Sequence record: PP301342.1
Strand: one strand, 5' to 3'
DNA: 64,000 bases
Source of the DNA: Escherichia phage UE-M3
Shown here: one piece after another, positions 1 to 64,000 of the stretch
Layout of the letters: the number at the start of each line of letters is the position of its first letter
How positions within the stretch are numbered: position 1 is the first letter of the stretch
Program-made: the position numbers and the translations under genes
The notes under the pieces: model-generated
Seen by the model: only the letters and a program-made list of their open reading frames with translations
Databases searched by the model: none
What the model was told of the DNA's origin: nothing

Positions 1-4
1 TCTT

Positions 5-2359
5 ATGAACGAAATGTTCTCACAAGGTGGTAAAGGCTCCACTGGTATTCTTACCAACAAACAAGCCATTGCCCGTAAGTTTGGTGTTAAGCAGAATGAG
101 GTTGTTTACTTTGCTGTAGGTGTAGACTTAGGGGAATACAAGGTCATTTATGATAAGACTACCCAGCGAGCTTACTCATTACCTGCAGACCTTGGTTCAG
201 GGGTTACTGCTGTAAGCCTTAATACTGCCGGTGTGTTAGTTCACTCTACTGGTAATGTTGACCTGGGTGCACTAGCTGTTTCACGAGGAGAGTTTATAAC
301 AGTCCCTGGGTCCTTCTCTTTGGGTTATGAGATTAAAGTAAAGAATGAATGTCTTGAATACCAGGGTGGGTTGTATCGATGGGATGGCGCACTGCCAAAG
401 GTTGTAGATGCTGGGTCTGTTCCTGATATTGGTACAGGAAAGTGGCTGAGCGTCGGTGATGCAGCCCTGCGCAGCCAGATTTCAGACCCGGATGGTGCGT
501 CCAGTTACCCTGAATTGCAGATGGCAAGATGGCGTGATGAGGGTGATGTTCGAGGCTGGGGTGCTAAAGGGGATGGTGTAACAGATAGTACGGAGAATAT
601 AGCTGCTTCACTAAATTCTCAAAAAGCTGTCGTAGCATCAGACGGTGTATTCTCTAGTTCTGGTATTAATAGTAATTACTGTAACTTAGACGGTAGAGGC
701 AGTGGTGTACTAAGTCACCGTTCAAGTACAGGTAACTACTTAGTATTTAACAATCTACGCTCAGGTCGCTTAAGTAATATTACGGTAGAAAGTAATAAGG
801 CGACCGATACCACTCAAGGGCAGCAGGTATCTCTTGCTGGTGGCAGTGATGTTACTATAAGTGATGTTAATTTCTCAAACGTTAAGGGCGCTGGTTTCAG
901 TTTAATCACATACCCTAATGATGCACCCTCTGATGGGCTTATGATTAAAGGCATTCGAGGTAGCTACTCCGGCTATGCTACTAATAAGGCGGCTGGATGC
1001 ATACATGCTGATTCCTCGGTTAACTCCCTCATAAATAACGTCATTGCTAAGAACTACCCTCAGTTCGGGGCTGTAGAACTGAAAGGTACAGCCAGTTATA
1101 ACATAGTCAGCAATGTTATAGGGGCAGACTGCCAGCATGTAACTTACAACGGTACAGAAGGGTCAATAGCTCCCTCTAACAACCTTATCAATGGGGTAGT
1201 GGCTAATAATCCTAAATATGCAGCGGTTGTTGCAGGCAAAGGTAGTACCAACTTAATCTCAGATGTGCTTGTAGATTTCTCAATCTCTGACGCTAGTCAG
1301 GCTCACGGTGTTACAGTAGAAGGCTCTGATAACGTAATAAGCAATGTGCTTATGTCAGGATGTGATGGTACTAACTCTTTAGGGCAAGCTCAAACTGCTA
1401 CAATTGCGCGCTTTATAGATACAGCTAATAACAACTATGCGTCTGTATTTCCTAGCTACAGTGCTACAGGTGTTATTACTTTCGAATCAGGTTCTACCCG
1501 TAACTTCGTAGAGGTAAAGCATCCGGGAAGGAGAAACGACCTTCTCAGTGCTACTGGTACTATTGAAGGTGCAGTTACTATTGACGGCACTAGTAATAGC
1601 AACGTAGTGCACGCACCTGCCTTAGGACAGTACATAGGTAGTATGTCAGGTCGGTTCGAATGGCGGATTAAGTCCATGTCACTTCCGTCAGGCGTTCTTA
1701 CCTCGGCTGATAAATACAGAATGCTTGGGGATGGTGCTGTGTCATTAGCTGTAGGCGGGGGTACTTCTTCTCAAGTTCGCCTATTTACTTCTGATGGTAC
1801 TTCTCGGAAAGTATCACTCACCAACGGTAACGTGCGTCTTCCTACCAGTAGCACAGGTTATTTGCAGTTAGGTTCTGATGCAATGACCCCAGATAGTACT
1901 AATACATACGCATTAGGTTCCGCAAGTAGAGCATGGTCTGGCGGTTTTACTCAATCAGCATTCACTGTTGTCTCAGATGCTAGGGATAAAACAGAGCCTC
2001 TTAATATCTCAGATGCTTTACTGGATGCTTGGTCTGAAGTTGACTTTGTGCAGTTTCAGTACTTGGACAGGATTGAGGAGAAGGGTGCAGACTCAGCCAG
2101 ATGGCACTTTGGTATCATCGCTCAGCGAGCTAAGGAGGCTTTCGAACGTCACGGCATAGATGCACATCGCTATGGCTTCCTGTGCTTCGACAGTTGGGAT
2201 GATGTATATGAGGAAGATGCCAATGGCTCTCGTAAACTGATTACACCAGCAGGTTCCCGCTACGGTATTCGTTACGAGGAAGTACTGATATTAGAAGCTG
2301 CGTTGATGCGGCGTACTATTAAGCGTATGCAGGAAGCATTAGCTGTTATGTCTAAGTGA
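5..2359 (+). CDS. Tail fibre/tailspike, probably 5-prime truncated at window edge; C-terminal intramolecular chaperone (peptidase S74-like) domain from ~1973
   Basis: 784-aa ORF; repetitive beta-helix-like Gly/Asn/Ser/Thr-rich core; C-terminal SDARDK...WHFGIIAQRAKEAF motif typical of self-cleaving chaperone domains of endosialidase/L-shaped tail fibres; open frame continues to position 2. Confidence 0.7.
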   Translation: MNEMFSQGGKGSTGILTNKQAIARKFGVKQNEVVYFAVGVDLGEYKVIYDKTTQRAYSLPADLGSGVTAVSLNTAGVLVHSTGNVDLGALAVSRGEFITVPGSFSLGYEIKVKNECLEYQGGLYRWDGALPKVVDAGSVPDIGTGKWLSVGDAALRSQISDPDGASSYPELQMARWRDEGDVRGWGAKGDGVTDSTENIAASLNSQKAVVASDGVFSSSGINSNYCNLDGRGSGVLSHRSSTGNYLVFNNLRSGRLSNITVESNKATDTTQGQQVSLAGGSDVTISDVNFSNVKGAGFSLITYPNDAPSDGLMIKGIRGSYSGYATNKAAGCIHADSSVNSLINNVIAKNYPQFGAVELKGTASYNIVSNVIGADCQHVTYNGTEGSIAPSNNLINGVVANNPKYAAVVAGKGSTNLISDVLVDFSISDASQAHGVTVEGSDNVISNVLMSGCDGTNSLGQAQTATIARFIDTANNNYASVFPSYSATGVITFESGSTRNFVEVKHPGRRNDLLSATGTIEGAVTIDGTSNSNVVHAPALGQYIGSMSGRFEWRIKSMSLPSGVLTSADKYRMLGDGAVSLAVGGGTSSQVRLFTSDGTSRKVSLTNGNVRLPTSSTGYLQLGSDAMTPDSTNTYALGSASRAWSGGFTQSAFTVVSDARDKTEPLNISDALLDAWSEVDFVQFQYLDRIEEKGADSARWHFGIIAQRAKEAFERHGIDAHRYGFLCFDSWDDVYEEDANGSRKLITPAGSRYGIRYEEVLILEAALMRRTIKRMQEALAVMSK

Positions 2360-2437
2360 GTAATACTGGTACGGTTAGATCAGTAGAGTTGGTTAACAGT
2401 AGCCTACGTACTACCAGGCTATTACTTATCTAGGTAT

Positions 2438-2468
2438 AAAACCCCGCTCAGGCGGGGTTTGTTTTTAT
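2438..2468. terminator. Bidirectional rho-independent terminator between convergent genes
   Basis: ccccgc-tcag-gcgggg stem-loop flanked by A-run and followed by tttgttttta. Confidence 0.6.
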
Positions 2469-2484
2469 CTATTAATAATATTTC

Positions 2485-3111
2485 TTATATAGAGTTTACT
2501 GTTTGCATTGCCCTAATTGATACTGCTGTTAGGGTAATTACTTGTCCTGAGATATTAAACATACCTAACTGAATACCGTCTACCATGAAAGGGTCAGTTG
2601 AACCAAGTGTGTAAGTAGCCAGTACGTTATCTCTGTTAGCAATGTCTGTACCCTGTACTTTAACACTAGCATCTGAACCTACTATCGTAATTCCATTGGT
2701 TCGTCTTGTTTGTGTTCTCCATTCCCTTGCTGTACCTGCACCACCTGCAATAATTCCTGATATACGAACACTGAACATTACCTGGGTATTCCTGGTTCTA
2801 ATGGGGAACTTAAGATTTCCTTCTTCAATTGTTAGTGCTGCTGTACCTCCAGGTGATTTAGTTATCCCTGGTAATGAAAAGTAATTGAACCAGGATTGGT
2901 CATTTACTGCCTGGCTCCCGGTCCATGTATACAAGTCCAGAAGAAATGTGTCTTCTAACTCTGTTGGTGGGAAAGGTAGTAGTTCTGGGGGGATCTCTGA
3001 GATGTTATTAGCAGAAACTATTCGTTCCCCATAACTTCCCACGACCAACAATCCCCCCTTCATTTTGCACACAACATCCCTACCACTTTGGAAAATATCT
3101 TTAATAGACAT
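2485..3111 (-). CDS. Hypothetical beta-rich protein, opposite orientation to surrounding late genes (possible tail/receptor-binding accessory)
   Basis: ORF track 2485..3138 starts at GTG; ATG at 3111 has GAGGT Shine-Dalgarno 5 nt upstream; no recognisable motif. Confidence 0.5.
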   Translation of the reverse strand: MSIKDIFQSGRDVVCKMKGGLLVVGSYGERIVSANNISEIPPELLPFPPTELEDTFLLDLYTWTGSQAVNDQSWFNYFSLPGITKSPGGTAALTIEEGNLKFPIRTRNTQVMFSVRISGIIAGGAGTAREWRTQTRRTNGITIVGSDASVKVQGTDIANRDNVLATYTLGSTDPFMVDGIQLGMFNISGQVITLTAVSIRAMQTVNSI

Positions 3112-3235
3112 AGTTACCTCGCAGTTGATACCAGACACTATGTCTGGATGTATCCCATCATACTAAGTATTATCTAAGAGTCATCTTATGATACGACCCT
3201 ATTGGGGTTCTTAACTTTACAACTACGGTAATATT

Positions 3236-3565
3236 ATGAATGAATCGGGCGAACTGCTTCTAGTCAGACTGGAGGAACGATTGAAGACTCTGTTTGAGAA
3301 TCAGACGAGAGACAGACAGGACCGTGAGAAACTGGAGGAAACTCTGGGAGAATTACGGGATTCAATCAATGACATAGGCAATAGACTAAAAAATGTGGAG
3401 GATAGCTTAGCTAAGAATGAACCTACTATTGAAGAGTTCATCACCATTAAGCATAAAGTTGTTGGTGCTGGAATTTTTGGTAAGTGGGTATGGGCTGGAG
3501 CAGGTGCAATTATTGGTGTATTGGCTGCTGCAAGACGGGAGATATTCGCATGGTTCGCAGGCTAA
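3236..3565 (+). CDS. Coiled-coil protein with C-terminal transmembrane segment (lysis-associated? antiholin/regulator candidate)
   Basis: 109 aa; charged helical N-terminus, C-terminal GAGIFGKWVWAGAGAIIGVLAAA hydrophobic segment; directly upstream of holin/endolysin. Confidence 0.4.
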   Translation: MNESGELLLVRLEERLKTLFENQTRDRQDREKLEETLGELRDSINDIGNRLKNVEDSLAKNEPTIEEFITIKHKVVGAGIFGKWVWAGAGAIIGVLAAARREIFAWFAG

Positions 3566-3810
3566 AAAGAAAAGTAGAGTTAGTACCTAACTGGAAAAGG
3601 TGTTGGAAGTGGGCATCCATTCAGATTAGTACACTTGGTTTAGTTCTATTTTCCGCTATAGATATTATCCAACCAATGGTGACAGGATTACCTCGTCACA
3701 TCTTGGAAGATATTCCCCATGGTTCCAATATTGCAATCGCACTGTTTGCCTTAAACATCATAGGCAGATTAATACGATTCCGACCAAAGGAAGATTCACA
3801 TGAAAGCTAA
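3550..3810 (+). CDS. Holin candidate (two predicted TM helices)
   Basis: ATG at 3550 in frame of ORF 3484..3810; hydrophobic segments ISTLGLVLFSAIDII and IAIALFALNIIGRLI; overlaps endolysin start. Confidence 0.45.
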   Translation: MVRRLKRKVELVPNWKRCWKWASIQISTLGLVLFSAIDIIQPMVTGLPRHILEDIPHGSNIAIALFALNIIGRLIRFRPKEDSHES

Positions 3811-4435
3811 ACAGAAACTTGCTGCAAAAGGTGGTGCAGTGGGAGGGGTTATCGCTGCTATTCTGGGGGCAGTGTTCTATATGGAAGGAGGTTATGTAAA
3901 CAATCCTCGTGACCCAGGTGGGGAAACTAATCATGGTATTACCCAATCAGTAGCTAAGACTCATAAAGAAGTTCTGGCTACTGAGTATGGTTGGGATGGT
4001 TCTATGAAGGGTTTATCTAAAGAGATGGCTGCTGAGATATACATTGATGACTATGTACTTAAACCTAACTTCGTAGCCTTCGCTGATATATCTCCTGCTG
4101 TAACGCATAAGCTAGTAGATGCTGGTGTTAATACTGGTGTAACCCGTCCTGCTAAGTGGTTGCAGATGTCTCTTAATGAAATGTCACGTAATGGCAAAGA
4201 CTACCCTAAAATACAGGTTGATGGTAAAGTCGGTACAAGTACTGTTAATGCATATAAAGCATTACAGAAAAAACGGGGCAAAGTTGCAGCATGTCAGGTA
4301 ATGATTAAGCTGCTTGATGCTAAACAACTGAACCACTATACCTCATTAAACATGCCAGACTTTACGTATGGTTGGGTAGCTAACCGAATAGGCAATGTGC
4401 CACTGGAGGCATGTAATGAAGATGCTAATCTCTAA
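3800..4435 (+). CDS. Endolysin, GH108-type N-acetylmuramidase, with Gly/Ala-rich weakly hydrophobic N-terminus (possible SAR signal)
   Basis: GGYVNNPRDPGGETNHGIT motif characteristic of GH108; AAGGAAG Shine-Dalgarno upstream of ATG 3800; size as recalled for N4 gp61 (208 aa). Confidence 0.8.
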   Translation: MKAKQKLAAKGGAVGGVIAAILGAVFYMEGGYVNNPRDPGGETNHGITQSVAKTHKEVLATEYGWDGSMKGLSKEMAAEIYIDDYVLKPNFVAFADISPAVTHKLVDAGVNTGVTRPAKWLQMSLNEMSRNGKDYPKIQVDGKVGTSTVNAYKALQKKRGKVAACQVMIKLLDAKQLNHYTSLNMPDFTYGWVANRIGNVPLEACNEDANL

Positions 4436-4922
4436 AGGTTGGCCTTATCTTCTGGTGGTGGTCCTTGGGGCCACCATTTACTTTTGGGGCAATTCCAATG
4501 GGCAGTCTACTGTTCAAAAGAAATGGGATGCCCAAAAGGTCGAAGACCAAAAGGCAACGCAAAAATTACAGGACAAATACAATGCTCTCCAAAGAAACCA
4601 TAGTTATGAAGTCGGGTTACTCACTTCCCGGTTGCAGACGGCTGAGAGTAATTACGCAAGCGAGCTTGCTCGCGTTAGCAGTGATTACGACAGCCGGATG
4701 CAACAGTCTGAAAGACGAGCATCGGTATATAAACGTCAAGCCGAAGCCGGAACCCTTGAGTGCAGAAGTCTTGCAAGCCATGCAGCCAGACTCGACAATA
4801 GTCTTGAAGAAGGCAGACGTTTGGTTGAAGAACTCCGGGCAACTGTTAGACTCCGTGACAGCCAACTAATTGAGTTGGGTAAACAGATTCAGGCTGACCG
4901 TAAACTTTTTGAACAGGAATAA
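4416..4922 (+). CDS. i-spanin (Rz-like): N-terminal TM anchor then coiled-coil periplasmic domain
   Basis: ATG 4416 with GGAGG 6 nt upstream; [19 protein letters not shown]; Q/E/R-rich helical remainder; position immediately after endolysin. Confidence 0.6.
4606..4869 (+). CDS. o-spanin (Rz1-like) lipoprotein embedded in +1 frame inside the i-spanin gene
   Basis: Frame +1 ORF wholly inside 4416..4922; signal-like [32 protein letters not shown] with lipobox-like TAGC then Pro-rich mature part; alternative start 4582. Confidence 0.5.
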   Translation: MKSGYSLPGCRRLRVITQASLLALAVITTAGCNSLKDEHRYINVKPKPEPLSAEVLQAMQPDSTIVLKKADVWLKNSGQLLDSVTAN

Positions 4923-4924
4923 CT

Positions 4925-7195
4925 ATGGAACACCAAGACACTTTTAAGCCTTTACCAGACCCGGCTCAATCAGAGAAGTTAACGGACTGGAAGAAGGAAC
5001 CAAGTATCCAATTACTGAAGGGTGATTTGGAATCTGCTAAACCTGCTCACGATGCAATCATGGCACAGATTCGTGAGTGGAATGATTTAATGGAAGTAAA
5101 GGGTAAGGCTAAACCCCCAAAGGTTAAGGGACGCTCGCAAGTCCAGCCTAGACTGGTTCGCCGTCAGGCAGAGTGGCGTTATGCTCCATTGTCTGAACCA
5201 TTCCTCTCGTCTAACAAACTATTTAAGGTAACTCCGGTTACTTTTGAAGATGAGTTAGCTGCACGCCAGAATGAGCTAGTTCTTAACTACCAATTCCGTA
5301 CTCAGCTTAATAAAGTAAAACTGGTAGATGATTACGTGCATAGTGTCGTAGATGACGGTACTGGTATTGCTCGTATTGGTTGGGAACGTAAGACAGTTAA
5401 GATTAAAACAGAAACACCAGTCTTCCAGTTGTACCCAATTGAGAACCAGGAACAAGCAGATATTCTTCAGCAGGCTTTGCAGCTTCAGGCAGAGAATCCT
5501 CGTGAGTATGATGAAACGATGCCAGAAGATATTAAGGAAGCTGTTAACTACTTCAATGAAACTGGAGAAGCTACTTATGCAATTCAGACAGGGGTCACTG
5601 AAGTAGAAGTAGAAAAAGCACTGGTTAACAGACCTACCGTTGAAATGCTTAATCCTAATAACGTAGTTATTGACCCAAGCTGTAATGGTGATTTGGACAA
5701 GGCTCTTTATGCAGTCATCTCATTTGAGACTTGTAAAGCAGACCTCATGAAAAACAAGGACCGTTACCACAACCTGGATAAGATTGACTGGGAAAGTTCC
5801 AGTCCTATGACTGACCCAGACCATGAAAGTAAAACTCCAGGTGACTTCCAGTTTAAGGATGCACTTCGCAAGAAAGTAATTGCTTATGAGTACTGGGGAT
5901 TCTACGACATTAACGATGATGGTTCGCTGGAACCAATTGTTGCTACCTGGATTGGTTCTACTCTTATTCGTATGGAGAAGAACCCATTCCCAGATGGTAA
6001 GTTACCATTGGTAGTTGTTCCTTATATGCCTCGTAAACGTGAACTCTATGGTGAAGCTGATGCTGAATTGCTAGGAGATAACCAAGCAATTCTTGGTGCA
6101 ACCATGCGTGGGATGATTGACCTGTTGGGCCGAAGTGCAAATGGTCAACGTGGTTATCCTAAAGGGATGTTAGATACCCTGAACCGTCGTCGATACGATG
6201 ATGGACAAGACTACGAATATAACCCAATGCAGGGCAATCCTAGTCAGGCCATTATGGAACACAAGTTCCCTGAGTTACCCCAGTCGGCAATAGTAATGAC
6301 TCAGATGCAAAACCAGGAAGCAGAAGCACTAACGGGTGTTAAAGCATTCTCGGGTGGTGTAACTGGTGAAGCTTACGGAGATGTAGCTGCTGGTATTCGT
6401 GGTGTACTAGATGCAGCATCCAAACGTGAGATGGCAATCCTTCGTCGATTAGCTAAGGGTATGGCAGACATTGGTACTAAGATTTGTGCAATGAATGCTG
6501 TGTTCTTATCTGAGAAAGAAGTAGTACGTATTACTAACGAGCAGTACGTAGAGATTAACCGTGAAGACCTTAAAGGTAATTTCGACATTGAAGTTGATAT
6601 TAATACTGCTGAGATTGATAACCAGAAATCCCAGGACTTGAGCTTCATGGTTCAAACGTTAGGTAATACGGTTGACCAGACTATTACGTTATCTCTTGTA
6701 GCTAAGATTGCAGAACTTAAACGTATGCCAGACCTTGCTCATGAGTTACGTACATGGCAACCACAACCAGACCCTATGGAAGAACAGCTTAAGCAATTGG
6801 CAATTCAGAAAGCACAGCTTGAGAACGAAGAGCTGCAAAGTAAGATTGCACTCAATATGGCTAAGGCTAAAGAGGCTGCTTCTAGTGGTGACCTTAAAGA
6901 TCTGGATTATCTGGAACAGGAATCTGGTACTAAACATGCTCGTGACATGGAAAAACAAAAAGCACAATCCCAAGGAAACCAAAACCTTCAGATAACTAAG
7001 GCGTTGACAACACCTACTAAAGAAGGTGAAACTACCCCCAACATATCTGCTGCTGTTGGATATAACGCTTTGACTAACGGGAACTCTATACCAGAACGTG
7101 ACTTAGCTGCACAACAAGACCCAGCTTATTCACTTAGTTCCCAATTCTATGACCCTAGCCAAGACCCAGCATCGGCTCTTGGCATGAACTTGTAA
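4925..7195 (+). CDS. Portal protein
   Basis: 756 aa, AGGA Shine-Dalgarno; size and position (upstream of capsid gene) match N4 gp59-like portal as recalled (~760 aa). Confidence 0.75.
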
Positions 7196-7208
7196 GGCAG
7201 ACCTTCAC

Positions 7209-7553
7209 ATGAGTAAAGAATCAACAATCGCTGGACTGGAACATCGACTGGAAGCTGCTAAAGGTGCAGTTGCACACGCAGAAGATGTACGTAAACTTCT
7301 GGAGAATCCACTGTTCCGTAAAGTAATTCTTCGCCAGTTCTGTGTAGAAGATTGTGCACGTTACGTGCAGGAGTCTGGTGACCCACTGCTTGAACCAAAT
7401 AACCGTGCAGATGCACTTAACATGGCTCAAGCTGCTGGTCACTTACGTCGTTGGCTCGACCTCGCCATTCGTATGGGCGAAAACGAAGCTGACGTTATTC
7501 TTCAGGTAGAAGAAGAACTCGATGCAGTTCGTGCTGAACCTGAAGATGAATAA
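7209..7553 (+). CDS. Hypothetical virion-module protein
   Basis: 114-aa ORF between portal and scaffold-like gene, same strand, tight spacing. Confidence 0.5.
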   Translation: MSKESTIAGLEHRLEAAKGAVAHAEDVRKLLENPLFRKVILRQFCVEDCARYVQESGDPLLEPNNRADALNMAQAAGHLRRWLDLAIRMGENEADVILQVEEELDAVRAEPEDE

Positions 7554-7572
7554 TTAACCGGAGATATTTCCT

Positions 7573-8793
7573 ATGACTACGGAAGCTGCAACCACAGCTT
7601 CCGACATTCTCGCAATGTCGGATGATGAGATTCTGAATATGGAAGCCCCAGCAGTTATCGCTGAGGAAGATACTTCCACTCAGAACAACCCAGAAACCAA
7701 CGGCGTACAGACTCCTGATGAAGAAGTTGACCCCTCTGCTGTTGAAGACCTACCAACCGAAGAAACCTCCCCTGAAACCGAACCAGTTGAAGAAGATGCA
7801 GCAAATTCTTTAACTTCTGATAAAGTTGATGATAAAGTTGTTGACACAGAAGTTGATAGTAACGGTAAGCCGATTACTAAAGCTGAACCTTCTACTGCTG
7901 AACCCGGCCAGGAACAGAAAGAAGAAGGCAAACAGTCTGAAGGTCTGCCTGCTGACTTCAACTATAAGGAAGGTTATGAGAAGTTGATGGCTCCTTTTAA
8001 AGCTAACGGCAAAATGATTACTCCCCGTTCACCGGAGGAGGCCATTAGCCTGATGCAGATGGGTGCTAACTATACTCGTAAGATGCAAGAACTTCAGCCG
8101 TACCGTAAGGTAATGCTGATGTTACAGAACAACGGTTTAATGGATGAGGACAAACTCTCTTTCCTGATTGACCTGGATAAGAAGAATCCTGAGGCCATTA
8201 AGAAGTTGCTCAAAGACTCTGGTACAGACCCTCTGGACTTTAACCCAGATGAGGAAATTAACTACCAGGGTGGCAATCACCGTGTTACCGACACCGAAGC
8301 AGATTTTGCAACCGAAATTGACGACTTAAAGTCTACTCAAGAAGGACAAGCTACATTAGGTGTTATTGGCTCGACATGGGATGCTGCCAGTAAAGATGCT
8401 CTTTATCAGAATCGTGGCTTACTCCATACGATTCACGAACAGCGTGAGAATGGTATTTATGACACCATTGCTAACGAAGTGAATCGTCTTCAGATGTTAG
8501 GTCAGATTCCGGTAGGTACTCCGTTTATTCAGGCTTATAACTACGTTGGTAATCTCCTTGCACAACAGGGAGCATTTAACCAAGTAGCTAAGCCTGAACC
8601 GGTACAAGCAGTTAAACCAGCGGTTCAGCCGGTAGTGCGTGTAGCACAACCTAAGCAGACTCTGGCTAACAACGAGCAAGCTAAAGCAGCTTCCCTTAAT
8701 CGGGCTGCTACACGCAAAGCAACACCTATTGTAAACCCACTCGCCATGAGTGATGAAGATTTCGCTAAACTCCCAGTACCGGGTAGTCTTTAA
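7573..8793 (+). CDS. Acidic structural/scaffolding-like protein
   Basis: 406 aa; highly acidic low-complexity N-terminus (E/D/P/T-rich); located immediately upstream of major capsid protein gene. Confidence 0.5.
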   Translation: MTTEAATTASDILAMSDDEILNMEAPAVIAEEDTSTQNNPETNGVQTPDEEVDPSAVEDLPTEETSPETEPVEEDAANSLTSDKVDDKVVDTEVDSNGKPITKAEPSTAEPGQEQKEEGKQSEGLPADFNYKEGYEKLMAPFKANGKMITPRSPEEAISLMQMGANYTRKMQELQPYRKVMLMLQNNGLMDEDKLSFLIDLDKKNPEAIKKLLKDSGTDPLDFNPDEEINYQGGNHRVTDTEADFATEIDDLKSTQEGQATLGVIGSTWDAASKDALYQNRGLLHTIHEQRENGIYDTIANEVNRLQMLGQIPVGTPFIQAYNYVGNLLAQQGAFNQVAKPEPVQAVKPAVQPVVRVAQPKQTLANNEQAKAASLNRAATRKATPIVNPLAMSDEDFAKLPVPGSL

Positions 8794-8809
8794 ACAGGAA
8801 TAATACGAT

Positions 8810-10012
8810 ATGTTAAACTATAACGCTCCAATTGACGGTCAGAAATCTAGCATTGATGGTGCTGGTTCCGATCAGATGAATACCTTTTACTGGCTGAAGA
8901 AAGCTATTATTCAGTCTCGTAAAGACCAGTACTTCATGCCACTGGCTAACACCATTAACATGCCTAAGAACTATGGTAAGACTGTTAAGGTGTATGAGTA
9001 CGTTCCACTGCTCGACGATAAGAACATTAACGACCAGGGCATTGATGCTAATGGTGCTACCATCGTTAATGGTAACCTGTATGGTTCTTCTAAAGACGTA
9101 GGTAACATCACTTCCAAACTGCCTCTGCTGACAGAGAATGGTGGTCGTGTTAACCGTGTAGGCTTTACCCGTCTGTCTCGTGAAGGCTCCATCCATAAGT
9201 TCGGTTTCTTCTACGAATTTACCCAAGAGTCCCTGGACTTTGATTCTGATGATCAACTGAAAGAACACCTGTCTCGCGAACTGATGAACGGTGCTGTACA
9301 GTTGACTGAAGCTGTTCTCCAGAAAGACCTGCTTGCTGCTGCTGGTACTGTATTGTATGCAGGTGCTGCTACTTCTGATGCTACCATCACCGGTGAAGGT
9401 TCTACTCCGTCTGTAGTTTCTTATAAGAACCTGATGCGTCTTGACCAGATTCTTACTGAGAACCGTACCCCGACTCAGACTACTATTATCACTGGTTCTA
9501 AACTGACTGATACCAAAGTACTTGGTGGTACTCGTGTAATGTACGTTGGTTCTGAATTGGTTCCAGAACTGAAAGCGATGAAAGATCTGTTCGGTAACAA
9601 AGCATTCATCGAAATTCAGCACTATGCTGATGCCGGTACTCTGATGAATGGTGAAGTTGGTTGTATCGACAAGTTCCGTATTATCCAGGTTCCTGAGATG
9701 CTGCATTGGGCAGGTGCTGGTGCTCAGGCTACTTCTAACCCAGGCTATCGTTCTACTATGGTTGGTGGTCAGGAACACTACGACGTATTCCCGATGCTGG
9801 TAGTTGGTGATGACTCCTTCTCTACCATTGGCTTCCAGACTGATGGTAAGTCTGTTAAGTTCTCCATCATGACTAAGATGCCTGGTAAAGAAACTGCTGA
9901 CCGTAATGACCCGTATGGTGAAACTGGCTTCAGTTCTATCAAGTGGTACTACGGTATCCTGGTTAAACGCCCAGAACGTCTGGCTATGATTAAGACTGTT
10001 GCTCCTCTGTAA
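8810..10012 (+). CDS. Major capsid protein
   Basis: 400 aa (N4 gp56 recalled as ~401 aa); strong codon bias (long antisense ORF artefact 8813..10030); followed by stable hairpin. Confidence 0.8.
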
Positions 10013-10025
10013 TAGTCCGAAATAA

Positions 10026-10055
10026 AACAAGGGGGACTAATGTCCCCCTCTTAAT
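10026..10055 (+). terminator. Stable hairpin downstream of capsid gene (terminator/attenuator)
   Basis: agggggac-taat-gtccccct 8-bp GC-rich stem; the U-tract is better on the opposite strand, so + strand termination may be partial. Confidence 0.45.
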
Positions 10056-10085
10056 AAAACTGAATGAACCACAGGAAATATGAAC

Positions 10086-10721
10086 ATGAGCATTAACGAT
10101 AAACCGACCACTGACGTAGAAGTGAACGTACAGGGCAACGAAGATACCGTTAACGATATTGCAATGCCTAGCGAACTTGAAGTTCTTAAGCAACGTGCAA
10201 CGTTGATGAATATCAAGTTCTCTAACAACATTTCCGTTGAAAAGCTTCGTGAGAAGATTGAAGCTGCACAAGTAAAAGATGAACCAGTATTAGAAGAAGC
10301 TGCCGTTAATCCGCTGGGTGAAAAACAGGAAGCTGGTGTTAAGAAGATGACTCTTGGTCAAAAGATTCGTGCAGAACAGACTCGACTGATTCGTGTACGT
10401 ATCCAGAACCTTGACCCTAAGAAGAAAGACCTGCCAGGTGAGATTATCACCGTAGCTAACGAATATATGGGTACTGTGCGTAAGTTTGTTCCATTCGGTG
10501 AAGTAACCGACAATGGTTATCACATTCCGTATTGTATCTACGAGTTCCTTAAAGAGCGTAAGTTCATCAACATTACGACCCGTAAAGGTAAGAATGGCTT
10601 ACCGGATATTCGTGCAACTGAAGCACGAGAGTTCTCCATTGAGGTACTGCCTCCGTTGACTGAAGCTGAATTAGCTCAACTAGCTCAGGCACAGATTGCT
10701 GCTGGTAGCCTGAACGATTAA
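10086..10721 (+). CDS. Hypothetical virion protein
   Basis: ORF 10080..10721; ATG 10086 better spaced from AGGAAA Shine-Dalgarno; structural-module context. Confidence 0.5.
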   Translation: MSINDKPTTDVEVNVQGNEDTVNDIAMPSELEVLKQRATLMNIKFSNNISVEKLREKIEAAQVKDEPVLEEAAVNPLGEKQEAGVKKMTLGQKIRAEQTRLIRVRIQNLDPKKKDLPGEIITVANEYMGTVRKFVPFGEVTDNGYHIPYCIYEFLKERKFINITTRKGKNGLPDIRATEAREFSIEVLPPLTEAELAQLAQAQIAAGSLND

Positions 10722-10744
10722 CGTATAAGCTACAGTTCAACACG

Positions 10745-10790
10745 GCTCACTGGGGTAACTCCGTGGGCCGTTTCTTTTTGAACCAAGAGG
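10745..10790 (+). terminator. Imperfect hairpin followed by T-run
   Basis: cacggctcac...gtgggccgt imperfect stem followed by ttctttttg. Confidence 0.3.
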
Positions 10791-10797
10791 AATGATT

Positions 10798-11634
10798 ATG
10801 TCTTGTTCTGCTGAGGTAGAAGCTAACCGACTCCTAGAAGAGTTAACTAAGGGTGATGACTTTACCCTTCCTGATGTTGATATGACTGGCCCCGAATGGG
10901 ATATCCCTGGTGGGGATGCTTCCCCAATCTTTGGTGCTATTGATAAAATATCCAATGAATCACTCACTACCCGTGAAGTTGGTGGTAGTGGTACGTTTGA
11001 TGCATTAATGGAATCTGCACACAATCATCTGAAAGCTGAGTTTAAAGCTAACCGTATTACCGGTGGTGAATATACCAAAGCATACATTGCTATGATGGAA
11101 TCTTGCATGAGCAATGCTGTTCAGTTCTTACTTGGTCGTGACCAGGCATACTGGGCTGCTGCTATGGCACAGATTCAGGCAGTTACTGCTCGTGTTCAAC
11201 TGGCAACGTCTAAAGCACAGTTTGTGCTGGCTAAGATTCAGGCACTGTCTGCTAAGAGTGAGTATGCTCTTACTAAGATGAAGATTGCTACTGAGTCTGA
11301 AACATACTGTGCTGCATTGTTTAATGTTAGTCAGATGTTACCTCAACAGCTTAAATTGCTTACTGAGCAGACTGAAGCACAACGTGCACAGACACTTGAT
11401 ACCCGTAGTGATGGAGCTACTGTTACTGGTTCTGTAGGTAAACAGAAAGAGTTGTACTCACAACAGATTACTTCTTATCAACGTGATGCAGAGGTTAAAG
11501 CATCTAAGCTGTTTACTGATGCATGGATTACTCAGAAGACTATTGATGAAGGCTTGAATCCACCAAATGGTTTCACTAACGCAAGTATTGACACCATTCT
11601 GACCAAGCTGAAGTCTAACAACGGGCTGAACTAA
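10798..11634 (+). CDS. Virion structural protein (N4 gp54-like by position)
   Basis: ORF 10792..11634; ATG 10798 is 7 nt after AAGAGG; structural-module context. Confidence 0.55.
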
Positions 11635-11635
11635 T

Positions 11636-14290
11636 ATGGGCTTATTCAGTGGGAAGACCAAAGTATACGTAGCATCCTCTGTCTATAACATGGCAGGGGA
11701 TATACATAAACGCCCTAACTATATGAAGACTGTAGTTATAGGTAATATTGTTTCCAATACAGGATTCACTATGGCAGATACTATCTCTGATAGTTATCTG
11801 AATGGGCCAGGTATTCGTATGCGACTGTTCTCCAGCTGGAGTAAGAACCACTATGATTCAGTAGTTGGTATGGCTGGTTCTTCATTGGGTGTATTGGCTA
11901 AGATTGACCCTACCGTTATAGAGGGTCAAATTACACCCCCTGCTGGTGAATCAGTCTATGTTCAGGCAGCAGAGATTGGCTTTGCTGACTTTGAGCAATG
12001 GTGTGACCAGTATCTTTATGAGAATGCTCCAAGTCGAATCATGGAACGATTCGACATAGATATTGATGAAGATACTAATGAAATCACTATGACCTCCTTA
12101 GATGGGGGCTCTACTATTACATTCACACCTACTAACTTTGAACCAGGTGCTTTATATCTCTATGCTGATTACTCATTCTATAAGACCCCTTCTACTAATC
12201 CTCCGGTAGTAGGACCGACTACTGTCTATGATGATGAGGATGACTTACCTTCCACTTTGTTATGGACTACCGTCTCAAGTGATACGACGGCTAACACAAC
12301 CAATCTTACTAAGACTATACATACTCATTCTGTTTACTCTGATGGCAGACCGGATGAAGACAGTACTGTCACAGAACCAAGTGTGGATAACTGGAACTCT
12401 TACGTTAAAGTTTATCGTAGAGGATTCACTGAGAAACCTGATGATGTGACTGTAGTTGTATCTGACAGGGTAATGACTCATACAAAATTTGGTGAGATTC
12501 AATCCAGTACTTCTGTAACTACTAATGTGGTTGATATAGGTGGAGGTGTTACTCGTACAGATACAATCACTACAACCACAGAGACACTGGTTCGTAAGTA
12601 CTCATCCCAGACTACCCGTACTGATACCGAGATGACTGCTGTTAGTACACCTAAAATGCTTATTTATAAGCAGAACTCCGGTAACGTTGCACTGGATTCT
12701 TTGTTCGAGACTGAAGCTACTGATAACCGATTCTACCCATTCATTCCAATCAGAAATGATAAGCAATGGGTAGAGAATGACCCAATCTACCCACACTGTA
12801 AGAAAGCCCTTTATAAAGCTACTGGTGGAAAAATTGATAAAGTAGTCACAGAGCTTAAGAAGAATGATGACATAGGTGATATTCAGTACATCTATGGTTC
12901 ATTTGGTGTATCCCTTAATACCCCCGAGGATAGTGCTAAGGAATACATCTATCGTTTCTTTCAGATGGCTACTGAAGCATTCCCACCTGACCCAACCTAC
13001 CCAACACTGGAAGCAGTGATTGCAGGCTATCAGGCAGCAAATGATGCAGTTGACGCATATGTGGAATGGTGGAACAGGACTGAAGGGCATATTATTGGAA
13101 CACCTCCACCACTGCCAGAATACCCAGTTATACCTAAGCGAGAGTTTAGGGTGCATAGTAATAAGCAGTACAAGTACGACATGACTATTGGCTGGAACTA
13201 TGTATCTGAAACTACCCATTCAGGTCAAGCATGGTCTGGTGCTAAGCAGGGGCAACTTCGAGCCAGGTATGCAGGAGATATAACCCTTACTCGTAAGAAC
13301 ATAAGGACAGCTTCCAACTCCGGTTCTGCTAAGAAACTTGAGGTAACATACACATTCTATTCAATGCAGGAATACGAGTTGCTTTGGCAGGATGGTAATA
13401 ATACCTATCGTAAACTTAGAGTACTGGGTCTAAATCACAACAACAGGGTATATAAAAATAAGTCAGTGCACATTGATGTTGCCGAAGCAATGGGTGATGC
13501 AGAGGAGAGTGGATTCATTATTCCACTGCACACCAATATCTACCGTTCAATGTCACTGGTTCGTAGCACTCAGTTATCCACTGCCTGCTCCTACTTAGTG
13601 ATGAACTCATATAAGAAGGTTAAGCAGAAGTGGTATCAGACTGGGGCATTTAAAATTGTTGTTGTAGTGGTAGCTGTAGTTGTCTCTGTATTTACAGCAG
13701 GTGCTGGTGGTGCAGGTATACTTGGGGCATACGGTGCAGTCGGTGCATCACTTGGTTTTGTTGGATTAGCTGCTGTAATAGTTGGTGCTGTAGCAAACGC
13801 CATAGCTGCAATGATTCTGGTATCCATTATTACTAAAGTATCTACTTCACTGTTCGGTGATAAGCTAGGTTTTATCATTGCTGCTATTGCCTCAATGGTA
13901 GCCATGAACGTTGGTACTGCTTTGTCTACTGGTACATCCTTATCCTCTTTAGCTGGTGAAATGATGAATGCTCAAAACATCATGCAACTTACCAGTTCAG
14001 TGGGTAATGGCATTAGTCAGTATATTAATGCATCCACGGCTGCTACTATTCAGAAAGCAGAGAGTGTAATGCAGCAGTACAATACTGATATGATGGCAAT
14101 CAATAAGCAGTATGAAGAGATGTTCGGTACTGCTGGACAGGGTGTGATTGACCCCATGCAATTCGTGTCAATGGAGTCGTTGGATTCATTCTTGTCACGT
14201 ACTCTCATGACTGGTTCAGATATAGCTGACTTGTCTTTAGACATGGTTGGCAACTACTCTGATATGACTCTTAATACTGACCTTGTTTAA
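11636..14290 (+). CDS. Large virion protein with C-terminal hydrophobic Gly/Ala-zipper segment (possible ejection/internal protein)
   Basis: 884 aa; segment FKIVVVVVAVVVSVFTAGAGGAGILGAYGAVGASLGFVGLAAVIVGAVANAIAAMILVSIITKV; start overlaps previous stop. Confidence 0.6.
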   Translation: MGLFSGKTKVYVASSVYNMAGDIHKRPNYMKTVVIGNIVSNTGFTMADTISDSYLNGPGIRMRLFSSWSKNHYDSVVGMAGSSLGVLAKIDPTVIEGQITPPAGESVYVQAAEIGFADFEQWCDQYLYENAPSRIMERFDIDIDEDTNEITMTSLDGGSTITFTPTNFEPGALYLYADYSFYKTPSTNPPVVGPTTVYDDEDDLPSTLLWTTVSSDTTANTTNLTKTIHTHSVYSDGRPDEDSTVTEPSVDNWNSYVKVYRRGFTEKPDDVTVVVSDRVMTHTKFGEIQSSTSVTTNVVDIGGGVTRTDTITTTTETLVRKYSSQTTRTDTEMTAVSTPKMLIYKQNSGNVALDSLFETEATDNRFYPFIPIRNDKQWVENDPIYPHCKKALYKATGGKIDKVVTELKKNDDIGDIQYIYGSFGVSLNTPEDSAKEYIYRFFQMATEAFPPDPTYPTLEAVIAGYQAANDAVDAYVEWWNRTEGHIIGTPPPLPEYPVIPKREFRVHSNKQYKYDMTIGWNYVSETTHSGQAWSGAKQGQLRARYAGDITLTRKNIRTASNSGSAKKLEVTYTFYSMQEYELLWQDGNNTYRKLRVLGLNHNNRVYKNKSVHIDVAEAMGDAEESGFIIPLHTNIYRSMSLVRSTQLSTACSYLVMNSYKKVKQKWYQTGAFKIVVVVVAVVVSVFTAGAGGAGILGAYGAVGASLGFVGLAAVIVGAVANAIAAMILVSIITKVSTSLFGDKLGFIIAAIASMVAMNVGTALSTGTSLSSLAGEMMNAQNIMQLTSSVGNGISQYINASTAATIQKAESVMQQYNTDMMAINKQYEEMFGTAGQGVIDPMQFVSMESLDSFLSRTLMTGSDIADLSLDMVGNYSDMTLNTDLV

Positions 14291-14303
14291 CAGGAGAATC
14301 CCC

Positions 14304-14747
14304 ATGGATTTGTCATTCTTAACAGGCAACCCAACTCCACAGCCAGCTGCTATGTCTTGGATGTCTAATAACAATCAGAACTTTAATACCCCGGCTATGA
14401 ACTATAACCCAGGTGCAACTATTGGTATGGGGGCAAATACAGGAGTAGCCTCCCCTACTTCTTTCCTGTCTGGTTCAGCTGATCAGTTGGGATTGAATGT
14501 ACCTACCTTCCAATTAGGACTGGGTGCACTTGGTTCATTAGCTAATATCTACAGTGGTTTCCAGGCTAATAAGTTAGCCAAAGACCAGTTGAACTTTACT
14601 AAGAGTGTTACTAACACTAACCTGAATAACCAGATTAAGTCTTATAACACTGCACTGGAAGATCGTGCTCGTAGTCGTGCTACAGCAGAGAACCGTGACC
14701 AGTCTACTGCTGATGCTTATATTGCAGCTAATAAATTAACCCGTTAA
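14304..14747 (+). CDS. Hypothetical virion protein
   Basis: ORF 14283..14747 begins at TTG; ATG 14304 has AGGAG 7 nt upstream. Confidence 0.55.
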   Translation: MDLSFLTGNPTPQPAAMSWMSNNNQNFNTPAMNYNPGATIGMGANTGVASPTSFLSGSADQLGLNVPTFQLGLGALGSLANIYSGFQANKLAKDQLNFTKSVTNTNLNNQIKSYNTALEDRARSRATAENRDQSTADAYIAANKLTR

Positions 14748-14759
14748 TAGGAAACCATC

Positions 14760-16724
14760 ATGGCTCAAATTACATGGCGTAATGTTGATGCACCTAACTT
14801 CTCTGGAGTAGGTGACAGCATTCGCACATTTGGCAACATGATTGGTAACGCCACCTCTGGCTTAAGTGATGCACTGGGTAATTTCCAGAACGCTGCCAAG
14901 CAGGAGGCTGGCAATGCCGTCATGATGAATGCTATGCAGTATCAAGATCCTACTGAGTACCGTAATGCTTTGGCATCAGGTGCACTGTTTCAGGGGGTTG
15001 ACCCTTCATTGGTAAACCAGCGTACTCTCCAGAATCTGGATGAGCGAGCAGGTACACTGCTGACTCAACAAGGACAGCAGGGAACCAATGACTACATTGC
15101 ATATCGCTTTGGTCGCTTAAAGGATATTAACTCAGCACTAGATAATGCTTCTCCGGCTATTCGTTTATTGTCTGAGGCTTATCAGTCTGGTGACCAGAAT
15201 CGTATTAATACTGCATTGGGTCAGACTCGTGAGGCATTATCTACGCTCCCAGCTGACCAACAGTTAGAATTGTTAGGTAGTTTACAAGGACAGGGTAGTG
15301 CTGCTATTAATCAGGCGAGCAATCGTTTTGATTTGGGTGTTGCTCAACGTAATGATGCCGATAGTCAGGCAGCTATGGGTGTAATGGCACAGATTACCCG
15401 TGGTGCTGAGAACCCTAATGATGCCCGTCTGTTGGCAGAAGCATACAGTAAGAACCTGTCTCCAGTTGCACAGGCACGCTTGCAGGGATTACTGGCTAAT
15501 GCTTACCCGGGTGTTTACGGTAATGGTGTAGGTGCTACGTCTGCTCCTGGTACTGCTGGTACTCGTCAGGGTTCACCTTACGATGTTACTTATCAGTTTG
15601 CTGGTACATCTACTCCTATTACTCAAATGAGTATTGGTGATGTAATTAAACACCAGGATGGTATGAAATCGAACCAGGGTGCTTCCCCTGTTGGTGCATT
15701 CCAGATTAACCAAGCTACTCTGAAAGACTTCGCTCCCAAAGTTCTTGGTTCAGATTGGCAAAGCCAGCCTCTTTCTGCTGAGAACCAGGATAAGATTGGT
15801 AAGGCTATCTTCGAGTCTCGTAAGAATGGCAACCTTAAAGATACCTGGGCTGCTCTTCCTAACTCTACCCCTGGTGCTTATAAGGATATGACTTGGGAAC
15901 AGATTAAACCTGTTATTGCCCAAGCTGAAGTAGGGGCTGACCCATTCGCTCTGATTCAGAATAATCAAGGAAATCAGGCAGTATCCACTCTGGCTCAGGG
16001 TATGATTGGTACTCGTTCTATGCAGGATAATACCGGTAGTCTTAATACTGACTTCCTTGGTACTGTCACTGATAATACTCCAGTAGGTGAAATTGCTAAC
16101 CGTCTATTAGATGGTGACTTTAAAGGTGCTGACCGTAACTGGGTACTGAACCGACTAACTGATATTTCTCAACGTGGAAATATGTCACCAGCTATGGCTG
16201 CTGCTGTTATGCAGCGTGCACAGACTGGTGTACCGGAAGGTTACATTAGCCGTGCTATTGATGCAGTTAACCCATTCATTACCAACGAAGCCGGTAATGG
16301 TATGCGTCTTAATGACCGTTTGGTAGATCAGTTAATTGAGGGTGTACAACGTGGTGAACCACTGGAAGGCAGTGTGCGTAATCTTGGACGTGCTCAAGCT
16401 ATGCAGAACATTCAGGCAGCACAGACTGCTTATGATGCTGCTGTAGCTGCACTGACAAATACTCAGAACAAGATTAACACCGGACAAACAGGACTTACTG
16501 CATTGTTACCTGCACGTCAGGAAGCTGTTACTAAAGCTGCTGCAATGCTTCAAGCTGCACAAGCCCAAGTGCAAGCAGACCCAGCTAACCTGGCTCCAAG
16601 AGGTTTTCGGTCACAGGTTAGTGTGGACAGAGCACGAGCCAAGGAAGATGAAGAACGTGCTGCACGTTATCTACGTCAGGCACAGGGTTTGCCTGAGTAT
16701 ATGCAACCAAGACAAAATCGGTAA
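14760..16724 (+). CDS. Virion protein with possible lytic-transglycosylase-like motif
   Basis: 654 aa; segment SPVGAFQINQATLKDF resembles the SLT-domain GLMQ(I/V) motif; Q/A-rich coiled C-terminus; adjacent to vRNAP. Confidence 0.55.
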   Translation: MAQITWRNVDAPNFSGVGDSIRTFGNMIGNATSGLSDALGNFQNAAKQEAGNAVMMNAMQYQDPTEYRNALASGALFQGVDPSLVNQRTLQNLDERAGTLLTQQGQQGTNDYIAYRFGRLKDINSALDNASPAIRLLSEAYQSGDQNRINTALGQTREALSTLPADQQLELLGSLQGQGSAAINQASNRFDLGVAQRNDADSQAAMGVMAQITRGAENPNDARLLAEAYSKNLSPVAQARLQGLLANAYPGVYGNGVGATSAPGTAGTRQGSPYDVTYQFAGTSTPITQMSIGDVIKHQDGMKSNQGASPVGAFQINQATLKDFAPKVLGSDWQSQPLSAENQDKIGKAIFESRKNGNLKDTWAALPNSTPGAYKDMTWEQIKPVIAQAEVGADPFALIQNNQGNQAVSTLAQGMIGTRSMQDNTGSLNTDFLGTVTDNTPVGEIANRLLDGDFKGADRNWVLNRLTDISQRGNMSPAMAAAVMQRAQTGVPEGYISRAIDAVNPFITNEAGNGMRLNDRLVDQLIEGVQRGEPLEGSVRNLGRAQAMQNIQAAQTAYDAAVAALTNTQNKINTGQTGLTALLPARQEAVTKAAAMLQAAQAQVQADPANLAPRGFRSQVSVDRARAKEDEERAARYLRQAQGLPEYMQPRQNR

Positions 16725-16731
16725 TACTAAC

Positions 16732-16753
16732 AAAAGCCCTTCGGGGCTTTTTT
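16732..16753 (+). terminator. Rho-independent terminator
   Basis: aagccc-ttcg-gggctt stem-loop followed by ttttttc. Confidence 0.6.
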
Positions 16754-16818
16754 CTTACACTGGCTTACTGTAGAGTAAGCTTTCCATATACGATATAAGT
16801 TTGAACAGGAAACATGCT

Positions 16819-19800
16819 ATGTCAACATTTGACCGTCTGGCAGGTTTCGCAGACAGCATCACTAATGCTAAGCAAGTCGATGTCTCTACTGCAACCTCTC
16901 AGAAGCAAGCTGCACAAGGGCAAAGCCCTTTCCAATTAACCCCAGAGAATGCTTACAATCTCCAAACTGGTCGTGTAGGTAATCTTGGAATCGGTGCATT
17001 CGAACCAGGTTCACTTCAGGCAGATTTCACTCAAGCCTCCCCATTAGAAATTCTTAATAAATACGGTAATGAGCAAGGTCTACAGATTCTTAATAGCCGG
17101 GCTAATGCTGCTGATGCTGTACGTCAGGACTTATCTAAACAACGTACTAACGCAGAAGCATTTGGTGATACTCTTTCTGGTGTTGGTCTTGGTGTTGCTA
17201 ATACCCTTGGGGGCATTGCTGCTCTTGGCACAGGTCTGGTCAATGATAATGCCGGGGCATCCATTGCTTCCGGTATGGATTGGCTGAATGAAGGGGTACA
17301 CAATCTACAGTCTGATGCTCTGAATGCTACCCGTAAGGTTGTTCAGAATCAGAACCAGATTTCTGCACAAAAGAACCAGAGACTCTACGAAGAAGATATT
17401 AAAAATGGTGAGAACGATTTAGTTGCCTCCCTGTCTCGTATTGGTCGTGATGCTTTTGATTCTGTTGCTAATACACTTAATAATGGTATGGCTGCTACTG
17501 ATGGGCTGAGTGAAGGTGTTGGTTCTCTCTTTACCGGTGGTCCATTAATTCGTGGTGTATCTGCACTCGGTAAAGTAATGGTAGGTGGTGATAAAGCTGT
17601 TAAGGGTATTACCTTAGCTGCTGAGTTAGGTTCACGTCCTGCACAGGTTGCATTGTCTGCTGGTCGTGTTGCTGCACCTGCTATTGCAATTGGTGGTATG
17701 GAAGCTGGTGGTGCATACCAACAGACTGCTTCCGAAATCATGAAGATGTCCCATCAAGAATTGGCAAGTAAGTCTCCTGTTTATCAACAGCATATCGCTG
17801 ATGGTTTATCTCCTGATGAAGCACGTCGCCAAACTGCATCTGAAACGGGTATCATTGCTGCTGGCTTAACTGCTCCGGTTGCTGCTGCTACTGGTCCTCT
17901 GGTATCCAAATTTGAACTTAACCCACTTAAGGTAGGTTCGCTGGCTGGTGCTGGTTCTAACATGCTACGTGAAACAGTAGAAGAAGGTATTCAGTCTGGT
18001 ACAAGTCAGTTTGCACAGAACAAGGCAATTCAGGGTAATGTAGATGCTAAGCGTGATTTGCTTAAAGGTGTCGGTGAGCAAGCAGGTCTTGGTGCACTCT
18101 ACGGCTTCGGTAGTGCTGGTGTTGCTCAGGCTCCAGGTACAACTGTTAAAGCTGTTGGTGCTTCTGCTGGGCCTGCTTTACGTACTACTCTGGCTGGTGC
18201 TTCTCTGGTTGGTAGTGCATTAGCAAAAGCTGCCTCTCCTATTACTAACATCCTGGTTCAGCGTGGCGAAGAAGTTGCTAAGCGTAATGAACAAGCTTCC
18301 CCTGTATCTGATGCTACGGTTAATGCTGCTGCACAAGAAGCTACTGCTCAAGCAGAACAAGCACAAGCAACTGTACAAGAAGCAGTAGATGCAATGGATA
18401 TTTCTCCTGAAGATAAAGCTGCTGCTACTCAGTATGCTGCTGACTTAACTCAGGCAATGAAATTTGACCCAGTAGAACTGGAACAAGCTAACCCAGCAAT
18501 CCGTGAAGCTGTTTCTGGTTCCACTAACCGTGTTGAAGCTATTCAGAAGATGGCTGACCTGGTTAATACTGCCGAAGACCCTAACGTTCAAATGGAAGCT
18601 GCAATCCAGATGTATGACAACATCATGTCTATGGATAGCTTCATTAACCGTGATCCTGGTGCTTTAGCTAATCTGGAACAGGGTTCTCCTGCTGCTAATA
18701 TTGTTGACCAGTTCTCCGGCCTGATGGCTAACGTTCAGAATACACCAAAGGTACTTCGTGCATTCCGTGCCATCCATTCTATGATTCAGGAACAGGCTGA
18801 AGCAGGTAAACTGAAAGCTACCGAAGAAGCTAACCAAGCCCAAGCAAACAACATTGCTATGGCTGCTGATATGTCTCCAGAAGTACTGGATGCAGACTCA
18901 GTGAACATGGTTCTGAAACATGCAAGTGAAGGTAAGATTACACTGGGGAATCGTCAGCGTGCTGCCCTGCAATCTGCTGCTGCTCTATTGCAAGGAGCAC
19001 GAGAATTTGACGCTAAAGCAGAAGAACTAGGCTTACGTCCTCAAGACATTGTTAGTAAACAGATTAAAACCGACGAGTCTCGTTCTAATGAAGGTCAGTA
19101 CTCTGCGTTGCAACATGCTAAACGCATTCGTTCTGCGTACAACTCTGGTAACTTCGATTTGGCTTCCGCTTACCTCGACGACTTTATGAAGTTCGCCCAG
19201 CACATGCAGAATAAGGTCGGAGCGTTGAATGAGCATCTGATTTCTGGGAATGCGGATAAGAATAAGTCTGTCCATTATCAGGCTCTTACTCCCTCCCGTG
19301 AATGGGTACGTAGTCGTACTGGTCTTGGTGTTAATCCGTATGATACCAAGTCGGTTAAGTTTGCCCAGCAAGTAGGACTGGAGGCCAAAACCGTAGCTGA
19401 TATTGCTAACGCACTTGCTACGGCTTACCCGGAGCTTAATGTTTCTCATGTGAAGGTTACTCCATTAGATTCACGTCTGGACAAGCCTGCTGCCCAGGTA
19501 GTTAAAGAGTTCCGTCAAGGTGGTCTTGATGCCACTCAGTCTCAACAGACCAATGAACCAGTGAATCAGGTTGATGAAACTCCTGCACCAGCGCAAGAGA
19601 CTACTACTACTGTACAGCCTAAAGCTAAACCAGTGGTAGAAAATAAGACTGTTCCTGTTAAAGAGGCTAGTTCAAAAGCAGAAGAAGTCTCTACTACTAA
19701 GTCTGAAACAGTAGATGCTACCCTCACCAATGAGGATACCACTCAAAAAGTAGCTGAAACTAAAACGGAAATGGAAACAGTTTTCCCTGTCTATAACAAT

Positions 19801-22800
19801 GACAAGACACCGAACCAGTTCCTGAAATCATTTACCCTGCCGGAAGAACCTAAGTCTCGCACCATTGGTTCTGAATCCCCTTTGACTGATATTAAGCAAG
19901 CACTGTCTTCTACTGCACGCTTTGAAGCATTCACTCAAAAAGAAAATAACGCTCTCACAAGTGATGTGATTAAGCGTTATCAGGACTTAATGGGCTTTGG
20001 TGAAACTCTGAAGACTACTCTGTCTGATCGTCTGGCTAAGTTTCTTGCTAATAAGAACGTTGGTAAACGCTTTGCAGAAGGCACAGAGGCTAACCGTTGG
20101 GTAGGTGGTAAGTTACTTAATATCGTAGAGAAAGACGGAGACACCTTTAAGTTCAATGACCAGTTGTTAGAGACTGCTGTACTTGCTGGTCTGCAATGGC
20201 GACTGACTGCTACACAGAATGCTGCTGTTAAAGACATGAAAGATGTAGCTGCTATTACTGGAGTAGAAGCATCCTTGTTACCTGAAGGTATCCTGGCTGA
20301 ATTTGAGAATGCTCAGACTCTGGTTGAAGCTACTAACTCACTGGCTCAAAAGATTGAATCTTACTGGGGATTGAATCGTAATCCTAATGCACCACTGGGT
20401 TATACCAAAGGTATTCCAATGGCAATGGCTACAGAGATTCTGTCTTCTCTCATTGAGATGGGTGAAGTTAAAGAGTCTATGCTTGATGTGTCTGAGATTG
20501 ACCCAGACTCTAATAAGACCGTCGGTCTGTATACCATTGAGAAGCTGGATGATAACGATGCCATTAACAAGTTCCCTACTGCTATCGAGGAAGCTGTTCT
20601 CGTAGAACCAGAAGAGAAAATGTACTTTGGTGATGATATTCCTTCCGTGGCTCAAACTCAGTTACGTAACCCTGCTGTTAAGAATACCCCAGAGCAGAAA
20701 GCTGCTCTTAAAGCAGAACAGGCTACCGAGTTCCGTGTACACATGCCGATGGTTAACTTCTATGAAGCATTAGGTCGTGACAACATTCTGGAACTGATGG
20801 GTGCTGGTACTCTTAATCCTGAACTGCTGAACGTGAACACTGCTAAGTCACTGGAGGGTAAAAACCTGTCAGTGTCTATGGCATATGATTCCCTGTTCGG
20901 TGTAATCAACCAGTTACAGGAACAGGAGAATGGTCTGGATACGCCTATTCACTATGGTTACAACATGACCCGTGTAGGTCGTATGCAGATGTTAGGTAAG
21001 AACAACCCACAGTCCAGCAAGCTGGTTCGTGAAGCAATTCTGCCAACCTTCTCTACTATCGACTTAAGTAATGAAAACAGTCAGACGTTCTCTGATTTCC
21101 AGTTAGGTCTGTCTCAGGCATTAGGTATCAAGGTTCATAATATGTCCCGTGAAGCTATGTCTGAAAAACTGACCAAAGCTCTGGAAGGTAATTTGAAACC
21201 TGCTGTTGATATGATGGTTGAGTTTGATAAGTCCGGGCACTTACCAGCCGATGCAGTAGATATTCTTAAGACATCTCTGGGTGGTGATAAATCATTCGTA
21301 GCTCTTATGGCTCTTATGGAGTATGCCCGTTACCTGAACAGTGATGACCGTGCCAACTTTAATACCCCACTGTACGTTGAAGCCGATGGTGTAACCAACG
21401 GACCAATCAACGCAATGGTATTAATGACTGGTGGTAAGTTCACTTCAGACTGGATTAAGAATACTGCTAAAGGTGGTCTGTTCTTCGGTAAAGCTGGTAA
21501 GACTATGAATGAACATCGTTCACAGGATGACAGTGTTGACCTGTATGAAGCATCTACCAATGGTCTGCAACAAGCACTTAATGAGTTACGTACTACTTAC
21601 CGTAACAACGTTCCGGTTATGAACCAAATGAATCATCTTCAGAAGTTAATGGACCTGTTTATTAAAGACTTTAACCTGAATGAAGACGGTACTCTGGACC
21701 TGAAACGTGGTATCGCTAAAAACCCACTGACCATTACCATCTATGGTTCAGGTGCTCGTGGTATTGCTGGCAAGATGGTTAGTGCAATTACTGACACCAT
21801 CTATGAACGATTCAGTGATGTTCTGCAAGCTCGTGCTGCTGACCCTAGCATTTCCCCAGCTATGGCAATGTTTGGTAAGGAGGCTGCGTCTGAGGCTGAT
21901 GCTCAGGCTATGCTGGATACTTTCCTTACTTCTATGGAAGCACTGACTGGTAATGTTCCAGTTATGCGTAAAGGTGAATTGTCTATTCAACAGGTAGAAG
22001 GTGCTCTGACTGGTAAGTTAGACCCTCAGAAGTTTACCGTATCGGGTAATGCCCTGAAGAACTTACAAGAGAACATGCTTCACCTGTTCGTTGAACCAAT
22101 GCGTACTGGTATCCGGAATACTGTTGGGGAAGGTCTGATGCATTCTACTGAGAACTTGCAGAAGGCTACCCAGATTCAGTCTTTGGTTCTACAAGACATG
22201 TTCCAACAAGCAGTACAGGCTAAGCTGGCAGAAAAAGAAAAAGACCCAACCTGGAAGAAGGGTGATTTCTTAACACAGAAAGAACTGAATGAAATTCAGG
22301 AATCATTGTCTCCACTGGCTCCAATGATTGAGACTGGTTCACAGACTTTCTATATTGCTGGTAGTGAGAATACTGATGTTGCTAACCAGGTACTGGCTAC
22401 CAACTTAGATGACCGTATGCGTGTGCCAATGAGCATCTATGCTCCTTCTCAGGCAGGCGTTGCAGGTATTCCATTTATGACCATTGGCACTGGTGATGGC
22501 ATGATGATGCAGACCCTTTCTACTATGAAAGGTGCTCCGAAGAATACCCTGAAAATCTTTGATGGTATGAACATTGGTATCGACAACATCACTGATGCAA
22601 GTCGTAAAGCTAACGAGGCTGTATACACTTCCTGGCAGGGTAACCCTATCAAGAATGTTTATGAGTCTTTTACTAAGTTCATGAAGAACGTAGACTTCAG
22701 CAAACTATCGGATGAAACCAAACAGGCTATCGCTAAATCTGCTCTGGAATATGACCAGCGTGAAGGTGCTACCGATGACCTGTTACGTGTTGGTGCTGAA

Positions 22801-25800
22801 CAGATTGAACGTAACCTGCGTAATATTGCTCTGGGTGTAGATATTCGTCACAAAGTAATGAACCAGGTACAGACTACTGTTGACCAGATGGCTGCTGTTG
22901 GTGCTCCTTATGTGAACAACGGTAAAATCTCTCTGGAAGGTCTGACCGTAGACCAACAAGTAGCTAAGCTAAATGAACTGTTCGATGCTGAATTAAACAA
23001 ACGTCGTGATGCAGTACGTGCTGCTAAAGTAGAACCAGTGAAAGAAGTGCCAGCAATGGAACAGGTTGGTCGTGTACTGAAGTCTGGTGTACGCCTACTG
23101 TCTAATACTGCTATCTCTAAGCTGGCTAAAGAGATGTCTCCGGAACAGCAAGCAGTACTGAAAGAAGTACAGAAATCCCTTGCTGCTAAAGACTATAAGG
23201 TTGTTTACGGTACACCTTCCCAACTGGATGCTTATGCTATTGAGAAGAATATTACTCGCCCAGCACCAGAAGATATTGAAGCTGCTGAAGCTGGTAATGC
23301 GTATGGTTGGACTAACTTTGAAGATAAGACCATCTACTTAGTTACCCCTTCCTTAGAGACTCTGGTTCATGAATTGGTGCATGCTTCTACTTTTGAATCT
23401 GTACTGGCTCACTATGAGGGTACTCCTAATGAAGCGGTCCAGAACATTGAAGACCTGATGAACCAGTTCCGTGCTCTGGATGTTAAGGATGAATCCCCGG
23501 CAGTTCGGGAAGCATATGCAGATGCTCTTAATACTATTAACGGTCATTTATCTAATGGCTTTATTGAGCCAGCAATGGCTAAAGCTGCTGCACTGAATGA
23601 GTACATGGCATGGGGTTTAACCAACCGTGAACTGATTAGTAAGCAGAAGAAAACCACTGCACTTAAGACTATGGTTCAGGCTGTATATGAAGCAATTAAA
23701 CGTCTGGTATTCGGGCGTAAGAAAGCACCAGCTAATGCAGATGATATGTTCTCTGGCTTACTGTTTAACTCGTCCGTAGTTATGCGTGGGCAAGCTCCTA
23801 CTGCTGCTGTAGCCAAAGATACTACTCTGTTCCATAACAAAACGTATGGTGACAATACTCGTCTGGAAGAGCTAGGGAAAACCTTCGATAAACTGATTAC
23901 TGACTACATTGGTTCTGAACCAGTACAGCAAGTAATTCGTAAAGGTAAGTTCTCTGATGCAGTGGTTAATGCGACTAAAGTAACTCGTGATGTTCAGGCT
24001 CATGGCTTCACTATGAATATGCAGGAACAACGTCTCTTTACTAACATTGTTGCTGCTCTGGCTACTGAGGCTGCTATTAATCCTGCTGCTCTGGCTCGTG
24101 CGCAGGAATACTACACACATGTTACTAAGAACCTGACCGTTGAGTCATTCATGGCTGACCCAGATAGTACTAACCCTGCTGACCGTTACTATGCACAGCA
24201 GAAGTTCGATACCATCATGGGTGCTAACAACATTGAGTTTGATTCACAAGGTCGTTCCTCCTTACTGCCTACCTTTATTGGTCTGGCGATGGTAAGTGAA
24301 GAGGTACGTAAAGTGCTGGCTGATATTCCAGTTATGAAAGTAGACAAGAAATCTGGCAATACCGCTGATGCAATGCTGACTAACATCGGTACTGCTGCAA
24401 TGGCTAGTCTGAATGCTCGTGTAGCAGGAGATACTAAAGCTACCAACGTACAGGAAGGTATGGATGCACTGGCTCAGACAATCATGCAGACCAGTCTTAA
24501 TGCACAATCCTTCTATGATTCCGTTGCTACTCCTACGGGTAATGCTATTGATCGTGCTAACCAGTATCTGGTGGACTCTATTGATGTACTGTCTACCCGT
24601 GCTTTAGAAGGTGCTCGTGAAGTTGCAGCTAATACCAAGAACCCGTTGGTTAAAGGTGCTGCCCATGCTGCACAATTAATAGCTGCTATTGCTACAGAGA
24701 AGAATGGTGCAATCGTAGCCGAAGGTGTTATGGCTGCAATGAACCAAGGTAAAGTATGGCAACCCTTTCACGATCTGGTTAATGACTTAACTGGTCGTAC
24801 TAAGAGTAATGCTTCTGTATATGATTTGATTAAGGCAGTGCGTGCCCAGGTACAGGCTGACCGTCAACAGTTCCGTGAACATCTGCCCACCACTATCGCA
24901 TCTAAGTTCAGCCGTAAGCTGACTAATGATGAGTGGAAAGCAATGCATACCGGTATGGGTAAAACCGACTTAGCTGTTCTGCGTGACACTATGTCTCTGG
25001 GTGAAATTCGTGACTTGCTGACTGACCAAAAGATTGTTGACCGTGAAGTGAATAAGCTGGAAGCAGATTTGCAGAAACAAGCAGGACGTAACTGGCCTTT
25101 GATTAGCCGTAAATCTAAGCAACTGGCTCAGTACATGATTAATGGCACAGTTGGTAATAACTTGCTGCGTAATGCTACTGCAATCTCTCGTATGCTGGGT
25201 GAACGACAGGCTGCACGTTCTACTGTAGACGTAGCTCAACTGGATAAACTGATTACTCTGTATGCACTGGAAGCAATGAGTAAGACTGACCGTGAGATGT
25301 TATCTTCACTGGCTCAATCAGAAGCTGATGGGATTGATTTTGCTACTTCTTATCTGGTTGGACAGCGTAAAGATGAAATGGCTAAAGCCAAATCTGACAT
25401 GCGTGCAACCCTGAACCAGTACAAAGGGTATATTCCTGGTGAGACTAAACAGGGTGTTAACTTGATTGTTGCTGAAGATAGTCAGTTTGCTGATTTGATT
25501 GAGAAGTCCTATGTACGTCTGGGTACTTATCAGGGTAGCTCTGCTAATCGTGGTCCAGCACGTAGCTACTACTTTGCACCGGTACAGGCACAGGCTCCAT
25601 TCTCGCAAGGTATCTTACAGAACGTTCGCAATACTGCTGGTGGTGTAGACCTTGGTACAGGCTTTACGATGGGTACAATGGTAGCTGGTCGTATCACTGA
25701 CAAGCCTTCTGTAGACCGTATCACTAAAGCACTGGCTCGCGGTGAACGTGGTAATGAACCACTGCTGCCTGTATATGATGATAAAGGCAATGTGGTTGCT

Positions 25801-27171
25801 TATGAGCAATCTATTGACCCTAACATGCTGAAGCACATTGAGGGTGAGAACCATCTCGCTCGTGCAATCGGTGTATGGCGTGGTCGTCAGGTAGAGGAAG
25901 CTAAGGCTCAGCGTTTCAACGATATGCTGATTGAGAACCTGCATAGCATGTATAAAAACGACATTAAAATGTCTGCCTCTAACAAGTCACAGTACGTTAA
26001 CCTTCTTGGTTCTAAACTGGACCCAGTAACTGCTGATGCCCTTAAGCTGATGAACAGTGAAACTCGTCAGAAAGCAGAAAGTCTGTTTGGTCCTGGTGAG
26101 TTGTGGGTACGTCGTGACATGCTGAATGATGCACTGGGCTATCGTGCAGCTTCCGTAGGTGATGCCTGGTCTGGCAATTCTCGTTGGTCACCAGAAACAC
26201 TGGATACCTTCAAGAAAGCTATGTTGGGTGTATTCGGCAACCGTGCTTATAAGTATGTAATGGGTGGTGAGAACCTGGTTCAAAACTTAGTTAAAGAAGC
26301 TAAGACTCTGATTGTAGTTAAATCAGTAGTTGTTCCTGCTGTTAACTTCCTGGCTAACCTTTACCAGATGGTTGGTCGTGGTGTACCTGTTAAGAACATT
26401 GCTAAGAGCATTCCACAGAAGACTGCTGAGATTAACCAGTACCTGAAATCTCGTCTGCGTCAGGTAGATGCAGAAGCAGAATTACGTGCAGCTACTAACC
26501 CGAACCAGATTCGTAAGCTTAAGGCTGAAATTCAGTCCATCACTGATAGTCATAAGCGTATGAGTATCTGGCCTCTGTTAGAAGCTGGTGAGTTTTCTTC
26601 AATTGCAGATGCTGGTATTGGACGAGATGACATCCTGATTACTGAAGGTAAACTTCACGAATACATGGATAAACTGGTTGATAAGTTACCTAAGTCTGTA
26701 CGTAATGCTGGACGTTATGCCCTTATCACCAAGGATACTGCTTTATTCCAGGGTATCCAGAAGACGGTTGAGTACTCTGACTTTATTGCTAAAGCAATCA
26801 TCTATGATGATTTGACTCAGCGTAAAGGTAAGACTCGTGAAGAAGCACTTGGACGTGTAACGGAAGAGTTCATTAACTATGACCGTCTGCCTGGTCGCTT
26901 CCGTGGGTATATGGAAAGTGTTGGTCTTATGTGGTTCTATAACTTTAAGATTCGTTCTGCAAAAATTGCAGTATCCATGATTCGTAACAACCCGGTACAC
27001 GCAGCTATGGCTATGTTGGCTCCAACTCCTACCATGTTTGGTAATGTTGGTTTACCTATTCAGGACAACATCTTCAGTATTGCTGCACAAGGCAATCTCG
27101 GTTACTCCTGGGGCTTCGGTCAGGGACTTCGTGCCCATAACCTTAACCCTTGGCTCAATCTAGCTAACTAA
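16819..27171 (+). CDS. Giant virion RNA polymerase (N4 gp50-like vRNAP)
   Basis: Uninterrupted ~10.4 kb ORF (3450 aa from ATG 16819; track start 16801 is TTG); size and position after capsid/virion genes match N4 vRNAP (~3500 aa as recalled); hairpin promoters for such an enzyme found elsewhere in window. Confidence 0.85.
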   Translation: MSTFDRLAGFADSITNAKQVDVSTATSQKQAAQGQSPFQLTPENAYNLQTGRVGNLGIGAFEPGSLQADFTQASPLEILNKYGNEQGLQILNSRANAADAVRQDLSKQRTNAEAFGDTLSGVGLGVANTLGGIAALGTGLVNDNAGASIASGMDWLNEGVHNLQSDALNATRKVVQNQNQISAQKNQRLYEEDIKNGENDLVASLSRIGRDAFDSVANTLNNGMAATDGLSEGVGSLFTGGPLIRGVSALGKVMVGGDKAVKGITLAAELGSRPAQVALSAGRVAAPAIAIGGMEAGGAYQQTASEIMKMSHQELASKSPVYQQHIADGLSPDEARRQTASETGIIAAGLTAPVAAATGPLVSKFELNPLKVGSLAGAGSNMLRETVEEGIQSGTSQFAQNKAIQGNVDAKRDLLKGVGEQAGLGALYGFGSAGVAQAPGTTVKAVGASAGPALRTTLAGASLVGSALAKAASPITNILVQRGEEVAKRNEQASPVSDATVNAAAQEATAQAEQAQATVQEAVDAMDISPEDKAAATQYAADLTQAMKFDPVELEQANPAIREAVSGSTNRVEAIQKMADLVNTAEDPNVQMEAAIQMYDNIMSMDSFINRDPGALANLEQGSPAANIVDQFSGLMANVQNTPKVLRAFRAIHSMIQEQAEAGKLKATEEANQAQANNIAMAADMSPEVLDADSVNMVLKHASEGKITLGNRQRAALQSAAALLQGAREFDAKAEELGLRPQDIVSKQIKTDESRSNEGQYSALQHAKRIRSAYNSGNFDLASAYLDDFMKFAQHMQNKVGALNEHLISGNADKNKSVHYQALTPSREWVRSRTGLGVNPYDTKSVKFAQQVGLEAKTVADIANALATAYPELNVSHVKVTPLDSRLDKPAAQVVKEFRQGGLDATQSQQTNEPVNQVDETPAPAQETTTTVQPKAKPVVENKTVPVKEASSKAEEVSTTKSETVDATLTNEDTTQKVAETKTEMETVFPVYNNDKTPNQFLKSFTLPEEPKSRTIGSESPLTDIKQALSSTARFEAFTQKENNALTSDVIKRYQDLMGFGETLKTTLSDRLAKFLANKNVGKRFAEGTEANRWVGGKLLNIVEKDGDTFKFNDQLLETAVLAGLQWRLTATQNAAVKDMKDVAAITGVEASLLPEGILAEFENAQTLVEATNSLAQKIESYWGLNRNPNAPLGYTKGIPMAMATEILSSLIEMGEVKESMLDVSEIDPDSNKTVGLYTIEKLDDNDAINKFPTAIEEAVLVEPEEKMYFGDDIPSVAQTQLRNPAVKNTPEQKAALKAEQATEFRVHMPMVNFYEALGRDNILELMGAGTLNPELLNVNTAKSLEGKNLSVSMAYDSLFGVINQLQEQENGLDTPIHYGYNMTRVGRMQMLGKNNPQSSKLVREAILPTFSTIDLSNENSQTFSDFQLGLSQALGIKVHNMSREAMSEKLTKALEGNLKPAVDMMVEFDKSGHLPADAVDILKTSLGGDKSFVALMALMEYARYLNSDDRANFNTPLYVEADGVTNGPINAMVLMTGGKFTSDWIKNTAKGGLFFGKAGKTMNEHRSQDDSVDLYEASTNGLQQALNELRTTYRNNVPVMNQMNHLQKLMDLFIKDFNLNEDGTLDLKRGIAKNPLTITIYGSGARGIAGKMVSAITDTIYERFSDVLQARAADPSISPAMAMFGKEAASEADAQAMLDTFLTSMEALTGNVPVMRKGELSIQQVEGALTGKLDPQKFTVSGNALKNLQENMLHLFVEPMRTGIRNTVGEGLMHSTENLQKATQIQSLVLQDMFQQAVQAKLAEKEKDPTWKKGDFLTQKELNEIQESLSPLAPMIETGSQTFYIAGSENTDVANQVLATNLDDRMRVPMSIYAPSQAGVAGIPFMTIGTGDGMMMQTLSTMKGAPKNTLKIFDGMNIGIDNITDASRKANEAVYTSWQGNPIKNVYESFTKFMKNVDFSKLSDETKQAIAKSALEYDQREGATDDLLRVGAEQIERNLRNIALGVDIRHKVMNQVQTTVDQMAAVGAPYVNNGKISLEGLTVDQQVAKLNELFDAELNKRRDAVRAAKVEPVKEVPAMEQVGRVLKSGVRLLSNTAISKLAKEMSPEQQAVLKEVQKSLAAKDYKVVYGTPSQLDAYAIEKNITRPAPEDIEAAEAGNAYGWTNFEDKTIYLVTPSLETLVHELVHASTFESVLAHYEGTPNEAVQNIEDLMNQFRALDVKDESPAVREAYADALNTINGHLSNGFIEPAMAKAAALNEYMAWGLTNRELISKQKKTTALKTMVQAVYEAIKRLVFGRKKAPANADDMFSGLLFNSSVVMRGQAPTAAVAKDTTLFHNKTYGDNTRLEELGKTFDKLITDYIGSEPVQQVIRKGKFSDAVVNATKVTRDVQAHGFTMNMQEQRLFTNIVAALATEAAINPAALARAQEYYTHVTKNLTVESFMADPDSTNPADRYYAQQKFDTIMGANNIEFDSQGRSSLLPTFIGLAMVSEEVRKVLADIPVMKVDKKSGNTADAMLTNIGTAAMASLNARVAGDTKATNVQEGMDALAQTIMQTSLNAQSFYDSVATPTGNAIDRANQYLVDSIDVLSTRALEGAREVAANTKNPLVKGAAHAAQLIAAIATEKNGAIVAEGVMAAMNQGKVWQPFHDLVNDLTGRTKSNASVYDLIKAVRAQVQADRQQFREHLPTTIASKFSRKLTNDEWKAMHTGMGKTDLAVLRDTMSLGEIRDLLTDQKIVDREVNKLEADLQKQAGRNWPLISRKSKQLAQYMINGTVGNNLLRNATAISRMLGERQAARSTVDVAQLDKLITLYALEAMSKTDREMLSSLAQSEADGIDFATSYLVGQRKDEMAKAKSDMRATLNQYKGYIPGETKQGVNLIVAEDSQFADLIEKSYVRLGTYQGSSANRGPARSYYFAPVQAQAPFSQGILQNVRNTAGGVDLGTGFTMGTMVAGRITDKPSVDRITKALARGERGNEPLLPVYDDKGNVVAYEQSIDPNMLKHIEGENHLARAIGVWRGRQVEEAKAQRFNDMLIENLHSMYKNDIKMSASNKSQYVNLLGSKLDPVTADALKLMNSETRQKAESLFGPGELWVRRDMLNDALGYRAASVGDAWSGNSRWSPETLDTFKKAMLGVFGNRAYKYVMGGENLVQNLVKEAKTLIVVKSVVVPAVNFLANLYQMVGRGVPVKNIAKSIPQKTAEINQYLKSRLRQVDAEAELRAATNPNQIRKLKAEIQSITDSHKRMSIWPLLEAGEFSSIADAGIGRDDILITEGKLHEYMDKLVDKLPKSVRNAGRYALITKDTALFQGIQKTVEYSDFIAKAIIYDDLTQRKGKTREEALGRVTEEFINYDRLPGRFRGYMESVGLMWFYNFKIRSAKIAVSMIRNNPVHAAMAMLAPTPTMFGNVGLPIQDNIFSIAAQGNLGYSWGFGQGLRAHNLNPWLNLAN

Positions 27172-27175
27172 ATGA

Positions 27176-27206
27176 AAAAGCCCCTCATTAGAGGGGCTTT
27201 AATTTT
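27176..27206. terminator. Bidirectional terminator between convergent vRNAP gene and minus-strand genes
   Basis: aaagcccctc-atta-gaggggcttt stem-loop flanked by A-run and T-run. Confidence 0.6.
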
Positions 27207-27208
27207 TA

Positions 27209-27709
27209 CTAAACTAACACCCAGTCTTCAGCTAATATATCTGATTGGGATGGGACCCAAGGCATAAACTGGTCATCAACAGTTTTGATTCCTAACCATG
27301 GACGAGGTTTCAATTCATCAGCAAGTCCTGGACGCTCTAAGCTACTGCTATTCCATTCTTGAGCAGCAACGTACTCAATGTACATTCCTTTACCATTCCA
27401 GCCTTTACGGGCTAGTTTGAAGCCGGATTTGAGAAGCTCTACTGCATGACCAAAGGTGCAACCTTTTTCTACGTCATGGTACGCAGTTTCAAATGCAGAT
27501 TTAGGTGACCAGCTAATATAGCCACGGAACTGAGGATGGTTAGACTTAGAGTCTGGGTACTCTACTAAGTAACCTTCTTCTAATGGGTCTTCATTAGCAG
27601 GTACATCCCAGCCACGAAGTTTGCAGTATGTTTCTTTGTTCATTCGGAAACCATTTACACACTTGGTTCCGATATAATTGGTAAAATGGACTTTAATTTC
27701 TTCTGACAT
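27209..27709 (-). CDS. Two-domain conserved phage protein; C-terminal part resembles DUF2829-type motif
   Basis: ORF track start 27736 is GTG; ATG 27709 has GAGG Shine-Dalgarno; motifs KGWNGKGMYIEY and WVPSQSDILAEDWVLV. Confidence 0.5.
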   Translation of the reverse strand: MSEEIKVHFTNYIGTKCVNGFRMNKETYCKLRGWDVPANEDPLEEGYLVEYPDSKSNHPQFRGYISWSPKSAFETAYHDVEKGCTFGHAVELLKSGFKLARKGWNGKGMYIEYVAAQEWNSSSLERPGLADELKPRPWLGIKTVDDQFMPWVPSQSDILAEDWVLV

Positions 27710-27726
27710 AACTACCTCAAATGAGA

Positions 27727-27757
27727 AAGCCCTCACTAGGAGGGCTTGTTTTGTTTT
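27727..27757 (+). terminator. Terminator-like hairpin with + strand polarity inside a minus-strand gene block
   Basis: aagccctc-actag-gagggctt perfect 8-bp stem followed by gttttgtttt on + strand; lies in leader of gene 27209..27709. Confidence 0.35.
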
Positions 27758-27827
27758 GGCTTCATGAGCCTTACCACATGTCGGGTAGTTCAGTACCTTT
27801 CGGTAAAAACTACCTTACACTTTTGAA

Positions 27828-28208
27828 TCAGATTGTACAACCACCACCATCACAGGTGTTGTTTTCTGCAAAGGAAGCCAGAGCTTTAGCAGTCTCTTCT
27901 TTCTCATGCAGTGCCTGACGTAGCAGGTAACCTTCTAATTCCCAAATCTTATTGAATGCATTTTCATATGCATACTGACGGCCTTTTTGCTCATCATAGA
28001 TAGCTGGGTCAACACAGGCAGATACACCTTCAACTTTGAAGCCATTTTCCAAGATGATAATGCAATAGGTTATCAGACCCAGGTTAGCCAAATCATCTGC
28101 CGGGAGTGCAGATGGATCAACAAATGCAGACTTCACTGCATCAGCTCCATTAAAATAGTAGACGCTCTTAATCTTAGCTTCGATTGCTTCTTTACTTACT
28201 GTTGCCAT
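27828..28208 (-). CDS. Conserved phage protein (possibly N4 gp49-like family)
   Basis: ATG 28208 with GAGG Shine-Dalgarno; family assignment from memory of Phage_gp49_66-like pattern, unverified. Confidence 0.45.
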   Translation of the reverse strand: MATVSKEAIEAKIKSVYYFNGADAVKSAFVDPSALPADDLANLGLITYCIIILENGFKVEGVSACVDPAIYDEQKGRQYAYENAFNKIWELEGYLLRQALHEKEETAKALASFAENNTCDGGGCTI

Positions 28209-28377
28209 TATTAGCCTCATAGAGTGGTTTGAGTTTGTACTTAAACATGACTGCGTTGTTATAGGCTACGCTACCTGCAAACACCAAAGACTTGCGTCCT
28301 CGATTATCCGTTACCTCATAGGCATACGGGGTTGAGATTAGGTCAATCATATTGATTATCCAATTATTAATACTCAA
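28192..28377 (-). CDS. Small hypothetical protein
   Basis: 61-aa ORF overlapping downstream gene start; preceded by terminator hairpin. Confidence 0.4.
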   Translation of the reverse strand: MSINNWIINMIDLISTPYAYEVTDNRGRKSLVFAGSVAYNNAVMFKYKLKPLYEANNGNSK

Positions 28378-28380
28378 ATA

Positions 28381-28420
28381 AAAAAGTCCCCCAGAGTGAC
28401 GGCTCCAGGGGACTTAGTAC
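28381..28420 (-). terminator. Hairpin with T-run on minus strand, downstream of tRNA cluster
   Basis: agtcccc...ggggact stem with long loop, A-run on + side (T-run for minus transcripts). Confidence 0.4.
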
Positions 28421-28658
28421 TATTTACCCATAGCTGGGAGGCTTTTGGTTCTTACCACGAAGACAGTCCACGCTGACTAGACTTGGGATTGATAGTCCCG
28501 TTCCTGTGGTAATTACTCAGGCTAGGATTTAAGGAGTTCCTATTCTCCAGCGAAATTCCCGTCGAGGGGAATAACAATACAATAGCAGTCACTGGACTGT
28601 CTTACCAGTGTTGTCTTTAGAGTGCGATGCAATCAGGACTATGTTACTGCTGAATGGG

Positions 28659-28732
28659 TGTCCACTACTGGATTTGAACCAGTGACTTTCCGATTATTAG
28701 TCGGTTGCTTTCCCCGTCTAAGCTAAGCGGAC
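28659..28732 (-). tRNA. tRNA, canonical cloverleaf; anticodon loop CUAAUAA (anticodon AAU, isotype tentative Ile)
   Basis: Minus strand folds with acceptor GTCCGCT/AGTGGAC, D-arm GCTT/AAGC, anticodon stem ACCGA/TCGGA, T-arm ACTGG-TTCAAAT-CCAGT; CCA not encoded. Confidence 0.6.
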
Positions 28733-28738
28733 ATAATA

Positions 28739-28814
28739 TGGTTACCCGGACAGGATTCGAACCTGCGTCCTAGTTGGTTTACTAGTGGGGCTTTACCACT
28801 AAGCCTACCGGGTA
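28739..28814 (-). tRNA. tRNA-like gene with encoded CCA but non-canonical anticodon loop (6- or 8-nt)
   Basis: Acceptor TACCCGG/CCGGGTA, D-arm GGCT-TAGTGGTAA-AGCC, T-arm GCAGG-TTCGAAT-CCTGT, 3-prime ACCA; anticodon region CTAGT-AAACCA-ACTAG cannot form a 7-nt loop. Confidence 0.55.
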
Positions 28815-29115
28815 TTAATAGGTGAGTCATGCCAGACTCTAACTGGCTCCTTCTTCGCAATCCTTACATACCCCTACATAATTATTGCGTTAAGCTTTTT
28901 TGTTTAAGTTTAAGTGAAGGCGTTCTTGCTGACTCATAATTGGGTTGGGCGTTTGACGAATGACTAGTTCGTTACTACCCGTTTGCCATAAGTACCTGGC
29001 GACTTTGGTTTGAGGTGGGAGTCCGAGTCCTGTACAGCCTTACCGTTCACACATTGGCAGCGTATCTAGAGTTGCACTTCCGGCAACTGGATTTAACTGT
29101 TACACCTCAAATAGG

Positions 29116-29215
29116 CAGTGGGGGATGGAATCGAACCATCAGTATTAAGTCTTATTCGTGCACCAAGCACGCTAGTAGATTACTCTACCGGAGGGAATCG
29201 AACCCTATCTACTTC
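29116..29215 (-). other. Two adjacent tRNA-like T-arm motifs with no canonical cloverleaf resolved by eye
   Basis: Minus strand GATGG-TTCGATT-CCATC and TAGGG-TTCGATT-CCCTC plus D-loop-like GGTAGAG; acceptor pairing not found at canonical distance. Confidence 0.3.
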
Positions 29216-29322
29216 ACCAGACCCACCATAATTCTTCCAATTTAGAGTAGCATTGTCACGGTGGGTGCTTTAAATGCCGGGAAACATTTAAATATACAAT
29301 GCTACTTTGAATTGGTTATCAG

Positions 29323-29436
29323 TGAAGGATTCGAACCTCCGGTTGGAGTCTATAGCTTACCGCAGCAGCCCTCCAATCTAGCGGTGTCACACTTAGTCCA
29401 AACTTGAACATGTCAAGCCATCTCGTGCAACTGATA
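29323..29436 (-). other. tRNA-like element with encoded CCA, unusually long (~114 nt)
   Basis: T-arm GGAGG-TTCGAAT-CCTTC, 3-prime ACTGATA-A-CCA; only complementary 5-prime strand TATCAGT lies 110 nt away; internal TTGGAG/CTCCAA stem. Confidence 0.35.
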
Positions 29437-29438
29437 AT

Positions 29439-29504
29439 TGGTTCCGGCGTCTGGACTCGAACCAGAACACTCATGCCGTGCACGACACTAGTACCTACAC
29501 CGGA
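29439..29504 (-). other. tRNA-like element with encoded CCA, unusually short or mis-delimited
   Basis: T-arm TCTGG-TTCGAGT-CCAGA, acceptor TCCGGTG/CGCCGGA, CCA encoded; body too short for a canonical tRNA. Confidence 0.3.
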
Positions 29505-29571
29505 ATTAATTGCCAGGGATTCCACCTGGCTCCATCTGTTTTTATAGTCACTCAGATATCGTCTGGACTGT

Positions 29572-29649
29572 AGGCATGGGTGGGAATCGAACCCACAAAC
29601 CATTCAGCACTGTAGCCTCACGCTCTACCTATTTGAGCTATCACATACC
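29572..29649 (-). other. tRNA-like element (T-arm and D-arm-like motifs, anticodon arm not canonical)
   Basis: GTGGG-TTCGATT-CCCAC T-arm, AGCTCAAATAGGTAGAGC D-arm-like, acceptor GGTATGT/CCATGCC with one mismatch. Confidence 0.35.
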
Positions 29650-30329
29650 ATTGATTAACTCCCCGTTTCTAATACATGGACGGGGACACTCCACGGTCGT
29701 TTGATAATCAGGACGACTCACTCCTGACTGACGCTTGGCTTATTAGGCTGCCATCAGAACAACATCATCGTTTGCATTTATGTTATTGGTTCGTTTCTAA
29801 AAAACCGCATAATCGCTTACGAAAACTATCAAAGAGTACACTAGCTCTGGGCCACGCTTGTGGACATCGGCCTACCTTCCACAGCTAATCAACTAATGCA
29901 CTCACTGATAGCCCATAATAGGGGGGAGGGGACGAATCCTCCCTTTATACCCTATATTGCATGTAAGATCTAACAGTTCGATGTTGTAGGTAGCTAGGCT
30001 ATCCGACATTTAACCCAGCCCATATAGGGGCTTATGTGATTAGAATGCTCAACATTGAGCGGTTAGTTTGATAAGGGATCTGAAGCCTTATCCTAAAGAT
30101 ACTAACCTTTGGGATATAGCCTAAGATTCAGAAATGGCCCCTATAGGGAGAGGCCATTGATTAACCCGAATGTTGCTTTACATTTGCTGTGATAACCAAT
30201 TCTTAAAATAGTCTGTCTGACGGATGGGGGTCCACCCCTAGCGTCAGTGCCATACGGCAAAGATTAAGTTAAGAAAGGTTATGATAGGAGTTCCTATCTC
30301 AAAGGATTCTAACAGAACCCTTCACGATA

Positions 30330-30500
30330 TTAACTACTCTTTTTTAATGCCTTTACTTCACCATCTTTATACCAAGCATATGGTATTAAGATTTTGCAAC
30401 CTTCTGAATCAATGTGGAATGCTTTGTTCCCTTCAACAGGTTCTCCACCCACGAAAGAACTAACCTTTCCATTGAGCCAGTGAATAGTAAATTTGTTCAT
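30330..30500 (-). CDS. Small ORF (56 aa) below ORF-track cutoff
   Basis: ATG 30500 to stop 30330 on minus strand; protein-like composition; weak Shine-Dalgarno. Confidence 0.25.
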   Translation of the reverse strand: MNKFTIHWLNGKVSSFVGGEPVEGNKAFHIDSEGCKILIPYAWYKDGEVKALKKSS

Positions 30501-30731
30501 GTTAACCCTGTTTGAACCAATCCCCTTCAGAGAGTATTAAAGGGGACTGGTTCGGTTGTTGTTATTCTGGCGGCTTGTCACCACCGTGTTTACCACTGCA
30601 TTTCCACAGGATAATGACAGTGATGATAAAAGCTATGTATGGAGCCGACACGTCTATAATCCTGACCAGTAGTAGCATCAGGACTATAAACACTACCACA
30701 CCTAGCAGCAGCTTCTGAGCCACCTACCAGA

Positions 30732-31175
30732 TTAACTACGTTTAAGGCCAGCGAACAGTGAAGGTTTCGCAGCAGGTTTCTCTGCTGGTTCTTCAGCCTT
30801 AACCTCTTCCTGCACAACTTCTTCTTGTGCTTCTGGTTCAGTTACTGCTTCTTCTTCAGGTTCCGGCGTAGAACTCTCGTTCGGACCACCAGTAGAGGTC
30901 TGGATTTCTTCTCCCTTTACCTCTTCAACCACTTCTTCTGGTTCCGGTTCTACCGGACGGTGTTTAGCTTCCTGAGGGTTCTTACGAGAACGACGTGTCT
31001 TCTTCTCTACCAAGGGCGGAGTATCATCGTTATGACTTACCTCTTCGTTAATACCAACGGAGGCTGTACCATCTGCATTGATGACAATACTAATGTCTCC
31101 AGCAAGATTGATTTGATCATCGACATAAGCCTGTACAGCAGCTTCTACTTCGGACTGGTTCAAAATGATTTGCAT
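30732..31175 (-). CDS. Acidic Pro/Glu-rich low-complexity protein
   Basis: 147 aa; C-terminal half E/P/V-rich repeats; adjacent to RuvC-like gene. Confidence 0.5.
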   Translation of the reverse strand: MQIILNQSEVEAAVQAYVDDQINLAGDISIVINADGTASVGINEEVSHNDDTPPLVEKKTRRSRKNPQEAKHRPVEPEPEEVVEEVKGEEIQTSTGGPNESSTPEPEEEAVTEPEAQEEVVQEEVKAEEPAEKPAAKPSLFAGLKRS

Positions 31176-31176
31176 A

Positions 31177-31731
31177 TTACGCCTTTATTAAATTAAGAAG
31201 GTTTTGGAAAGCTGGGAGATTTACACCAGCGTGGATTGCACCGATTGCATCTGCTAAGTGCTCATTCTTATTCAGAAGTTTACCTTTTTTATCTGTGAGC
31301 CAGTTGGCTTCTGGATAGATAGCATGGGCAGCACGAATCATCGTGTCTTTGGATGCAGTTTTATCACCGACCAGTGCAAGTTTATTTTCAATTGGGGATA
31401 CTTCAAAGATTGGACAACCCAATGCACGAAATGCACCAATTAATCCTACGCATACGCCATAGGATTTCATACCGTTAGCAGACTGAGAGCCTACTGGTAC
31501 TTCTACGAATACTGCTTTAGCAGACCGTAACCATTCTTCACAACCAAGAAACAAATCGTGAGCGGCTTGTATATCTTTGGAGTTGGTTCGAACTTGTTTG
31601 TTGTGGTCAACTTCAGTTTGAACCAGTTTAAGTTCGACCTGCTCGAAGACGCCGGACTCAATGTCCAGCATCCCACGAGCTAAACCCCAATTGCGGAGAC
31701 TAATGTCTGCACCAACAATTGGGATTTTCAT
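31177..31731 (-). CDS. RuvC-like Holliday junction resolvase (RNase H fold) candidate
   Basis: 184 aa; N-terminal MKIPIVGADIS and C-terminal ADAIGAIHAG resemble RuvC catalytic motifs. Confidence 0.45.
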   Translation of the reverse strand: MKIPIVGADISLRNWGLARGMLDIESGVFEQVELKLVQTEVDHNKQVRTNSKDIQAAHDLFLGCEEWLRSAKAVFVEVPVGSQSANGMKSYGVCVGLIGAFRALGCPIFEVSPIENKLALVGDKTASKDTMIRAAHAIYPEANWLTDKKGKLLNKNEHLADAIGAIHAGVNLPAFQNLLNLIKA

Positions 31732-32528
31732 TAACGTTTACCGAACAGTGATTTACCACCAGCAGGAGCAGTACCCGTGCCAGCACTTGGTTTAGGAGGC
31801 AAGCCACCTTTGCCATTACCACCAGCAGAACCCTTGGTCTTATCACGGGTTTTACCCTTGTTCTTTTCTAACCATGCTGCATAAAATACAGCCAGTTCTG
31901 GGGTCAGTTCTTTCTCAGCCTTCTCTGCTTCCTGAGCCTCGACGACTGTGACCAGCAGTTCCGGGTGAAACACTTTCTGAATCTCGTTTACTTCACGGGT
32001 TTCACCGGAATCAACGTAACCGTTGTCACCCTTAACCTGCTTAGATTCCAGAACCTTTTCCAGGGCGAAGGTAACAGTCTGACCAACCAGGTCTACTGGA
32101 ACCATGACAGATTTATTAACTTCTGCTTTAGCATCGAAGTCATAGACTTTAACAATCTTCTCTTCGAAGTCAGCTTCAGGCAGTTCCGTACCGGTAGCCA
32201 TCAGCATCATGTCGTTAATGACGGTGTATCCCGGCAGGAAGTATTCTTTACCGTTCTTCTCGTAAGTAGGCTTATTGCCTTTAGAATTACCAGAAGTGAA
32301 GTACACCTGTGAACGGAACTCGCCAGCATCATTACCATCAGAACCTTTCAGGTTTTCAATGATTAACTGCATCCAGTCTGCACCAGAGTCAGCTTTACCT
32401 ACGTAAGCTACTTTTACAGTACCGGTGTAGATATCTGACTCCTTTGCACCGAAGCCACCACCACCAAGGGAGTCTTTTACAGCTTCAACGTTTTTGGTTT
32501 TTTCTTTCAAGTTACTGAACAGTGACAT
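31731..32528 (-). CDS. Single-stranded DNA-binding protein (N4 gp45-like by size and position)
   Basis: 265 aa (N4 SSB recalled as 265 aa); Gly-rich basic C-terminal tail; sits in replication module. Confidence 0.5.
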   Translation of the reverse strand: MSLFSNLKEKTKNVEAVKDSLGGGGFGAKESDIYTGTVKVAYVGKADSGADWMQLIIENLKGSDGNDAGEFRSQVYFTSGNSKGNKPTYEKNGKEYFLPGYTVINDMMLMATGTELPEADFEEKIVKVYDFDAKAEVNKSVMVPVDLVGQTVTFALEKVLESKQVKGDNGYVDSGETREVNEIQKVFHPELLVTVVEAQEAEKAEKELTPELAVFYAAWLEKNKGKTRDKTKGSAGGNGKGGLPPKPSAGTGTAPAGGKSLFGKR

Positions 32529-32568
32529 AATATTTTTCCTAATAAGTGATTAACAACCAGGCAAACGC

Positions 32569-33321
32569 TTAAGCGTAGTATTCAGCCAGATGGTCTAAGA
32601 GTTTCTGGGCATCATTATCAATGTAAGTCTCAGACTTATCGAACATACCCATTGGGGAACGTAGACGTTTACCAACAGACTTCTTGGTTGGGCGAGTCTG
32701 GAATACGTGCTTATAACCTAAGTCACGTTCTTCTTCGGTAATTTCAAGCATCTTGTTGCCATACTTCTCCAGCTCTTTAATGTCTACACGCTCTGCGTAA
32801 ACCACTGTAGAGAAGTAAGCCTCAAGACCATTGTTCTTCAGAGAACCTTTCACTGGGATGAATGTTTTAATCACACCAGCAGCTTCGTCGAGTTCATCTT
32901 TGGCATGGGCAGTAATAATTACTGGCTTACCAAATTTAACAACTTTCTGTTGCAGCAGTATTTTAAAGAACTGTGCAAAATCTCCCCATGCCTTCTGAGT
33001 ATTAGCAGATGGCAGTACATACTGAGATTCCAGCATATCCATCATGAAGGTAGCAGAGTCGATAATGATTCCATCAACATCGTCTGCCATTTCACCACCT
33101 GGGGATGCAACATCAAATGCTTCCCAAATCTGATATGGGTCTTCAATGTTGTAGGTATTGAATTTGTTACGGAAGGGTAGACGTTTGCCCGCTTCAGTAT
33201 TCAGATATAGCCAGCGTTCCTGGTTCCTGATGTTACGCAGTGATGCTGATTTACCACTCGCTGAGAATCCTGCAATCAGGATTAGCTGAGTGTTCATATC
33301 ATTGGAGATTTCTTCGGACAT
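32569..33321 (-). CDS. P-loop ATPase, AAA_24/Sak4-like RecA-fold
   Basis: Walker A GFSASGKSASL and Walker B-like IIIDSATF. Confidence 0.5.
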   Translation of the reverse strand: MSEEISNDMNTQLILIAGFSASGKSASLRNIRNQERWLYLNTEAGKRLPFRNKFNTYNIEDPYQIWEAFDVASPGGEMADDVDGIIIDSATFMMDMLESQYVLPSANTQKAWGDFAQFFKILLQQKVVKFGKPVIITAHAKDELDEAAGVIKTFIPVKGSLKNNGLEAYFSTVVYAERVDIKELEKYGNKMLEITEEERDLGYKHVFQTRPTKKSVGKRLRSPMGMFDKSETYIDNDAQKLLDHLAEYYA

Positions 33322-33377
33322 TATTTTTCCTCGTTTAATTTAGGAGTCCTTCAAACCAAAGAAAGACTCCTGTTTAC

Positions 33378-35531
33378 TTATTTGCCAGCGTAGCGTTTAG
33401 CCACGGTGACCATTACGGTTGCATTCAATTCATCATCTGGTAATGGATTAGCCAGTTTCTTATTGAATGTGTGGACGGCTTGCTGTACTTGAGCAAAGTC
33501 CCAACCACTGTCAACCAATGCCAGTGCGTACTTAATCATTTGATTATTACGATTACCGGAGGCAATACGACTAGCGAACCAACGCTCCAGATTATCCAAC
33601 GACTGTACTTCCTTCATCTGGTTCTGGAACTGCTCGTTCTTACTAGTACGAGGAATAAAGTCACGCACATCTAACAGATTCGCATCAAGATTGTAATGAT
33701 AGGAACCAGTCTCACAGGACATCCACTTCTTGGCTCGTTGGTTAGCAGACTCATCTGTTTCAAATGGTAGCCAAGCCATAACGTTATTCATGAACTCTTT
33801 GTATTCCTCAGTGTCGAGGTGTAACTCATAGTTCATTGGAATAATCAGACGGAAGCGGTTCTCTTCATCAGTATGACGCTTGGTGGTATAGGTCATGAAC
33901 TTATATTCCTTCATTAGTTCATGGCACGTATGCAGGGGTACTCCACCATCACAGTCAATAACAATCATGTTAAATCCTGGGATAACATTTTCTTCAGAAC
34001 GATGCCCATTCTTCATGTGATGGTTTACCCAGTGCATACCGGGAGCTTGGGTTAATACATGCAACTGGTCGAACGGTACACGTTCACCAATGTAGTCATA
34101 AGCAAAGCTATCACTATACGCCACAATCATCTCATTGATGTCTGTCTCTTTAAGAGTTTCACCACGGAAGAACTCAATACCTTCATTGAAGGTCTTCTTA
34201 ATGATGATGTGCTGCTTGTAACCCCATGCTGTAGCAAGAGTCATCATCTCATTACGAGCTGCATTACCACTCTTATAGAATGGTAAAGACTCCACCAAAT
34301 CAGCATGGGTTACTTCTTTACCTACAGAAGCAATGTACTTAGCCAGCTTCACATAAGCCTTCTCACGATTGAGGATTGTCTGAAATGCTGCTCCAGATTC
34401 TTCTACAAGCAGAATTGCTTGTTTAAGGTGGGTCATCTCAATGAATGAACTTTGGTCAACAAACGCCAGTGCACCTGCCAGCTTAAGTGCTTTGAAATAA
34501 CGGTGAGAAATTTCAGCTTTACGAATATCTTCATGGTCAGCCATAGCTTCTGCTTGCTTCTCACAATCAATTTTGTAAGCAATCAGAGCAATACCCACGG
34601 CATCTTCTACAACCATCTTAAAACCAAACAGGTTTGGGTCAGCCAGACTATGGAAATGGTTAGCCCACTTACCAAGAGTCTGTACGTTATCTTGTTTAAT
34701 CAGGTTACGGTAGATTTCTTCCGGGGTTAGTGTTGCATGTGCTCTCTTGTCTAAGTGACCAGTAGCAAACAGACAGCGACGTGCATACCCTATATCGAGA
34801 AAGCCATAGAACTGGTCTTCAGTCTGACCACCATCCAGCAGCTTACTCGGAGTACCGAACAGCAGCAGGTTAGTTGGAGTTTTTCCATCCAATTCTTCAC
34901 CACGAACGCTTTCAGCAGTATTCTTGGTTAGCTTCTGTTTTACTTTTCCCTGGTCATATAACTCCAGGAATAGGGTTAGTACATCCATGTTAGCCAACAG
35001 GTTCGAACCAATTTCATCAATCTGAAGATTGATTGAACCACACCCAGCCATTAACAGCTTATGCCGTAGCTGTTTAACTGCTGGTGGAGTACCAGAGTCA
35101 AACGTAAACGGATATGCCCCGGCACGTTTATACTCTGCTTCAACTTTATCAAACTCTTCCTGCTGGTCAGTACCCTGACGAGCAGAACGTTCGTTAGCAA
35201 TCTTCCATAGACGATCATTTGCAATGACGGGCATGGTGTCTTCCATAAAGCGTTTACGGAAGCCAGACATGAACCCGTCTTCAATGATATTTACTGAGTG
35301 ACCTTTACCGAAACCAGATGTAGCCAACGCTATAGCGTAGATGTTTACCGGCAGGTCACCACGGTCTTTAGTTACAATGGTTGCACCCATGCAGGATGCC
35401 ATTTTAGCCAAGAAGTAGGCTACTTCGACACGGAAGAATCCCCGGTCATTATTCTGGGTTTTATTGCAGAGCACATCTACGATTTCTTCAATCGCCTGAT
35501 GATGCACTACTCCGGTAAGGTCAATACTCAT
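33378..35531 (-). CDS. Primase/helicase-like replication protein
   Basis: ORF track start 35588 is TTG; ATG 35531 overlaps upstream stop (ATGA); P-loop-like GFGKGHS; C-terminal primase-C-like region; N4 gp43-like position. Confidence 0.5.
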   Translation of the reverse strand: MSIDLTGVVHHQAIEEIVDVLCNKTQNNDRGFFRVEVAYFLAKMASCMGATIVTKDRGDLPVNIYAIALATSGFGKGHSVNIIEDGFMSGFRKRFMEDTMPVIANDRLWKIANERSARQGTDQQEEFDKVEAEYKRAGAYPFTFDSGTPPAVKQLRHKLLMAGCGSINLQIDEIGSNLLANMDVLTLFLELYDQGKVKQKLTKNTAESVRGEELDGKTPTNLLLFGTPSKLLDGGQTEDQFYGFLDIGYARRCLFATGHLDKRAHATLTPEEIYRNLIKQDNVQTLGKWANHFHSLADPNLFGFKMVVEDAVGIALIAYKIDCEKQAEAMADHEDIRKAEISHRYFKALKLAGALAFVDQSSFIEMTHLKQAILLVEESGAAFQTILNREKAYVKLAKYIASVGKEVTHADLVESLPFYKSGNAARNEMMTLATAWGYKQHIIIKKTFNEGIEFFRGETLKETDINEMIVAYSDSFAYDYIGERVPFDQLHVLTQAPGMHWVNHHMKNGHRSEENVIPGFNMIVIDCDGGVPLHTCHELMKEYKFMTYTTKRHTDEENRFRLIIPMNYELHLDTEEYKEFMNNVMAWLPFETDESANQRAKKWMSCETGSYHYNLDANLLDVRDFIPRTSKNEQFQNQMKEVQSLDNLERWFASRIASGNRNNQMIKYALALVDSGWDFAQVQQAVHTFNKKLANPLPDDELNATVMVTVAKRYAGK

Positions 35532-36508
35532 GATGGAAAATATCTCTCTCTTTGTTTGCAAATGGATGCGACAGGGCAGTATAAACAACGCTTAACCTGC
35601 CCCTCCACGACCTTGATAGCACCCTTGCCACCTTTTTCAGCCATGAAGATACGAGCAGATGCCATATCGTCAAAGTTTTTGGTACTTCTGGCTCCAGGCA
35701 TATCTACCTTAGAAGCATCAGAGAAGTATTTGAACTGTGGCTCTGTTCGCCACAACTCCTCGTCAGTACATTCAGGAATTTCCTCTTCAGGAGCATCCCA
35801 GTACTTTTCGATGAGATGTATCTTCTCTTCTACCCAACGTTCAGTCTTATCGACAGATAACAACGGAATATCCTTATGCATAATACGATTAGCAGGATAG
35901 TTCGGATTGCTATTAGCCATGTGTTTCATGAAGTCAGTGAAGATGTAGTTAATACGGATTACATCCTCGGTAATGATGTCGTTGTGAATCCAACGGTACA
36001 AGCTACCTTGCATCTTGTGTTCATCATCACGGGAACCAGCAACCCAGGAATAGGTTGAGGTAGACTTAAAGTCTTGCAATAGACCTTCTGTTACGATGTC
36101 GAACTTACCCCCGATAGTCCAACCCTTAACTACCCTGGTTCCACGTTGTTCAATGTAGATTGGGATAAGGTCAGGGTTAGCATCAAAGTCTGCTTTGGTT
36201 GGGTTAATGACTACTGCATCAATTACTCGCTGAGGATAGCCCAGCTTCTTCAATGCAGTCTTATGACCCAGCTTCCAGGCTTTCTCAATAGAATCGTGTA
36301 AGCCAGTACCCATTGATGTGGAGACAAAATCCATAACATCAATTGACTGGTCACTGAGGTCTACACGATGCTTCATGACGATTTGCTTAAGTGGCTTAAG
36401 CAGTGTGGTTACAGACAGATACTTAGGATTGTCTACATAATCATACTCGTCATGTAATAGCCATACAGCCAGGGCCAGCGAGACATCATGGTTGTTGGTT
36501 ATCTTCAT
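35528..36508 (-). CDS. Nuclease-like protein with C-terminal Cys cluster (PD-(D/E)xK / Cas4-RecB-like?)
   Basis: 326 aa; C-terminal CLYCPVASIC; replication-module context. Confidence 0.4.
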   Translation of the reverse strand: MKITNNHDVSLALAVWLLHDEYDYVDNPKYLSVTTLLKPLKQIVMKHRVDLSDQSIDVMDFVSTSMGTGLHDSIEKAWKLGHKTALKKLGYPQRVIDAVVINPTKADFDANPDLIPIYIEQRGTRVVKGWTIGGKFDIVTEGLLQDFKSTSTYSWVAGSRDDEHKMQGSLYRWIHNDIITEDVIRINYIFTDFMKHMANSNPNYPANRIMHKDIPLLSVDKTERWVEEKIHLIEKYWDAPEEEIPECTDEELWRTEPQFKYFSDASKVDMPGARSTKNFDDMASARIFMAEKGGKGAIKVVEGQVKRCLYCPVASICKQRERYFPS

Positions 36509-36975
36509 CAGTAAGTAATCCTGTATCTATGCACCTGGTTCCAACGAATACTCTCTACCTCATCGAAGCTATAGCTGACTATGTTATCTAGTTCACCTTT
36601 GTACGCTACCTCAATGAACTGAAAGTTCACTGTTAGATAAGGCTTTCCATTCCCCGGGTAATGCCAGCATCTCCCAGTAGCAGTGATATCTGTGGCAGGT
36701 AATTCATCTACTAACTTCTCTTTAGTAAGAATACGATTAGCGTAATGAACCAATTTCTCACAGTCATAAACTGAAGTGTTTCCAGGTTTACCATTACCCA
36801 TACGGGCAGCAGCATTTCGCCATAGAGCTTTAAAGGCACAACCTTCATCGAAGGTCATGCCCAGCGCTTGGATAATATCCTCACACTCTGCTTGGTATGG
36901 CTCTTGCTCTTTCCGTTGGGGATTCTTAATTGTAACTACATAGTAGTTATTAAGACCACCGGAGAGCTTAGTCAT
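36508..36975 (-). CDS. Hypothetical protein
   Basis: 155-aa ORF tightly packed in operon. Confidence 0.5.
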   Translation of the reverse strand: MTKLSGGLNNYYVVTIKNPQRKEQEPYQAECEDIIQALGMTFDEGCAFKALWRNAAARMGNGKPGNTSVYDCEKLVHYANRILTKEKLVDELPATDITATGRCWHYPGNGKPYLTVNFQFIEVAYKGELDNIVSYSFDEVESIRWNQVHRYRITY

Positions 36976-37280
36976 TATTCCCCCTTGGGAATCATGTTTG
37001 CCTGGAACTCTGGTTCAGACATCAGGCCCAGGTTGTTAATAGATAGATAAACAATATCTTTCAAATCAACTGAGGTATCGAAACGCTGATCCAGACTAAT
37101 CTTCAGTGAGTGATTGGCACGAGCCAAATCTTTATAGGTCACATGAGGTTCGTCAGTGAGCAGCATTGTGTTCATGGTAAGCAGGGAGCCATCATCAGCT
37201 TTAGGAAGCTGGAAGATTACCTGTGCTGCCACCATCCAATGATACTTTTTGACTACAGTTTCTTTAGTACTTTTGGTCAT
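36975..37280 (-). CDS. Hypothetical protein
   Basis: 101-aa ORF, start overlaps DNA polymerase stop. Confidence 0.45.
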   Translation of the reverse strand: MTKSTKETVVKKYHWMVAAQVIFQLPKADDGSLLTMNTMLLTDEPHVTYKDLARANHSLKISLDQRFDTSVDLKDIVYLSINNLGLMSEPEFQANMIPKGE

Positions 37281-39856
37281 GCGAATGCCTTTTGAATTAT
37301 TTGATGAACTTCTTCTGGGGTAGCGTGATTTGGAATTTCAATCTCGTTAGCCCACGTTGGGTAAAACAAGGATAGTTCCCCACCCAAACCAACTTCTGGA
37401 TGAGCAATATCAGGATGATCCTGCCAGTTAACGGCTTCAACCAAGTGCTTGTTCGTATACTGCAAGGTGTCCATGTTATCGCGAATCATGAAGTATTGGG
37501 CATCATGAATGTGAATACAAGGGCGTATATCTAACCTGAACTCACTGGTTCTGACTTTACGCATAAACTCTGAGCCAGCACGGTTATTCAGTAGACACCA
37601 GCTTTGACCTAATGCGTTACCAGCAGTTCTGCCTTCTGCTTCTGCTTCATATGGAGTCTTACATGTCCCACGTAATACCTGAGCCAGTAAAGGAGTACGC
37701 ACTCTCAAACCAAATGCAGCAGTTACATAACCAGTCTTAGCAGCTTCATCTAGCTTAGCCTGAACCCACATATCACTAACTACATAGAGATCGTGATAAC
37801 GTTTCTCTGTAGTCTTAGCCTTCTCTTCGGAGAAGCCACAGTTTTTCATTAAGCCCATATAAGTACCACCATAGGTAAGTAAGAAGGTTGGAGCCTTCGA
37901 GTCACTACGCAATGATTTGTACTTATGCTGAATGGAGTTAATGGATTCTACTGTGTCTTCAATGTCTGGCATCTGCTCACCAAAATAAGCATATGCGCGA
38001 AGACTATGACCGTCATAACCATCGGTATATACCTTAAGCTTCTGTGGGTCTTTAGTCGTCAGTGCAGAGATTCTGTCTTCCAGCGAGGCGAAATCCAAGC
38101 CGCAAAATATCCAGCCTGGAGGAGCTTCGAAGCATTTCTTAATCTTCTTGGCATATTTAGAGCCGGATGGAATTGTTTGTAGATTTGGCTCTGAAGCCGA
38201 TAACCTACCGGAGACTGTGCCTCCCAGATTGAGGTTACCGAACAGGTAGTGCCAGCCATCTGGTCCCGGTTGGGCATTCCTGAAAGCTGGTATAAAGCTA
38301 GTGATAATCTTATCCACGAGCTTATAGTCGATAAGTGCATTGAGCAGTTCCTTAACATCTTCACTCTGCGTATGTGTACGCAGTGCTTTAATAGTGTCAC
38401 CGTCAGTAGCAGGTTGCTTGCTCTTAGTAAGACCAAGAACCGGTAAGCCGATATAATCAAATAACAACTTCTGTAGTTGTGGACCAGAGTTAGGATTAAA
38501 CTCGATGTCACAATCAGCCAGTGTTACCTGTTTCTTTTTCAACTTAGCATTCTTATCGTCTACCCATTCCTGACGAAGCATCAGGGTAAAGTTCTTCATG
38601 AGGTTAGACTCACGAATAGTTTTCAGAGCCTGGTTCCTGTCAGTTTCCATTTCTTCAGCTACTTGGTTAACGGTTTCCATATTCATGGGCATACCGGTTA
38701 ACTGCATCTGAATAATGTCTTCACAGGCTGGTTTAAAGATGTTGTTGTAAACATCTAGTTGGTCATCGGCAATGAGAGTATCCCAGTGCTTCTCATAAGT
38801 GTACCAAGTACACAATCCATCAATGAGGTTGTAGCGTAGCAATTGCTCATTGGGTATAAGACGTATGTCTTTAATATCATCCTGAGCATAGTTACCAGCA
38901 TATTCCTGAGCCTGGTCTTTCAGACTAAGGTGATTACCAGCACAACTGTTAGTAGCCAAGTAGGTAATTAACTTAGTACAGTCCCAATTGCGTAGCATGA
39001 TCTCCATGCCGTGCAGTAAGCCTTCCGTATCAATCAGGTTATCCATGAACAGCTGATAGATAAGTATGTACACGTCATAGCTAATGTTGTGATACATCTG
39101 CCGTTGGGTGTACTTAATGAAGAACTCACGCAGAAGGTTTCGAACAATATCATTACGGTTGATACGCCCGTATGGTGCTTCTGTAGCCCCAGGAATTGGC
39201 TCGTAGTCCACATTAAAGGCTATGCCTTGTGTCTTACTCCAACAGAATGTAATTGTTCCTATACCAGCGTTATAATGCTTTAAACCGAATGCTTCGATGT
39301 CTATAGCCAAAGGCTTATTCATCTCAAGCAACTGGTCTAACCAGGCTTTAATCTTCTCAGGAGTATCTGGATAGGCTTCAAACTCAATGATTCCCTGACC
39401 TGGTTCAGCATACTGCCCACGTATATGGTTGAGTAATGCATCCATACCCTGAGCAATCTTGGATTTCACTACAGGTGGGTCATAAAATACCTGCCTGTAG
39501 CTAGGCGTATAGATAACCTTCTGCTTACCCCATACTGAGTCACAAACATAGCCGAGGTTAGCCTCTGCTTTAGCTTCCTTAGTCAGTATTTTAAAGTAGT
39601 CAGAATCGGTACAGATAATGTATTGAGTTTCCGCATCATCCAGTACTTGTTGCAGTTCCTGCTGTATGAACTCCTTAATCTCCCTTGCAGGAGTCTTCTT
39701 CTTGCCTGGAGCAGAATGAAGTTCAATGAAGATGAAGTCTTCCATGCTTAGGTCATAAGGCAGCAGGTAGGTTTTAATCATCTCCTCCCTTCGGATTTGA
39801 TGACCGAGGATAGCAATAGGATACTTACCAGTATCCTGAGAGGTGATGTAACGCAT
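37277..39856 (-). CDS. DNA polymerase, family A, with 3-prime-5-prime exonuclease domain
   Basis: 859 aa; Exo I LAIDIEAFG; motif A LDFASLEDRISA; motif B KAPTFLLTYGGT; motif C IHIHDAQYF. Confidence 0.9.
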   Translation of the reverse strand: MRYITSQDTGKYPIAILGHQIRREEMIKTYLLPYDLSMEDFIFIELHSAPGKKKTPAREIKEFIQQELQQVLDDAETQYIICTDSDYFKILTKEAKAEANLGYVCDSVWGKQKVIYTPSYRQVFYDPPVVKSKIAQGMDALLNHIRGQYAEPGQGIIEFEAYPDTPEKIKAWLDQLLEMNKPLAIDIEAFGLKHYNAGIGTITFCWSKTQGIAFNVDYEPIPGATEAPYGRINRNDIVRNLLREFFIKYTQRQMYHNISYDVYILIYQLFMDNLIDTEGLLHGMEIMLRNWDCTKLITYLATNSCAGNHLSLKDQAQEYAGNYAQDDIKDIRLIPNEQLLRYNLIDGLCTWYTYEKHWDTLIADDQLDVYNNIFKPACEDIIQMQLTGMPMNMETVNQVAEEMETDRNQALKTIRESNLMKNFTLMLRQEWVDDKNAKLKKKQVTLADCDIEFNPNSGPQLQKLLFDYIGLPVLGLTKSKQPATDGDTIKALRTHTQSEDVKELLNALIDYKLVDKIITSFIPAFRNAQPGPDGWHYLFGNLNLGGTVSGRLSASEPNLQTIPSGSKYAKKIKKCFEAPPGWIFCGLDFASLEDRISALTTKDPQKLKVYTDGYDGHSLRAYAYFGEQMPDIEDTVESINSIQHKYKSLRSDSKAPTFLLTYGGTYMGLMKNCGFSEEKAKTTEKRYHDLYVVSDMWVQAKLDEAAKTGYVTAAFGLRVRTPLLAQVLRGTCKTPYEAEAEGRTAGNALGQSWCLLNNRAGSEFMRKVRTSEFRLDIRPCIHIHDAQYFMIRDNMDTLQYTNKHLVEAVNWQDHPDIAHPEVGLGGELSLFYPTWANEIEIPNHATPEEVHQIIQKAFA

Positions 39857-39865
39857 AGCTTTACC

Positions 39866-40396
39866 TTAGAAAATCAGATGGGAAGCTGCATAGTACTCAA
39901 TAGAAGGCAGAATCTTCTCATACTGCTTAATTGCCATAGCATCACCAGCAAGTGTCCAGGCTGCTTCACGAATACGTGGCAGTTCCTTGTACTTACCAGT
40001 CTGGTCTTGGGCTACCAGACACTCAGGTAAAGCATCACGTACATCCTGATAGGACATACAACCACGAACCAGACGATATACAGTCTGGTTCACAAGGTGT
40101 ACTTCCATAATCAAACGACTGGAGGCTTTCAGATACTTGTCCATTGCAGGCCATAGTTCTGGATTAAGAGTTAGCCGCTCACCGTAGGTGGGAGGTCTGG
40201 TAGCATTAGAACGCTGATAGAACTCTCCCTGGTGAAGGAATCCAGCCGATACATCTACACCGTTAATACGGTCATTCTTATCAATAATACTGTTTAACAC
40301 ACCATCAAGACGAACCAGTTCTGCTAAGAACAGATGCTTGACTATCTCGCTACTATTGGCAACCTGACCAATAGTCGCTGAACCAATCTGAGGCAT
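39866..40396 (-). CDS. Hypothetical protein
   Basis: 176-aa ORF between polymerase and helicase genes. Confidence 0.5.
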   Translation of the reverse strand: MPQIGSATIGQVANSSEIVKHLFLAELVRLDGVLNSIIDKNDRINGVDVSAGFLHQGEFYQRSNATRPPTYGERLTLNPELWPAMDKYLKASSRLIMEVHLVNQTVYRLVRGCMSYQDVRDALPECLVAQDQTGKYKELPRIREAAWTLAGDAMAIKQYEKILPSIEYYAASHLIF

Positions 40397-40406
40397 ATAT
40401 CCTCCC

Positions 40407-41717
40407 TTAGAAAGTTAGACCACCGTACTTACTGGCAAGATTGCCATAGAACACTACTCGCTTACGGGCACGAGACACAGCGACGTAAAGCAGACGGGCA
40501 ACCATATCTGGTTGGCGACAGCTTGAGAGGTCATTTGCATCAATGAAGATTGTGTCGTAAGTAGAGCCTTGTGATTTATGGACAGTACATGCATGAGTAG
40601 CACGCAGGTCTGGAATGGTTTCTTTAAGACGGAAGTAAGGTTCCCAGTTCTTCTCCTTACCTAACCACTTAACCAAACGGTTGAAGTAGTCTGGGTCAGT
40701 AGGTACTGGAACTTCACTTACAATGCCACCATAGCCTAGGTCAAGAGTACTATCACGAACTTCCAGTTCCAGGTCACCTGTAACCTTAATCATGCGAGTA
40801 CTACTATCCTGGTCAATGAGTTTTACGTCCTGTTCAATAGATAAACGATTATCCACACCCAAGCGAACAGCAGAGTTAGAAACTAACTGTTCACCGATGG
40901 AGTATTCACCCACATAACCGTTAGCTTCACGAATGTAGTTATTGTAATTAATAACCTGGTCATTTGTGTAAGCAACAATACGGCTGTTGGTAGGTTGAGT
41001 GAAGTGACTGAGAACCAATTTCTCCATCTCTTCCTCCTGTACCCAGTCAATGATACCTGGGATACATTTAATTGGCAGGAAGCCTGTCTTACCTTCCACC
41101 GTATCACGCAATTGCTGGTGCAATACTTTAAGTTCCGGTGCATCAGTACGCATCTGTTCAGTCAGATAGTGTGTTGGGATATTACCTGCGTATACCGGAG
41201 ACTTATTCTCTTTAACAGGCAAAAGCTGAGAAGCATCACCTACAAATACCAGTTTGCACTGGTGAGTACCTTCACGAGCATACTTAAGTAACTGACGGTC
41301 AATCATGGATGCTTCGTCTACGAAGATGATTTTGTTCTTCTTAATATTGAATGATTTAGATGGTACGACATTAGCCTCGCCAGTCTTAAAATCATTCTTA
41401 ACAATCAGACCCTGGAAGGAGTGATAGGTAGATGTTGGACGTCCTGTAGCTTGAGCCAGAACTTCAGCAGCTTTGTTCGTGGTCGCAGTCATGACGACTT
41501 CGTTATACAGGGGCTTGGTTCCCATGAGAGAACAAGTTTCCATGTATGCAGGCATAGTGTCATCAATGAGGTGCGACATCAGGAATGTCTTACCAGTACC
41601 ACCTGGGCCTGAAATTCCAAATTCGGTAGCATTAGGGTCGAGCAGGAAGTCGAAGAACTCCTTCGCAACCGCTTCTTGCCCCTTGTTCAGTGGGGCTTTG
41701 GTAGGTTTGGAAAACAT
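40407..41717 (-). CDS. SF1 DNA helicase (Dda/RecD-like)
   Basis: Walker A GPGGTGKTF; Walker B FVDEASM; C-terminal TVHKSQGSTYDTIFI motif. Confidence 0.85.
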   Translation of the reverse strand: MFSKPTKAPLNKGQEAVAKEFFDFLLDPNATEFGISGPGGTGKTFLMSHLIDDTMPAYMETCSLMGTKPLYNEVVMTATTNKAAEVLAQATGRPTSTYHSFQGLIVKNDFKTGEANVVPSKSFNIKKNKIIFVDEASMIDRQLLKYAREGTHQCKLVFVGDASQLLPVKENKSPVYAGNIPTHYLTEQMRTDAPELKVLHQQLRDTVEGKTGFLPIKCIPGIIDWVQEEEMEKLVLSHFTQPTNSRIVAYTNDQVINYNNYIREANGYVGEYSIGEQLVSNSAVRLGVDNRLSIEQDVKLIDQDSSTRMIKVTGDLELEVRDSTLDLGYGGIVSEVPVPTDPDYFNRLVKWLGKEKNWEPYFRLKETIPDLRATHACTVHKSQGSTYDTIFIDANDLSSCRQPDMVARLLYVAVSRARKRVVFYGNLASKYGGLTF

Positions 41718-41750
41718 TAAAATCTCCAGTAAAAAACCCTCCGTAGAGGG

Positions 41751-42212
41751 TTAGATGTAAGGGGTTAAATCCGGGGGAGTGTAGTCTTTCCCCTTCATGA
41801 CTTTCTTATTCTCATTGAAGACAGGTTCCCCATCTTCAAACTTAGAATAGTTAGAGCGATTGACTTCATTCAATGCTCCAGGGACATTCATCCCAAGGAA
41901 AGTACCGACGCCGGTTGCTGTAACAATCTGGTCAGCAAGACTATCAAGGATAGCTAAACGATGGCTGTTCGGTGCATATACCTCTTTGTCATCTTTTTTC
42001 ATTAAATCAGACAATTCGGTTAATGCTGCAATGGCATTGTGAAGAATATCGTAAGCATCTTCTGAGTTAGCGTATAACTCGTCTAGCATCTCTACTACTT
42101 CTTCCAGATGACAACCAATCTGGGTACTAATATTCTTACTCGTCGGATTTGGTACTGCTTTCCGGAACCAGGCTTCCGTATTTGCCAGCGTACAAACGGA
42201 TGAACTTGTCAT
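41751..42212 (-). CDS. Hypothetical protein, possibly MazG-like all-alpha NTP pyrophosphohydrolase; start uncertain
   Basis: EEVVEMLDEL acidic helix motif; track start is GTG at 42218 and overlaps upstream gene by ~80 nt. Confidence 0.35.
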   Translation of the reverse strand: MTSSSVCTLANTEAWFRKAVPNPTSKNISTQIGCHLEEVVEMLDELYANSEDAYDILHNAIAALTELSDLMKKDDKEVYAPNSHRLAILDSLADQIVTATGVGTFLGMNVPGALNEVNRSNYSKFEDGEPVFNENKKVMKGKDYTPPDLTPYI

Positions 42213-42561
42213 GCTCACTCTCTTGGTTAAGGTGGCGATTATTATATGCCTCCAGAATTAAGTCTCTTACGTATGAGCGAATCTCATAAGCAGGACCAAC
42301 TTGTTCTGATAGCCAATCAGCCACATGGGTTGGTAAAGGACGTAATACGTTTTCCATGAATGTCCGACGTGTGTCGGCTGGTTCAATGTTTAAAGAACGC
42401 AATCGCAAAGTAACCGTAGTGGGGTGAACCCCCAACGTCTTAGCGATAGTTGCGAGGGATAGCCCAACAGCATTCATACGAATGATGTCTTCATCAGTTG
42501 CTTTGCGATTACTTCTGAATACTTTACTCATAGTACAATTCCTCTTCAAATTTACCCTCAC
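42136..42561 (-). CDS. Helix-turn-helix DNA-binding protein
   Basis: NAVGLSLATIAKTLGVHPTTVTLRLRS HTH-like segment. Confidence 0.45.
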   Translation of the reverse strand: MRVNLKRNCTMSKVFRSNRKATDEDIIRMNAVGLSLATIAKTLGVHPTTVTLRLRSLNIEPADTRRTFMENVLRPLPTHVADWLSEQVGPAYEIRSYVRDLILEAYNNRHLNQESEHDKFIRLYAGKYGSLVPESSTKSDE

Positions 42562-42593
42562 TTTATTACAAGTGAGGGCATTTGAACAGGCTA

Positions 42594-44654
42594 TTACTTA
42601 ACTGCTTTAACCAGCTTGGTAGCTAATTTAGCTTCTTCTTCAGTCAGACCCATTGCAGTGAATGACTTCTTAGCATGACGTTTATAGTCTTGCAGAGCAT
42701 GGCCTTTCTGATAGTCAGAATATGACGTATCGTTCAGGATGCTACGCAGATTATCAACGTGTTTACCAGAAGGAGCTACTTTAGAAGCAGCAGCAGAACG
42801 TGTAGGTTTAACTGTCTTATCCTGCTTAACAGCTTTAGGTTTACCAATAGGCTTAATTGTATAGGTAGCACGTACATCAGCAATCTTAGCTACCACGTCA
42901 CTACCTACATCAAATGCAGCCCAAGGCTTACGAGCTTTGGAACGCAGTTCTACCAGAAGGTCAGCAGCAGCTAACTTATCTTCTGGTGTTGTTGCATTAA
43001 GGAACTCTTTAACCAGTTCCTGGATTTGTTCTTTCACAGTAGGAGCCTTCTTAATAACGGGTTTAAGGTCAGTAGCCTTCACTGGTTCAGCAGCTACAGC
43101 TTCATTCAGTGACTCTTCCATGTCCAGTGCTTCTTTGCTAGCAACTGTACGGAATTGTTCTACAGAACCAGATGTGAGATTGGTGTATTTGAGGTTAGTA
43201 CCACGATGTCCACCAACCATAATAAGTGTGGTAGGTGAACTATGGTTCCCAACGATGGCATCATTAAGTAGTTTCTTACCTACTTCAGTTTTAGACAAAT
43301 AGATACCACTGTTAACGTTATTACGTTCCTCTTCCGGCAGTTCAGCAATAATGTGATACGCAGATACACGCATCTTATTAGTGCTGTACTGAGGAACAGC
43401 AAATACATCTTCTGGTGCTACTTTACCAAGGATAGTTACGTTACCACCGAAGCTACGAATATAGCTCATGGATGCTACATGCAGACCGTTAGAACAGTCC
43501 TGACGACGGTCAGGATCTACCAGGTCTTCCCGTACCTGCACTTTACAGCCTACCCACTGTTTGATGTTACCTGAGTGACAGTCAACGAATACACGTTTAC
43601 CATCTTCTTTCCCTTTATACTGAAGGCGTTTAAGGAACAGGATTGAACCATCATCAGCGATAGGCAATTCAGCAGTTTCCATGAACTTCATCAGGTCTTC
43701 TACTGAGTGCAGACGGTCTTTAATAACCGGAGCCAGACGCTCAAGGAACTTAGTGAAGCCCTTGTAGTCTTTCAACTTGGCAGACTGACGTAAGTGACGT
43801 TGCAGGTTCTCAACTCCAGGGATAACCCCATCGTTGGTAACAGCAACAACCACTTCATCTTCCTTCACATCAGTGTGAAAGTTAGCGTTATCAGTACTAA
43901 TAGCACCTAATGCAGCTAATTTCTCGGATGCAGCAGCCAGCTTATCCTGGTTCGTAGTTTTAGCTACTTCAATGTAAGGTGGTGGGGTATGTTTACGGCT
44001 GGTAAATACAATATGTACACCTTTGATATGCTTGGCTTGTTTAGCAAACTCACCCATTTCATCATCGGATACTGCACGAACTGCAACAGGCCATTCCTGT
44101 CTGAGCATGGTGTTGGTTTGTTCATACCCCCAACCCATTACGTCGTTAATAAAACGAACCAGTGCAGGATAGTTATGGTCCTTATCCCAGCCAGTAATCC
44201 ACATCAGATTGTCACGTCTGTCGTAGCAACCATCTGATACTGTTACTTCTGGTTCATTAGCTTGTACAGCCAGGAATGTATCCATAGCTTTAGATACTAA
44301 TGTCTTGGTGGGATTGCCTAGCTTAATATCAGAAACGGCTTGGGTAGGTTGAACATCTGTACCATCCTGGAAGAACTCTTTGAGTTTAGCTTTAGCTACC
44401 TTGAAGAAACGGACGAATCCATTAGTGTTCTTCTCTGCTTCCAGATACTCATTACGCAGTGATACTTCTGGTGCAATGTTTACTTCTATCAGGTCTTTGG
44501 TAATTCCCAAGCCTTTGGTTTGTGCTTCAGATACGATACGAGCAACCCGTGGGTCGCTCTGTGGATATACAATTGTGGAGCCATCAGGCTTCCACAATGT
44601 TAAGTTTCGACTGTCAACTGCCAGTGCGATGATAGAAATCAGTTCGATTTTCAT
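42594..44654 (-). CDS. rIIB: rIIB-like protein
   Basis: 686 aa immediately downstream of rIIA-like gene; assignment by synteny and size only. Confidence 0.45.
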   Translation of the reverse strand: MKIELISIIALAVDSRNLTLWKPDGSTIVYPQSDPRVARIVSEAQTKGLGITKDLIEVNIAPEVSLRNEYLEAEKNTNGFVRFFKVAKAKLKEFFQDGTDVQPTQAVSDIKLGNPTKTLVSKAMDTFLAVQANEPEVTVSDGCYDRRDNLMWITGWDKDHNYPALVRFINDVMGWGYEQTNTMLRQEWPVAVRAVSDDEMGEFAKQAKHIKGVHIVFTSRKHTPPPYIEVAKTTNQDKLAAASEKLAALGAISTDNANFHTDVKEDEVVVAVTNDGVIPGVENLQRHLRQSAKLKDYKGFTKFLERLAPVIKDRLHSVEDLMKFMETAELPIADDGSILFLKRLQYKGKEDGKRVFVDCHSGNIKQWVGCKVQVREDLVDPDRRQDCSNGLHVASMSYIRSFGGNVTILGKVAPEDVFAVPQYSTNKMRVSAYHIIAELPEEERNNVNSGIYLSKTEVGKKLLNDAIVGNHSSPTTLIMVGGHRGTNLKYTNLTSGSVEQFRTVASKEALDMEESLNEAVAAEPVKATDLKPVIKKAPTVKEQIQELVKEFLNATTPEDKLAAADLLVELRSKARKPWAAFDVGSDVVAKIADVRATYTIKPIGKPKAVKQDKTVKPTRSAAASKVAPSGKHVDNLRSILNDTSYSDYQKGHALQDYKRHAKKSFTAMGLTEEEAKLATKLVKAVK

Positions 44655-44658
44655 CAGA

Positions 44659-47226
44659 TTAGTTACCTTTCAGTTTATTTAGACGATTACGGTAGAGGGA
44701 CTTAAACCCAGGAATATCCTCTGGATTTTTCTTGAGGTGTTTAACTAAACTCCCCAAGTCCAGACTCTGTAGTATGTCACCAGCACTCCAGCTATAGCTG
44801 AATAACCCCTTGTACTGATTAAGTATTTCAAAGTACTTATGATTACGCGGATTAACCATCATTGTATATGGCTCTAAGTCATCAACTGACTTAATACAAC
44901 CCATTTCAACAAGTTTTTCTTTGTTGTTATGTGGTCGATTCCGTAGAAAGTCATATGCCCATTCATACTCTGGTTTAAAAATCAGATTCTGTAATGGTTT
45001 GAATGTTAGACCAAGAATATCGAGGATTTCCCAGTATTCCCTGTCATCTAATCCTACATATTCCAGAATACCAATACGGTGTTCAGTAACATATTTCTTG
45101 AAGCCTTTGCTGGTAATAACTGGCATCAGCTCCATAAAACGAACGTCATCAATGTGAATAGCACCACGTCGTTTAGCTTTGTTAGCTTCAATTTGATTGC
45201 GACAGACAACAGTCTCTGCTTTCATCTCGTCAGATAACTCATACCATTTCCACATGGTTCCAATCCGAGCAGTTACAGGACTACCAGAACTAACCTGATT
45301 GGCTAGTACGTAGTACTTAGGCTGTTCCACTTCAACGAAACCGTACTTCTCATGGAAGCTTGGGTCAGTAAAATCCTTGTCAATGTACGGCTTAGAATCC
45401 CAATCCCCACTTTTATTTCGTACAGGAGTAGTACCGAGAACTGCATTCAACGAAATCAGAGCATTAGTTTTACCCCCTGCTTTGGTTTTATTGGCAGCTA
45501 TCGTCTTAGCTCGTTTCTCAGCAGCTATCTTAGCTTGTTCTCTGCGGTAGTTAGTTGGTTTGTCCCACTCATTATATTGAGTGAGGTCAATTACCCGATA
45601 ACCCATAGCAGTGAACTTAGCTACAGCTTCTTCTGCTGCACCCTTTTTAGGACTAACGACGTGAACAAAAGCTGTACGCTCCAGGTCACCTCGGTTGTAC
45701 TCAGGGAAGTATGAGAAAGAGTCTGCACAGTCAGATAAACGTCGAGTAACTACAACGTTCTTGGTAGTGAATATACCAATACTCTGGTGGGAGTTATGGT
45801 ACATCTTAAAGTAGTCAGTAAGTTTGCCTTTTATCAGGTCTACAAAGTTACCCTGGTTCATTATGTAACCAGACCATTTAATGCCAGTAGCTTTTAAATC
45901 AGCAAGCTGAGGTAAGTGCAGATGACGATATACTAATTCCTGGAATGAGGAATATGTATTTGCTTCACGAGTATCCTTAAGGGCACGCATAGCCTTACCA
46001 TACAACTTCTTAAGACCTGCATATTCGGGACGAGCTAGTAATGCTTTGTTAGATAAGTTACGCCAGTGCTTGATGTGATGCTTACGTTGCTTAGCCCATA
46101 AACTAGAGGACATATAACTTTGAACAATTGGGTCTGTAACAGCAAGTAGGAAAGATGGATACTCCCAAAAGCGAGTAGAGGATTTAGAGGCGTATTCTTC
46201 AACCTGCTTAATAGCTTCAGGAATTTTAGCCCTAATCTCTTTCTCCATACGGTCTACTAAATCTACACACAGAGTAGTAATACCATCGTCAGTTAACTTC
46301 TGGTTAGACAGTGTTTCTCGACTAGGAGCAATAGCTAGAGTATCAGGTGCAGCCTGAACCACCAGATTAGAAGCACCAATGATATTCATAAAGTTGAGGA
46401 TAAGACCTACAGCCTCTTCACTAGCTGGGCTGGATACAATTGGGTACATTACGTTACCGTAACGAACGAATATGTTACTGTTACCCATATAGCCTTGATA
46501 CCATCTATCAGACATATCGTATGAACCAGGTTCAAATGACATTCCTAGTGTATTCAGTAGAGTGTAGTCACCTTGCTGAATACTATTACCTTCTTCTGTT
46601 TTAACGAGTTTAGGGATACTAAGTTCAGCTTTAATCTCACCGTTAAATACTATTGATGTGATGTAATGTACAAAGGTATTTAAATCATGCTTGCCTAACT
46701 GGAATTTAACTTCCAGCCCAGATTCCTCAGTAGGAATATTAGTAACAATAGGAACAATGCCTGGTTTACCGTCATTCTCAATCGCAGCTTTAGCTACGTT
46801 ATATACCGACATCTTTCCCTGGTTCCATGAAGTAACCTGGAAGCTATCTGTATAAGCGAACGGGGATTTACATCCCAGACCAAAACCACCAGTAACACTA
46901 CTGTTGGCTTTCTTAGTAGATGCACCATAGACACCATAAATGGAACCAATGAGTTCATCGGGGATGCCATTACCAAAGTCACGGAAGGTAATAAAGTTGT
47001 CTGTATCAATAGTGATACGAATAGGGGTATCAGTCTTACCTGCTTCAATATGAGCATCCCAACTGTTACAGATAGTCTCACGGACTACTGCCAGAGTAGG
47101 ATTGTTATATAAGGAAGTACTTAATACATGGAAGAATGCCGGGTCATCAGAGATGCCAAAGGCAATTGTTTCTTTGCCACCCAGTGTCGCTGAGGTAGCT
47201 ACTTCATTGGTATCTGCAACTAACAT
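44659..47226 (-). CDS. rIIA: rIIA-like protein with N-terminal GHKL-type ATPase fold
   Basis: 855 aa; ICNSWDAH and GGFGLGCKSPFAY motifs of histidine-kinase-like ATPase domain. Confidence 0.6.
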   Translation of the reverse strand: MLVADTNEVATSATLGGKETIAFGISDDPAFFHVLSTSLYNNPTLAVVRETICNSWDAHIEAGKTDTPIRITIDTDNFITFRDFGNGIPDELIGSIYGVYGASTKKANSSVTGGFGLGCKSPFAYTDSFQVTSWNQGKMSVYNVAKAAIENDGKPGIVPIVTNIPTEESGLEVKFQLGKHDLNTFVHYITSIVFNGEIKAELSIPKLVKTEEGNSIQQGDYTLLNTLGMSFEPGSYDMSDRWYQGYMGNSNIFVRYGNVMYPIVSSPASEEAVGLILNFMNIIGASNLVVQAAPDTLAIAPSRETLSNQKLTDDGITTLCVDLVDRMEKEIRAKIPEAIKQVEEYASKSSTRFWEYPSFLLAVTDPIVQSYMSSSLWAKQRKHHIKHWRNLSNKALLARPEYAGLKKLYGKAMRALKDTREANTYSSFQELVYRHLHLPQLADLKATGIKWSGYIMNQGNFVDLIKGKLTDYFKMYHNSHQSIGIFTTKNVVVTRRLSDCADSFSYFPEYNRGDLERTAFVHVVSPKKGAAEEAVAKFTAMGYRVIDLTQYNEWDKPTNYRREQAKIAAEKRAKTIAANKTKAGGKTNALISLNAVLGTTPVRNKSGDWDSKPYIDKDFTDPSFHEKYGFVEVEQPKYYVLANQVSSGSPVTARIGTMWKWYELSDEMKAETVVCRNQIEANKAKRRGAIHIDDVRFMELMPVITSKGFKKYVTEHRIGILEYVGLDDREYWEILDILGLTFKPLQNLIFKPEYEWAYDFLRNRPHNNKEKLVEMGCIKSVDDLEPYTMMVNPRNHKYFEILNQYKGLFSYSWSAGDILQSLDLGSLVKHLKKNPEDIPGFKSLYRNRLNKLKGN

Positions 47227-47269
47227 TTATTTACTCTCCAGATTAAATGTTGCTTCTTGGTTATGACTA

Positions 47270-47464
47270 TTAAGAATCTAATGCTGATTTACAGGCTTCA
47301 AAGATTACTTTACGTAATTCCCGTTCTTTTTCCGGTTCCTCGTGGGGACTGTAACCAAAGGGACTGTTTTGCATAAAACTAGCCAGAATTAGTAAATCTT
47401 CTTCAGATAGACCATCAATAGCGATGGAGTATTGGTTTTTGCTTTTTACTGTAGCGTTAGCCAT
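47270..47464 (-). CDS. Small hypothetical protein
   Basis: Track start 47494 is TTG; ATG 47464 has GGAGA Shine-Dalgarno. Confidence 0.4.
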   Translation of the reverse strand: MANATVKSKNQYSIAIDGLSEEDLLILASFMQNSPFGYSPHEEPEKERELRKVIFEACKSALDS

Positions 47465-47771
47465 TTCGTTTCTCCGCCATTGCTTGTAGTACAAATACTA
47501 CAGCATCTGAAATTTGGTCATCGGTTGGTTCAACTAATTGACCATTCTCATCATACATTTCTTTCAGAAGTGCATTCAGTTCAGCCATACCAGCCAATAC
47601 CATTTCCTTACTTGGTTCCAGCCATAACTTACGTTCCTCTGCCAATGCAGCAATGCACATACACAGGGACGCAATATTTGCTGGGCAAGCAGCAATATCA
47701 CCAGTTACCACAATTTCACTAAGTGGAACAGCTTTACCGGTTTTACTATGAATAACTTCAGGATTAATCAT
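47457..47771 (-). CDS. Small hypothetical protein
   Basis: ATG 47771 with GGAG Shine-Dalgarno, 2 nt after upstream stop. Confidence 0.45.
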   Translation of the reverse strand: MINPEVIHSKTGKAVPLSEIVVTGDIAACPANIASLCMCIAALAEERKLWLEPSKEMVLAGMAELNALLKEMYDENGQLVEPTDDQISDAVVFVLQAMAEKRNG

Positions 47772-47976
47772 GGATTTGCTCCAGGTTATGAGCAGGAATA
47801 GGGAAGCATGGATAGTCACCGGTAGGGTCCAGTGTTACTGATACATGCAGTGTATTTGTCATTTGGGTTAACATCAGAGCAGCATTGAAATCGTCCTGGA
47901 TACAGGCATATACAATGTCACCCTTCTCTCCCTCACACATTACAGGTGTGTCTTTGATACGGTATTTAGCAGGCAT
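47764..47976 (-). CDS. Small hypothetical protein
   Basis: ATG 47976 with AGGAGG Shine-Dalgarno 5 nt upstream. Confidence 0.45.
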   Translation of the reverse strand: MPAKYRIKDTPVMCEGEKGDIVYACIQDDFNAALMLTQMTNTLHVSVTLDPTGDYPCFPIPAHNLEQIHD

Positions 47977-48002
47977 ATGCCCTCCTAAAAGAGTTAATAG
48001 AA

Positions 48003-48030
48003 TCAAAAAAAGACCTCCCGGAGGAGGTCT
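48003..48030 (-). terminator. Rho-independent terminator (minus strand)
   Basis: agacctcc-cgga-ggaggtct stem-loop with A7 run on + side. Confidence 0.55.
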
Positions 48031-48035
48031 TAGGT

Positions 48036-48275
48036 TTACTTACGACTTCCTTCTACGAAAAGTCGTATTTGTTTTTTCACTTCTTCTTTCTCACGTATTG
48101 CTTCGTAGTCACGAGCAAAGTAGTAAACACACCATAATCCAATTTCACTTACAAAGAACAGAATACTAGCTCGAATGAACTGCATATCTGTTTCTACTAC
48201 AAAGGCAACTTTGTATGCGTAGGTAAGTGTTAATAGGGTACTAATTAGCATTGCGTACAGAGCTAGTTTTTTCAT
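48036..48275 (-). CDS. Small membrane protein (two TM helices)
   Basis: 79 aa; hydrophobic segments ALYAMLISTLLTLTYAY and ILFFVSEIGLWCVYYF. Confidence 0.45.
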   Translation of the reverse strand: MKKLALYAMLISTLLTLTYAYKVAFVVETDMQFIRASILFFVSEIGLWCVYYFARDYEAIREKEEVKKQIRLFVEGSRK

Positions 48276-49216
48276 TCAGTAATAGTCTCACCAGGAATTA
48301 ACTTACGGAATTGGATAAAGTGAAGCAGGTTACCTGAGTACAGATTCCCTTCTTTATCCATGGATGTAACACCTTGTTCCCATGTAACTGGGTTCATGTT
48401 ATTTACATACTTCTCACCAAGGTTCATAGGTGTAGCCTGATGTTCCGTTGGGGAAGCATGAATAGGTTGGTTTTCCACTAACTTAGCGAATAAGCCAAGG
48501 TCTTCCTCGATAGTAGATGGTCGTCCTTCGAAGTTGTTATAGGAAGCACGAGCACAGCGTGCAGCACTTACTTTGAGAAGTAGTCCATGCACTTCTGCAT
48601 CACTTGGTTCATCGCGTGTAACTCGATTGCGTTTGCAGAAATTGTAAGCCCCAACACGGTCAATATGAGCAATATATGGCAGATGCCATTGCCCATATGG
48701 TAATGCTCTCGGTGTACTTTCTTCCTGTGCCTTACGCATTGCTTGAGCCAGTTCACGAATCTCTGGTTGTGCATCTTTGTGGTCACGCAGTCCATAGAAA
48801 TTAGCCCAGCTGGTTGAAGTTACCACTACACGAATATGCGTGAATGGTTCCAGAATACGGTTAACAATCTGCTTATGTACTTGCCCACGTCGTAGCTGTT
48901 CTGCATACACAGCAGCAGCAGATGCAGCGTTATCCCAGATAAACTTAGCATCCTCAATCTCCATAGGAGTGAGTTCTTCTTCTGCTTGCATACCTTTCTG
49001 GTTCTTGCCCCAGTGACTAGGCATCACTGGTTCATTACGAACTTGTTCGATGAACTTAGCCGTGGGAATAGCACGACTGCTTGAGGCATTACGGTTGAAT
49101 ACACGGTGGGTCATAAACTCACTGTGAATGAATCGGGGATAAACCAATTCAAAGGTAGTAATACGAGTTCCTGTTTCTGGGTGAACGGAATCTGCAATGA
49201 CAGTTGCCTTAATCAT
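48272..49216 (-). CDS. thyX: Flavin-dependent thymidylate synthase (ThyX-like)
   Basis: 314 aa; HRVFNRNASSSRAIP resembles ThyX RHR...S signature (imperfect). Confidence 0.5.
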   Translation of the reverse strand: MIKATVIADSVHPETGTRITTFELVYPRFIHSEFMTHRVFNRNASSSRAIPTAKFIEQVRNEPVMPSHWGKNQKGMQAEEELTPMEIEDAKFIWDNAASAAAVYAEQLRRGQVHKQIVNRILEPFTHIRVVVTSTSWANFYGLRDHKDAQPEIRELAQAMRKAQEESTPRALPYGQWHLPYIAHIDRVGAYNFCKRNRVTRDEPSDAEVHGLLLKVSAARCARASYNNFEGRPSTIEEDLGLFAKLVENQPIHASPTEHQATPMNLGEKYVNNMNPVTWEQGVTSMDKEGNLYSGNLLHFIQFRKLIPGETITE

Positions 49217-49659
49217 TAGAATGACCTTAGATAGTTGGTGATACCACTACGGTTTTCTGTAATTTTCTTAACCTGAACATATACCAGCTTAAACTCACTA
49301 CGGGGTAGTTCTTGTAATACTGCTACACCTTCAGTAAGGGCCACAGAACACGCTACAGCGGTTTCTTTTTTAAAGGAGTATAAGTCTTCATACATGAGGG
49401 CTTCATACTCCCTGCGGAGCATACAGAGAGCATCTCTTGCCTTATCACTTACTTCTTGTGAACCAGCAGACATAGCTAAGCTGTATATGATAAAGATTTG
49501 TTCAAAAACAAAGTCCAGTAATCTATCAGGATTGTTAGTCCCCATGAATAATTTTGATGTGTAGGAACGGGCTTTACGGTTGAGTTCATACTCATCCTCT
49601 ATGCCTTTATTGTAAAGAACAGGATTTCGTTCCCTTTTCCGTAGGAATGGGATACGCAT
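49216..49659 (-). CDS. Hypothetical protein
   Basis: 147-aa ORF, start adjacent to upstream stop. Confidence 0.5.
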   Translation of the reverse strand: MRIPFLRKRERNPVLYNKGIEDEYELNRKARSYTSKLFMGTNNPDRLLDFVFEQIFIIYSLAMSAGSQEVSDKARDALCMLRREYEALMYEDLYSFKKETAVACSVALTEGVAVLQELPRSEFKLVYVQVKKITENRSGITNYLRSF

Positions 49660-50048
49660 TAGTATTTACTACCTCTTCTATACCAAGGGTAATGATGGGT
49701 AGTGCTCTTGCCTTTGAACACATCCTTAGTACGAGGATTCTTTTGTATTTGAGCCAGGTAAAGATGCATTTCGTCGTAACACGGACTAAGCCAGAACTTA
49801 TCTATGATTCGGTCTACCTTAGATTTCAGATGAGGTTCTGGTGGAATATATGAAGAAGTATTAAAAGGTTTTCTAGTAGTCCAATTCTTCATAATAATAT
49901 TTTGCATTACTGCATAAACATCAGGACCAATTCCATTCTCTTCTACTTGATCATGGATAGTTTTACCCAAAGTAAGCATTGCAGTTTGTTCCAGCTTACT
50001 TAAGTCCAGTCCTTGCAGGATAGACTTACCATTTTGTCTGCTTGACAT
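49659..50048 (-). CDS. Hypothetical protein
   Basis: Track start 50150 lies upstream of a terminator hairpin; ATG 50048 chosen downstream of it. Confidence 0.4.
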   Translation of the reverse strand: MSSRQNGKSILQGLDLSKLEQTAMLTLGKTIHDQVEENGIGPDVYAVMQNIIMKNWTTRKPFNTSSYIPPEPHLKSKVDRIIDKFWLSPCYDEMHLYLAQIQKNPRTKDVFKGKSTTHHYPWYRRGSKY

Positions 50049-50061
50049 AAGAGTACCTGTA

Positions 50062-50090
50062 AATAAAAAAGCCCACGGGTTAGGTGGGCT
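50062..50090 (-). terminator. Rho-independent terminator (minus strand)
   Basis: gcccac-gggttag-gtgggc hairpin with aaataaaaaa on + side. Confidence 0.5.
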
Positions 50091-50165
50091 TGGGTTAGGA
50101 GATGGATAAGCAATGAGCTGGAAGTAACTTCCGCAAGCACCACTATGCAATGATGCTTAGGTTAG

Positions 50166-50444
50166 TTACTCTGCTTTACTGCCACCATTGGTTTGAACAA
50201 CAGTTACGTTTGTAACTTGGTTCTGACCTTTGTTGGACAGTGACCAAATCAGTGCTACTACCCAGAAGACTAAAGACCAGCCTAATACAATATTAAGCAC
50301 ACCAATGCCCCACTTGGAGGCATGGCCTCGTGCAAAAGCAATGATAGTAGGGATGAGGTATACAGCTAATACAAACAACATAACAAGGATTGCTGCTAAA
50401 GATTCCATGATGGTTCCTATGTGAGGTTGAGTTAGTTTCTTCAC
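50166..50444 (-). CDS. Small inner-membrane protein resembling superinfection-immunity (Imm-like) family
   Basis: 92 aa; motif YLIPTIIAFARGHASKWGIGVLNIVLGWSLVFWVVALIWSL. Confidence 0.45.
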   Translation of the reverse strand: MKKLTQPHIGTIMESLAAILVMLFVLAVYLIPTIIAFARGHASKWGIGVLNIVLGWSLVFWVVALIWSLSNKGQNQVTNVTVVQTNGGSKAE

Positions 50445-50481
50445 AAATAGCCCAACTATGCTGGGCTATTTAGGCAGCTAC

Positions 50482-50691
50482 TTACTCAGCATCTTTGCTT
50501 GCAGGAGCAAGAGCTTTCTTCAGGTAATTGCGTACTGAACGATAGGTTTCTTTAGTATCCATAGCACTATCATTTACGAAAGTGATACGTGCACAATCAG
50601 ACAGCGGAATCTGCTCCACTGCAATTACATTTGCAGCATTAATGGTTACACGTACATCTGAGGTTGCATGAGTTACTTGAAATACTGACAT
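50482..50691 (-). CDS. Small hypothetical protein
   Basis: 69-aa ORF. Confidence 0.4.
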   Translation of the reverse strand: MSVFQVTHATSDVRVTINAANVIAVEQIPLSDCARITFVNDSAMDTKETYRSVRNYLKKALAPASKDAE

Positions 50692-50721
50692 GTTGTTTCC
50701 TTAATTAAGCCGGATAGCCTT

Positions 50722-51228
50722 TTATTTTGAAGGTCTAGCAGCTACTGGTTTGTTTTCCTGATTCTGATACTTACCATTGTAATTAGCAGGTTCTTGAACC
50801 AGATGAAATAATACTTGAGCTATCCCAGCACCAGCCGGGATATGCAATTTCTTACGACCGTGATAGACCAGTTCGAGGGTAAGATACCCTTTCCATCCTG
50901 GTTCTATTACGGTATTGAACACTGATAATGCACGTCTTGCCCATGTAGACTTATCGTGAACGATTGCTACACAGGACGGGGACATGTTGAACTTCTCAAT
51001 TGCTGAGGCCAAGGCGAACTTACCGAGATGGCGTGATACTTGATTTCCATCAACGACTTTCACCATTGGAATCAGCCCAAATAAGCGATAGAAGGTAATA
51101 TCTTGTTTGATACGAATATCATAACCAGCTTCACCTAATCCATAGCTTACACCATGCTCTGATACCTTATGGTCTGGGACATCCAGCAACTGAGATGAAC
51201 GGTATAGAGAATTACCATTAACAACCAT
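50722..51228 (-). CDS. dCTP deaminase / dUTPase-fold protein
   Basis: 168 aa; IEPGWKGYLTLELVYHG matches dCTP deaminase (V/I)DPGY.G.LTLEL motif. Confidence 0.65.
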   Translation of the reverse strand: MVVNGNSLYRSSQLLDVPDHKVSEHGVSYGLGEAGYDIRIKQDITFYRLFGLIPMVKVVDGNQVSRHLGKFALASAIEKFNMSPSCVAIVHDKSTWARRALSVFNTVIEPGWKGYLTLELVYHGRKKLHIPAGAGIAQVLFHLVQEPANYNGKYQNQENKPVAARPSK

Positions 51229-52403
51229 TATTTCATTCCTTTAGGGATATGAACTACCTCCCCAAAAGGTACGGTAGCATTGGGATTATTCAGAACACAC
51301 CAGATGATAGGAATATCAAATGGTAATTCTTCCATTGGACGAACATACATATCGGAGAATATGATTGCAGCGGTTGGTTTATTCTTAATAATCCACTCGC
51401 GTACTGGTTCCAGGTTTGTACCACCACGACCGGTAATCTTAATCTCTTCAAAAGTATCTTCTTCAGTGATGTCTATCTCTTCTTGGATAATATCGTCGAA
51501 GGTAATTAAGGACATCTTCTTAGGATTGAACTGGCTCTTAACGTAGGCAACCTCTGAGTTAAAACGCAGAGAGTCAGCACTACTAATAGAACCAGATACA
51601 TCCTCAAAGTAGGCTAAGTGTCGTAAGCGTCCTTCATCATCTTCCATGGAAGGTAGATAGATGTCAGTAAAACGACGGTTAGGTCTGGCCCACGTATAAT
51701 GAGTATCGTCAATGTCGGTAAAGAAGTTCATGAGGACTTCCTGCCATGGAACCACTGGTTTAAGGAATTGGGTAATAACCTCTTCCATACGACCAGCACC
51801 CTTACCGGGCATCTGTCCACCAGCCATTTTCTGGCTCTGCATTGCTCGTACTACGTTGTTGACGACAGCACCCTGGGACTGCCCCGAAGTGGGGGATTTC
51901 ATGTCGCCAGCAAGACCTGCTCCAGCACCCCCTGACGGCTTCTGCCTTTTCTGAGGGTTCTTCATCAGGTCATCGTAGATGTCTTCTTCGACCCATCCTT
52001 TATATTGAGGGTCTTTGCAAATACCTTTATCAATGCCAGTGAACTTATAACCATCTTCTTCTAACTGAAGGTTAATGAAGTGGTCACACGCCTGGTTCCA
52101 GATTTCTGGGTCACGGCTTCCACGACGGATGCCATGCAGATATGCCACATGCCAAAGTTCATGCATTAACACTGTTTCTCTGGCATCTGGACACATCCAG
52201 ATAAAGAAATCTGGATTGAAGTGAAGTTCTATCCCATCAGTACATGCAGTGGGACAATTCTCACGTTTCCATGAGAACTTAAGACTACATAGTAATGAAC
52301 CAAAGAACGCAGCACTGCGTCCGAGAAATGCGTTGGCCTGTATTCTATCGTATTCCCTCATTAACTGTTCATCAGTGAGGTTATGTGGTGGTATGTTATT
52401 CAT
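51228..52403 (-). CDS. vWA-domain protein with N-terminal HExxH metallopeptidase-like domain (DUF2201-like)
   Basis: 391 aa; HELWHVAYLH motif; C-terminal vWA-like SGSISS...GRGGTNL...IIFSDMY; partner of adjacent MoxR-like ATPase. Confidence 0.55.
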   Translation of the reverse strand: MNNIPPHNLTDEQLMREYDRIQANAFLGRSAAFFGSLLCSLKFSWKRENCPTACTDGIELHFNPDFFIWMCPDARETVLMHELWHVAYLHGIRRGSRDPEIWNQACDHFINLQLEEDGYKFTGIDKGICKDPQYKGWVEEDIYDDLMKNPQKRQKPSGGAGAGLAGDMKSPTSGQSQGAVVNNVVRAMQSQKMAGGQMPGKGAGRMEEVITQFLKPVVPWQEVLMNFFTDIDDTHYTWARPNRRFTDIYLPSMEDDEGRLRHLAYFEDVSGSISSADSLRFNSEVAYVKSQFNPKKMSLITFDDIIQEEIDITEEDTFEEIKITGRGGTNLEPVREWIIKNKPTAAIIFSDMYVRPMEELPFDIPIIWCVLNNPNATVPFGEVVHIPKGMK

Positions 52404-52879
52404 TAAGATGCTCCATGATTTATATGGTAACCCAATAATTTTTCTGCTTCCTTTCTGGCTGTAATGGCCTCTTGTTTACTGTTAAACTTTCCTAAGTAAA
52501 TTTGTTTACCATTATCATTTATATGGGCAGCCCAGATTTTATCTCGGGTGTGCCAGTAAACTCCTGTCACACCTGATGTATTTGTAATTCTCTTGGTTTG
52601 ATTTTTGCAATTAATCGAGTTTGTTACTAAACGGAAATTGCTTGGGTAATTATTTAATCTATTATGGTCAATATGGTCTACCTGCATACCGTCAGGAATT
52701 GGTCCAATCTCCATTTCATAAATTATGCGGTGAACTAAATGCATTTTCTTGTTACATTTAACACGCAAATACCCACTGTTATCCAAACAACCGGCAATGG
52801 CACCTGCTTTTACGCAGCCCCTGCTTACTTTCCAGTAGAGGGAACCATTGCTATAAACAAATAGTTCATGCCAATTCAT
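52403..52879 (-). CDS. HNH homing endonuclease with AP2-like DNA-binding domain
   Basis: 158 aa; VDHIDHNRLNNYPSNFRLVTNSINCKNQ HNH motif; SGVTGVYWHTRDKIWAAHI AP2-like; inserted between AAA ATPase and vWA genes with 1-nt overlap. Confidence 0.75.
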   Translation of the reverse strand: MNWHELFVYSNGSLYWKVSRGCVKAGAIAGCLDNSGYLRVKCNKKMHLVHRIIYEMEIGPIPDGMQVDHIDHNRLNNYPSNFRLVTNSINCKNQTKRITNTSGVTGVYWHTRDKIWAAHINDNGKQIYLGKFNSKQEAITARKEAEKLLGYHINHGAS

Positions 52880-52883
52880 TATT

Positions 52884-53936
52884 TTATCCGTGAATGTAAC
52901 GAGAGATATTAGCAGCAGCCTTACGCCATTCAGGTGTAGCCTGAAGTTCTGGCAATGCTCTGCCTACTGTACGGAAGTACAGAATCTTATGGGTGAACGT
53001 TTTAAAGCGTTCAATGTACTGAAGAACATCAGAGAAGTTTTCTTCAGTAGTTTTGTTAGCCAGGTGGTTAACAGTAGCCCAACACAGGTTGTTATCTTCC
53101 GGTAGTGCACAGCCCAGAGGGTCTTTGACTACTTTCTCAATCGTAATCATACGATTGTATACCTGAGTGAATTGAACAAACTCTGTAGCCTTACCAGCAG
53201 TAACATGTCCTGCGTAGTAGATAGAATCTTCATCTGGCAGAGCACCTTCAGGACGGTTCTTGAGGTCTTTGTTAACAAAGTCCCAGGTGCGTGGGCAACA
53301 GAACGTTTTGTTCTTATGGGCTGGGTCGAAGTCATGCAGATAACCTGGGTTAGCATGTAAGAATGCAACCAGACGTTCATCCCATTCTTGTGGAATCATT
53401 ACATCTTCAACAAAGATGTCGAAGTTAAGTTCCATTTCGAAGTGAACCACGCGAGACTGCATTGCAGTGCCCAGTGGGTTAACAATGGCACGGTCAGTAG
53501 CTTTGTTACCAGCACATATAATCATCACATTAGGATGGAGTTTTTTCTGACCAGTCATACGGTCCAGAATCAGTTTGTATGCAGCAGCTACTACTTCTTT
53601 TCTGGCTGAGTTGAACTCATCAAGGAACAGGAGCCAACCATTATATCCTTCCGGTATCTCATCCCCCTCAATAGGGAATAAGTCAGCGAATGGGATAAAC
53701 TCTGCACGGTCACCATTACGGAATGGTAGACCAGACAAATCCTCTGGGGCAGAAGTAGACAGACGATGGTCTATCAGTTTCATACCAAATTCTTCTGCAA
53801 CAGAGCGAATAATTGCAGATTTACCCATTCCCGGTGATGAAGTCAGGAACGGTACGTTACCTGCTTGCAGGGCACGGATAATAAAGTTACGGGCCTGACG
53901 TGTATTACATATGGTCAGTGAGTCAATGCTCGCCAT
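52884..53936 (-). CDS. AAA+ ATPase, MoxR-like (AAA_5)
   Basis: 350 aa; Walker A SSPGMGKSAI; Walker B LLFLDEFN; arginine finger region. Confidence 0.7.
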   Translation of the reverse strand: MASIDSLTICNTRQARNFIIRALQAGNVPFLTSSPGMGKSAIIRSVAEEFGMKLIDHRLSTSAPEDLSGLPFRNGDRAEFIPFADLFPIEGDEIPEGYNGWLLFLDEFNSARKEVVAAAYKLILDRMTGQKKLHPNVMIICAGNKATDRAIVNPLGTAMQSRVVHFEMELNFDIFVEDVMIPQEWDERLVAFLHANPGYLHDFDPAHKNKTFCCPRTWDFVNKDLKNRPEGALPDEDSIYYAGHVTAGKATEFVQFTQVYNRMITIEKVVKDPLGCALPEDNNLCWATVNHLANKTTEENFSDVLQYIERFKTFTHKILYFRTVGRALPELQATPEWRKAAANISRYIHG

Positions 53937-53970
53937 TTACTTACTCTCCTAAAGTTAATGGAATTACTAA

Positions 53971-54297
53971 TTAAGATTTAATACATGGGTAGGCTGTATC
54001 AATTGCCATCAGAACCATGTCTGATGGTACTTTTACTGCATTAACCTTTCTGTCATACAGAATAATAGTGGCTACTTTGTCAAAGACATTTCCTAACTTC
54101 AAACTATCTGGTACGCAGTTCTTACCTGCTTCTACACCCATAGTAACCATGCCCATAAAGTAACCCTGGTTCACAAAGTTTGCATTATTGGCTTTGTAGT
54201 CAGCAGCAGCGTCTAACAGAGTTTCACGGCTGGATGCTTGAGCATTGAATGACAGAACTGATAAAGCTACTACAGCAACAGCAATTAAAGTTTTCAT
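53971..54297 (-). CDS. Small secreted/periplasmic protein with signal peptide
   Basis: 108 aa; N-terminal MKTLIAVAVVALSVLSFNAQA-S signal-peptide-like with AXA site. Confidence 0.5.
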   Translation of the reverse strand: MKTLIAVAVVALSVLSFNAQASSRETLLDAAADYKANNANFVNQGYFMGMVTMGVEAGKNCVPDSLKLGNVFDKVATIILYDRKVNAVKVPSDMVLMAIDTAYPCIKS

Positions 54298-54483
54298 TTA
54301 GTTACCTTTTAACTCGTTGAGTTGAAGTACTCCAGTAGGGGTTAATGACCACCCAAGACCAGCATTGAACTGCACTAAGCCCAGTTTCTTAAGAGACTGT
54401 GCGGTTTTATTATTGCGGTTGCTGGTGGCAGAACCACCTTGAACCATACGAAGGAAGATTGCTTGGGACTGGGTTAATTTCAC
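54298..54483 (-). CDS. Small hypothetical protein
   Basis: 61-aa ORF, abutting neighbours. Confidence 0.4.
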   Translation of the reverse strand: MKLTQSQAIFLRMVQGGSATSNRNNKTAQSLKKLGLVQFNAGLGWSLTPTGVLQLNELKGN

Positions 54484-54740
54484 TCATCTTCTCCTTCATC
54501 TGGGAGTGGTGATAAATCTACACATAAATGCTCAAAGCGTTTTTCTAAGACAGCAATTCTCTTTTGATAAAATGACAGCAGTTCAGGAAGTATTCTTGTA
54601 CGAGCTTGCGGTCCTAAATCCGTACCATTGAATGATACTTTCACCATATGTGGTGACTTCTTCAAACTAGCTAATTGCTGTCGGTTGTCGTTGTATTCTT
54701 CGTACAGTTTCTCAACCAAACGTAGATTGTGGATATTCAT
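54480..54740 (-). CDS. Small hypothetical protein
   Basis: 86-aa ORF with 4-nt overlaps typical of translational coupling. Confidence 0.4.
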   Translation of the reverse strand: MNIHNLRLVEKLYEEYNDNRQQLASLKKSPHMVKVSFNGTDLGPQARTRILPELLSFYQKRIAVLEKRFEHLCVDLSPLPDEGEDE

Positions 54741-54925
54741 TTTTTCTCCGGTACGAACTGCATTACACAGTTTTGATTACGAGGGATATTCAATTCACAT
54801 TCATGCTTGAGGGTTTGTGTTACAGAATTTGGAGTAGAACCAAAGTAGGTATTAGAAATAGCTACAAATCCTGCACCTAATAAACCGCCTAGTAAGAATG
54901 AGAAAAATGCAATCTCTTTATACAT
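54737..54925 (-). CDS. Small membrane protein
   Basis: 62 aa; N-terminal hydrophobic FFSFLLGGLLGAGFVAI. Confidence 0.4.
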   Translation of the reverse strand: MYKEIAFFSFLLGGLLGAGFVAISNTYFGSTPNSVTQTLKHECELNIPRNQNCVMQFVPEKK

Positions 54926-54949
54926 TTCCTGGCTCCAGAATGTTTAAGT

Positions 54950-54980
54950 CAAAAAAAGACCTCCCTTCATCTGGGAGGTC
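54950..54980 (-). terminator. Rho-independent terminator (minus strand)
   Basis: gacctccc-ttcatct-gggaggtc stem with A7 on + side. Confidence 0.55.
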
Positions 54981-55030
54981 AAGCTTGGGAGTTTTATATC
55001 AGGGTTTACAACCCCAAATAAAGGCTACCT

Positions 55031-55864
55031 TTATTCTACAACAGTAATAGCGATGGTTACATCGACCTTACCGTTGGTAACTACTACAGAAGTAGCTTCA
55101 CCAGCAGCCACTGGTTTAACCGTCAATACGTTACCGGCAATGGTAGCCGTAGCACGGGCAGAATCTGGGGTAGTCTTAATAGACAAAGTACCAGCAGATG
55201 AACCAACAGGCATAGCAGCAATGGTTACAGTCTTACCGGCAGCAGTATCATCAGCAACAGACAGAGCCAGTGAATCAGGAGTAGCTACCAGTGAGCTTGC
55301 TTCATAGTAGCCTACTGCCAGCAACGACGTATCTTCTACAGTGGTTCCATTGGCATCAGTAACAATCACTTTATAAGTACCAGCAGAAGCAGCGGTTACG
55401 TCATTAAGGGTTAATGTTGCAGTAGCAGCAGATGGGTTAGTACTAGAGCTAATATCAGTGAATGCTGCACCAGCAGTATCAGCTTTGAACTGCCATTTAT
55501 AAGTAAATGGTGCTTTACCGCCTGCTACATCAACATGCCAGTTAATATCTTCGCCTTCGATAGCAGAGATTACACGAGGCAGTTTAGTAGCAACAGTCAG
55601 TCGTGGAGTAGCTTTCATGTCAATAGAGATGGCTTGCATATCCACGATGTTGTTAGGCCAGAAGCCTGCTTCAGCAGGGTTTTTAGCAGAACGTTTATAC
55701 AGCAGATCACGTACACCGTGAAAGATAACTAAACTATCCGGGTAAGTGGCATCCGGATGCACAAAAGTACCTACCTCTACGGAACCACCCGGGATAGAAC
55801 CCCCTGCATCCAGTACAGTTGCAACATTGGTGGTTTTGTTAAAACCTACTTTTAAAGTTGGCAT
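55031..55864 (-). CDS. Ig-like domain protein, probable capsid decoration protein (N4 gp17-like by position)
   Basis: Track ORF to 55993; ATG 55864 preceded by GAGGA; Thr/Ala/Val-rich beta-strand repeats incl. FTYKWQFK...AGTYKVIVTD Ig-like. Confidence 0.55.
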   Translation of the reverse strand: MPTLKVGFNKTTNVATVLDAGGSIPGGSVEVGTFVHPDATYPDSLVIFHGVRDLLYKRSAKNPAEAGFWPNNIVDMQAISIDMKATPRLTVATKLPRVISAIEGEDINWHVDVAGGKAPFTYKWQFKADTAGAAFTDISSSTNPSAATATLTLNDVTAASAGTYKVIVTDANGTTVEDTSLLAVGYYEASSLVATPDSLALSVADDTAAGKTVTIAAMPVGSSAGTLSIKTTPDSARATATIAGNVLTVKPVAAGEATSVVVTNGKVDVTIAITVVE

Positions 55865-55911
55865 ATGAATTTCCTCATAAGTAAATAGCAGGATTAGTAT
55901 ACATGACATGT

Positions 55912-55940
55912 AAAAAAATAAACCCTCCGTTAAGAGGGTT
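55912..55940 (-). terminator. Rho-independent terminator (minus strand)
   Basis: aaccctc-cgttaa-gagggtt stem with A-rich run on + side. Confidence 0.5.
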
Positions 55941-56136
55941 AGTTGTTTACACAGTAGATAGCAAAAGCTATCCATCCTGCCATTACAAAGCATCCTAGTG
56001 AGTATGCTCCATAGTAGCAGTAAGCAAACTTAGACTTGTGGGCACGAACTATCGTAGCCAGAATCAGTACAGATAAAACTATCAGTATTAGCTGAGAGAT
56101 TACTTCAAAATTGATAAGCATAGTTGCTACCTCCAA
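55939..56136 (-). CDS. Small membrane protein
   Basis: 65 aa, two hydrophobic segments. Confidence 0.4.
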   Translation of the reverse strand: MEVATMLINFEVISQLILIVLSVLILATIVRAHKSKFAYCYYGAYSLGCFVMAGWIAFAIYCVNN

Positions 56137-56179
56137 GCAAAAAATAAAGCCCCACTCCCGAAGGAATGAGGCTAGTTTA

Positions 56180-57397
56180 TTAACTTAATGCATAATCTGT
56201 TTCTAGAATGTCTTGCCAGAGGCTGTCATCCAGCTTACCAGCAGAGAACTCTTGTCCCAGTACTTGAGACAGAATGAAGCCCAGTAAGTCACTCTTAGCA
56301 ATGTCAGACAGAATCTGATTGTACTGACGACGCAGGTCATTACCATAGTTAGGGTGGCAACGGAAGCAATCATGTACAGTCATTACAGGGAATGGTTTCT
56401 TAGGCATAGTGTCGATCATATCTGCTACTACTTGACGGTCTACCAATGCAATAGTATTCGGGTCAAGGAAGTCTAGGATAGACAGCGACAGGAATCCTGA
56501 CCTTTCATAATGATTCCAGATTTCCATAGTCTTCTCTTGGTTCCCCTCAATAACGGGGTATTCACTTGGCCCGATATCGCACAGTTCCCGTACATAGGCA
56601 ACCAGTTTAGGGTCGAAGTTACAACGACGTAGCATCTCACGTACTACCATCCCATCAATAGAGTGAGTGATGTTAGCAGAGAGCATACGGGTCTTCTCTT
56701 CAGTACCCTGAACCATACGAGTGATGTCAAATGGTTTACCCAAGAAGTTAACAGTCTGTACTTCAAGAACCATGACTTTAATGACAGCATGGAAGTTGTC
56801 AGGGAGTACCCATATGTAACGGTTAGCATCCGGGTTACCACATTGCAGTAAGAACTTGTTAAGTGCCCAAGGACCACTTGCAACTGTTTCCATTACATTT
56901 TCAAAAGTCTTGAGACGGATACCTTCCCCGAATACTTCTTTAGGTTTGGCTTCTGAACCGTAGAATGCAGTCATAACTGCCTGCTTGGTATCACTACGTT
57001 TAATACGGGATGCTTCACCAAGGATGTCCAGCATCTTGTGATATATAACTGTATAAGCATCACGTCGTAATGGCTTACCATTCTCTCCCATGTAATTAAC
57101 TACGTTACACAGTTCAGCAGCAGAGCGGTCACCAGTCAGGCAGGCCAGTAACTGCAAGCCTGATGATGTAGCATCCAGGGCTACGGCATATCCGATAGGC
57201 TTACCAGCTTTCATATCTTTCCATGCGTTTACACCAGCATAGAACAGTGCAGATTCCTCAGCTTCATCTACCAGATTAAGCAAGTTAGCTTCATTCTCAT
57301 CGAACCAAGCAATACGCTCATCCCAGGTCTTTTTATCCAGACCATAGTTATTGGCGATGTCTACTTTCAGGTATTCTTTAGCGGTTAACAGTTGCAT
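56180..57397 (-). CDS. Phage RNA polymerase II catalytic subunit (T7-like single-subunit RNAP palm/fingers)
   Basis: Track start 57478 overlaps HNH gene; ATG 57397 has AAGGA Shine-Dalgarno giving 405 aa (N4 p7 recalled ~404 aa); motifs VALDATSSGLQ, KQAVMTAFYGS, TVHDCF. Confidence 0.75.
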   Translation of the reverse strand: MQLLTAKEYLKVDIANNYGLDKKTWDERIAWFDENEANLLNLVDEAEESALFYAGVNAWKDMKAGKPIGYAVALDATSSGLQLLACLTGDRSAAELCNVVNYMGENGKPLRRDAYTVIYHKMLDILGEASRIKRSDTKQAVMTAFYGSEAKPKEVFGEGIRLKTFENVMETVASGPWALNKFLLQCGNPDANRYIWVLPDNFHAVIKVMVLEVQTVNFLGKPFDITRMVQGTEEKTRMLSANITHSIDGMVVREMLRRCNFDPKLVAYVRELCDIGPSEYPVIEGNQEKTMEIWNHYERSGFLSLSILDFLDPNTIALVDRQVVADMIDTMPKKPFPVMTVHDCFRCHPNYGNDLRRQYNQILSDIAKSDLLGFILSQVLGQEFSAGKLDDSLWQDILETDYALS

Positions 57398-57443
57398 TTT
57401 ATGTTCCTTAGCGTCTGAGCCATTTGGCTCGCATAGTGGGTAG

Positions 57444-57950
57444 TTATTGACCGTGACGGTTAGTATAGCCAGCACCATTCTGGTTCAAGGCTTCTAACAT
57501 GTCGGCTCGTGCATCACATGCTTGTTGGAATGCGAACTCGTAGCCGTATTTCTTAACTGAGAATACTTTACACCTCTGTTTCTTTGTGATGTTGTCCGTA
57601 CATGTAGCACGCCAGAATAACCCCTTTGGTGAATCCCATAGAGATACACCAGTTACCCCAGATTTATTGTCTGAACGTTTAGTAGAGTTACGCAGGTTGA
57701 CTACAATGGGAACACATCGCAAGTTACACCAGCGGCAGTCCGTTCTGATACCGTTGATGTGGTCAATTGTATAACCAGCAGGGATAGATCTATGCTTCAT
57801 TTCCCACAACCAACGGTGAAGGTATAAGATTTTATTTCCACGAGAGATGCGAATGTACCCAGTGGCACTATTCGCTGCCTCCGGTGGATGGGCTACAGCA
57901 AGTTCATCAACTGACTTGTTCCAGTAGCCCATTGGCATACGCTCTTTCAT
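57444..57950 (-). CDS. HNH homing endonuclease with AP2-like domain, inserted between the two RNAP II subunit genes
   Basis: 168 aa; IDHINGIRTDCRWCNLR HNH motif and SGVTGVSLWDSPKGLFWRA AP2-like; start overlaps upstream stop. Confidence 0.75.
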   Translation of the reverse strand: MKERMPMGYWNKSVDELAVAHPPEAANSATGYIRISRGNKILYLHRWLWEMKHRSIPAGYTIDHINGIRTDCRWCNLRCVPIVVNLRNSTKRSDNKSGVTGVSLWDSPKGLFWRATCTDNITKKQRCKVFSVKKYGYEFAFQQACDARADMLEALNQNGAGYTNRHGQ

Positions 57951-58768
57951 TAATCCTCATTAACAAGTTCTTTTTCTGCAAATTCTAGGACTGCTTTATT
58001 CCAAGAAGTCCCTTGGTAGTTACAGTGATAGCCCTGAGCGTAAGTACGCCCACGTTTGTCATATTTGTGACCCAGTGAGAAGTTATTACCTTCTTTGGTC
58101 ACTAACTCCATTACTTCCTTAGCAGTACGGCTGTACTTCTCAAAGGCTTTAACACGTTTCTCATATTCCTGACGGGTTTCACCCTCTTTGGGCTTATCCA
58201 TATTAGGACGAGAGTCTTTTACATAGTTAGCAACGTCCCAGTTGATACTTAGACGCTGATTATTCATACGGTTGATGTGATCAAGACAGACATCCATCTC
58301 ATGATGGTTCTTCTTGAGGATGATACTTCCCCTGCTCTCGTAGTAACCTGTATCACGGTTACACAGAACAGGCTTAGGAGCACTTACGATAGGTAATGGA
58401 TACTGGAATGCTTCCAGTTCCATCTGAACATCTTCACTAATCTCGTAGATAACACCGAACTTGTCGATGGTAGGGTCATAGTTGAAGCAGTCATTCTCTG
58501 CCATCTTATACAGACAGTCAGCGATGTACTGAGCATCATCTGAATGGCTCATAAGAGAGCCAATCATAGTCTGAAGGTCAGCACGTTTATGTAGGGCAAT
58601 CTGCACCATTGCATCAATGAGCAGCTTATAATCAATTTCCAAATAGGCAGCGAATGCCTTAAAGTCAATTTCTTCGGAGTCCTCAAATTCCTTCCTCATG
58701 CGAGGGAGTAATTGATTTTTGTTGAAAAGAATTTCGAGTTGCTTCTGATGTTCAATGGATGAGTACAT
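57950..58768 (-). CDS. Phage RNA polymerase II small subunit (N-terminal-domain-like)
   Basis: 272 aa (N4 p4 recalled ~269 aa); AGGAGA Shine-Dalgarno; directly downstream of hairpin promoter. Confidence 0.55.
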   Translation of the reverse strand: MYSSIEHQKQLEILFNKNQLLPRMRKEFEDSEEIDFKAFAAYLEIDYKLLIDAMVQIALHKRADLQTMIGSLMSHSDDAQYIADCLYKMAENDCFNYDPTIDKFGVIYEISEDVQMELEAFQYPLPIVSAPKPVLCNRDTGYYESRGSIILKKNHHEMDVCLDHINRMNNQRLSINWDVANYVKDSRPNMDKPKEGETRQEYEKRVKAFEKYSRTAKEVMELVTKEGNNFSLGHKYDKRGRTYAQGYHCNYQGTSWNKAVLEFAEKELVNED

Positions 58769-58790
58769 CGCTTATTCTCCTAAATGTGAT

Positions 58791-58816
58791 TAATAACCAA
58801 AAGCTGCGGAGCAGCT
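58791..58816 (-). promoter_or_regulatory. Hairpin promoter of N4 virion-RNAP type (P3-like), driving the RNAP II operon
   Basis: agctgc-GGA-gcagct 6-bp stem / 3-nt GGA loop preceded by aaccaaa; 34 nt upstream of gene start 58768. Confidence 0.6.
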
Positions 58817-58821
58817 ATTAC

Positions 58822-59082
58822 CTAACGTTTAGTCCAAAAGGTAATACGAATACTGTTCTCTTGACCAAGGTAGTCAATACGTACATATAAACCATTACCA
58901 CTAAACTCGTTATTTTTCTTCTGGTAAGGCCATACCAGACTACGCATAGGTATTTTAATTAAACCAGATATGTGACCTAGTTTAGTACGATCCTTTAGTT
59001 CGTTTTGTAATGCACAATAGATATCATGCCGTGTAAGTGCTCTGGCTCTGACTTGAGCAGTCCACAGTTCTTCATAAGTCAT
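58822..59082 (-). CDS. Small early hypothetical protein
   Basis: 86-aa ORF. Confidence 0.45.
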   Translation of the reverse strand: MTYEELWTAQVRARALTRHDIYCALQNELKDRTKLGHISGLIKIPMRSLVWPYQKKNNEFSGNGLYVRIDYLGQENSIRITFWTKR

Positions 59083-59084
59083 TA

Positions 59085-59435
59085 TTAACTCCAGTAGTTG
59101 TAAGCATCGCCTAAGTGTTTACGCCATGCTTCGGGTAACAGTACATTTCCGGTTACATTAATGAACTGGTATGGGTCCAGGTAGTCATTACTCATGACTT
59201 TGAAATCCCATTGTGGATTGGCAGATGCATAAGCAATAAAGCCCTCAATGAAGCCATAGATAGCACCCTCTTTGATACGGTTACCATTGCCATCTCTTAC
59301 TGGAATAGCAAAGCTATTACCATAATGACCATAGGCCATACCCCAACGAGCACCATGCTTCTTATAAGCTAACTTGGCAGAAGCATTGGTATGTTGTCCT
59401 AGTGTATTGGTAGTGAATACGAATATTTCTTTCAT
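59085..59435 (-). CDS. Early hypothetical protein
   Basis: 116-aa ORF. Confidence 0.45.
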   Translation of the reverse strand: MKEIFVFTTNTLGQHTNASAKLAYKKHGARWGMAYGHYGNSFAIPVRDGNGNRIKEGAIYGFIEGFIAYASANPQWDFKVMSNDYLDPYQFINVTGNVLLPEAWRKHLGDAYNYWS

Positions 59436-59438
59436 TAG

Positions 59439-59819
59439 TTACCCCTTTGGATTCTCCACAAAGTAGTTATACATAGCTTTTACTAGCTTCTCTTTAATAA
59501 CCTCACCATGACATGGTTTCGGATAACAGAAGCACTGTAAGGCCAACCCTTTCTCATCAATGGCTTTATTACCAAGACGATTAAGTTCATCCAATACAGC
59601 TTGATTCTTCCTCATGATTTGTTCATTAAGCCATACTCGATATTTGGTTATAACCTGTTCTCTTGAACCGTCTTTACCAATAACGAATGGATTTCCTAAT
59701 GGTGAACCACGTCCGATATACTCACCGGATTTACCGTGATGTTTATTAACAATGATAATTGGACGTGCAGCTACACCCAGCAAAGCATTGGTGTCGTCCC
59801 CTAATGTAATAGTCTTCAT
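59439..59819 (-). CDS. DUF4326-like protein (GNPF and C-x-P-x-x-CHG motifs)
   Basis: 126 aa; GRGSPLGNPFVIG and CYPKPCHG. Confidence 0.45.
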   Translation of the reverse strand: MKTITLGDDTNALLGVAARPIIIVNKHHGKSGEYIGRGSPLGNPFVIGKDGSREQVITKYRVWLNEQIMRKNQAVLDELNRLGNKAIDEKGLALQCFCYPKPCHGEVIKEKLVKAMYNYFVENPKG

Positions 59820-60058
59820 GGTTTTAATGCCTCAATAGATGTACTTACTTTACATACAGTAGTTCCTTCTAATGCGTCTATTTTGTAAGCTAACCCTCTT
59901 GTTAACATTACCCCGTTCATTACTTTATTAACCTCTTCTAGGTTAGGTACAGAAAATGCTTCATTTAATACGGGAGTTGTATGCCAATCTATATAATCAT
60001 CCGGCATAGCTATAAAATCATCCCCCTTTTTGAATACATAATATTCTTCATAAATCAT
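59816..60058 (-). CDS. Small early hypothetical protein
   Basis: 80-aa ORF, 4-nt overlaps both sides. Confidence 0.45.
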   Translation of the reverse strand: MIYEEYYVFKKGDDFIAMPDDYIDWHTTPVLNEAFSVPNLEEVNKVMNGVMLTRGLAYKIDALEGTTVCKVSTSIEALKP

Positions 60059-60369
60059 GGCTTAAGTACCTGGAATGCGAACACAGGACGTTTACTACGC
60101 CACTGGTTCATAGCTAGTTCACTAGTTTCAGAACCATCATGTAAGTCATAAATGAATGAGATTACATAGTCTGGTTCTTCCGGGAAGTTCTCTGTAGAGA
60201 ATGGTAGACCTGATTCTTTAAGGATAGGAACCAGTGGAGATTCAGCATTGCAGTAGAGGGTAAATTCTTCATTGAATGCCTGGCTTGTTTGAGATACATA
60301 ATCAATATTACGCATCATTTTATCTACATCTGTAAATGTAGAATCATGAACTACTAGAATAGTTTTCAT
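60055..60369 (-). CDS. Early hypothetical protein
   Basis: 104-aa ORF, coupled overlaps. Confidence 0.45.
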   Translation of the reverse strand: MKTILVVHDSTFTDVDKMMRNIDYVSQTSQAFNEEFTLYCNAESPLVPILKESGLPFSTENFPEEPDYVISFIYDLHDGSETSELAMNQWRSKRPVFAFQVLKP

Positions 60370-60620
60370 ACCTTTCTCAATGTCCCATAGATGTTATTAT
60401 CGACAATACTCAAATCACAAAAACCAATTTCTTCTTGTCTCCCAGAGGATACCCAGATATTGTTTTCTGTTAGCTTAGGCTTCTTAGAGAATCCTATTAA
60501 TGAGGTATTAGCACTTTTATATTGACGTGGTAATAAAGCTATATACTTAACCCAGTGAGGTACTTGAATGGTGTGCTTCATATATTCCACAGTCTTGCCT
60601 GTAGGATATGTAATAATCAT
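60366..60620 (-). CDS. Early hypothetical protein
   Basis: 84-aa ORF. Confidence 0.45.
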   Translation of the reverse strand: MIITYPTGKTVEYMKHTIQVPHWVKYIALLPRQYKSANTSLIGFSKKPKLTENNIWVSSGRQEEIGFCDLSIVDNNIYGTLRKV

Positions 60621-60977
60621 TTAGTACCTCACAACGTATACGGGTTTATTAAGCCTATACATGATATCAATCATGTGCTTGGTTCCTTTGGAATTACCAT
60701 CCCAGAAACATACAGCAGCATCTGCAAATTCACCCATTTCCAGGTTACGTTTATAACCAGCACATTTACCATGTTTATCCCAGTTTGCTGGGAAATTATG
60801 AATAGGCATTTTGTTATTAGCCCATAGACTATATGCAAGCATATCTGCTCCACGAGCCATACCACATACTAATTCCGGACATTCAGGTATATTCCCTGAA
60901 TTTACTAACTTCTGTAATTCCTCAATCATAAGATTGGTATTTACGAAGTCTCTTCCACCAGCTACGATTAGTCTCAT
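60621..60977 (-). CDS. SLOG/DprA-like Rossmann-fold protein (DUF2493-like)
   Basis: 118 aa; LIVAGGRDF...LVCGMARGADMLAYSLWA resembles DprA/LOG-like nucleotide-binding loop. Confidence 0.4.
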   Translation of the reverse strand: MRLIVAGGRDFVNTNLMIEELQKLVNSGNIPECPELVCGMARGADMLAYSLWANNKMPIHNFPANWDKHGKCAGYKRNLEMGEFADAAVCFWDGNSKGTKHMIDIMYRLNKPVYVVRY

Positions 60978-61195
60978 TTCTGATACCCCTGTATATAGTT
61001 AATACGGCGAATACGTTGAGTAGATGCCTTAACAGCCATCTGTTGATTTTCTTCTTTACGCTGGTTTTCCAACAGCTTATCCCATTCTTTCTGGTTCCGT
61101 TGTTTCTGTAATATACGACTACAACGCTTATGATTAGCAACTCCTTTACGTTTGTTACATACAGGGCAAACACCATAATCAGTTGAGTACATCAT
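60974..61195 (-). CDS. Small basic Cys-containing protein (possible zinc ribbon)
   Basis: 73 aa; CPVCNKRKGVANHKRC. Confidence 0.4.
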   Translation of the reverse strand: MMYSTDYGVCPVCNKRKGVANHKRCSRILQKQRNQKEWDKLLENQRKEENQQMAVKASTQRIRRINYIQGYQK

Positions 61196-61196
61196 T

Positions 61197-61442
61197 TTAG
61201 TTGAATCCGTAATAGTTAAAGTAAGGAGCCTTTCTGTCTTCAGTTGATTTGATAATCACTGATTCATCTAGAAAGTACATCTCATTATTAATACGTACTT
61301 CTCTGTAAGATAACTTACCAAAGTTACGTATATATACCTTTCTAACATATACCTTACGGGTATGCTTTAGCATGAACCAGGCATACCCTTTGGGATTTAC
61401 TAATATTGTTTTATCTACGATGACATCACTAAGATTGTTCAC
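61197..61442 (-). CDS. Small early hypothetical protein
   Basis: 81-aa ORF. Confidence 0.45.
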   Translation of the reverse strand: MNNLSDVIVDKTILVNPKGYAWFMLKHTRKVYVRKVYIRNFGKLSYREVRINNEMYFLDESVIIKSTEDRKAPYFNYYGFN

Positions 61443-61743
61443 CGAGTGCCTCCATCAGTATTTTACGAATAACGTTAACATCAGATTCAGTACCAATTAA
61501 ACCAACAGGTTTACCTGTACTATCAGTTACAAAGCCAGCAATCCTTTCCATCTCTGCTGTAATTAACTTGTCACCATTAATAAGACGATTACGAAGGTAA
61601 GCTTCATAAGCTACCTCTATATCTTCTACTGTGGTTCTTTCATTACGAGCAAATGGATTACTTAATGGGAATGGTAAATGTACCCGTATATTCCTGTCAG
61701 CTACTTTAGCTTGGTGAGGAAGTATACATACTATTTCATTCAA
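61429..61743 (-). CDS. Early protein with NPF motif resembling N-terminus of the DUF4326-like protein
   Basis: 104 aa; PFPLSNPFARNERTTVEDIEVAYEAYLRNRL parallels GSPLGNPFVIGKDGSREQVITKYRVWLNEQI of 59439..59819. Confidence 0.4.
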   Translation of the reverse strand: MNEIVCILPHQAKVADRNIRVHLPFPLSNPFARNERTTVEDIEVAYEAYLRNRLINGDKLITAEMERIAGFVTDSTGKPVGLIGTESDVNVIRKILMEALGEQS

Positions 61744-61779
61744 GATTATTTCTCCTATTTAAATACATATCTAACTATT

Positions 61780-61818
61780 CAAAAATAAAAAATAGGAGCC
61801 TCCTATTGGAGGACTCCT
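61780..61818 (-). terminator. Rho-independent terminator (minus strand), imperfect stem
   Basis: aggagcctcc-tatt-ggaggactcct with A-rich run on + side. Confidence 0.45.
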
Positions 61819-61820
61819 TA

Positions 61821-61949
61821 CTATTTGATACATGGATGATTGTAAGTAACAATCTTACGTACTGGTTCAGATGTCTGTTGCTTAGCAGCCAGACGTTCCT
61901 TCATCTTCTGTACGTCAGCTTTGGTTCCCATGATTAATGACTTACGCAT
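61821..61949 (-). CDS. Small ORF (42 aa) with Shine-Dalgarno, below track cutoff
   Basis: ATG 61949 with GGAG 8 nt upstream; basic peptide MRKSLIMGTKADVQKMKERLAAKQQ...; just downstream of tandem repeat. Confidence 0.3.
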   Translation of the reverse strand: MRKSLIMGTKADVQKMKERLAAKQQTSEPVRKIVTYNHPCIK

Positions 61950-61992
61950 GTTTGGTACTCCACATAAAGTTAAAAGGCTTGTTGTTGTTACG

Positions 61993-62102
61993 TACAATTC
62001 TTACAACCATTTGATAGCCATTGAGTTGTACAACACCATAGTGTCGTTACAATTCTTACAACCATTTGATAGCCATTGAGTTGTACAACACCATAGTGTC
62101 GT
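61993..62102. repeat. Perfect 55-bp tandem direct repeat (2 copies), each containing palindrome gttgtacaac
   Basis: 61993-62047 identical to 62048-62102 (tacaattcttacaaccatttgatagccattgagttgtacaacaccatagtgtcgt). Confidence 0.85.
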
Positions 62103-62169
62103 TTCTGTACACCAGTGTGATATCTACGAAAGATACATTCTTCAATGGCATCCTCAATGTTAGTGAATA

Positions 62170-62388
62170 TCACTGGTTCCTCTTTGCAAACTCTTCTGCT
62201 TCTTTAGCCCAGAGTTGCTTACGTACCTCTTTAGCTATGATGGAAGCAAACAGACACTTAACGAATACAACTGGTAACTTACAAATAAGTACCAGCTTAG
62301 TTCTTACCCACTTGGCTCCATTGAGAATGTAACCACGTAGGCGATACAGCACATAACAGAGTATTACAAACGCAATGAAGTCCAACAT
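62170..62388 (-). CDS. Small membrane protein
   Basis: 72 aa; hydrophobic N-terminus LDFIAFVILCYVLY. Confidence 0.35.
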   Translation of the reverse strand: MLDFIAFVILCYVLYRLRGYILNGAKWVRTKLVLICKLPVVFVKCLFASIIAKEVRKQLWAKEAEEFAKRNQ

Positions 62389-62392
62389 AGTC

Positions 62393-62578
62393 TTACACCT
62401 TATGAAGTTTACGGATTTGTTTACGAGTAGGTTTAGCTACAAAGAAGTGGTCATAATGCTGACCATTCTTATCTTCTACAGATACCTGCCAACGAGCATT
62501 AAGAGACATCTTACTACCCCAAGGTTGTAACATAACAATCAACTTTTGTGAGTTATAACGGTTACATACTGTACGCAT
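62393..62578 (-). CDS. Small hypothetical protein
   Basis: 61-aa ORF. Confidence 0.35.
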   Translation of the reverse strand: MRTVCNRYNSQKLIVMLQPWGSKMSLNARWQVSVEDKNGQHYDHFFVAKPTRKQIRKLHKV

Positions 62579-62680
62579 AATGGTTACTCCTTCATCTAAT
62601 ATAAATCTATATCTATCTGGTTACTGTTTCAGTACCCTTCGTCTAAAGATACTCAAAAAGTAGAAATAGATTATCGTCTA

Positions 62681-62712
62681 GTTAAAAATAAAAGACTCCC
62701 CGAAGGGAGTCT
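62681..62712 (-). terminator. Rho-independent terminator (minus strand)
   Basis: agactccc-cgaa-gggagtct stem with gttaaaaataaa on + side. Confidence 0.6.
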
Positions 62713-62721
62713 AGTGGTTGA

Positions 62722-63105
62722 TTAGAAAGTCAGTTTACGAGCATATTTATTCTCGTCTGCTGGGATGTCAGCAGCCTCTGCTTTCACACGACGAAGTTGA
62801 ACTTGCAGGTTAATGATACCTTCTTCACCAGGTTCCAGGTTCTGAGCATATTCAATTAACTGTTCCAACAGGTCGTTCTGTGCACAACGCATAGCACGGA
62901 AGTCAGCATTGCTGCTATTAGTAGGCAGCGGCTCCTGAGTATCCAAAGGAATACCAGTAGGCAATGAGATGAATTTCTCATCATCAGAGCCTTCATTAGC
63001 TACATAACCAATGTTCAGCCAGAACTGAGCTTTAGGCTTATCAGTTTTAGCAGTAGAAGTAGCAGCAGCGTTAGATTGACCGAAAGTGAATTTTTGAATA
63101 GACAT
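62722..63105 (-). CDS. Early protein, first gene downstream of P2-like hairpin promoter
   Basis: Track start 63204 lacks Shine-Dalgarno; ATG 63105 has GGAGAG 6 nt upstream; 127 aa, acidic C-terminal half. Confidence 0.5.
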
Positions 63106-63210
63106 TTTGTACTCTCCAGATAAATGATTGTTTGATTTATGGGTTTGTCCGTCGGTGACTAAACCCAAGAAAAGACTTAAGATTTCAATGATTAGTGGAT
63201 GCATTTAAAT

Positions 63211-63234
63211 CATCCATAAGACGCGGAGCGTCTT
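63211..63234 (-). promoter_or_regulatory. Hairpin promoter of N4 virion-RNAP type (P2-like)
   Basis: catccat-aagacgc-GGA-gcgtctt: 7-bp stem, GGA loop, conserved CCATAA flank; closely resembles recalled N4 early promoter CATCCAAAAGAAGCGGAGCTTCTT. Confidence 0.65.
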
Positions 63235-63238
63235 GGTT

Positions 63239-63442
63239 TTAACTGTTATTAGGTCGGTGCTGTTTGATAGCTTTAAGCAAGGCTATCATGTCATCAATTT
63301 CTTTCTCGTTAAGTTTCCATAATATGGAATCCCCATCAGGGTAACCTTTAGCGGAACCATGATTCACGAGAACTACCCCGTCTACAATTGCTCCAAATAG
63401 TTTTCCTCTTTGGATAGCAATCTTCTCTATGTTAAATGCCAT
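63239..63442 (-). CDS. Small early hypothetical protein
   Basis: 67-aa ORF ending 5 nt before the P2-like hairpin. Confidence 0.45.
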   Translation of the reverse strand: MAFNIEKIAIQRGKLFGAIVDGVVLVNHGSAKGYPDGDSILWKLNEKEIDDMIALLKAIKQHRPNNS

Positions 63443-63498
63443 AAATAGGATTCTCTTAAAGTAGAATAACTATCTACTTTTGACTATCTATCTAATGT

Positions 63499-63527
63499 TC
63501 AAAACAGGAGACTCCGAAGAGCCTCCT
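63499..63527 (-). terminator. Imperfect hairpin terminator (minus strand)
   Basis: ggagactc-cgaa-gagcctcc with short A-run on + side. Confidence 0.4.
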
Positions 63528-63534
63528 AGGTGAC

Positions 63535-63858
63535 TTAGTTTTTAGTCAGGATGTCAATTACTTTTGAATATTCTGCGTTATAGATACGAGCGTTTTCTTT
63601 ATCCTTGCAGAATTCTTCAATACTTTTCTTACGCAGAGTCTCAGTCATAGCTGTCTCCTCTGCCAGTTTATTAACAAAGGTATGCATTTCTAATTTAGTA
63701 CGGATGGCTTGTTTCTCTGCCATAGTACTTACATATGAATTAAGCATACCTACTGCTTTAGTTGCTGTACCGAATGTATCTGCAACAGTAGTAGCAGCTG
63801 AGTTAACAGTACCAAGTAAAGTTCCTGCGGTCATACGTACAGTAGCTTGAGTAGTCAT
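63535..63858 (-). CDS. Early protein, first gene downstream of P1-like hairpin promoter
   Basis: 107 aa; ATG 63858 with GGAG 8 nt upstream; 43 nt from hairpin. Confidence 0.5.
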   Translation of the reverse strand: MTTQATVRMTAGTLLGTVNSAATTVADTFGTATKAVGMLNSYVSTMAEKQAIRTKLEMHTFVNKLAEETAMTETLRKKSIEEFCKDKENARIYNAEYSKVIDILTKN

Positions 63859-63890
63859 GATGATAGCTCCAATAGTTGATGATAGGACGA

Positions 63891-63915
63891 CATGTCCATA
63901 ACATGCGGAGCATGT
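63891..63915 (-). promoter_or_regulatory. Hairpin promoter of N4 virion-RNAP type (P1-like)
   Basis: catgtccata-acatgc-GGA-gcatgt: 6-bp stem, GGA loop, CCATAA flank. Confidence 0.6.
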
Positions 63916-64000
63916 GTAACGTGTAAGGTGGGGTAGGGTAGTGGCTACACCGTCAACATACCGGGGGGGCTAGTTGAGTGTAAGGGTGTAGCCCCAGCCA

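Follow-up and report, generated by a model that had tools for sequence, protein, structure and literature searches.

Organization of the locus

In phage N4, the two subunits of RNA polymerase II are encoded by adjacent genes (gp15, 4603..5412, and gp16, 5460..6674) separated by a 47-bp gap, as a preliminary description of the present locus had correctly stated for their adjacency. In the window analyzed here, a 64,000-nucleotide stretch of Escherichia phage UE-M3 (PP301342.1), a free-standing endonuclease gene lies between the corresponding genes. This arrangement raises the question of whether the gene came to this position by homing, what was exchanged along with it, and which DNA the enzyme might recognize. 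The features of the locus are listed below in the order of the sense strand.

58802..58816, minus strand: terminator-like hairpin just upstream of RNAP1 (pattern scan only)
57950..58768, minus strand: RNAP1, small subunit of the N4-type RNA polymerase II, gp15 homolog, 272 aa (phrog_2166)
57948..57958, minus strand: stop/start junction GAGGATTAATG, sense GAG GAT TAA TG (sequence reading)
57444..57950, minus strand: predicted HNH(N)-AP2 homing endonuclease gene, free-standing, 168 aa (ORF translation, Pfam, PHROGs)
57398..57443, minus strand: RNAP2 spacer, 46 nt, "type A" allele (alignment with relatives)
56180..57397, minus strand: RNAP2, large catalytic subunit, gp16 homolog, 405 aa (phrog_2051, PF00940)
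56148..56173, minus strand: terminator-like hairpin with 11 pairs and a T-run, directly after the RNAP2 stop (pattern scan only)

The ORF, its coordinates, and the Pfam and PHROGs matches all agreed with the HNH-AP2 gene and TAATG overlap that had been read from the letters. The region was 100% identical to that of Escherichia phage UE-S5a (PP175015.1; Gamaleyavirus, Schitoviridae), which was used as the carrier genome in the comparisons with relatives, and in which the same ORF is annotated as CDS UES5a068, "HNH homing endonuclease." RNAP1 matched phrog_2166 ("N4-like RNA polymerase") with an E-value of 5.7e-116 and shares 68% amino acid identity with N4 gp15, and RNAP2, read from the ATG at 57397, matched phrog_2051 (E 5.8e-175) in addition to PF00940. 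The longest mechanical ORF of RNAP2 starts from 57478; the homologs all begin at 57397 (MQLLTA...). In the RNAP2 translation, the aspartates of both T7-type motifs, A (LDATSSG) and C (HDCF), were read directly, and the earlier assignment of this gene as the catalytic subunit was therefore right.

On the sense strand, the endonuclease ATG (57950..57948) shares one base with the RNAP1 TAA (57952..57950), and a Shine-Dalgarno-like GAGGA precedes this ATG within the final RNAP1 codons, which suggests that translation of the endonuclease gene is coupled to that of RNAP1. The same GAGGAY-TAATG junction was found in survey locus L018, Mimir124, pSb-1, and HK2, with ATGA-type overlaps instead in HN03 and L069; orthologs either keep the overlap with the RNAP1 stop or have an AGGAG of their own. 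The more distant orthologs of loci L072, L045, L091, and L079 have no start/stop overlap with RNAP1; within the 30–40 nt that follow the RNAP1 stop, they have in common a conserved short motif (..TGGGTATCA.. or ..TGGTTATCA..), with AGGAG between it and the ATG. This motif could be a promoter or regulatory element travelling with the endonuclease gene.

Because terminator-like hairpins bracket the three genes and the pattern scan detected none between 58802..58816 and 56148..56173, RNAP1, the HNH gene, and RNAP2 probably constitute one early transcription unit. The endonuclease gene is not inside an intron or intein: RNAP1 terminates at a stop codon of its own, RNAP2 is provided with a separate ATG and Shine-Dalgarno sequence, and a search of 55900..59100 against Rfam, made to detect a group I intron or any further structured RNA, returned no family at E ≤ 1.

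The hairpin of the type A spacer (57417..57430) is weak, with 5 bp and a folding z of −1.05 as compared with −4.17 for the type B spacer; the spacer also contains the RNAP2 Shine-Dalgarno sequence AAGGAA (57404..57409). The hairpin was considered as an endonuclease-linked terminator or regulator and rejected; since it is weak, lacks a T-run, and is also present in the endonuclease-free N4, it belongs to the operon and not to the endonuclease gene. In the spacer loci compared (57398..57443 on the minus strand, L003 2719..2774, and L010 5413..5459), the type B spacer, present in most Gamaleyaviruses and in Enquatrovirus Jura, forms a strong 9-bp hairpin (GGCUCUCC-AUA-GUGGGGAGCC), and the type A hairpin (z about −1) occurs in N4, UE-S5a, and Mimir124. 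UE-S5a and Jura, both endonuclease carriers, each have the spacer allele typical of the other's genus.

Domain composition and integrity of the endonuclease

In the 168-aa protein, Pfam identified HNH_3 (PF13392) at residues 43–82 (E 2e-14; 53.3 bits against a cut-off of 24.8) and AP2 (PF00847) at about residues 105–151 (E 1.1e-6; 29.2 bits, under the gathering cut-off of 33.3), and the PHROGs match was phrog_99, "HNH endonuclease" (E 4.9e-33). HNH_3 was matched by 9/9 aligned orthologs (best E 7.7e-21) and AP2 likewise by 9/9 at E ≤ 0.01 (best 1.4e-10). The putative catalytic residues (D-H/N/N), D63-H64, N76, and N88, were invariant across these orthologs, whose identity ranges from 52 to 94%.

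A profile built from the orthologs reached I-HmuI of phage SPO1 (PDB 1U3E; E 3.6e-5; query positions 38–109), aligning its DH...NLR...N region with D63/H64/N76/N88, and matched apicomplexan AP2 transcription-factor chains at E 0.015–0.08. The PDB search with the single sequence had yielded only a coat protein at E 0.79, a chance match, and the lineage profile was needed to find I-HmuI. Among solved structures, I-HmuI, which nicks one strand, comes nearest to the catalytic core and has the H-N-N motif variant in common with it. Unlike the UE-M3 enzyme, it is encoded in a group I intron and carries other DNA-binding modules and no AP2, and the likeness between the two is limited to about 70 residues.

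The dN/dS of the endonuclease gene against the 94%-identical ortholog was 0.13, and no decayed copy was found among the nine aligned orthologs. Together with the invariant catalytic residues and the presence of both domains in every ortholog, this ratio demonstrated that the gene is intact and under purifying selection. The protein would thus be expected, from these features, to nick or cleave DNA and to home. An "HNH endonuclease" is included among the proteins found by proteomics of the UE-S5a particle, with no specification of which of the genome's two HNH genes encodes it (PMC11927229), so that the entry is ambiguous with regard to expression of the focal gene; the paper describing UE-S5a does not discuss the HNH endonuclease gene between the polymerase genes.

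Distribution among relatives and boundaries of the exchanged tract

Among 60 related GenBank records matched by megablast, only UE-S5a and UE-M6 carry the gene. One study reported these two phages and the gene-free UE-S5b, all isolated on a single UPEC host and about 99% identical to one another. UE-S5b and PBM-3 lack the endonuclease gene, and their flanks are 99.5–99.7% identical to those of the carrier. The other occupants of the gap were as follows.

Empty gap with a 56-bp spacer: EC1-UPM, phi G17
Gap with a 79-aa ORF: PBM-3, UE-S5b, and others of equal span
Gap with a 53-aa ORF: ECBP1, PhAPEC5
Gap with both small ORFs (79-aa and 53-aa): IME11
Gap with a second HNH_3+AP2 gene, just 31% identical to the focal one: Mimir124
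Gap with a 193–204-aa endonuclease VII/NUMOD1-type gene: pSb-1, HK2, G7C

The 53-aa and 79-aa ORFs belong to PHROGs of unknown function (phrog_15352 and phrog_5444, respectively). They were considered as endonuclease remnants and rejected, having no Pfam match and no similarity to the HNH protein.

The relatives without the gene (UE-S5b, PBM-3, and N4) delimited the exchanged tracts. Between UE-S5a and PBM-3, there are three mismatches from 60268 to 58124, and dense differences of 3-nt periodicity begin at 58024 and extend as far as the RNAP1 stop. Beyond it, the endonuclease gene and spacer cannot be aligned, a few differences fall in RNAP2 codons 6–14, and near-identity resumes thereafter. 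The identity is 99.7% in the RNAP1 body, 66.7% in the last 84 nt of RNAP1, and 99.5% in the RNAP2 body, and the exchanged block, at about 58024..57356, is bounded by sharp identity breaks. Two coding stretches belong to it.

57953..58024, minus strand: recoded RNAP1 3′ tail, last 24 codons, in the imported cassette; differences mostly at third codon positions
57356..57397, minus strand: first 14 codons of RNAP2, with the last cassette-linked differences at 57379–57377, 57359, and 57356; right-hand edge of the tract

Relative to its nearest relatives, UE-S5a has therefore undergone a cassette replacement, in which the 79-aa ORF, the last 24 RNAP1 codons, and the spacer were swapped, and did not simply gain a gene at a vacant site of the N4 type. 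The proposal of an intron-less homing insertion stands insofar as the gene looks recently acquired, is sporadic, and lies outside any intron or intein, and needs revision with regard to the manner of its arrival. With 2/60 records carrying the gene and such breaks in its flanks, the pattern is not that of an ancestral gene present in all relatives within conserved surroundings.

In UE-M6, the block is base-for-base equal to that of UE-S5a, and 13 extra private SNPs are located at 58118–58445, which would fit a longer tract from the same type of donor. For the RNAP1 tail, the best matches among GenBank phages reached about 83% or less, except for the identical tail in UE-M6, and those among IMG/VR loci at most 76.5%; with no close match in either sample, the donor of the tail is unsampled. 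Enquatrovirus Jura, compared with N4, provides a second, independent case of a mosaic tract with an endonuclease gene: their flanks are 98.6% identical, a dense tract extends from −85 to the RNAP1 stop, and the endonuclease gene and spacer follow, the Jura spacer sharing 92% identity with the Gamaleyavirus type but only 70% with that of N4. Flanks of the co-conversion type were thus found in UE-S5a/PBM-3, in UE-M6 (longer), and in Jura/N4.

UE-S5a and UE-S5b are 98.98% identical over 27 kb, and the endonuclease block is one of about four divergent patches between them. The other patches or indels (49500..50000, 55250..55500, and 36000..36750), of which that at 55 kb lies in the region of a Hoc-like head-decoration gene, represent further mosaic exchange points among these co-isolated phages.

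Variation of the inter-subunit gap across the family

Measured between the stop of RNAP1 and the start of RNAP2, the gap ranged from −4 to about 3500 bp in the 76 Schitoviridae loci containing both subunits and was shorter than 100 bp in only 9 of them; the values for L030, L045, and L079/L090 were set by hand, RNAP2 itself being split there. This natural variation weakens the concern, raised in the preliminary description, that the insertion may affect subunit stoichiometry, and such an effect seems unlikely to matter. At least four nuclease families occupy the gap, namely two HNN-AP2 lineages, the phrog_1035 endonuclease VII/NUMOD1 type, a phrog_374 HNH, and a 178-aa HNH_3 protein, alongside non-nuclease ORFs such as phrog_15352, phrog_5444, and a ParA-like ORF (recognized by eye). 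The gap is therefore a hot spot of plasticity in general, and cassettes could be moved there by ordinary recombination.

RNAP2 is in turn interrupted in three lineages, at about residue 141–143 (L030 5274..6080; L045 6488..7263; L079 7829..8706, also L090) by an insert of about 780–880 bp with a 190–202-aa Cys-rich endonuclease VII-like ORF, resulting in a three-piece RNA polymerase II that matches the report on phage ZC08 (Amgarten et al., 2017). The 139–149-aa N-terminal RNAP2 piece has a PHROGs family of its own, phrog_20599. In Shigella phage pSb-1 (L005, 501..1717), RNAP2 is annotated as two overlapping CDSs (gp55 and gp56) with a stop near the end of the translation, which is probably a frameshift or sequencing error and no true split.

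An ortholog lineage faithful to one site

The survey covered 78 IMG/VR Schitoviridae loci found with the RNAP1 alignment. In seven of the contigs, orthologs with 49–94% amino acid identity lie directly after the RNAP1 stop (offset −34 to +37), and with UE-S5a, UE-M6, Jura, and Burkholderia phage HN03, the same junction is occupied in 11/11 ortholog genomes. The insertion address remains constant although RNAP1 identity drops to 43%. In bacterial genomes, the search for orthologs found none, distant HNH relatives reaching ≤38% over the full length.

In 24/36 pairs, the endonuclease exceeded both polymerase subunits in conservation (71% against 45% in one case), for which horizontal spread is the simplest explanation. 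Between UE-S5a and L018, the RNAP1 body is 90% identical, the endonuclease gene 93.8%, and the RNAP1 tail 72.6%; inheritance of the tail is therefore not strictly tied to that of the gene, and the tail generally varies far more than the gene and the RNAP1 body do. For UE-S5a and Jura, the nucleotide identity of the gene (70.6%) is close to that of the flanks (66–70%), and this pair by itself would not require a recent transfer.

Candidate target site and proposed mechanism

As the lineage spans genera, its enzyme must recognize conserved coding DNA. A candidate emerged from the comparison of allele columns.

58004..58006, minus strand: Ser codon TCT in YQGTSWNKA, candidate immunity/target-site marker (allele column comparison)

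At the serine codon of YQGTS(W/Y)NKA, TCN in the alleles adjacent to an endonuclease gene (7 alleles) was perfectly separated from AGY in those with none (11 alleles), a comparison that spans three endonuclease families and two genera, with counts not phylogenetically corrected and with two clean sister contrasts. The comparison comprised the final 90 nt of RNAP1 and the initial 60 nt of RNAP2, and no columns in it separated the two classes other than the first two bases of this codon (58006..58005). Since the TCN/AGY switch occurs in both sister contrasts, UE-S5a/PBM-3 and Jura/N4, we hypothesize that ...GGAACCAGY..., about 50 nt ahead of the RNAP1 stop, forms part of the target and that recoding of this site confers immunity.

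The proposed mechanism would proceed as follows. The endonuclease gene would be transcribed together with the early RNAP1-RNAP2 operon, and its translation would be coupled to RNAP1 via GAGGA...TAATG. During co-infection, the enzyme would act on a related phage whose allele lacks the endonuclease gene, nicking or cutting it in conserved coding sequence by the junction, the best guess for the cut site being the RNAP1 tail near ...CAGGGAACCAGY..., about 50 nt before the stop. Repair off the endonuclease-carrying genome would then copy not only the gene but also the recoded RNAP1 tail and the spacer, and the carrier itself would be immune through synonymous recoding of the tail (Ser TCN, not AGY).

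Homing versus other origins

Taken together, we consider it likely that the ORF is a functional free-standing HNN-AP2 homing endonuclease gene, whose lineage is specialized on the gene junction of the split N4-type RNA polymerase II, and its transfer is presumably driven by the enzyme rather than by general recombination. It seems improbable that the inter-subunit gap is instead a generic site of cassette exchange, a recombination hot spot between conserved polymerase sequences, at which the HNH gene is a passenger exchanged through ordinary homologous recombination by co-infecting phages, with a nuclease not aimed at this locus. The wide range of gap lengths, the many non-nuclease ORFs in the gap, and the mosaic patches elsewhere between UE-S5a and UE-S5b, which have no endonuclease, would all be expected of such a passenger; however, it would account poorly for the gathering of at least four distinct nuclease families at one gap, the confinement of the focal lineage to the junction in all of its genomes, an endonuclease often better conserved than its flanks, and the linkage between RNAP1 tail recoding and the presence of the gene.

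Distinctly less plausible is a domesticated protein, kept because it benefits the phage and not simply selfish, either by excluding N4-like competitors through cutting of their polymerase operon or by AP2-mediated regulation of the operon. The strong purifying selection, the lack of decayed copies among the nine orthologs, and the inferred early co-transcription with the operon are compatible with such a role, but the gene is dispensable, being absent from about 97% of close relatives, and a purely regulatory role would not need invariant catalytic residues. Competitor exclusion, moreover, is the same biochemical act as homing and hence a refinement of it, not an alternative. That the gene stood between the subunits already in the Enquatrovirinae ancestor and was deleted in most lineages, not gained in UE-S5a, is highly improbable despite the similar identities of gene and flanks between UE-S5a and Jura, as deletion cannot yield a 67%-identical tail in an otherwise 99.7%-identical RNAP1 and leaves unexplained the different spacer allele and the 79-aa ORF replacement, and as the Gamaleyavirus-type spacer in the N4-type backbone of Jura and the 24/36 pairs with endonuclease identity above flank identity also speak against it.

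Beyond the homing of this one lineage, the GAGGAY-TAATG junction and the TCN marker are common in Enquatrovirinae to three families (the two HNN-AP2 lineages and endonuclease VII/NUMOD1), and turnover is faster in the RNAP1 tail than in the endonuclease genes, which hints at competition or replacement of endonucleases at one target. We tentatively raise the possibility, with more doubt than confidence, that the RNAP1/RNAP2 junction is a long-running battleground on which several unrelated endonuclease families compete for one target. If true, the junction would offer a natural system for the replacement of one endonuclease by another with target recoding in an essential split gene, and live support for the notion that such elements created and maintain the two-subunit (in some phages three-piece) polymerase.

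Relation to known systems

The "G7C-type" split RNA polymerase II, with HNH genes between RNAP1 and RNAP2 in G7C and EE36P1, zero to eight spacer genes, and an endonuclease within RNAP2 of phage ZC08, has been described previously, and endonuclease insertion was proposed to have split an ancestral single-chain T7-like polymerase (Amgarten et al., 2017, BMC Genomics 18:346, PMC5418858). The UE-M3 locus conforms to this organization, with RNAP1 and RNAP2 both intact and parted by an unrelated gene, and resembles it in the HNH-type endonuclease gene and the variable spacing. The occupant in G7C, however, is an endonuclease VII/NUMOD1 protein (phrog_1035) of another family than the HNN-AP2 protein of UE-M3, and the earlier work describes neither the HNN-AP2 lineage and its fidelity to one site nor the recoding of the RNAP1 tail and the near-isogenic phages that differ in having the gene (PMC5418858). 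On a T7-like polymerase profile in PHROGs, RNAP1 residues 118–271 mapped to 228–425 and RNAP2 residues 6–150 to 427–596; this contiguity fits the idea of a split ancestral polymerase.

A comparable case, cited as analogous by the same authors (PMC5418858), is nrdA/mobE of Aeromonas phage Aeh1 ("genes in pieces"), in which an endonuclease gene likewise separates two halves of an essential enzyme, which are translated individually and nevertheless assemble. The Aeh1 split is lineage-specific and recent, whereas that of RNA polymerase II is common to all N4-like phages sampled, and any causal insertion would thus be ancient and unprovable from present data.

The stand-alone position between or inside essential genes, the sporadic occurrence, and the co-transfer of flanking DNA are also characteristic of SegB, SegF, SegG, and MobE of T4-like phages, for which the mechanism of "intronless homing" is described in the SegB and mobE papers (PMC2330249, PMC2790892). 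Those enzymes are of the GIY-YIG or Mob-type HNH class, with cleavage and marker exclusion demonstrated, whereas the UE-M3 enzyme is known from sequence and has AP2 as its DNA-binding module. HNN-AP2 endonucleases are themselves a recognized phage class, found in Xanthomonas phages Xp10/OP1/Xop411, T5, RB16/RB43, and others (Lee et al., 2007, PMC2248197; Petrov et al., 2010, PMC2993671), and, like the UE-M3 gene, these free-standing phage genes combine an HNN nuclease with AP2. In contrast to the Xanthomonas phage genes, reported as dispersed, without conserved flanks, and often decaying, the UE-M3 lineage is site-faithful and intact in 9/9 orthologs.

The gene was already annotated in GenBank (UE-S5a), and the arrangement and the gene-splitting hypothesis were published in 2017, so that the discovery value is small. 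New here are the site-faithful HNN-AP2 lineage, a natural pair of phages of which one has the gene and the other lacks it, and a candidate immunity marker and target-site prediction (TCN versus AGY). The practical value resides in the experimental system, as UE-S5a/UE-M6 versus UE-S5b permit a direct homing cross, and the TCN/AGY serine difference is a specific and cheap hypothesis for the recognition site. These phages have been proposed for therapy, and designers of cocktails should bear in mind that Gamaleyaviruses can exchange the endonuclease cassette on co-infection.

The genome contains a second free-standing HNH(N)-AP2-like ORF, listed below.

52403..52879, minus strand: HNH(N)-AP2-like ORF, 158 aa, 34% identical to the focal protein

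It lies between a gp24-like AAA ATPase gene (52884..53936) and a 391-aa gene (51228..52403), with the start of which it shares one base. It is also present in UE-S5b and UE-M6 and is hence non-polymorphic among these siblings.

Follow-up and report, generated by a model that had tools for sequence, protein, structure and literature searches.

Three template-strand DNA hairpins of Escherichia phage UE-M3 are very probably orthologs of the N4 early promoters

The early promoters P1, P2, and P3 of coliphage N4 are reportedly the subject of Haynes and Rothman-Denes 1985, Glucksmann et al. 1992, Dai and Rothman-Denes 1998, and Gleghorn et al. 2008. Experiments have established them as promoters that act as single-strand hairpins, with a 3-nt loop and a GC-rich heptamer centered at -11 (PMC4496689). 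The N4 polymerase recognizes -11A/G, -10G, -8G, and +1C, and extrusion needs the closing C:G pair and the 5' G and 3' A of the loop (PMC4496689). Loop stability is attributed to base stacking and a sheared G:A pair of -10G with -12A; promoter activity requires gyrase-driven extrusion and E. coli SSB, a requirement known for N4 only (PMC4496689). GCGNAGC DNA mini-hairpins are described as an extraordinarily stable motif (PMC13037366). In the Pseudomonas N4-like phage LUZ7, hairpin early promoters were predicted (PMC3715699) and start mapping by ONT-cappable-seq shows that they are used in vivo (PMC9163698). Such promoters have also been predicted by homology in relatives including Klebsiella phage KP8 (PMC6950046). 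They are a known kind of element, and to assign them to an N4-like phage is correct but ordinary and unsurprising.

We analyzed a window of 64,000 nt from Escherichia phage UE-M3 (PP301342.1), an N4 relative (Gamaleyavirus, Schitoviridae); the window reaches the early-gene end of the genome. Three perfect hairpins with a GGA loop were found on the + strand exactly where a preliminary description had placed them, at 58802-58816, 63218-63234, and 63901-63915, with stems of 6, 7, and 6 bp (Table 1). Each occupies an intergenic spacer, with a minus-strand gene downstream. At all three sites the + strand is the template of the downstream early genes, so the loop is on the template strand as had been proposed. 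Sites 3, 2, and 1 very probably serve UE-M3 as its early promoters, being the orthologs of N4 P1, P2, and P3, respectively. Every sequence-level test of the promoter model supported this earlier reading of them as N4 vRNAP-type promoters, with architecture, statistical specificity, orthology, stem covariation, and conserved polymerase reading residues observed here. The promoters are absent from the public annotation and are not mentioned in the genome paper (PMC11927229).

Table 1. Hairpin sites and associated features of the window.
Feature	Position	Strand	Details
Site 3 (ortholog of N4 P1)	63896..63915	+	CCATA-ACATGC-GGA-GCATGT; loop center (-11) 63908; predicted +1 63897
Site 2 (ortholog of N4 P2)	63214..63234	+	CCAT-AAGACGC-GGA-GCGTCTT; loop center 63226; predicted +1 63215
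Site 1 (ortholog of N4 P3)	58797..58816	+	CCAAA-AGCTGC-GGA-GCAGCT; loop center 58809; predicted +1 58798
gp1 ortholog (107 aa), first early gene	63535..63858	-	67% identity to N4 gp1; site 3 is proposed promoter
gp2 ortholog (160 aa)	62722..63204	-	68% identical to N4 gp2 (residues 1-160, N-terminus included); site 2 is proposed promoter
gp15 ortholog	57950..58768	-	67.5% identity to N4 gp15; site 1 is proposed promoter
Terminator-like hairpin and U-run after gp1 ortholog	63500..63527	-	AGGAGGCUC-UUCG-GAGUCUCCU-GUUUUG, read from sequence
Terminator-like hairpin after gp2 ortholog	62693..62712	-	8 pairs, then TTTATTTTT
Virion RNA polymerase (vRNAP), proposed reader of the hairpins	16819..27171	+	3450 aa from the conserved Met
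401-bp direct terminal repeat with site 3	63600..64000	.	identical to PP175015.1 (phage UE-S5a) 1-401

The determinants of the N4 promoters are present at all three sites: a template-strand stem of 5-7 bp with a 3-nt loop, a GC-GGA-GC heptamer whose G-purine-A loop is closed by C:G, the loop 5' G and 3' A, and -11G, -10G, -8G, and +1C. Each site also has -9C and a second template C at +2. Their place is the early region, at the genome end that would be injected first, and the orthologs of gp1, gp2, and gp15 lie downstream of them. Counted 11 nt from the loop centers in N4 numbering, the predicted minus-strand starts would give RNAs with a 5' GG. The flank CCA(T/A)AA noted in the preliminary description does stand 5' of each site as CCAAAA or CCATAA, its final A or AA overlapping the first stem bases; across relatives only the CC is invariant. 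Judged from its sequence, the shared flank is the predicted initiation region, with CC at +2/+1 conserved and the A/T tract variable. The GC-GGA-GC core of all three sites is a GCGNAGC mini-hairpin (PMC13037366). That mini-hairpin is a structural motif and not a functional family; the promoters also need -8G, the stem extension, and a +1C at fixed distance.

Alignment with N4 P1-P3, a check suggested beforehand, revealed three matching hairpins in the same places. In the N4 genome the motif stands at 93-108 (upstream of gp1), 562-577 (upstream of gp2), and 4551-4566 (upstream of gp15). The site 1 16-mer CCAAAAGCTGCGGAGC is identical to N4 4551-4566 on the complementary strand, upstream of N4 gp15 (P3). 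Site 3 can be aligned base-for-base to the left end of N4, which has GTTGC-GAA-GCAAC at position 96; the window end and the N4 left terminus share 68% identity with the hairpins in register. Like N4, UE-M3 has template-strand hairpins with stems of 5-7 bp, a 3-nt loop, and an A/T spacer, with three sites at the first-injected genome end and P1 inside the terminal repeat. The P1 loop is GGA in UE-M3 but GAA in N4, and the P1 stem is ACATGC (6 bp) rather than GTTGC (5 bp). The P2 stem is AAGACGC as opposed to AAGAAGC in N4, and sites 2 and 3 have ATAA as their spacer, compared with AAAA at N4 P2 and P3. An inserted 67-aa ORF between gp1 and P2 accounts for the greater distance of P2 from the end in UE-M3 (774 nt, against 565 nt in N4).

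The same motif and synteny are shared by other Enquatrovirinae such as KP8, and by the hairpins that we found in G7C, SP5M, IME11, ECBP1, and pSb-1. Relatives have three to four of these hairpins each, in syntenic positions and with stem changes that compensate one another, and in most Gamaleyavirus relatives the P1 35-mer is identical to site 3. When loci were retrieved with the gp15 ortholog alone, a perfect hairpin was found at most 300 nt upstream in eight out of nine. Site 2, reverse-complemented, reads as the predicted P2 of KP8, AAGACGCTCCGCGTCTTATGGA (PMC6950046). UE-M3 has three unique sites, whereas KP8 has four (P1-P4) as predicted by its authors (PMC6950046) and SP5M, KKP 3715, and a metagenomic locus (L009) have four in our scan. 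G7C combines three canonical sites with one variant in which CG replaces CC at +2/+1. The extra site falls between gp1 and gp2, where the interval is variable. LUZ7, from a different genus and with a different sequence consensus, is similar to UE-M3 in having an injected polymerase, early hairpins with a 3-nt loop, and G preferred as initiating nucleotide (PMC9163698). It differs in having nine early start sites with stems of at least 4 bp, compared with three unique sites with stems of 6-7 bp, and a start-to-hairpin-center distance of 13-14 nt, where 11 nt is predicted here by the N4 rule.

The genes downstream of the hairpins are early genes with N4 orthologs. N4 gp2 is the cofactor of the middle polymerase RNAPII and N4 gp15 is a subunit of that enzyme. 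The gp15 ortholog carries the GenBank label RNA polymerase 'RNAP1', and the gp1 ortholog is annotated as a hypothetical protein in PP175015.1. Predicted leaders are 39 nt for gp1, with a GGAG Shine-Dalgarno, and 30 nt for gp15, with AGGAGA. The hairpin-to-gene distance of 34-115 nt given previously holds for site 2 only if gp2 begins at an internal ATG at 63106, which has a GGAGAG Shine-Dalgarno; the annotated ATG at 63204, with an N-terminus conserved with N4, is 14 nt from the stem and 11 nt from the predicted start. The hairpins after gp1 and gp2 (Table 1) likely form the ends of the P1 and P2 transcripts, respectively. Both homologous places are annotated terminators in phage SP5M, and the one after gp1 has a counterpart in N4 near 490-520. 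Our terminator consensus scan did not flag the gp1 hairpin because its stem has one mismatch.

The scan did flag two of the three sites: site 1 on the minus (RNA-sense) strand, AGCTGCTCCGCAGCT then TTTGGTTATT, and site 2 on the + strand, then GTTTTAACTG. Together with the position of site 1, next to the gp15 ortholog and at the close of a long series of early ORFs, this would suit hairpins acting in RNA as intrinsic terminators or insulators between early units rather than as promoters. We consider that very improbable. Site 3, 93 nt from the genome end, has nothing upstream to terminate and gave no match; the site 2 match is antisense, with no genes on that strand there. The only sense-strand match is at site 1, where the run is interrupted (UUUGGUUAUU), and the T-runs in general are short and interrupted. 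The region has separate canonical terminators at 62693-62712, 61799-61812, and 56148-56173. Termination would also leave unexplained the invariant asymmetric GGA loop, -8G, and CC at a fixed 11 nt across 34 sites.

These 34 distinct sites come from 15 genomes (UE-M3, N4, and 13 relatives). CC (+2,+1) and GCG-A-GC are invariant among them, and the outer stem pairs covary (G:C/C:G; A:T/C:G/G:C/T:A; T:A/C:G/A:T). There are 36 double-change cells where shuffles give 12.9 (0 of 500), and sliding the partner column makes the pairing collapse. Pairs -5/-17, -6/-16, and -7/-15 have 3, 14, and 15 double changes with no unpaired cells, though selecting sites for a perfect 5-bp stem builds in part of the pairing seen at the inner five pairs. 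That stem bases are free to change while pairing is kept is independently supported by site 3 and N4 P1, which differ at two stem pairs, both compensated. Double-stranded operators for a dimeric phage or host regulator would also have short perfect palindromic arms around a fixed 3-bp spacer just upstream of genes. An operator is expected to keep one arm sequence, however, and here the arms vary among sites and relatives while remaining complementary, which fits selection on intrastrand pairing. The conserved GC-GGA-GC center is asymmetric, always oriented to match the downstream gene, and the homologous N4 sites are established hairpin promoters (PMC4496689). An operator role is therefore extremely improbable.

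To determine how specific the promoter architecture is, we scanned the window for CCAWAA-N3-GCGGAGC. It has three matches in the 64 kb on both strands and none in 100 dinucleotide shuffles. Beyond the window, the only additional site in the genome is the terminal-repeat copy; the genome-wide scan proposed earlier returned sites 1-3 and that copy. A second search of both strands of the window ignored the flank and required a perfectly paired stem (5 bp or longer), a GNA loop of 3 nt, and a closing GC. Exactly sites 1-3 were found on the + strand and none on the minus strand. First-order Markov simulations give 0.17 such sites expected, and none of 300 runs reached three. On its own the GCGNAGC core shows no enrichment (10 observed, 11.7 expected), but three of the 10 cores have stems of 6-7 bp. 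Chance palindromes in AT-rich intergenic DNA could draw on the heptamer GCGGAGC, which by itself is not enriched (4 observed, 2.6 expected), and on the perfect stems (5 bp or longer, 3-nt loop) that number about 110 on each strand of the window, but their likelihood is negligible, refuted by the shuffles, the simulations, and the syntenic conservation of the sites in N4 and more than a dozen relatives. DNA nearest-neighbor folding neither separated site 3 from shuffles (z = -1.17; 30 of 200 fold as well) nor favored the template strand over its complement, and thermodynamics alone is thus not the evidence.

The promoter reading requires a cognate polymerase. The preliminary description listed a 3450-aa vRNAP gene; the ORF at 16801-27171 has 3456 codons from a TTG, and the Met homologous to that of N4 is codon 7. 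The protein matches the solved N4 vRNAP structures over its full length, with 67% identity to N4 overall and 71% in the mini-vRNAP region. The elements with which such a polymerase reads its promoters are the -11 recognition element, the specificity loop, and the β-intercalating hairpin. Using residue numbering validated on N4 gp50, eight of the nine promoter-contact residues are kept, including all five that read bases: K114, R119, W129, K268, K849, K850, D901, and R904 are identical, as are the catalytic D559 and D951. K267 of the N4 β-intercalating hairpin is N in UE-M3, which counts against the promoter reading.

We infer extrusion, SSB dependence, binding, start sites, and the remaining mechanism in UE-M3 by homology with N4, where each step has been shown experimentally. 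The right end of the window would enter the cell first, together with the injected vRNAP. Host gyrase would supercoil the entering DNA so that the inverted repeats extrude as cruciforms. E. coli SSB would melt the non-template TCC-loop hairpin, with the unusually stable template GGA-loop hairpin surviving. The vRNAP would then bind through -11G (W129 stacking, R119), -10G (K114), -9C/-10G (D901), and -8G (R904), unlocking its active site. RNA would begin on the template C 11 nt from the loop center, giving leftward transcripts starting GG. Their products would be gp1, gp2, and the RNAPII middle polymerase (orthologs of gp15 and gp16), which would run the next stage.

Terminal repeats of 401 bp are reported in the genome paper (PMC11927229), and the identity of window 63600-64000 to the start of PP175015.1 ends at 402. 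As site 3 is inside the repeat, a fourth hairpin copy lies at the other end of the virion DNA, beyond the window. The count of three given earlier, as in N4, is thus right for unique sequence but one short for virion DNA. There is a low probability that the hairpins do more than promote early transcription. Neither role considered here is described in the cited literature on such promoters. Site 1 (P3) may be an added weak terminator or insulator of P2 read-through, as its RNA-sense 6-bp stem is followed by UUUGG. The second P1 copy is directed toward the genome end; were it to fire, the product would be a run-off RNA some 298 nt long, with the first 86 or so gp1 codons and no stop codon.

Three hairpins with a GGA loop (sites 1, 2 and 3) lie on the + strand of the window, and we predict with high confidence that they are N4-type early promoters for the injected virion RNA polymerase (vRNAP). 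On re-reading the sequence, their coordinates, stem lengths (6, 7 and 6 bp), closing GC pairs and loop were as the preliminary description gave them. Each hairpin has CCAAAA or CCATAA on its 5' side. The flanked motif CCAWAA-N3-GCGGAGC matched three times in the window and in none of 100 dinucleotide shuffles. Taken alone, the heptamer GCGGAGC shows no enrichment in the window (four observed versus 2.6 expected). A flank-free scan for perfect stems of at least 5 bp that close with GC around a GNA loop of 3 nt returned sites 1-3 alone on the + strand and nothing on the - strand. Ten GCGNAGC cores are found in the window, seven with stems of 2-3 bp and three with stems of 6-7 bp. In first-order Markov simulation, sites whose stem has 5 bp or more have an expectation of 0.17, and none of 300 runs produced as many as three. 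The signal thus resides in core, stem and flank taken together, and is highly specific.

Hairpins and related features in the window and in coliphage N4; window hairpins were read from the sequence, and N4 hairpins are given as template sequence
Feature	Position	Strand	Description
Site 1	58802-58816	+	AGCTGC-GGA-GCAGCT, 6-bp stem
Site 2	63218-63234	+	AAGACGC-GGA-GCGTCTT, 7-bp stem
Site 3	63901-63915	+	ACATGC-GGA-GCATGT, 6-bp stem
N4 P1	N4 93-108		CCATAA-GTTGC-GAA-GCAAC, just upstream of gp1
N4 P2	N4 562-577		CCAA-AAGAAGC-GGA-GCTTCTT, just upstream of gp2
N4 P3	N4 4551-4566		CCAA-AAGCTGC-GGA-GCAGCTT, just upstream of gp15
gp1 ortholog	63535-63858	-	
gp2 ortholog	62722-63204	-	
gp15 ortholog	57950-58768	-	
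HNH homing endonuclease gene	57444-57950	-	inserted between the two RNAPII subunit genes
67-aa ORF	63239-63442	-	between gp1 terminator and site 2, without its own hairpin promoter
vRNAP ORF	16819-27171	+	3450 aa, end-to-end match to the solved full-length N4 vRNAP
Direct terminal repeat	63600-64000 (PP175015.1 1-401)		401 bp; spans site 3 and ~86 codons from the start of the gp1 ortholog

DNA folding energies separated neither site 3 from shuffles nor the template from the non-template strand. The energy of site 3 is unremarkable, and folding thermodynamics was dropped as evidence for the hairpins. At 63890-63895 (+3 to +8 of the transcript; region 63890-63924) stands ACATGT, a palindromic hexamer similar to the site 3 arms ACATGC and GCATGT. 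Alternative pairings of site 3 with the hexamer are possible, and the minimum-energy fold gains an outer helix. The same hexamer is present in N4, despite the different N4 stem.

The promoter rules were taken from a 2015 review (PMC4496689). Extrusion and stability of the hairpin need the loop-closing G:C pair and the 5' G and 3' A of the loop, while specific recognition by the polymerase involves -11A/G, -10G, -8G and +1C (PMC4496689). With the loop centre numbered -11, all three sites have -12A, -11G, -10G, -9C, -8G, a four-base A/T spacer and a template C at +1 and +2. From this numbering, the leftward RNAs are predicted to begin GG, at 58798, 63215 and 63897. The predicted leaders are 30 nt with an AGGAGA Shine-Dalgarno for the gp15 ortholog and 39 nt with GGAG for the gp1 ortholog. 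For the gp2 ortholog the predicted leader is 11 nt from the N4-conserved ATG at 63204, versus 109 nt from an internal ATG at 63106. The internal Met has a strong GGAGAG Shine-Dalgarno, and none was found for the annotated ATG at 63204 (minus strand, 63106-63215). The first 33 residues of this ortholog are about 50% identical to N4 gp2 (MHP..EIL..LGL.TD...LSGEYKM). Translation of gp2 may start at 63204 or at 63106, and the mRNA may be nearly leaderless. The distance of 34-115 nt from stem to gene proposed earlier fails for site 2, where 14 nt, not at least 100, separate the stem from the conserved gp2 start.

The early promoters P1, P2 and P3 of N4 are the textbook case of this element. We scanned N4 (NC_008720) over 1-9000 and 25000-60000. 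Its first 9 kb contain three matches to the reverse-complement motif, and no hairpins of the P1-P3 type were found in 25000-60000. The genes downstream of sites 3, 2 and 1 are 67%, 68% and 67.5% identical to N4 gp1, gp2 and gp15, so that P1, P2 and P3 have their counterparts in sites 3, 2 and 1, respectively. In the suggested alignment with N4, each of the three sites thus has its partner upstream of the matching gene. The site 1 16-mer is identical to that of N4 P3. Site 3 differs from N4 P1 in two stem pairs, both compensatory (G:C to C:G and T:A to A:T), and has a GGA loop in place of GAA. When reverse-complemented, the end of the window aligns with the N4 left terminus from its first base (68% identity, 618 aligned positions), so the window runs to the genome end that is injected first in N4. 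Unlike N4, the window has an HNH homing endonuclease gene between the orthologs of gp15 and gp16, the subunits of the middle polymerase RNAPII; G7C and PGN829.1 have one in the same place.

We also scanned 13 related genomes or metagenomic viral contigs, some as two loci. They come from a gp15 ortholog search (nine loci) and from annotated phage records, which include G7C, SP5M, KKP 3715, PGN829.1 and PW8. One Klebsiella phage record (L016) is a patchwork match and was used for hairpin sites only. Each relative save one has three or four hairpins, which are syntenic and always on the template strand of early genes. The exception is the distant L011 (56% gp15 identity), whose retrieved stretch contains a single canonical hairpin; upstream of its gp15 gene even relaxed criteria gave none. 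The motif as defined may hold only among close genera. Together with the window phage and N4, the 13 relatives provided 34 distinct sites for alignment. Four hairpins of relatives without CC at +2/+1 were left out, namely one G7C site with CG, counted in both G7C loci, and two opposite-strand GAA-loop sites. Invariant in the 34 sites are CC at +2/+1, G-8, C-9, G-10, A-12, G-13 and C-14, and position -11 is G in all but N4 P1, which has A (33/34). The A/T spacer is variable (AAAA, ATAA, TTTA, AATA, TTAA, TAAA, ACAA, CAAA, TCAA, AAAG). The shared flank CCA(T/A)AA of the preliminary description is present at sites 1-3, where it is the initiation region, but only its CC is conserved among the relatives.

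The stem itself covaries. The sites were gathered by a perfect 5-bp stem, and the pairing of the inner five pairs is thus partly built in; the three outer core pairs covary without a single unpaired cell in the 34 sites, with 36 double-change cells versus 12.9 in column shuffles (0 of 500). When the partner column was slid, pairing dropped from 88% to 18-47%. Independent of the stem selection are the compensated changes between site 3 and N4 P1, and the perfect hairpin found within 300 nt upstream of the gp15 ortholog in eight of the nine gp15-retrieved loci. The comparison has a modest wider value, since it shows that CC at +2/+1 and GCG-A-GC are invariant while the outer stem pairs and the A/T spacer are free to change.

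Depending on the phage there are three or four promoters, because the gp1-gp2 interval is variable. This interval holds other cargo and an extra, fourth canonical hairpin in SP5M, KKP 3715 and one further locus (L009), and in G7C a variant hairpin with CG instead of CC at +2/+1. No homologs of the 67-aa ORF of the window were detected by tblastn in N4 or the other fetched relatives. Pfam gave no match for this ORF or the gp1, gp2 and gp15 orthologs, and Rfam nothing in 56000-64000 of the window. On the template strand of nearly all relatives, a conserved GGTTTT(T) comes after hairpins of the P2 class and after the extra ones, at about -19 to -25 (window 63235-63240). At that position (columns 29-35 of alignment A1) the P1 class has GTAACGT and the P3 class ATTACCT. 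GGTTTT(T) could be an upstream promoter element, the tail of an antisense terminator, or plain orthology.

Hairpins near gene starts might instead be terminators, and a crude terminator scan does flag two of them, site 1 in the sense and site 2 in the antisense orientation. However, their T-runs are interrupted, and upstream of site 3 there is nothing to terminate. Separate canonical terminators follow the gp1, gp2 and gp16 orthologs, with one more within the early ORF run; at three of the four places SP5M has an annotated terminator. Termination also leaves the asymmetric invariant core and the CC at a fixed distance unexplained, and we reject it as the main explanation. We likewise reject a double-stranded operator as the main explanation, as the arms differ in sequence from site to site but stay complementary, a sign that intrastrand pairing is under selection. 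Chance palindromes are excluded by the shuffles, the simulations and the syntenic conservation in N4 and the relatives.

As vRNAP promoters, the sites would be read by the polymerase that the window itself encodes. We aligned this vRNAP to N4 gp50, with mini-vRNAP residue m equal to full-length residue 997+m, a conversion validated on 9/9 expected residues. The base-specific contacts K114, R119, W129, D901 and R904 are all kept, as are K849, K850, K268 and the catalytic D559 and D951. The sole promoter-contact difference is K267 of the beta-intercalating hairpin, which is N in the window vRNAP (residue 1238). In N4, K267 is one of this hairpin's two lysines, which melt the two lowest pairs of a 7-bp stem. 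At the aligned residues, the reading head for -11G, -10G, -9C and -8G is intact. Orthologous sites and the kept base-specific vRNAP contacts support, at the level of sequence and homology, the injected-polymerase early programme proposed by analogy with N4.

Homology-based predictions of analogous promoters exist for Pseudomonas N4-like phages (PMC3715699), and the early hairpin promoters of LUZ7, two previously predicted ones among them, were mapped experimentally (PMC9163698). The published P2 of Klebsiella phage KP8 is the reverse complement of site 2 (PMC6950046). Over 57500-64000 the window is 100% identical, apart from one duplication, to PP175015.1, the record of Escherichia phage UE-S5a. 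This phage is a G7C-like relative of coliphage N4 (Gamaleyavirus, Enquatrovirinae, Schitoviridae). In its genome paper (PMC11927229) the words promoter, hairpin, terminator and vRNAP have zero occurrences, and PP175015.1 lists coding genes alone at the early-gene end and in the first 10 kb. Sites 1-3 are hitherto unannotated, and the kind of element is fully known. The main gain is annotation, with three precise predicted early starts for a therapeutic-candidate phage; the current understanding of N4 biology is unchanged.

The genome paper also reports the 401-bp direct terminal repeat (PMC11927229). Because site 3 lies within it, the count of three stands for unique sites only, and a fourth copy, at record position 309 beyond the window, is present in virion DNA. 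This other-end P1 copy points at the terminus; its run-off RNA would be about 298 nt long and lack a stop codon. The record annotates a + strand ORF in the repeat (6-251), which is probably spurious. The duplication, at 61993-62103, is a perfect 55-bp tandem (2.0 copies, 100% match) that is single copy in PP175015.1. For UE-S5b and PBM-3, both near-identical, the matched spans of the record likewise fall short of the query, by 56 and 114 bases. With a length of 55 bp, which is not divisible by 3, the duplication puts the small early ORF UES5a081 out of frame. It may be a true variant, or the assembly or the data may differ. A run of seven G (ccggggggg, 63961-63969) lies some 35 nt short of the genome terminus, and the N4 left end has a matching homopolymer run, CCCCCCCCC, on the + strand around 30-40. 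The G run may be linked to end recognition or packaging.

Follow-up and report, generated by a model that had tools for sequence, protein, structure and literature searches.

A canonical DUF4326 protein and a Cys-less homolog at the left end of an N4-like coliphage: a predicted ribose-phosphate enzyme and a conserved, probable pseudoenzyme

Two small proteins encoded near each other in an N4-like phage share an NPF-containing N-terminal motif, and one of them lacks the Cys-His end that is typical of DUF4326. This locus raises the question of whether the two proteins are truly related and, if so, what each of them might do for the phage. The window, i.e., the whole stretch of 64,000 nucleotides from Escherichia phage UE-M3 (PP301342.1) that was analyzed, represents the left-end region of an N4-like Gamaleyavirus (G7C/N4-like coliphage). 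It was 100% identical at the nucleotide level to Escherichia phage UE-S5a and shared synteny and protein identities with N4, KP8, Frozen, and Kuerle.

Two homologous genes on the minus strand

Both ORFs were found exactly where the sequence-only reading had placed them, and their strand, which it had left unstated, is minus; the plus-strand translation of the same coordinates is full of stops, which ruled out a plus-strand reading. ORF A (59439..59819, minus strand) encodes 126 aa from an ATG start. ORF B (61429..61743, minus strand) encodes 104 aa from a TTG start that an AGGAGA Shine-Dalgarno site precedes by 7 nt. About 1.6 kb and six ORFs separate the two. The gene order is that of N4 (gp9 ... 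gp11, gp12, ..., gp14, RNAP1), and the two ORFs keep their N4 positions, on one strand and flanked by gp2 and RNAP1.

The sequence-only reading had put both genes in a host-takeover region, and their location at the N4-type left end was supported: they are flanked by hairpin early promoters, one ahead of the gp2-like gene and one ahead of RNAP1, all on one strand. For both ORFs, the nearest recognizable promoter on the upstream side is the core ahead of the gp2-like gene (63214..63229, minus strand), whose full 22-nt site (63213..63234) was identical to an annotated KP8 early promoter. The core upstream of RNAP1 (58797..58812, minus strand) is found at the downstream end of the block. In total, three exact hairpin early-promoter cores were seen, compared to 0.44 expected by chance. 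From their position, both genes may be early rather than middle genes, although terminator-like hairpins are located between the nearest early promoter and both ORFs, including one at 62712..62693 and a hairpin followed by a T-run directly upstream of ORF B (61799..61821, minus strand).

As had been suggested from its GSPLGNPF and CxPxxCHG motifs, ORF A proved to be a canonical, stand-alone DUF4326 protein, matching the Pfam model (PF14216) with 80.6 bits (cutoff 25; E=1.4e-22) over profile positions 4 to 82 of 82. It is the ortholog of N4 gp12 (85% identity over 127 aa) and also matched phrog_464 (E=4e-37), while the match to a DUF488 subfamily model was weak (E=0.17). The conserved N-terminal motif, GRGSPLGNPF, occupies residues 36 to 45 (59685..59714, minus strand), of which R37, S39, L41, N43, and P44 were invariant or nearly so among 83 diverse DUF4326 sequences. 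The predicted active-site loop, CFCYPKPCHG, occupies residues 96 to 105 (59505..59534, minus strand) and holds the only three cysteines of the protein (C96, C98, and C103). C96, C98, P100, C103, and H104 were invariant in the same 83 sequences, and the C.C.P..CH motif was carried by all 105 of 105 diverse family members. In the AlphaFold2 (AF2) model, the loop sits between the last strand (92 to 96) and the last helix (105 to 122). From sequence, the C98-x5-H104 spacing appears to equal that of the CX5R phosphatase P-loop; the canonical C-X5-R itself is not present in ORF A, which has His instead of Arg at the same spacing.

For ORF B, the ortholog of N4 gp9 (73% identity over 101 aa), the sequence-only reading had noted the shared N-terminal pattern and the missing Cys-His end, and both observations were borne out. 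PLSNPF, the retained part of the DUF4326 motif, is found at residues 26 to 31 (61651..61668, minus strand) and VAYEAYLRN at residues 44 to 52, and no Cys/His motif was present when the C-terminal end of the sequence was searched for one. Directly compared, the two proteins gave a BLASTP match of E=2e-6, with about 23% identity over 52 residues, and ORF B scored 15.7 bits (E=0.024) against PF14216, under the cutoff of 25. The low identity and the low Pfam score are what speaks for a chance resemblance of the NPF motif between unrelated folds, an explanation of negligible probability that was refuted by profile searches, hhalign, and structural matches. The ORF B family profile aligned with a profile of diverse DUF4326 sequences at an hhalign probability of 99.1% (E=1.4e-18) over 102 columns, i.e., the full length; a value of 88.5% over 58 columns, obtained with a shallow ORF A alignment, was superseded by this diverse alignment. 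ORF B shares phrog_464 with ORF A (E=4e-15), and all ORF B orthologs were picked up by the diverse DUF4326 HMM (E=1e-10 to 1e-13). In an exhaustive ORF B profile search, the nearest outside relatives were canonical Cys-His DUF4326 proteins (E=1.5e-8); the ORF A cluster was missing from its 16 matches. By these comparisons, the homology of ORF B to DUF4326 is clear and spans the whole protein.

The AF2 models, with pLDDT of 92.5 for ORF A and 93.9 for ORF B, both adopted a RapZ-C/PTP-like phosphatase fold and matched the same fold neighbors. The relatedness of the folds, which had been in question together with the significance of the alignment, was hence seen for both proteins. This is the Rossmannoid α/β fold of the rhodanese-phosphatase superfamily, in which the active-site loop connects a central strand to the helix that follows. 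Burroughs and Aravind reportedly described a "RapZ-C-DUF488-DUF4326 clade" in 2023. In ORF B, the PLxNPF motif, both central helices, and the helix at the C-terminus are shared with DUF4326, and the top matches of ORF B in a viral structure library were DUF4326 proteins. The ORF B model does not test the fold independently, because the alignment from which it was built contained active DUF4326 sequences.

Loss of the predicted catalytic loop and conservation of the gp9 family

The alignments and the model located the difference between the two proteins to a 4-residue deletion at PVGLIGTESD (ORF B residues 79 to 88; 61480..61509, minus strand), which replaces CxCxPxxCHG. The CxCxPxxCH of DUF4326 aligned with GLI----GTESD, and in the ORF B model strand 80 to 83 runs almost straight into helix 86 to 99. 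The loss extends beyond the loop: the positions of R37, S39, and R53 (ORF A numbering) are occupied by L23, F25, and V39 in ORF B, and every conserved polar site residue (R37, S39, R53, C96, C98, C103, and H104) is gone. The family has instead its own set of invariant residues (R17, N18, R20, H22, E35, R36, D58, and E64), which is rich in Arg and His.

In the phylogeny, the Cys-less lineage (the N4 gp9 family) was monophyletic with 88% bootstrap support, and its sister was a cysteine-free protein with a full-length loop (P0169; 96.5% bootstrap). The catalytic loop was lost once, in the ancestor of enterobacterial N4-like phages. The sequence-only reading had called the two proteins paralogous; of this, the homology stands, with the full-length hhalign match as evidence, and a recent duplication of ORF A was rejected, given the approximately 23% identity and the old monophyletic Cys-less lineage. 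The Cys-less gene was confined to N4-like phages, where it was found in 94 phage records (phages of Escherichia, Shigella, Klebsiella, and Erwinia), and three Cys-less representatives were present among 1.84 billion proteins.

Such a derivative might be the relic of a duplicated DUF4326 gene that is decaying and has no function, as would fit with the loss of the loop and all catalytic residues and with its faster evolution (dN between the window and N4 of 0.238 for ORF B versus 0.093 for ORF A). This explanation is disfavored, and we regard it as highly improbable, given the way in which the gene has been maintained. Among 25 gp9-family sequences from four phage genera, with identities down to 54%, 29 columns were invariant, and new family-specific invariant residues have arisen. 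Within the Enquatrovirinae, dN/dS of ORF B was about 0.08 to 0.15 (0.085 for window-N4 and 0.076 for window-KP8), similar to ORF A, values that are rough because dS is saturated. Furthermore, ORF B was intact and had a good Shine-Dalgarno site in every genome examined, and it was kept even where the active copy was lost. ORF B therefore fits the pseudoenzyme (pseudophosphatase) concept, with the fold kept, the catalytic residues lost, and the gene under purifying selection.

Pseudoenzyme-enzyme pairs are common in phosphatase families, and ORF B might accordingly serve ORF A as a regulatory or dominant-negative partner, e.g., in an enzyme-pseudoenzyme heterodimer, without a function of its own. 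Of the 17 ORF B loci, 13 indeed carried both forms; the Cys-less gene adjoins the active gene only in Erwinia phage Kuerle, where the two overlap. However, in the remaining 4 of the 17 loci (L023, L024, L025, and L029) the Cys-less form was alone, with no active DUF4326 detected in the sampled region even by HMM. Erwinia phage Frozen, conversely, carried the active form only, and in the window the two genes stand well apart. Regulation of ORF A by ORF B was rejected as the main model since B-only genomes exist, and the partner explanation as a whole appears quite improbable. Because some phages carry the dead copy only, ORF B does not need an active paralog.

Gene neighborhood and proposed functions

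The genes around ORF A and ORF B were examined for what they could reveal about function. An N4 gp11-like gene (60055..60369, minus strand), labeled "antirepressor" in GenBank, occurred in all 17 ORF B loci. Wherever an active DUF4326 gene is found, the gp11-like gene is on its upstream side and abuts it in most loci; in the window, one small ORF separates the two. The resemblance of the gp11-like protein to a degenerate SLOG domain was weak (one member versus YAcAr, E=0.0047; hhalign probability 3.6%). A YAcAr-type SLOG gene (60621..60977, minus strand; PF10686, E=2.5e-10), labeled "DprA" in GenBank, shares the block with the DUF4326 genes without being fused to them. Directly downstream of ORF A is an A1S_2505-family gene (59085..59435, minus strand; NF049995, E=1e-23), the ortholog of N4 gp14, which has the canonical form of the protein, while the allele in the window is degenerate. 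Members of this family bear the depositors' label "ADP-ribosylglycohydrolase", and a comparison with a TARG1-like macro domain, made with an approximate TARG1 sequence, gave an hhalign probability of 24.6% centered on RIGCGL. The family had no match in Pfam, and nothing relevant on A1S_2505 was found in the literature. When the ORF A profile, the SLOG protein, and the A1S_2505 protein and family profile were searched against PDB sequences, nothing meaningful was returned, and PADLOC gave no significant match for any of six proteins.

We consider it reasonably probable (roughly 60%) that ORF A works on ribose-linked phosphates as a Cys-dependent phosphoesterase and that ORF B is a pseudoenzyme whose role is independent and does not involve catalysis, functions that we infer from homology, fold, and context. 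ORF A would be a cysteine-dependent phosphoesterase or phosphotransferase, with C98 as the likely nucleophile and H104 placed where PTPs have the P-loop Arg. The absence of that canonical CX5R Arg argues against this assignment. ORF A would remove or transfer a phosphate on a ribose, whether of a nucleotide, of an ADP-ribose derivative, or of what arises when one of these is broken down. Produced soon after infection alongside the SLOG and A1S_2505 proteins, ORF A might in this way reshape or neutralize a host metabolite or signal that derives from nucleotides. Being unable to form the phosphate-binding cradle, ORF B would most likely act by binding; its target might be an anionic ligand or a protein of the host, contacted through the surface formed by the family-specific invariant residues. 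The literature searched contained no biochemical or genetic data on DUF4326, N4 gp12, or N4 gp9.

The sequence-only reading had proposed both proteins as candidates for anti-defense or nucleotide-signaling roles. An anti-defense role is plausible, on the basis of published comparative-genomic prediction (PMC9503650 and PMC7824862) and gene context. Viral SLOG/Macro/NADAR networks have been described (PMC9503650), the anti-Avs protein ORF83 is a homolog of SLOG-DUF4326 fusions (10.1101/2025.06.06.658234), and a DUF2493(SLOG)+DUF4326 fusion was found among the structural matches of ORF B. Against it, the SLOG gene is limited to 6 of 17 ORF B loci and is missing from N4, and the neighbors that DUF4326 abuts in other phage groups are ribonucleotide reductase genes, not ADP-ribose-processing ones.

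The same ribose-phosphate chemistry could serve a different purpose. ORF A may be an enzyme of nucleotide (dNTP-pool) metabolism rather than of anti-defense, processing a phosphorylated sugar or nucleotide tied to ribonucleotide reduction and DNA precursor supply in N4-like phages. In other phages, DUF4326 genes abut ribonucleotide reductase (RNR) genes of three different classes: nrdA-nrdB-DUF4326 in the Klebsiella T4-like phage PTP25, nrdD-DUF4326 in the jumbo coliphage Turkey5, and, in a 208-kb metagenomic phage contig, a class II RNR, a BFD ferredoxin, and DUF4326, followed by dUTPase/DCD. Among 40 evenly spaced tblastn matches, 5 overlapped an RNR gene. However, the window encodes no homolog of RNR, dUTPase/DCD, or dCMP deaminase, in N4-like phages DUF4326 is grouped with SLOG and A1S_2505 genes in a block at the left end, and the published domain fusions of DUF4326 are with SLOG, Macro, and NADAR. 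This explanation is possible, if not the one we favor, and it is compatible with anti-defense in that both imply ribose-phosphate chemistry.

A third option is that DUF4326 acts on nucleic-acid termini or on modified DNA or RNA (by removal of terminal or 2'-phosphates or by DNA-end processing) in repair or anti-restriction, with ORF B as a non-catalytic nucleic-acid binder. DUF4326 has been found fused to DNA replication and R-M components (Iyer et al. 2021), phrog_30585, labeled "DNA repair protein", matched ORF A (E=8.5e-9), and a Sphingobium phage match (H48) lies under a gene annotated as polA. The structural neighbors of ORF B include a baculovirus RNA 5'-phosphatase and the PIR1 phosphatase, and the Arg and His content of its invariant residues would suit such a ligand. 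We nevertheless consider action on nucleic acids unlikely, as no nucleic-acid-binding domain or motif was detected and most DUF4326 members are stand-alone proteins of about 100 aa.

Returning to the preferred assignment of ORF B as a binder, a more specific proposal can be put forward, although it is speculative and rather doubtful. The gp9 family could be the first recognized pseudoenzyme of the DUF4326/RapZ-C clade and a stand-alone anti-defense or host-takeover binder, either as a sponge or decoy that takes up a nucleotide- or ADP-ribose-derived host signal on its new Arg/His-rich surface, or through RapZ-CTD-like docking on a host protein or RNA. If so, its persistence without the active enzyme would reflect a function that evolved after catalysis was given up.

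Comparison with known systems

The result is an annotation and a hypothesis, and it does not define a new type of system. DUF4326 is found in >1,100 sequenced phages and also in giant viruses, and it has been treated as a divergent clade in the published classification (PMC9503650). The best solved structural neighbor of ORF A was RapZ-CTD (PDB 5O5S and 5O5Q), at 11 to 14% sequence identity, and the PDB search with the ORF A profile detected no sequence-level relationship to RapZ. Unlike ORF A, RapZ is a two-domain, tetrameric adaptor of RNase E.

Pseudophosphatases of the PTP/DUSP type (STYX, STYXL1, and the PTEN-like domains of auxilin/tensin) usually keep the P-loop backbone and often bind phospho-ligands. 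In ORF B, in contrast, part of the loop is deleted, and the likeness to STYX-type proteins is one of analogy and of the shared superfamily fold only.

With respect to anti-defense systems, SLOG and DUF4326 are fused elsewhere, whereas no fusion occurs in the window and the YAcAr SLOG gene is present in 6 of the 17 related loci. ORF83 and its Tunisvirus homolog have an R-N ... T-x-D/S site, and the R77-N78 ... T99-x-H101 spacing of the SLOG protein in the window appears to resemble it. ORF83 differs in its anti-Avs activity, as neither this nor any other anti-defense activity is known for any DUF4326 protein.

Compared with DUF4326 itself, ORF A has the full signature, GRxSPLGNPF and the CxCxPxxCH loop, in a stand-alone phage protein within the range of about 100 to 130 aa, whereas ORF B has neither the loop nor any of the polar residues that the family conserves, and its score stays under the Pfam gathering cutoff. 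Compared with N4, the window has the YAcAr SLOG gene where none is found between gp9 and gp12. N4 is a classic model phage in which most left-end genes (gp3 to gp14) are without assigned function. Here, gp12 is assigned to a predicted family of ribose-phosphate-processing enzymes and gp9 is recognized as a derivative of that fold, conserved but catalytically dead, and this enzyme and pseudoenzyme form a natural pair for working out the role of DUF4326.

ORF A and ORF B as distant DUF4326 paralogues

Both ORFs were found on the minus strand, at 59439..59819 (ORF A, 126 aa) and 61429..61743 (ORF B, 104 aa), where the sequence-only reading had placed two early proteins with a common NPF-containing N-terminal motif; the plus-strand translation of both coordinate sets has stops throughout. 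ORF A carries GRGSPLGNPF (residues 36-45) and CFCYPKPCHG (residues 96-105), and the latter contains all three of its cysteines. ORF B starts at a TTG codon, with an AGGAGA Shine-Dalgarno sequence 7 nt 5' of it, and has PLSNPF at residues 26-31 and VAYEAYLRN at residues 44-52, while the C-terminal Cys/His motif is missing, as that reading had also described. The window comes from a Gamaleyavirus (N4-like coliphage), and Escherichia phage UE-S5a (Schitoviridae, Enquatrovirinae, Gamaleyavirus) matches its segment 58800-62000 at 100% identity. GenBank labels ORF A a "DUF4326 domain-containing protein" and ORF B a "hypothetical protein".

The Pfam search bore out the family assigned to ORF A (E=1.4e-22, 80.6 bits against a cutoff of 25), which is an ordinary, already annotated DUF4326 member. 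ORF B stayed under the same cutoff of 25 (E=0.024, 15.7 bits) and is also without the Cys/His motif; annotation as a functional DUF4326 enzyme would therefore be inappropriate. PHROG 464 already groups ORF B with DUF4326 proteins and is common to both ORFs (E=4e-37 for ORF A and 4e-15 for ORF B). In pairwise BLASTP, the two proteins aligned over 52 residues with 23% identity (E=2e-6). When the ORF B family profile was compared to a shallow ORF A alignment, the match was 88.5%, and against a diverse DUF4326 alignment (83 sequences) it reached 99.1% probability (E=1.4e-18) over 102 aligned columns, i.e., the whole protein. An exhaustive HMMER search with this profile against 1.84 billion representative proteins gave 16 hits only. 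Besides the cluster of ORF B itself and two further Cys-less clusters, the closest relatives were canonical "CxCxPKxCHGD" DUF4326 proteins (E=1.5e-8 to 1e-6). The resemblance between ORF A and ORF B is real, and the BLASTP, PHROG, profile, and HMMER results all oppose the alternative of an insignificant shared motif on unrelated folds. ORF A's own cluster was missing from the 16 hits. The window genes are therefore old paralogues, and a recent duplication was ruled out. ORF B is a homolog of DUF4326 fitting the pseudophosphatase concept; no statement that its N4 ortholog gp9 is a Cys-less DUF4326 derivative was found in the literature searched.

The Cys/His loop and the predicted structures

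In the alignments, C-x-C-x-P-x-x-C-H-G of canonical members lies between a strand and a helix. At this loop position, ORF B and its relatives read "GLI----GTESD", with a four-residue deletion and none of the three Cys or the His left. In addition, the near-invariant polar residues R37, S39, and R53 (ORF A numbering) are L23, F25, and V39 in ORF B, where conservation is limited to the PLxNPF segment, one Tyr, and the hydrophobic core. Given that C.C.P..CH was kept in 105/105 proteins of a diverse DUF4326 sample, the Cys-less state is rare. The ORF B family (25 sequences, identity down to 54%) has 29 invariant columns, and its family-specific invariants include R17, N18, R20, H22, E35, R36, D58, and E64. 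In one ORF B homolog, P0001 (121 aa, from a 1.8-kb metagenomic contig), the NIRVHLPFPLSNPF segment is duplicated in tandem (19 residues). The repeat may be genuine or may stem from misassembly.

The AlphaFold2 models of ORF A (pLDDT 92.5) and ORF B (pLDDT 93.9; pTM 0.86 each) were confident and had an identical order of secondary-structure elements. The MSA of ORF B contained active homologs, and its model is therefore no independent fold test. In the ORF A model, an 8-residue loop (97-104) separates the last strand (92-96) from the last helix (105-122), and in ORF B strand 80-83 is nearly continuous with helix 86-99. Structural matches of ORF B were PTEN (6.2), the RapZ-CTD (6.0), and DUSPs (around 5), as well as the pseudophosphatases auxilin, STYX, and STYXL1. 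In a viral structure library, ORF B was matched best by DUF4326 proteins from Vibrio phages and N4-like Achromobacter phages, among them a 212-aa DUF2493(SLOG)-DUF4326 fusion. Burroughs and Aravind reportedly recognized a "RapZ-C-DUF488-DUF4326" clade in 2023, and the structural results, along with a weak match of ORF A to DUF488-N3a (E=0.17), agree with this grouping. The structural results also agree with published work that assigns DUF4326 to the rhodanese-phosphatase superfamily (PMC9503650).

Gene history and retention of ORF B

Phage N4 gp9 shares 73% identity with ORF B, and N4 gp12 shares 85% with ORF A; the gene order gp2 ... gp9 ... gp11-like, gp12 (DUF4326), ..., gp14 (A1S_2505 family), RNAP1 is conserved. 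In the window, a YAcAr SLOG gene lies between the two forms; N4 has both forms (gp9 and gp12) and no YAcAr SLOG, and Klebsiella phage KP8 has both, with the SLOG directly after the Cys-less form. Erwinia phage Frozen has the SLOG and one active DUF4326 copy, the Cys-less form being absent. Erwinia phage Kuerle has all three genes, and here the Cys-less paralogue (4146..4439) lies directly 3' of the active gene (3737..4171) and overlaps it, which is what a tandem duplication would be expected to leave. The active Kuerle protein has a Cys-rich, zinc-ribbon-like N-terminal extension of ~40 residues (MQCKCKKGYKSTWDNLCANC...). All Cys-less forms, sharing the same deletion, made up one group in a bootstrapped NJ tree (88%), in which the active sister lineage of this clade was not resolved. 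P0169, a metagenomic protein of 99 aa, was placed as sister of the Cys-less gp9 clade (96.5% bootstrap, NJ). It has lost the three cysteines and kept the full-length loop YLNPRGHNH ("LLYLNPRGHNHAE"), and may be an intermediate toward the deleted form.

ORF B was found in 94 phage records (Escherichia, Shigella, Klebsiella, and Erwinia N4-like phages). Its pairwise dN/dS was 0.085 (window-N4) and 0.076 (window-KP8), and that of ORF A 0.082 and 0.066, respectively; with dS saturated, these values are rough. Among 17 ORF B loci (16 from IMG/VR and Kuerle), the gp11-like gene was present in all 17, the A1S_2505 gene in 16/16 reaching far enough, an active DUF4326 gene in 13, and the SLOG in 6. In the four loci without an active DUF4326 gene, an HMM search of all six-frame ORFs did not find one either. 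The retention of ORF B thus does not depend on the active enzyme, which disfavors both a purely regulatory subunit and a dead remnant.

Transcriptional setting, neighbors, and possible function

The N4-type hairpin early-promoter core (GCTCCGCNNNNTNTGG; GCTCCGC in the loop/stem, then TNTGG) has three exact copies (0.44 expected by chance), all intergenic and on the minus strand: before the gp1-like gene (63911..63896), the gp2-like gene (63229..63214), and RNAP1 (58812..58797). The full 22-nt site at 63234..63213 is identical to an annotated KP8 early promoter. The second and third cores flank ORF A and ORF B, which are on the same strand. Strong terminator-like hairpins with T-runs were found on the minus strand just 3' of the gp2-like gene (62712..62693) and just 5' of ORF B (about 61821..61799), and the region has 9 terminator-like sites compared to 2.9 expected, suggesting segmented, read-through-dependent transcription of the block. 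Because these hairpins intervene, the "early" class of the two genes is positional, and their expression would need read-through or an unrecognized promoter. Further along, an HNH homing-endonuclease ORF (57444..57950, minus strand, 168 aa) sits between the N4-type RNAPII subunit genes RNAP1 (57950..58768) and RNAP2 (56180..57478), overlapping both at its ends. The UE-S5a annotation agrees, and no such insert is present between these genes in N4 or KP8.

The A1S_2505-family gene (59085..59435, minus strand; NF049995 E=1e-23), ortholog of N4 gp14, encodes a degenerate allele, in which the Gly-rich "GSNxAGxHGAGAA" loop is replaced by "TTNTLGQHTNASA" and an 8-residue deletion takes out most of the conserved "TR(V/I)GCG(L/I)AG". 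The same 116-aa allele (86-94% identity) occurs in comparison loci L014, L015, L017, and L020, and the canonical ~123-aa allele (48% identity) in L016, L018, and L019. Depositors label the orthologs "ADP-ribosylglycohydrolase"; comparison with an approximate TARG1 macro sequence gave 24.6% (hhalign).

In N4, KP8, Frozen, and Kuerle, the gp11-like gene (60055..60369, minus strand; "antirepressor" in GenBank) precedes the active DUF4326 gene, which it adjoins in most loci. One ortholog matched the YAcAr SLOG model weakly (E=0.0047), and the family was colinear with the window SLOG at a non-significant level (hhalign 3.6%); the gp11-like protein is perhaps a degenerate SLOG that pairs with DUF4326. 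The window SLOG itself (60621..60977, minus strand, 118 aa) is of the YAcAr type (PF10686 E=2.5e-10), and its GenBank label "DNA processing protein DprA" is wrong.

Outside N4-like phages, DUF4326 genes directly adjoin ribonucleotide reductase (RNR) genes, and three RNR classes are represented: nrdA-nrdB in a Klebsiella phage of the T4-like group (L012 3971..4300), nrdD in a jumbo coliphage (L013 4019..4348), and class II RNR, BFD ferredoxin, and dUTPase/DCD in a 208-kb metagenomic jumbo phage contig (L007 6001..6306). This adjacency was seen in 5/40 evenly sampled hits, and the label "ribonucleotide reductase NrdA-like" on some DUF4326 proteins in PHROG and GenBank is probably a misnomer that arose from it; the window has no RNR or dNTP-metabolism homologs of those types. 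Some 5 kb upstream of the DUF4326 gene, L007 also encodes an Acb2/Tad1-hairpin protein (530..805), which belongs to a family of anti-CBASS/anti-Thoeris sponges (PF24729).

No experimental data on DUF4326, N4 gp9, or N4 gp12 were found in the literature searched. Both the SLOG and the RNR contexts point to phosphorylated-ribose chemistry. ORF A is best explained as a Cys-dependent phosphoesterase or phosphotransferase acting on a phosphorylated ribose substrate, in which C98-x5-H104 would have the spacing of a CX5R P-loop. ORF B would be a pseudoenzyme, predicted to be unable to form the phosphate cradle and to act by binding. Structure and evolutionary history are shown by the analysis; the chemistry, the timing of expression, and any role in anti-defence are inferred. 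A more far-reaching reading, in which gp9 evolved from an enzyme fold into a stand-alone binder or sponge with an anti-defence role, seems unlikely to us. The invariants of the window SLOG (R77-N78 ... G98-T99-x-H101) appear to resemble residues described at the AMP site of ORF83, an anti-Avs SLOG protein (10.1101/2025.06.06.658234). Amoeba viruses encode ORF83 homologs in which DUF4326 forms the C-terminal part (10.1101/2025.06.06.658234). The window SLOG is unfused and lies in the same block as the DUF4326 genes.
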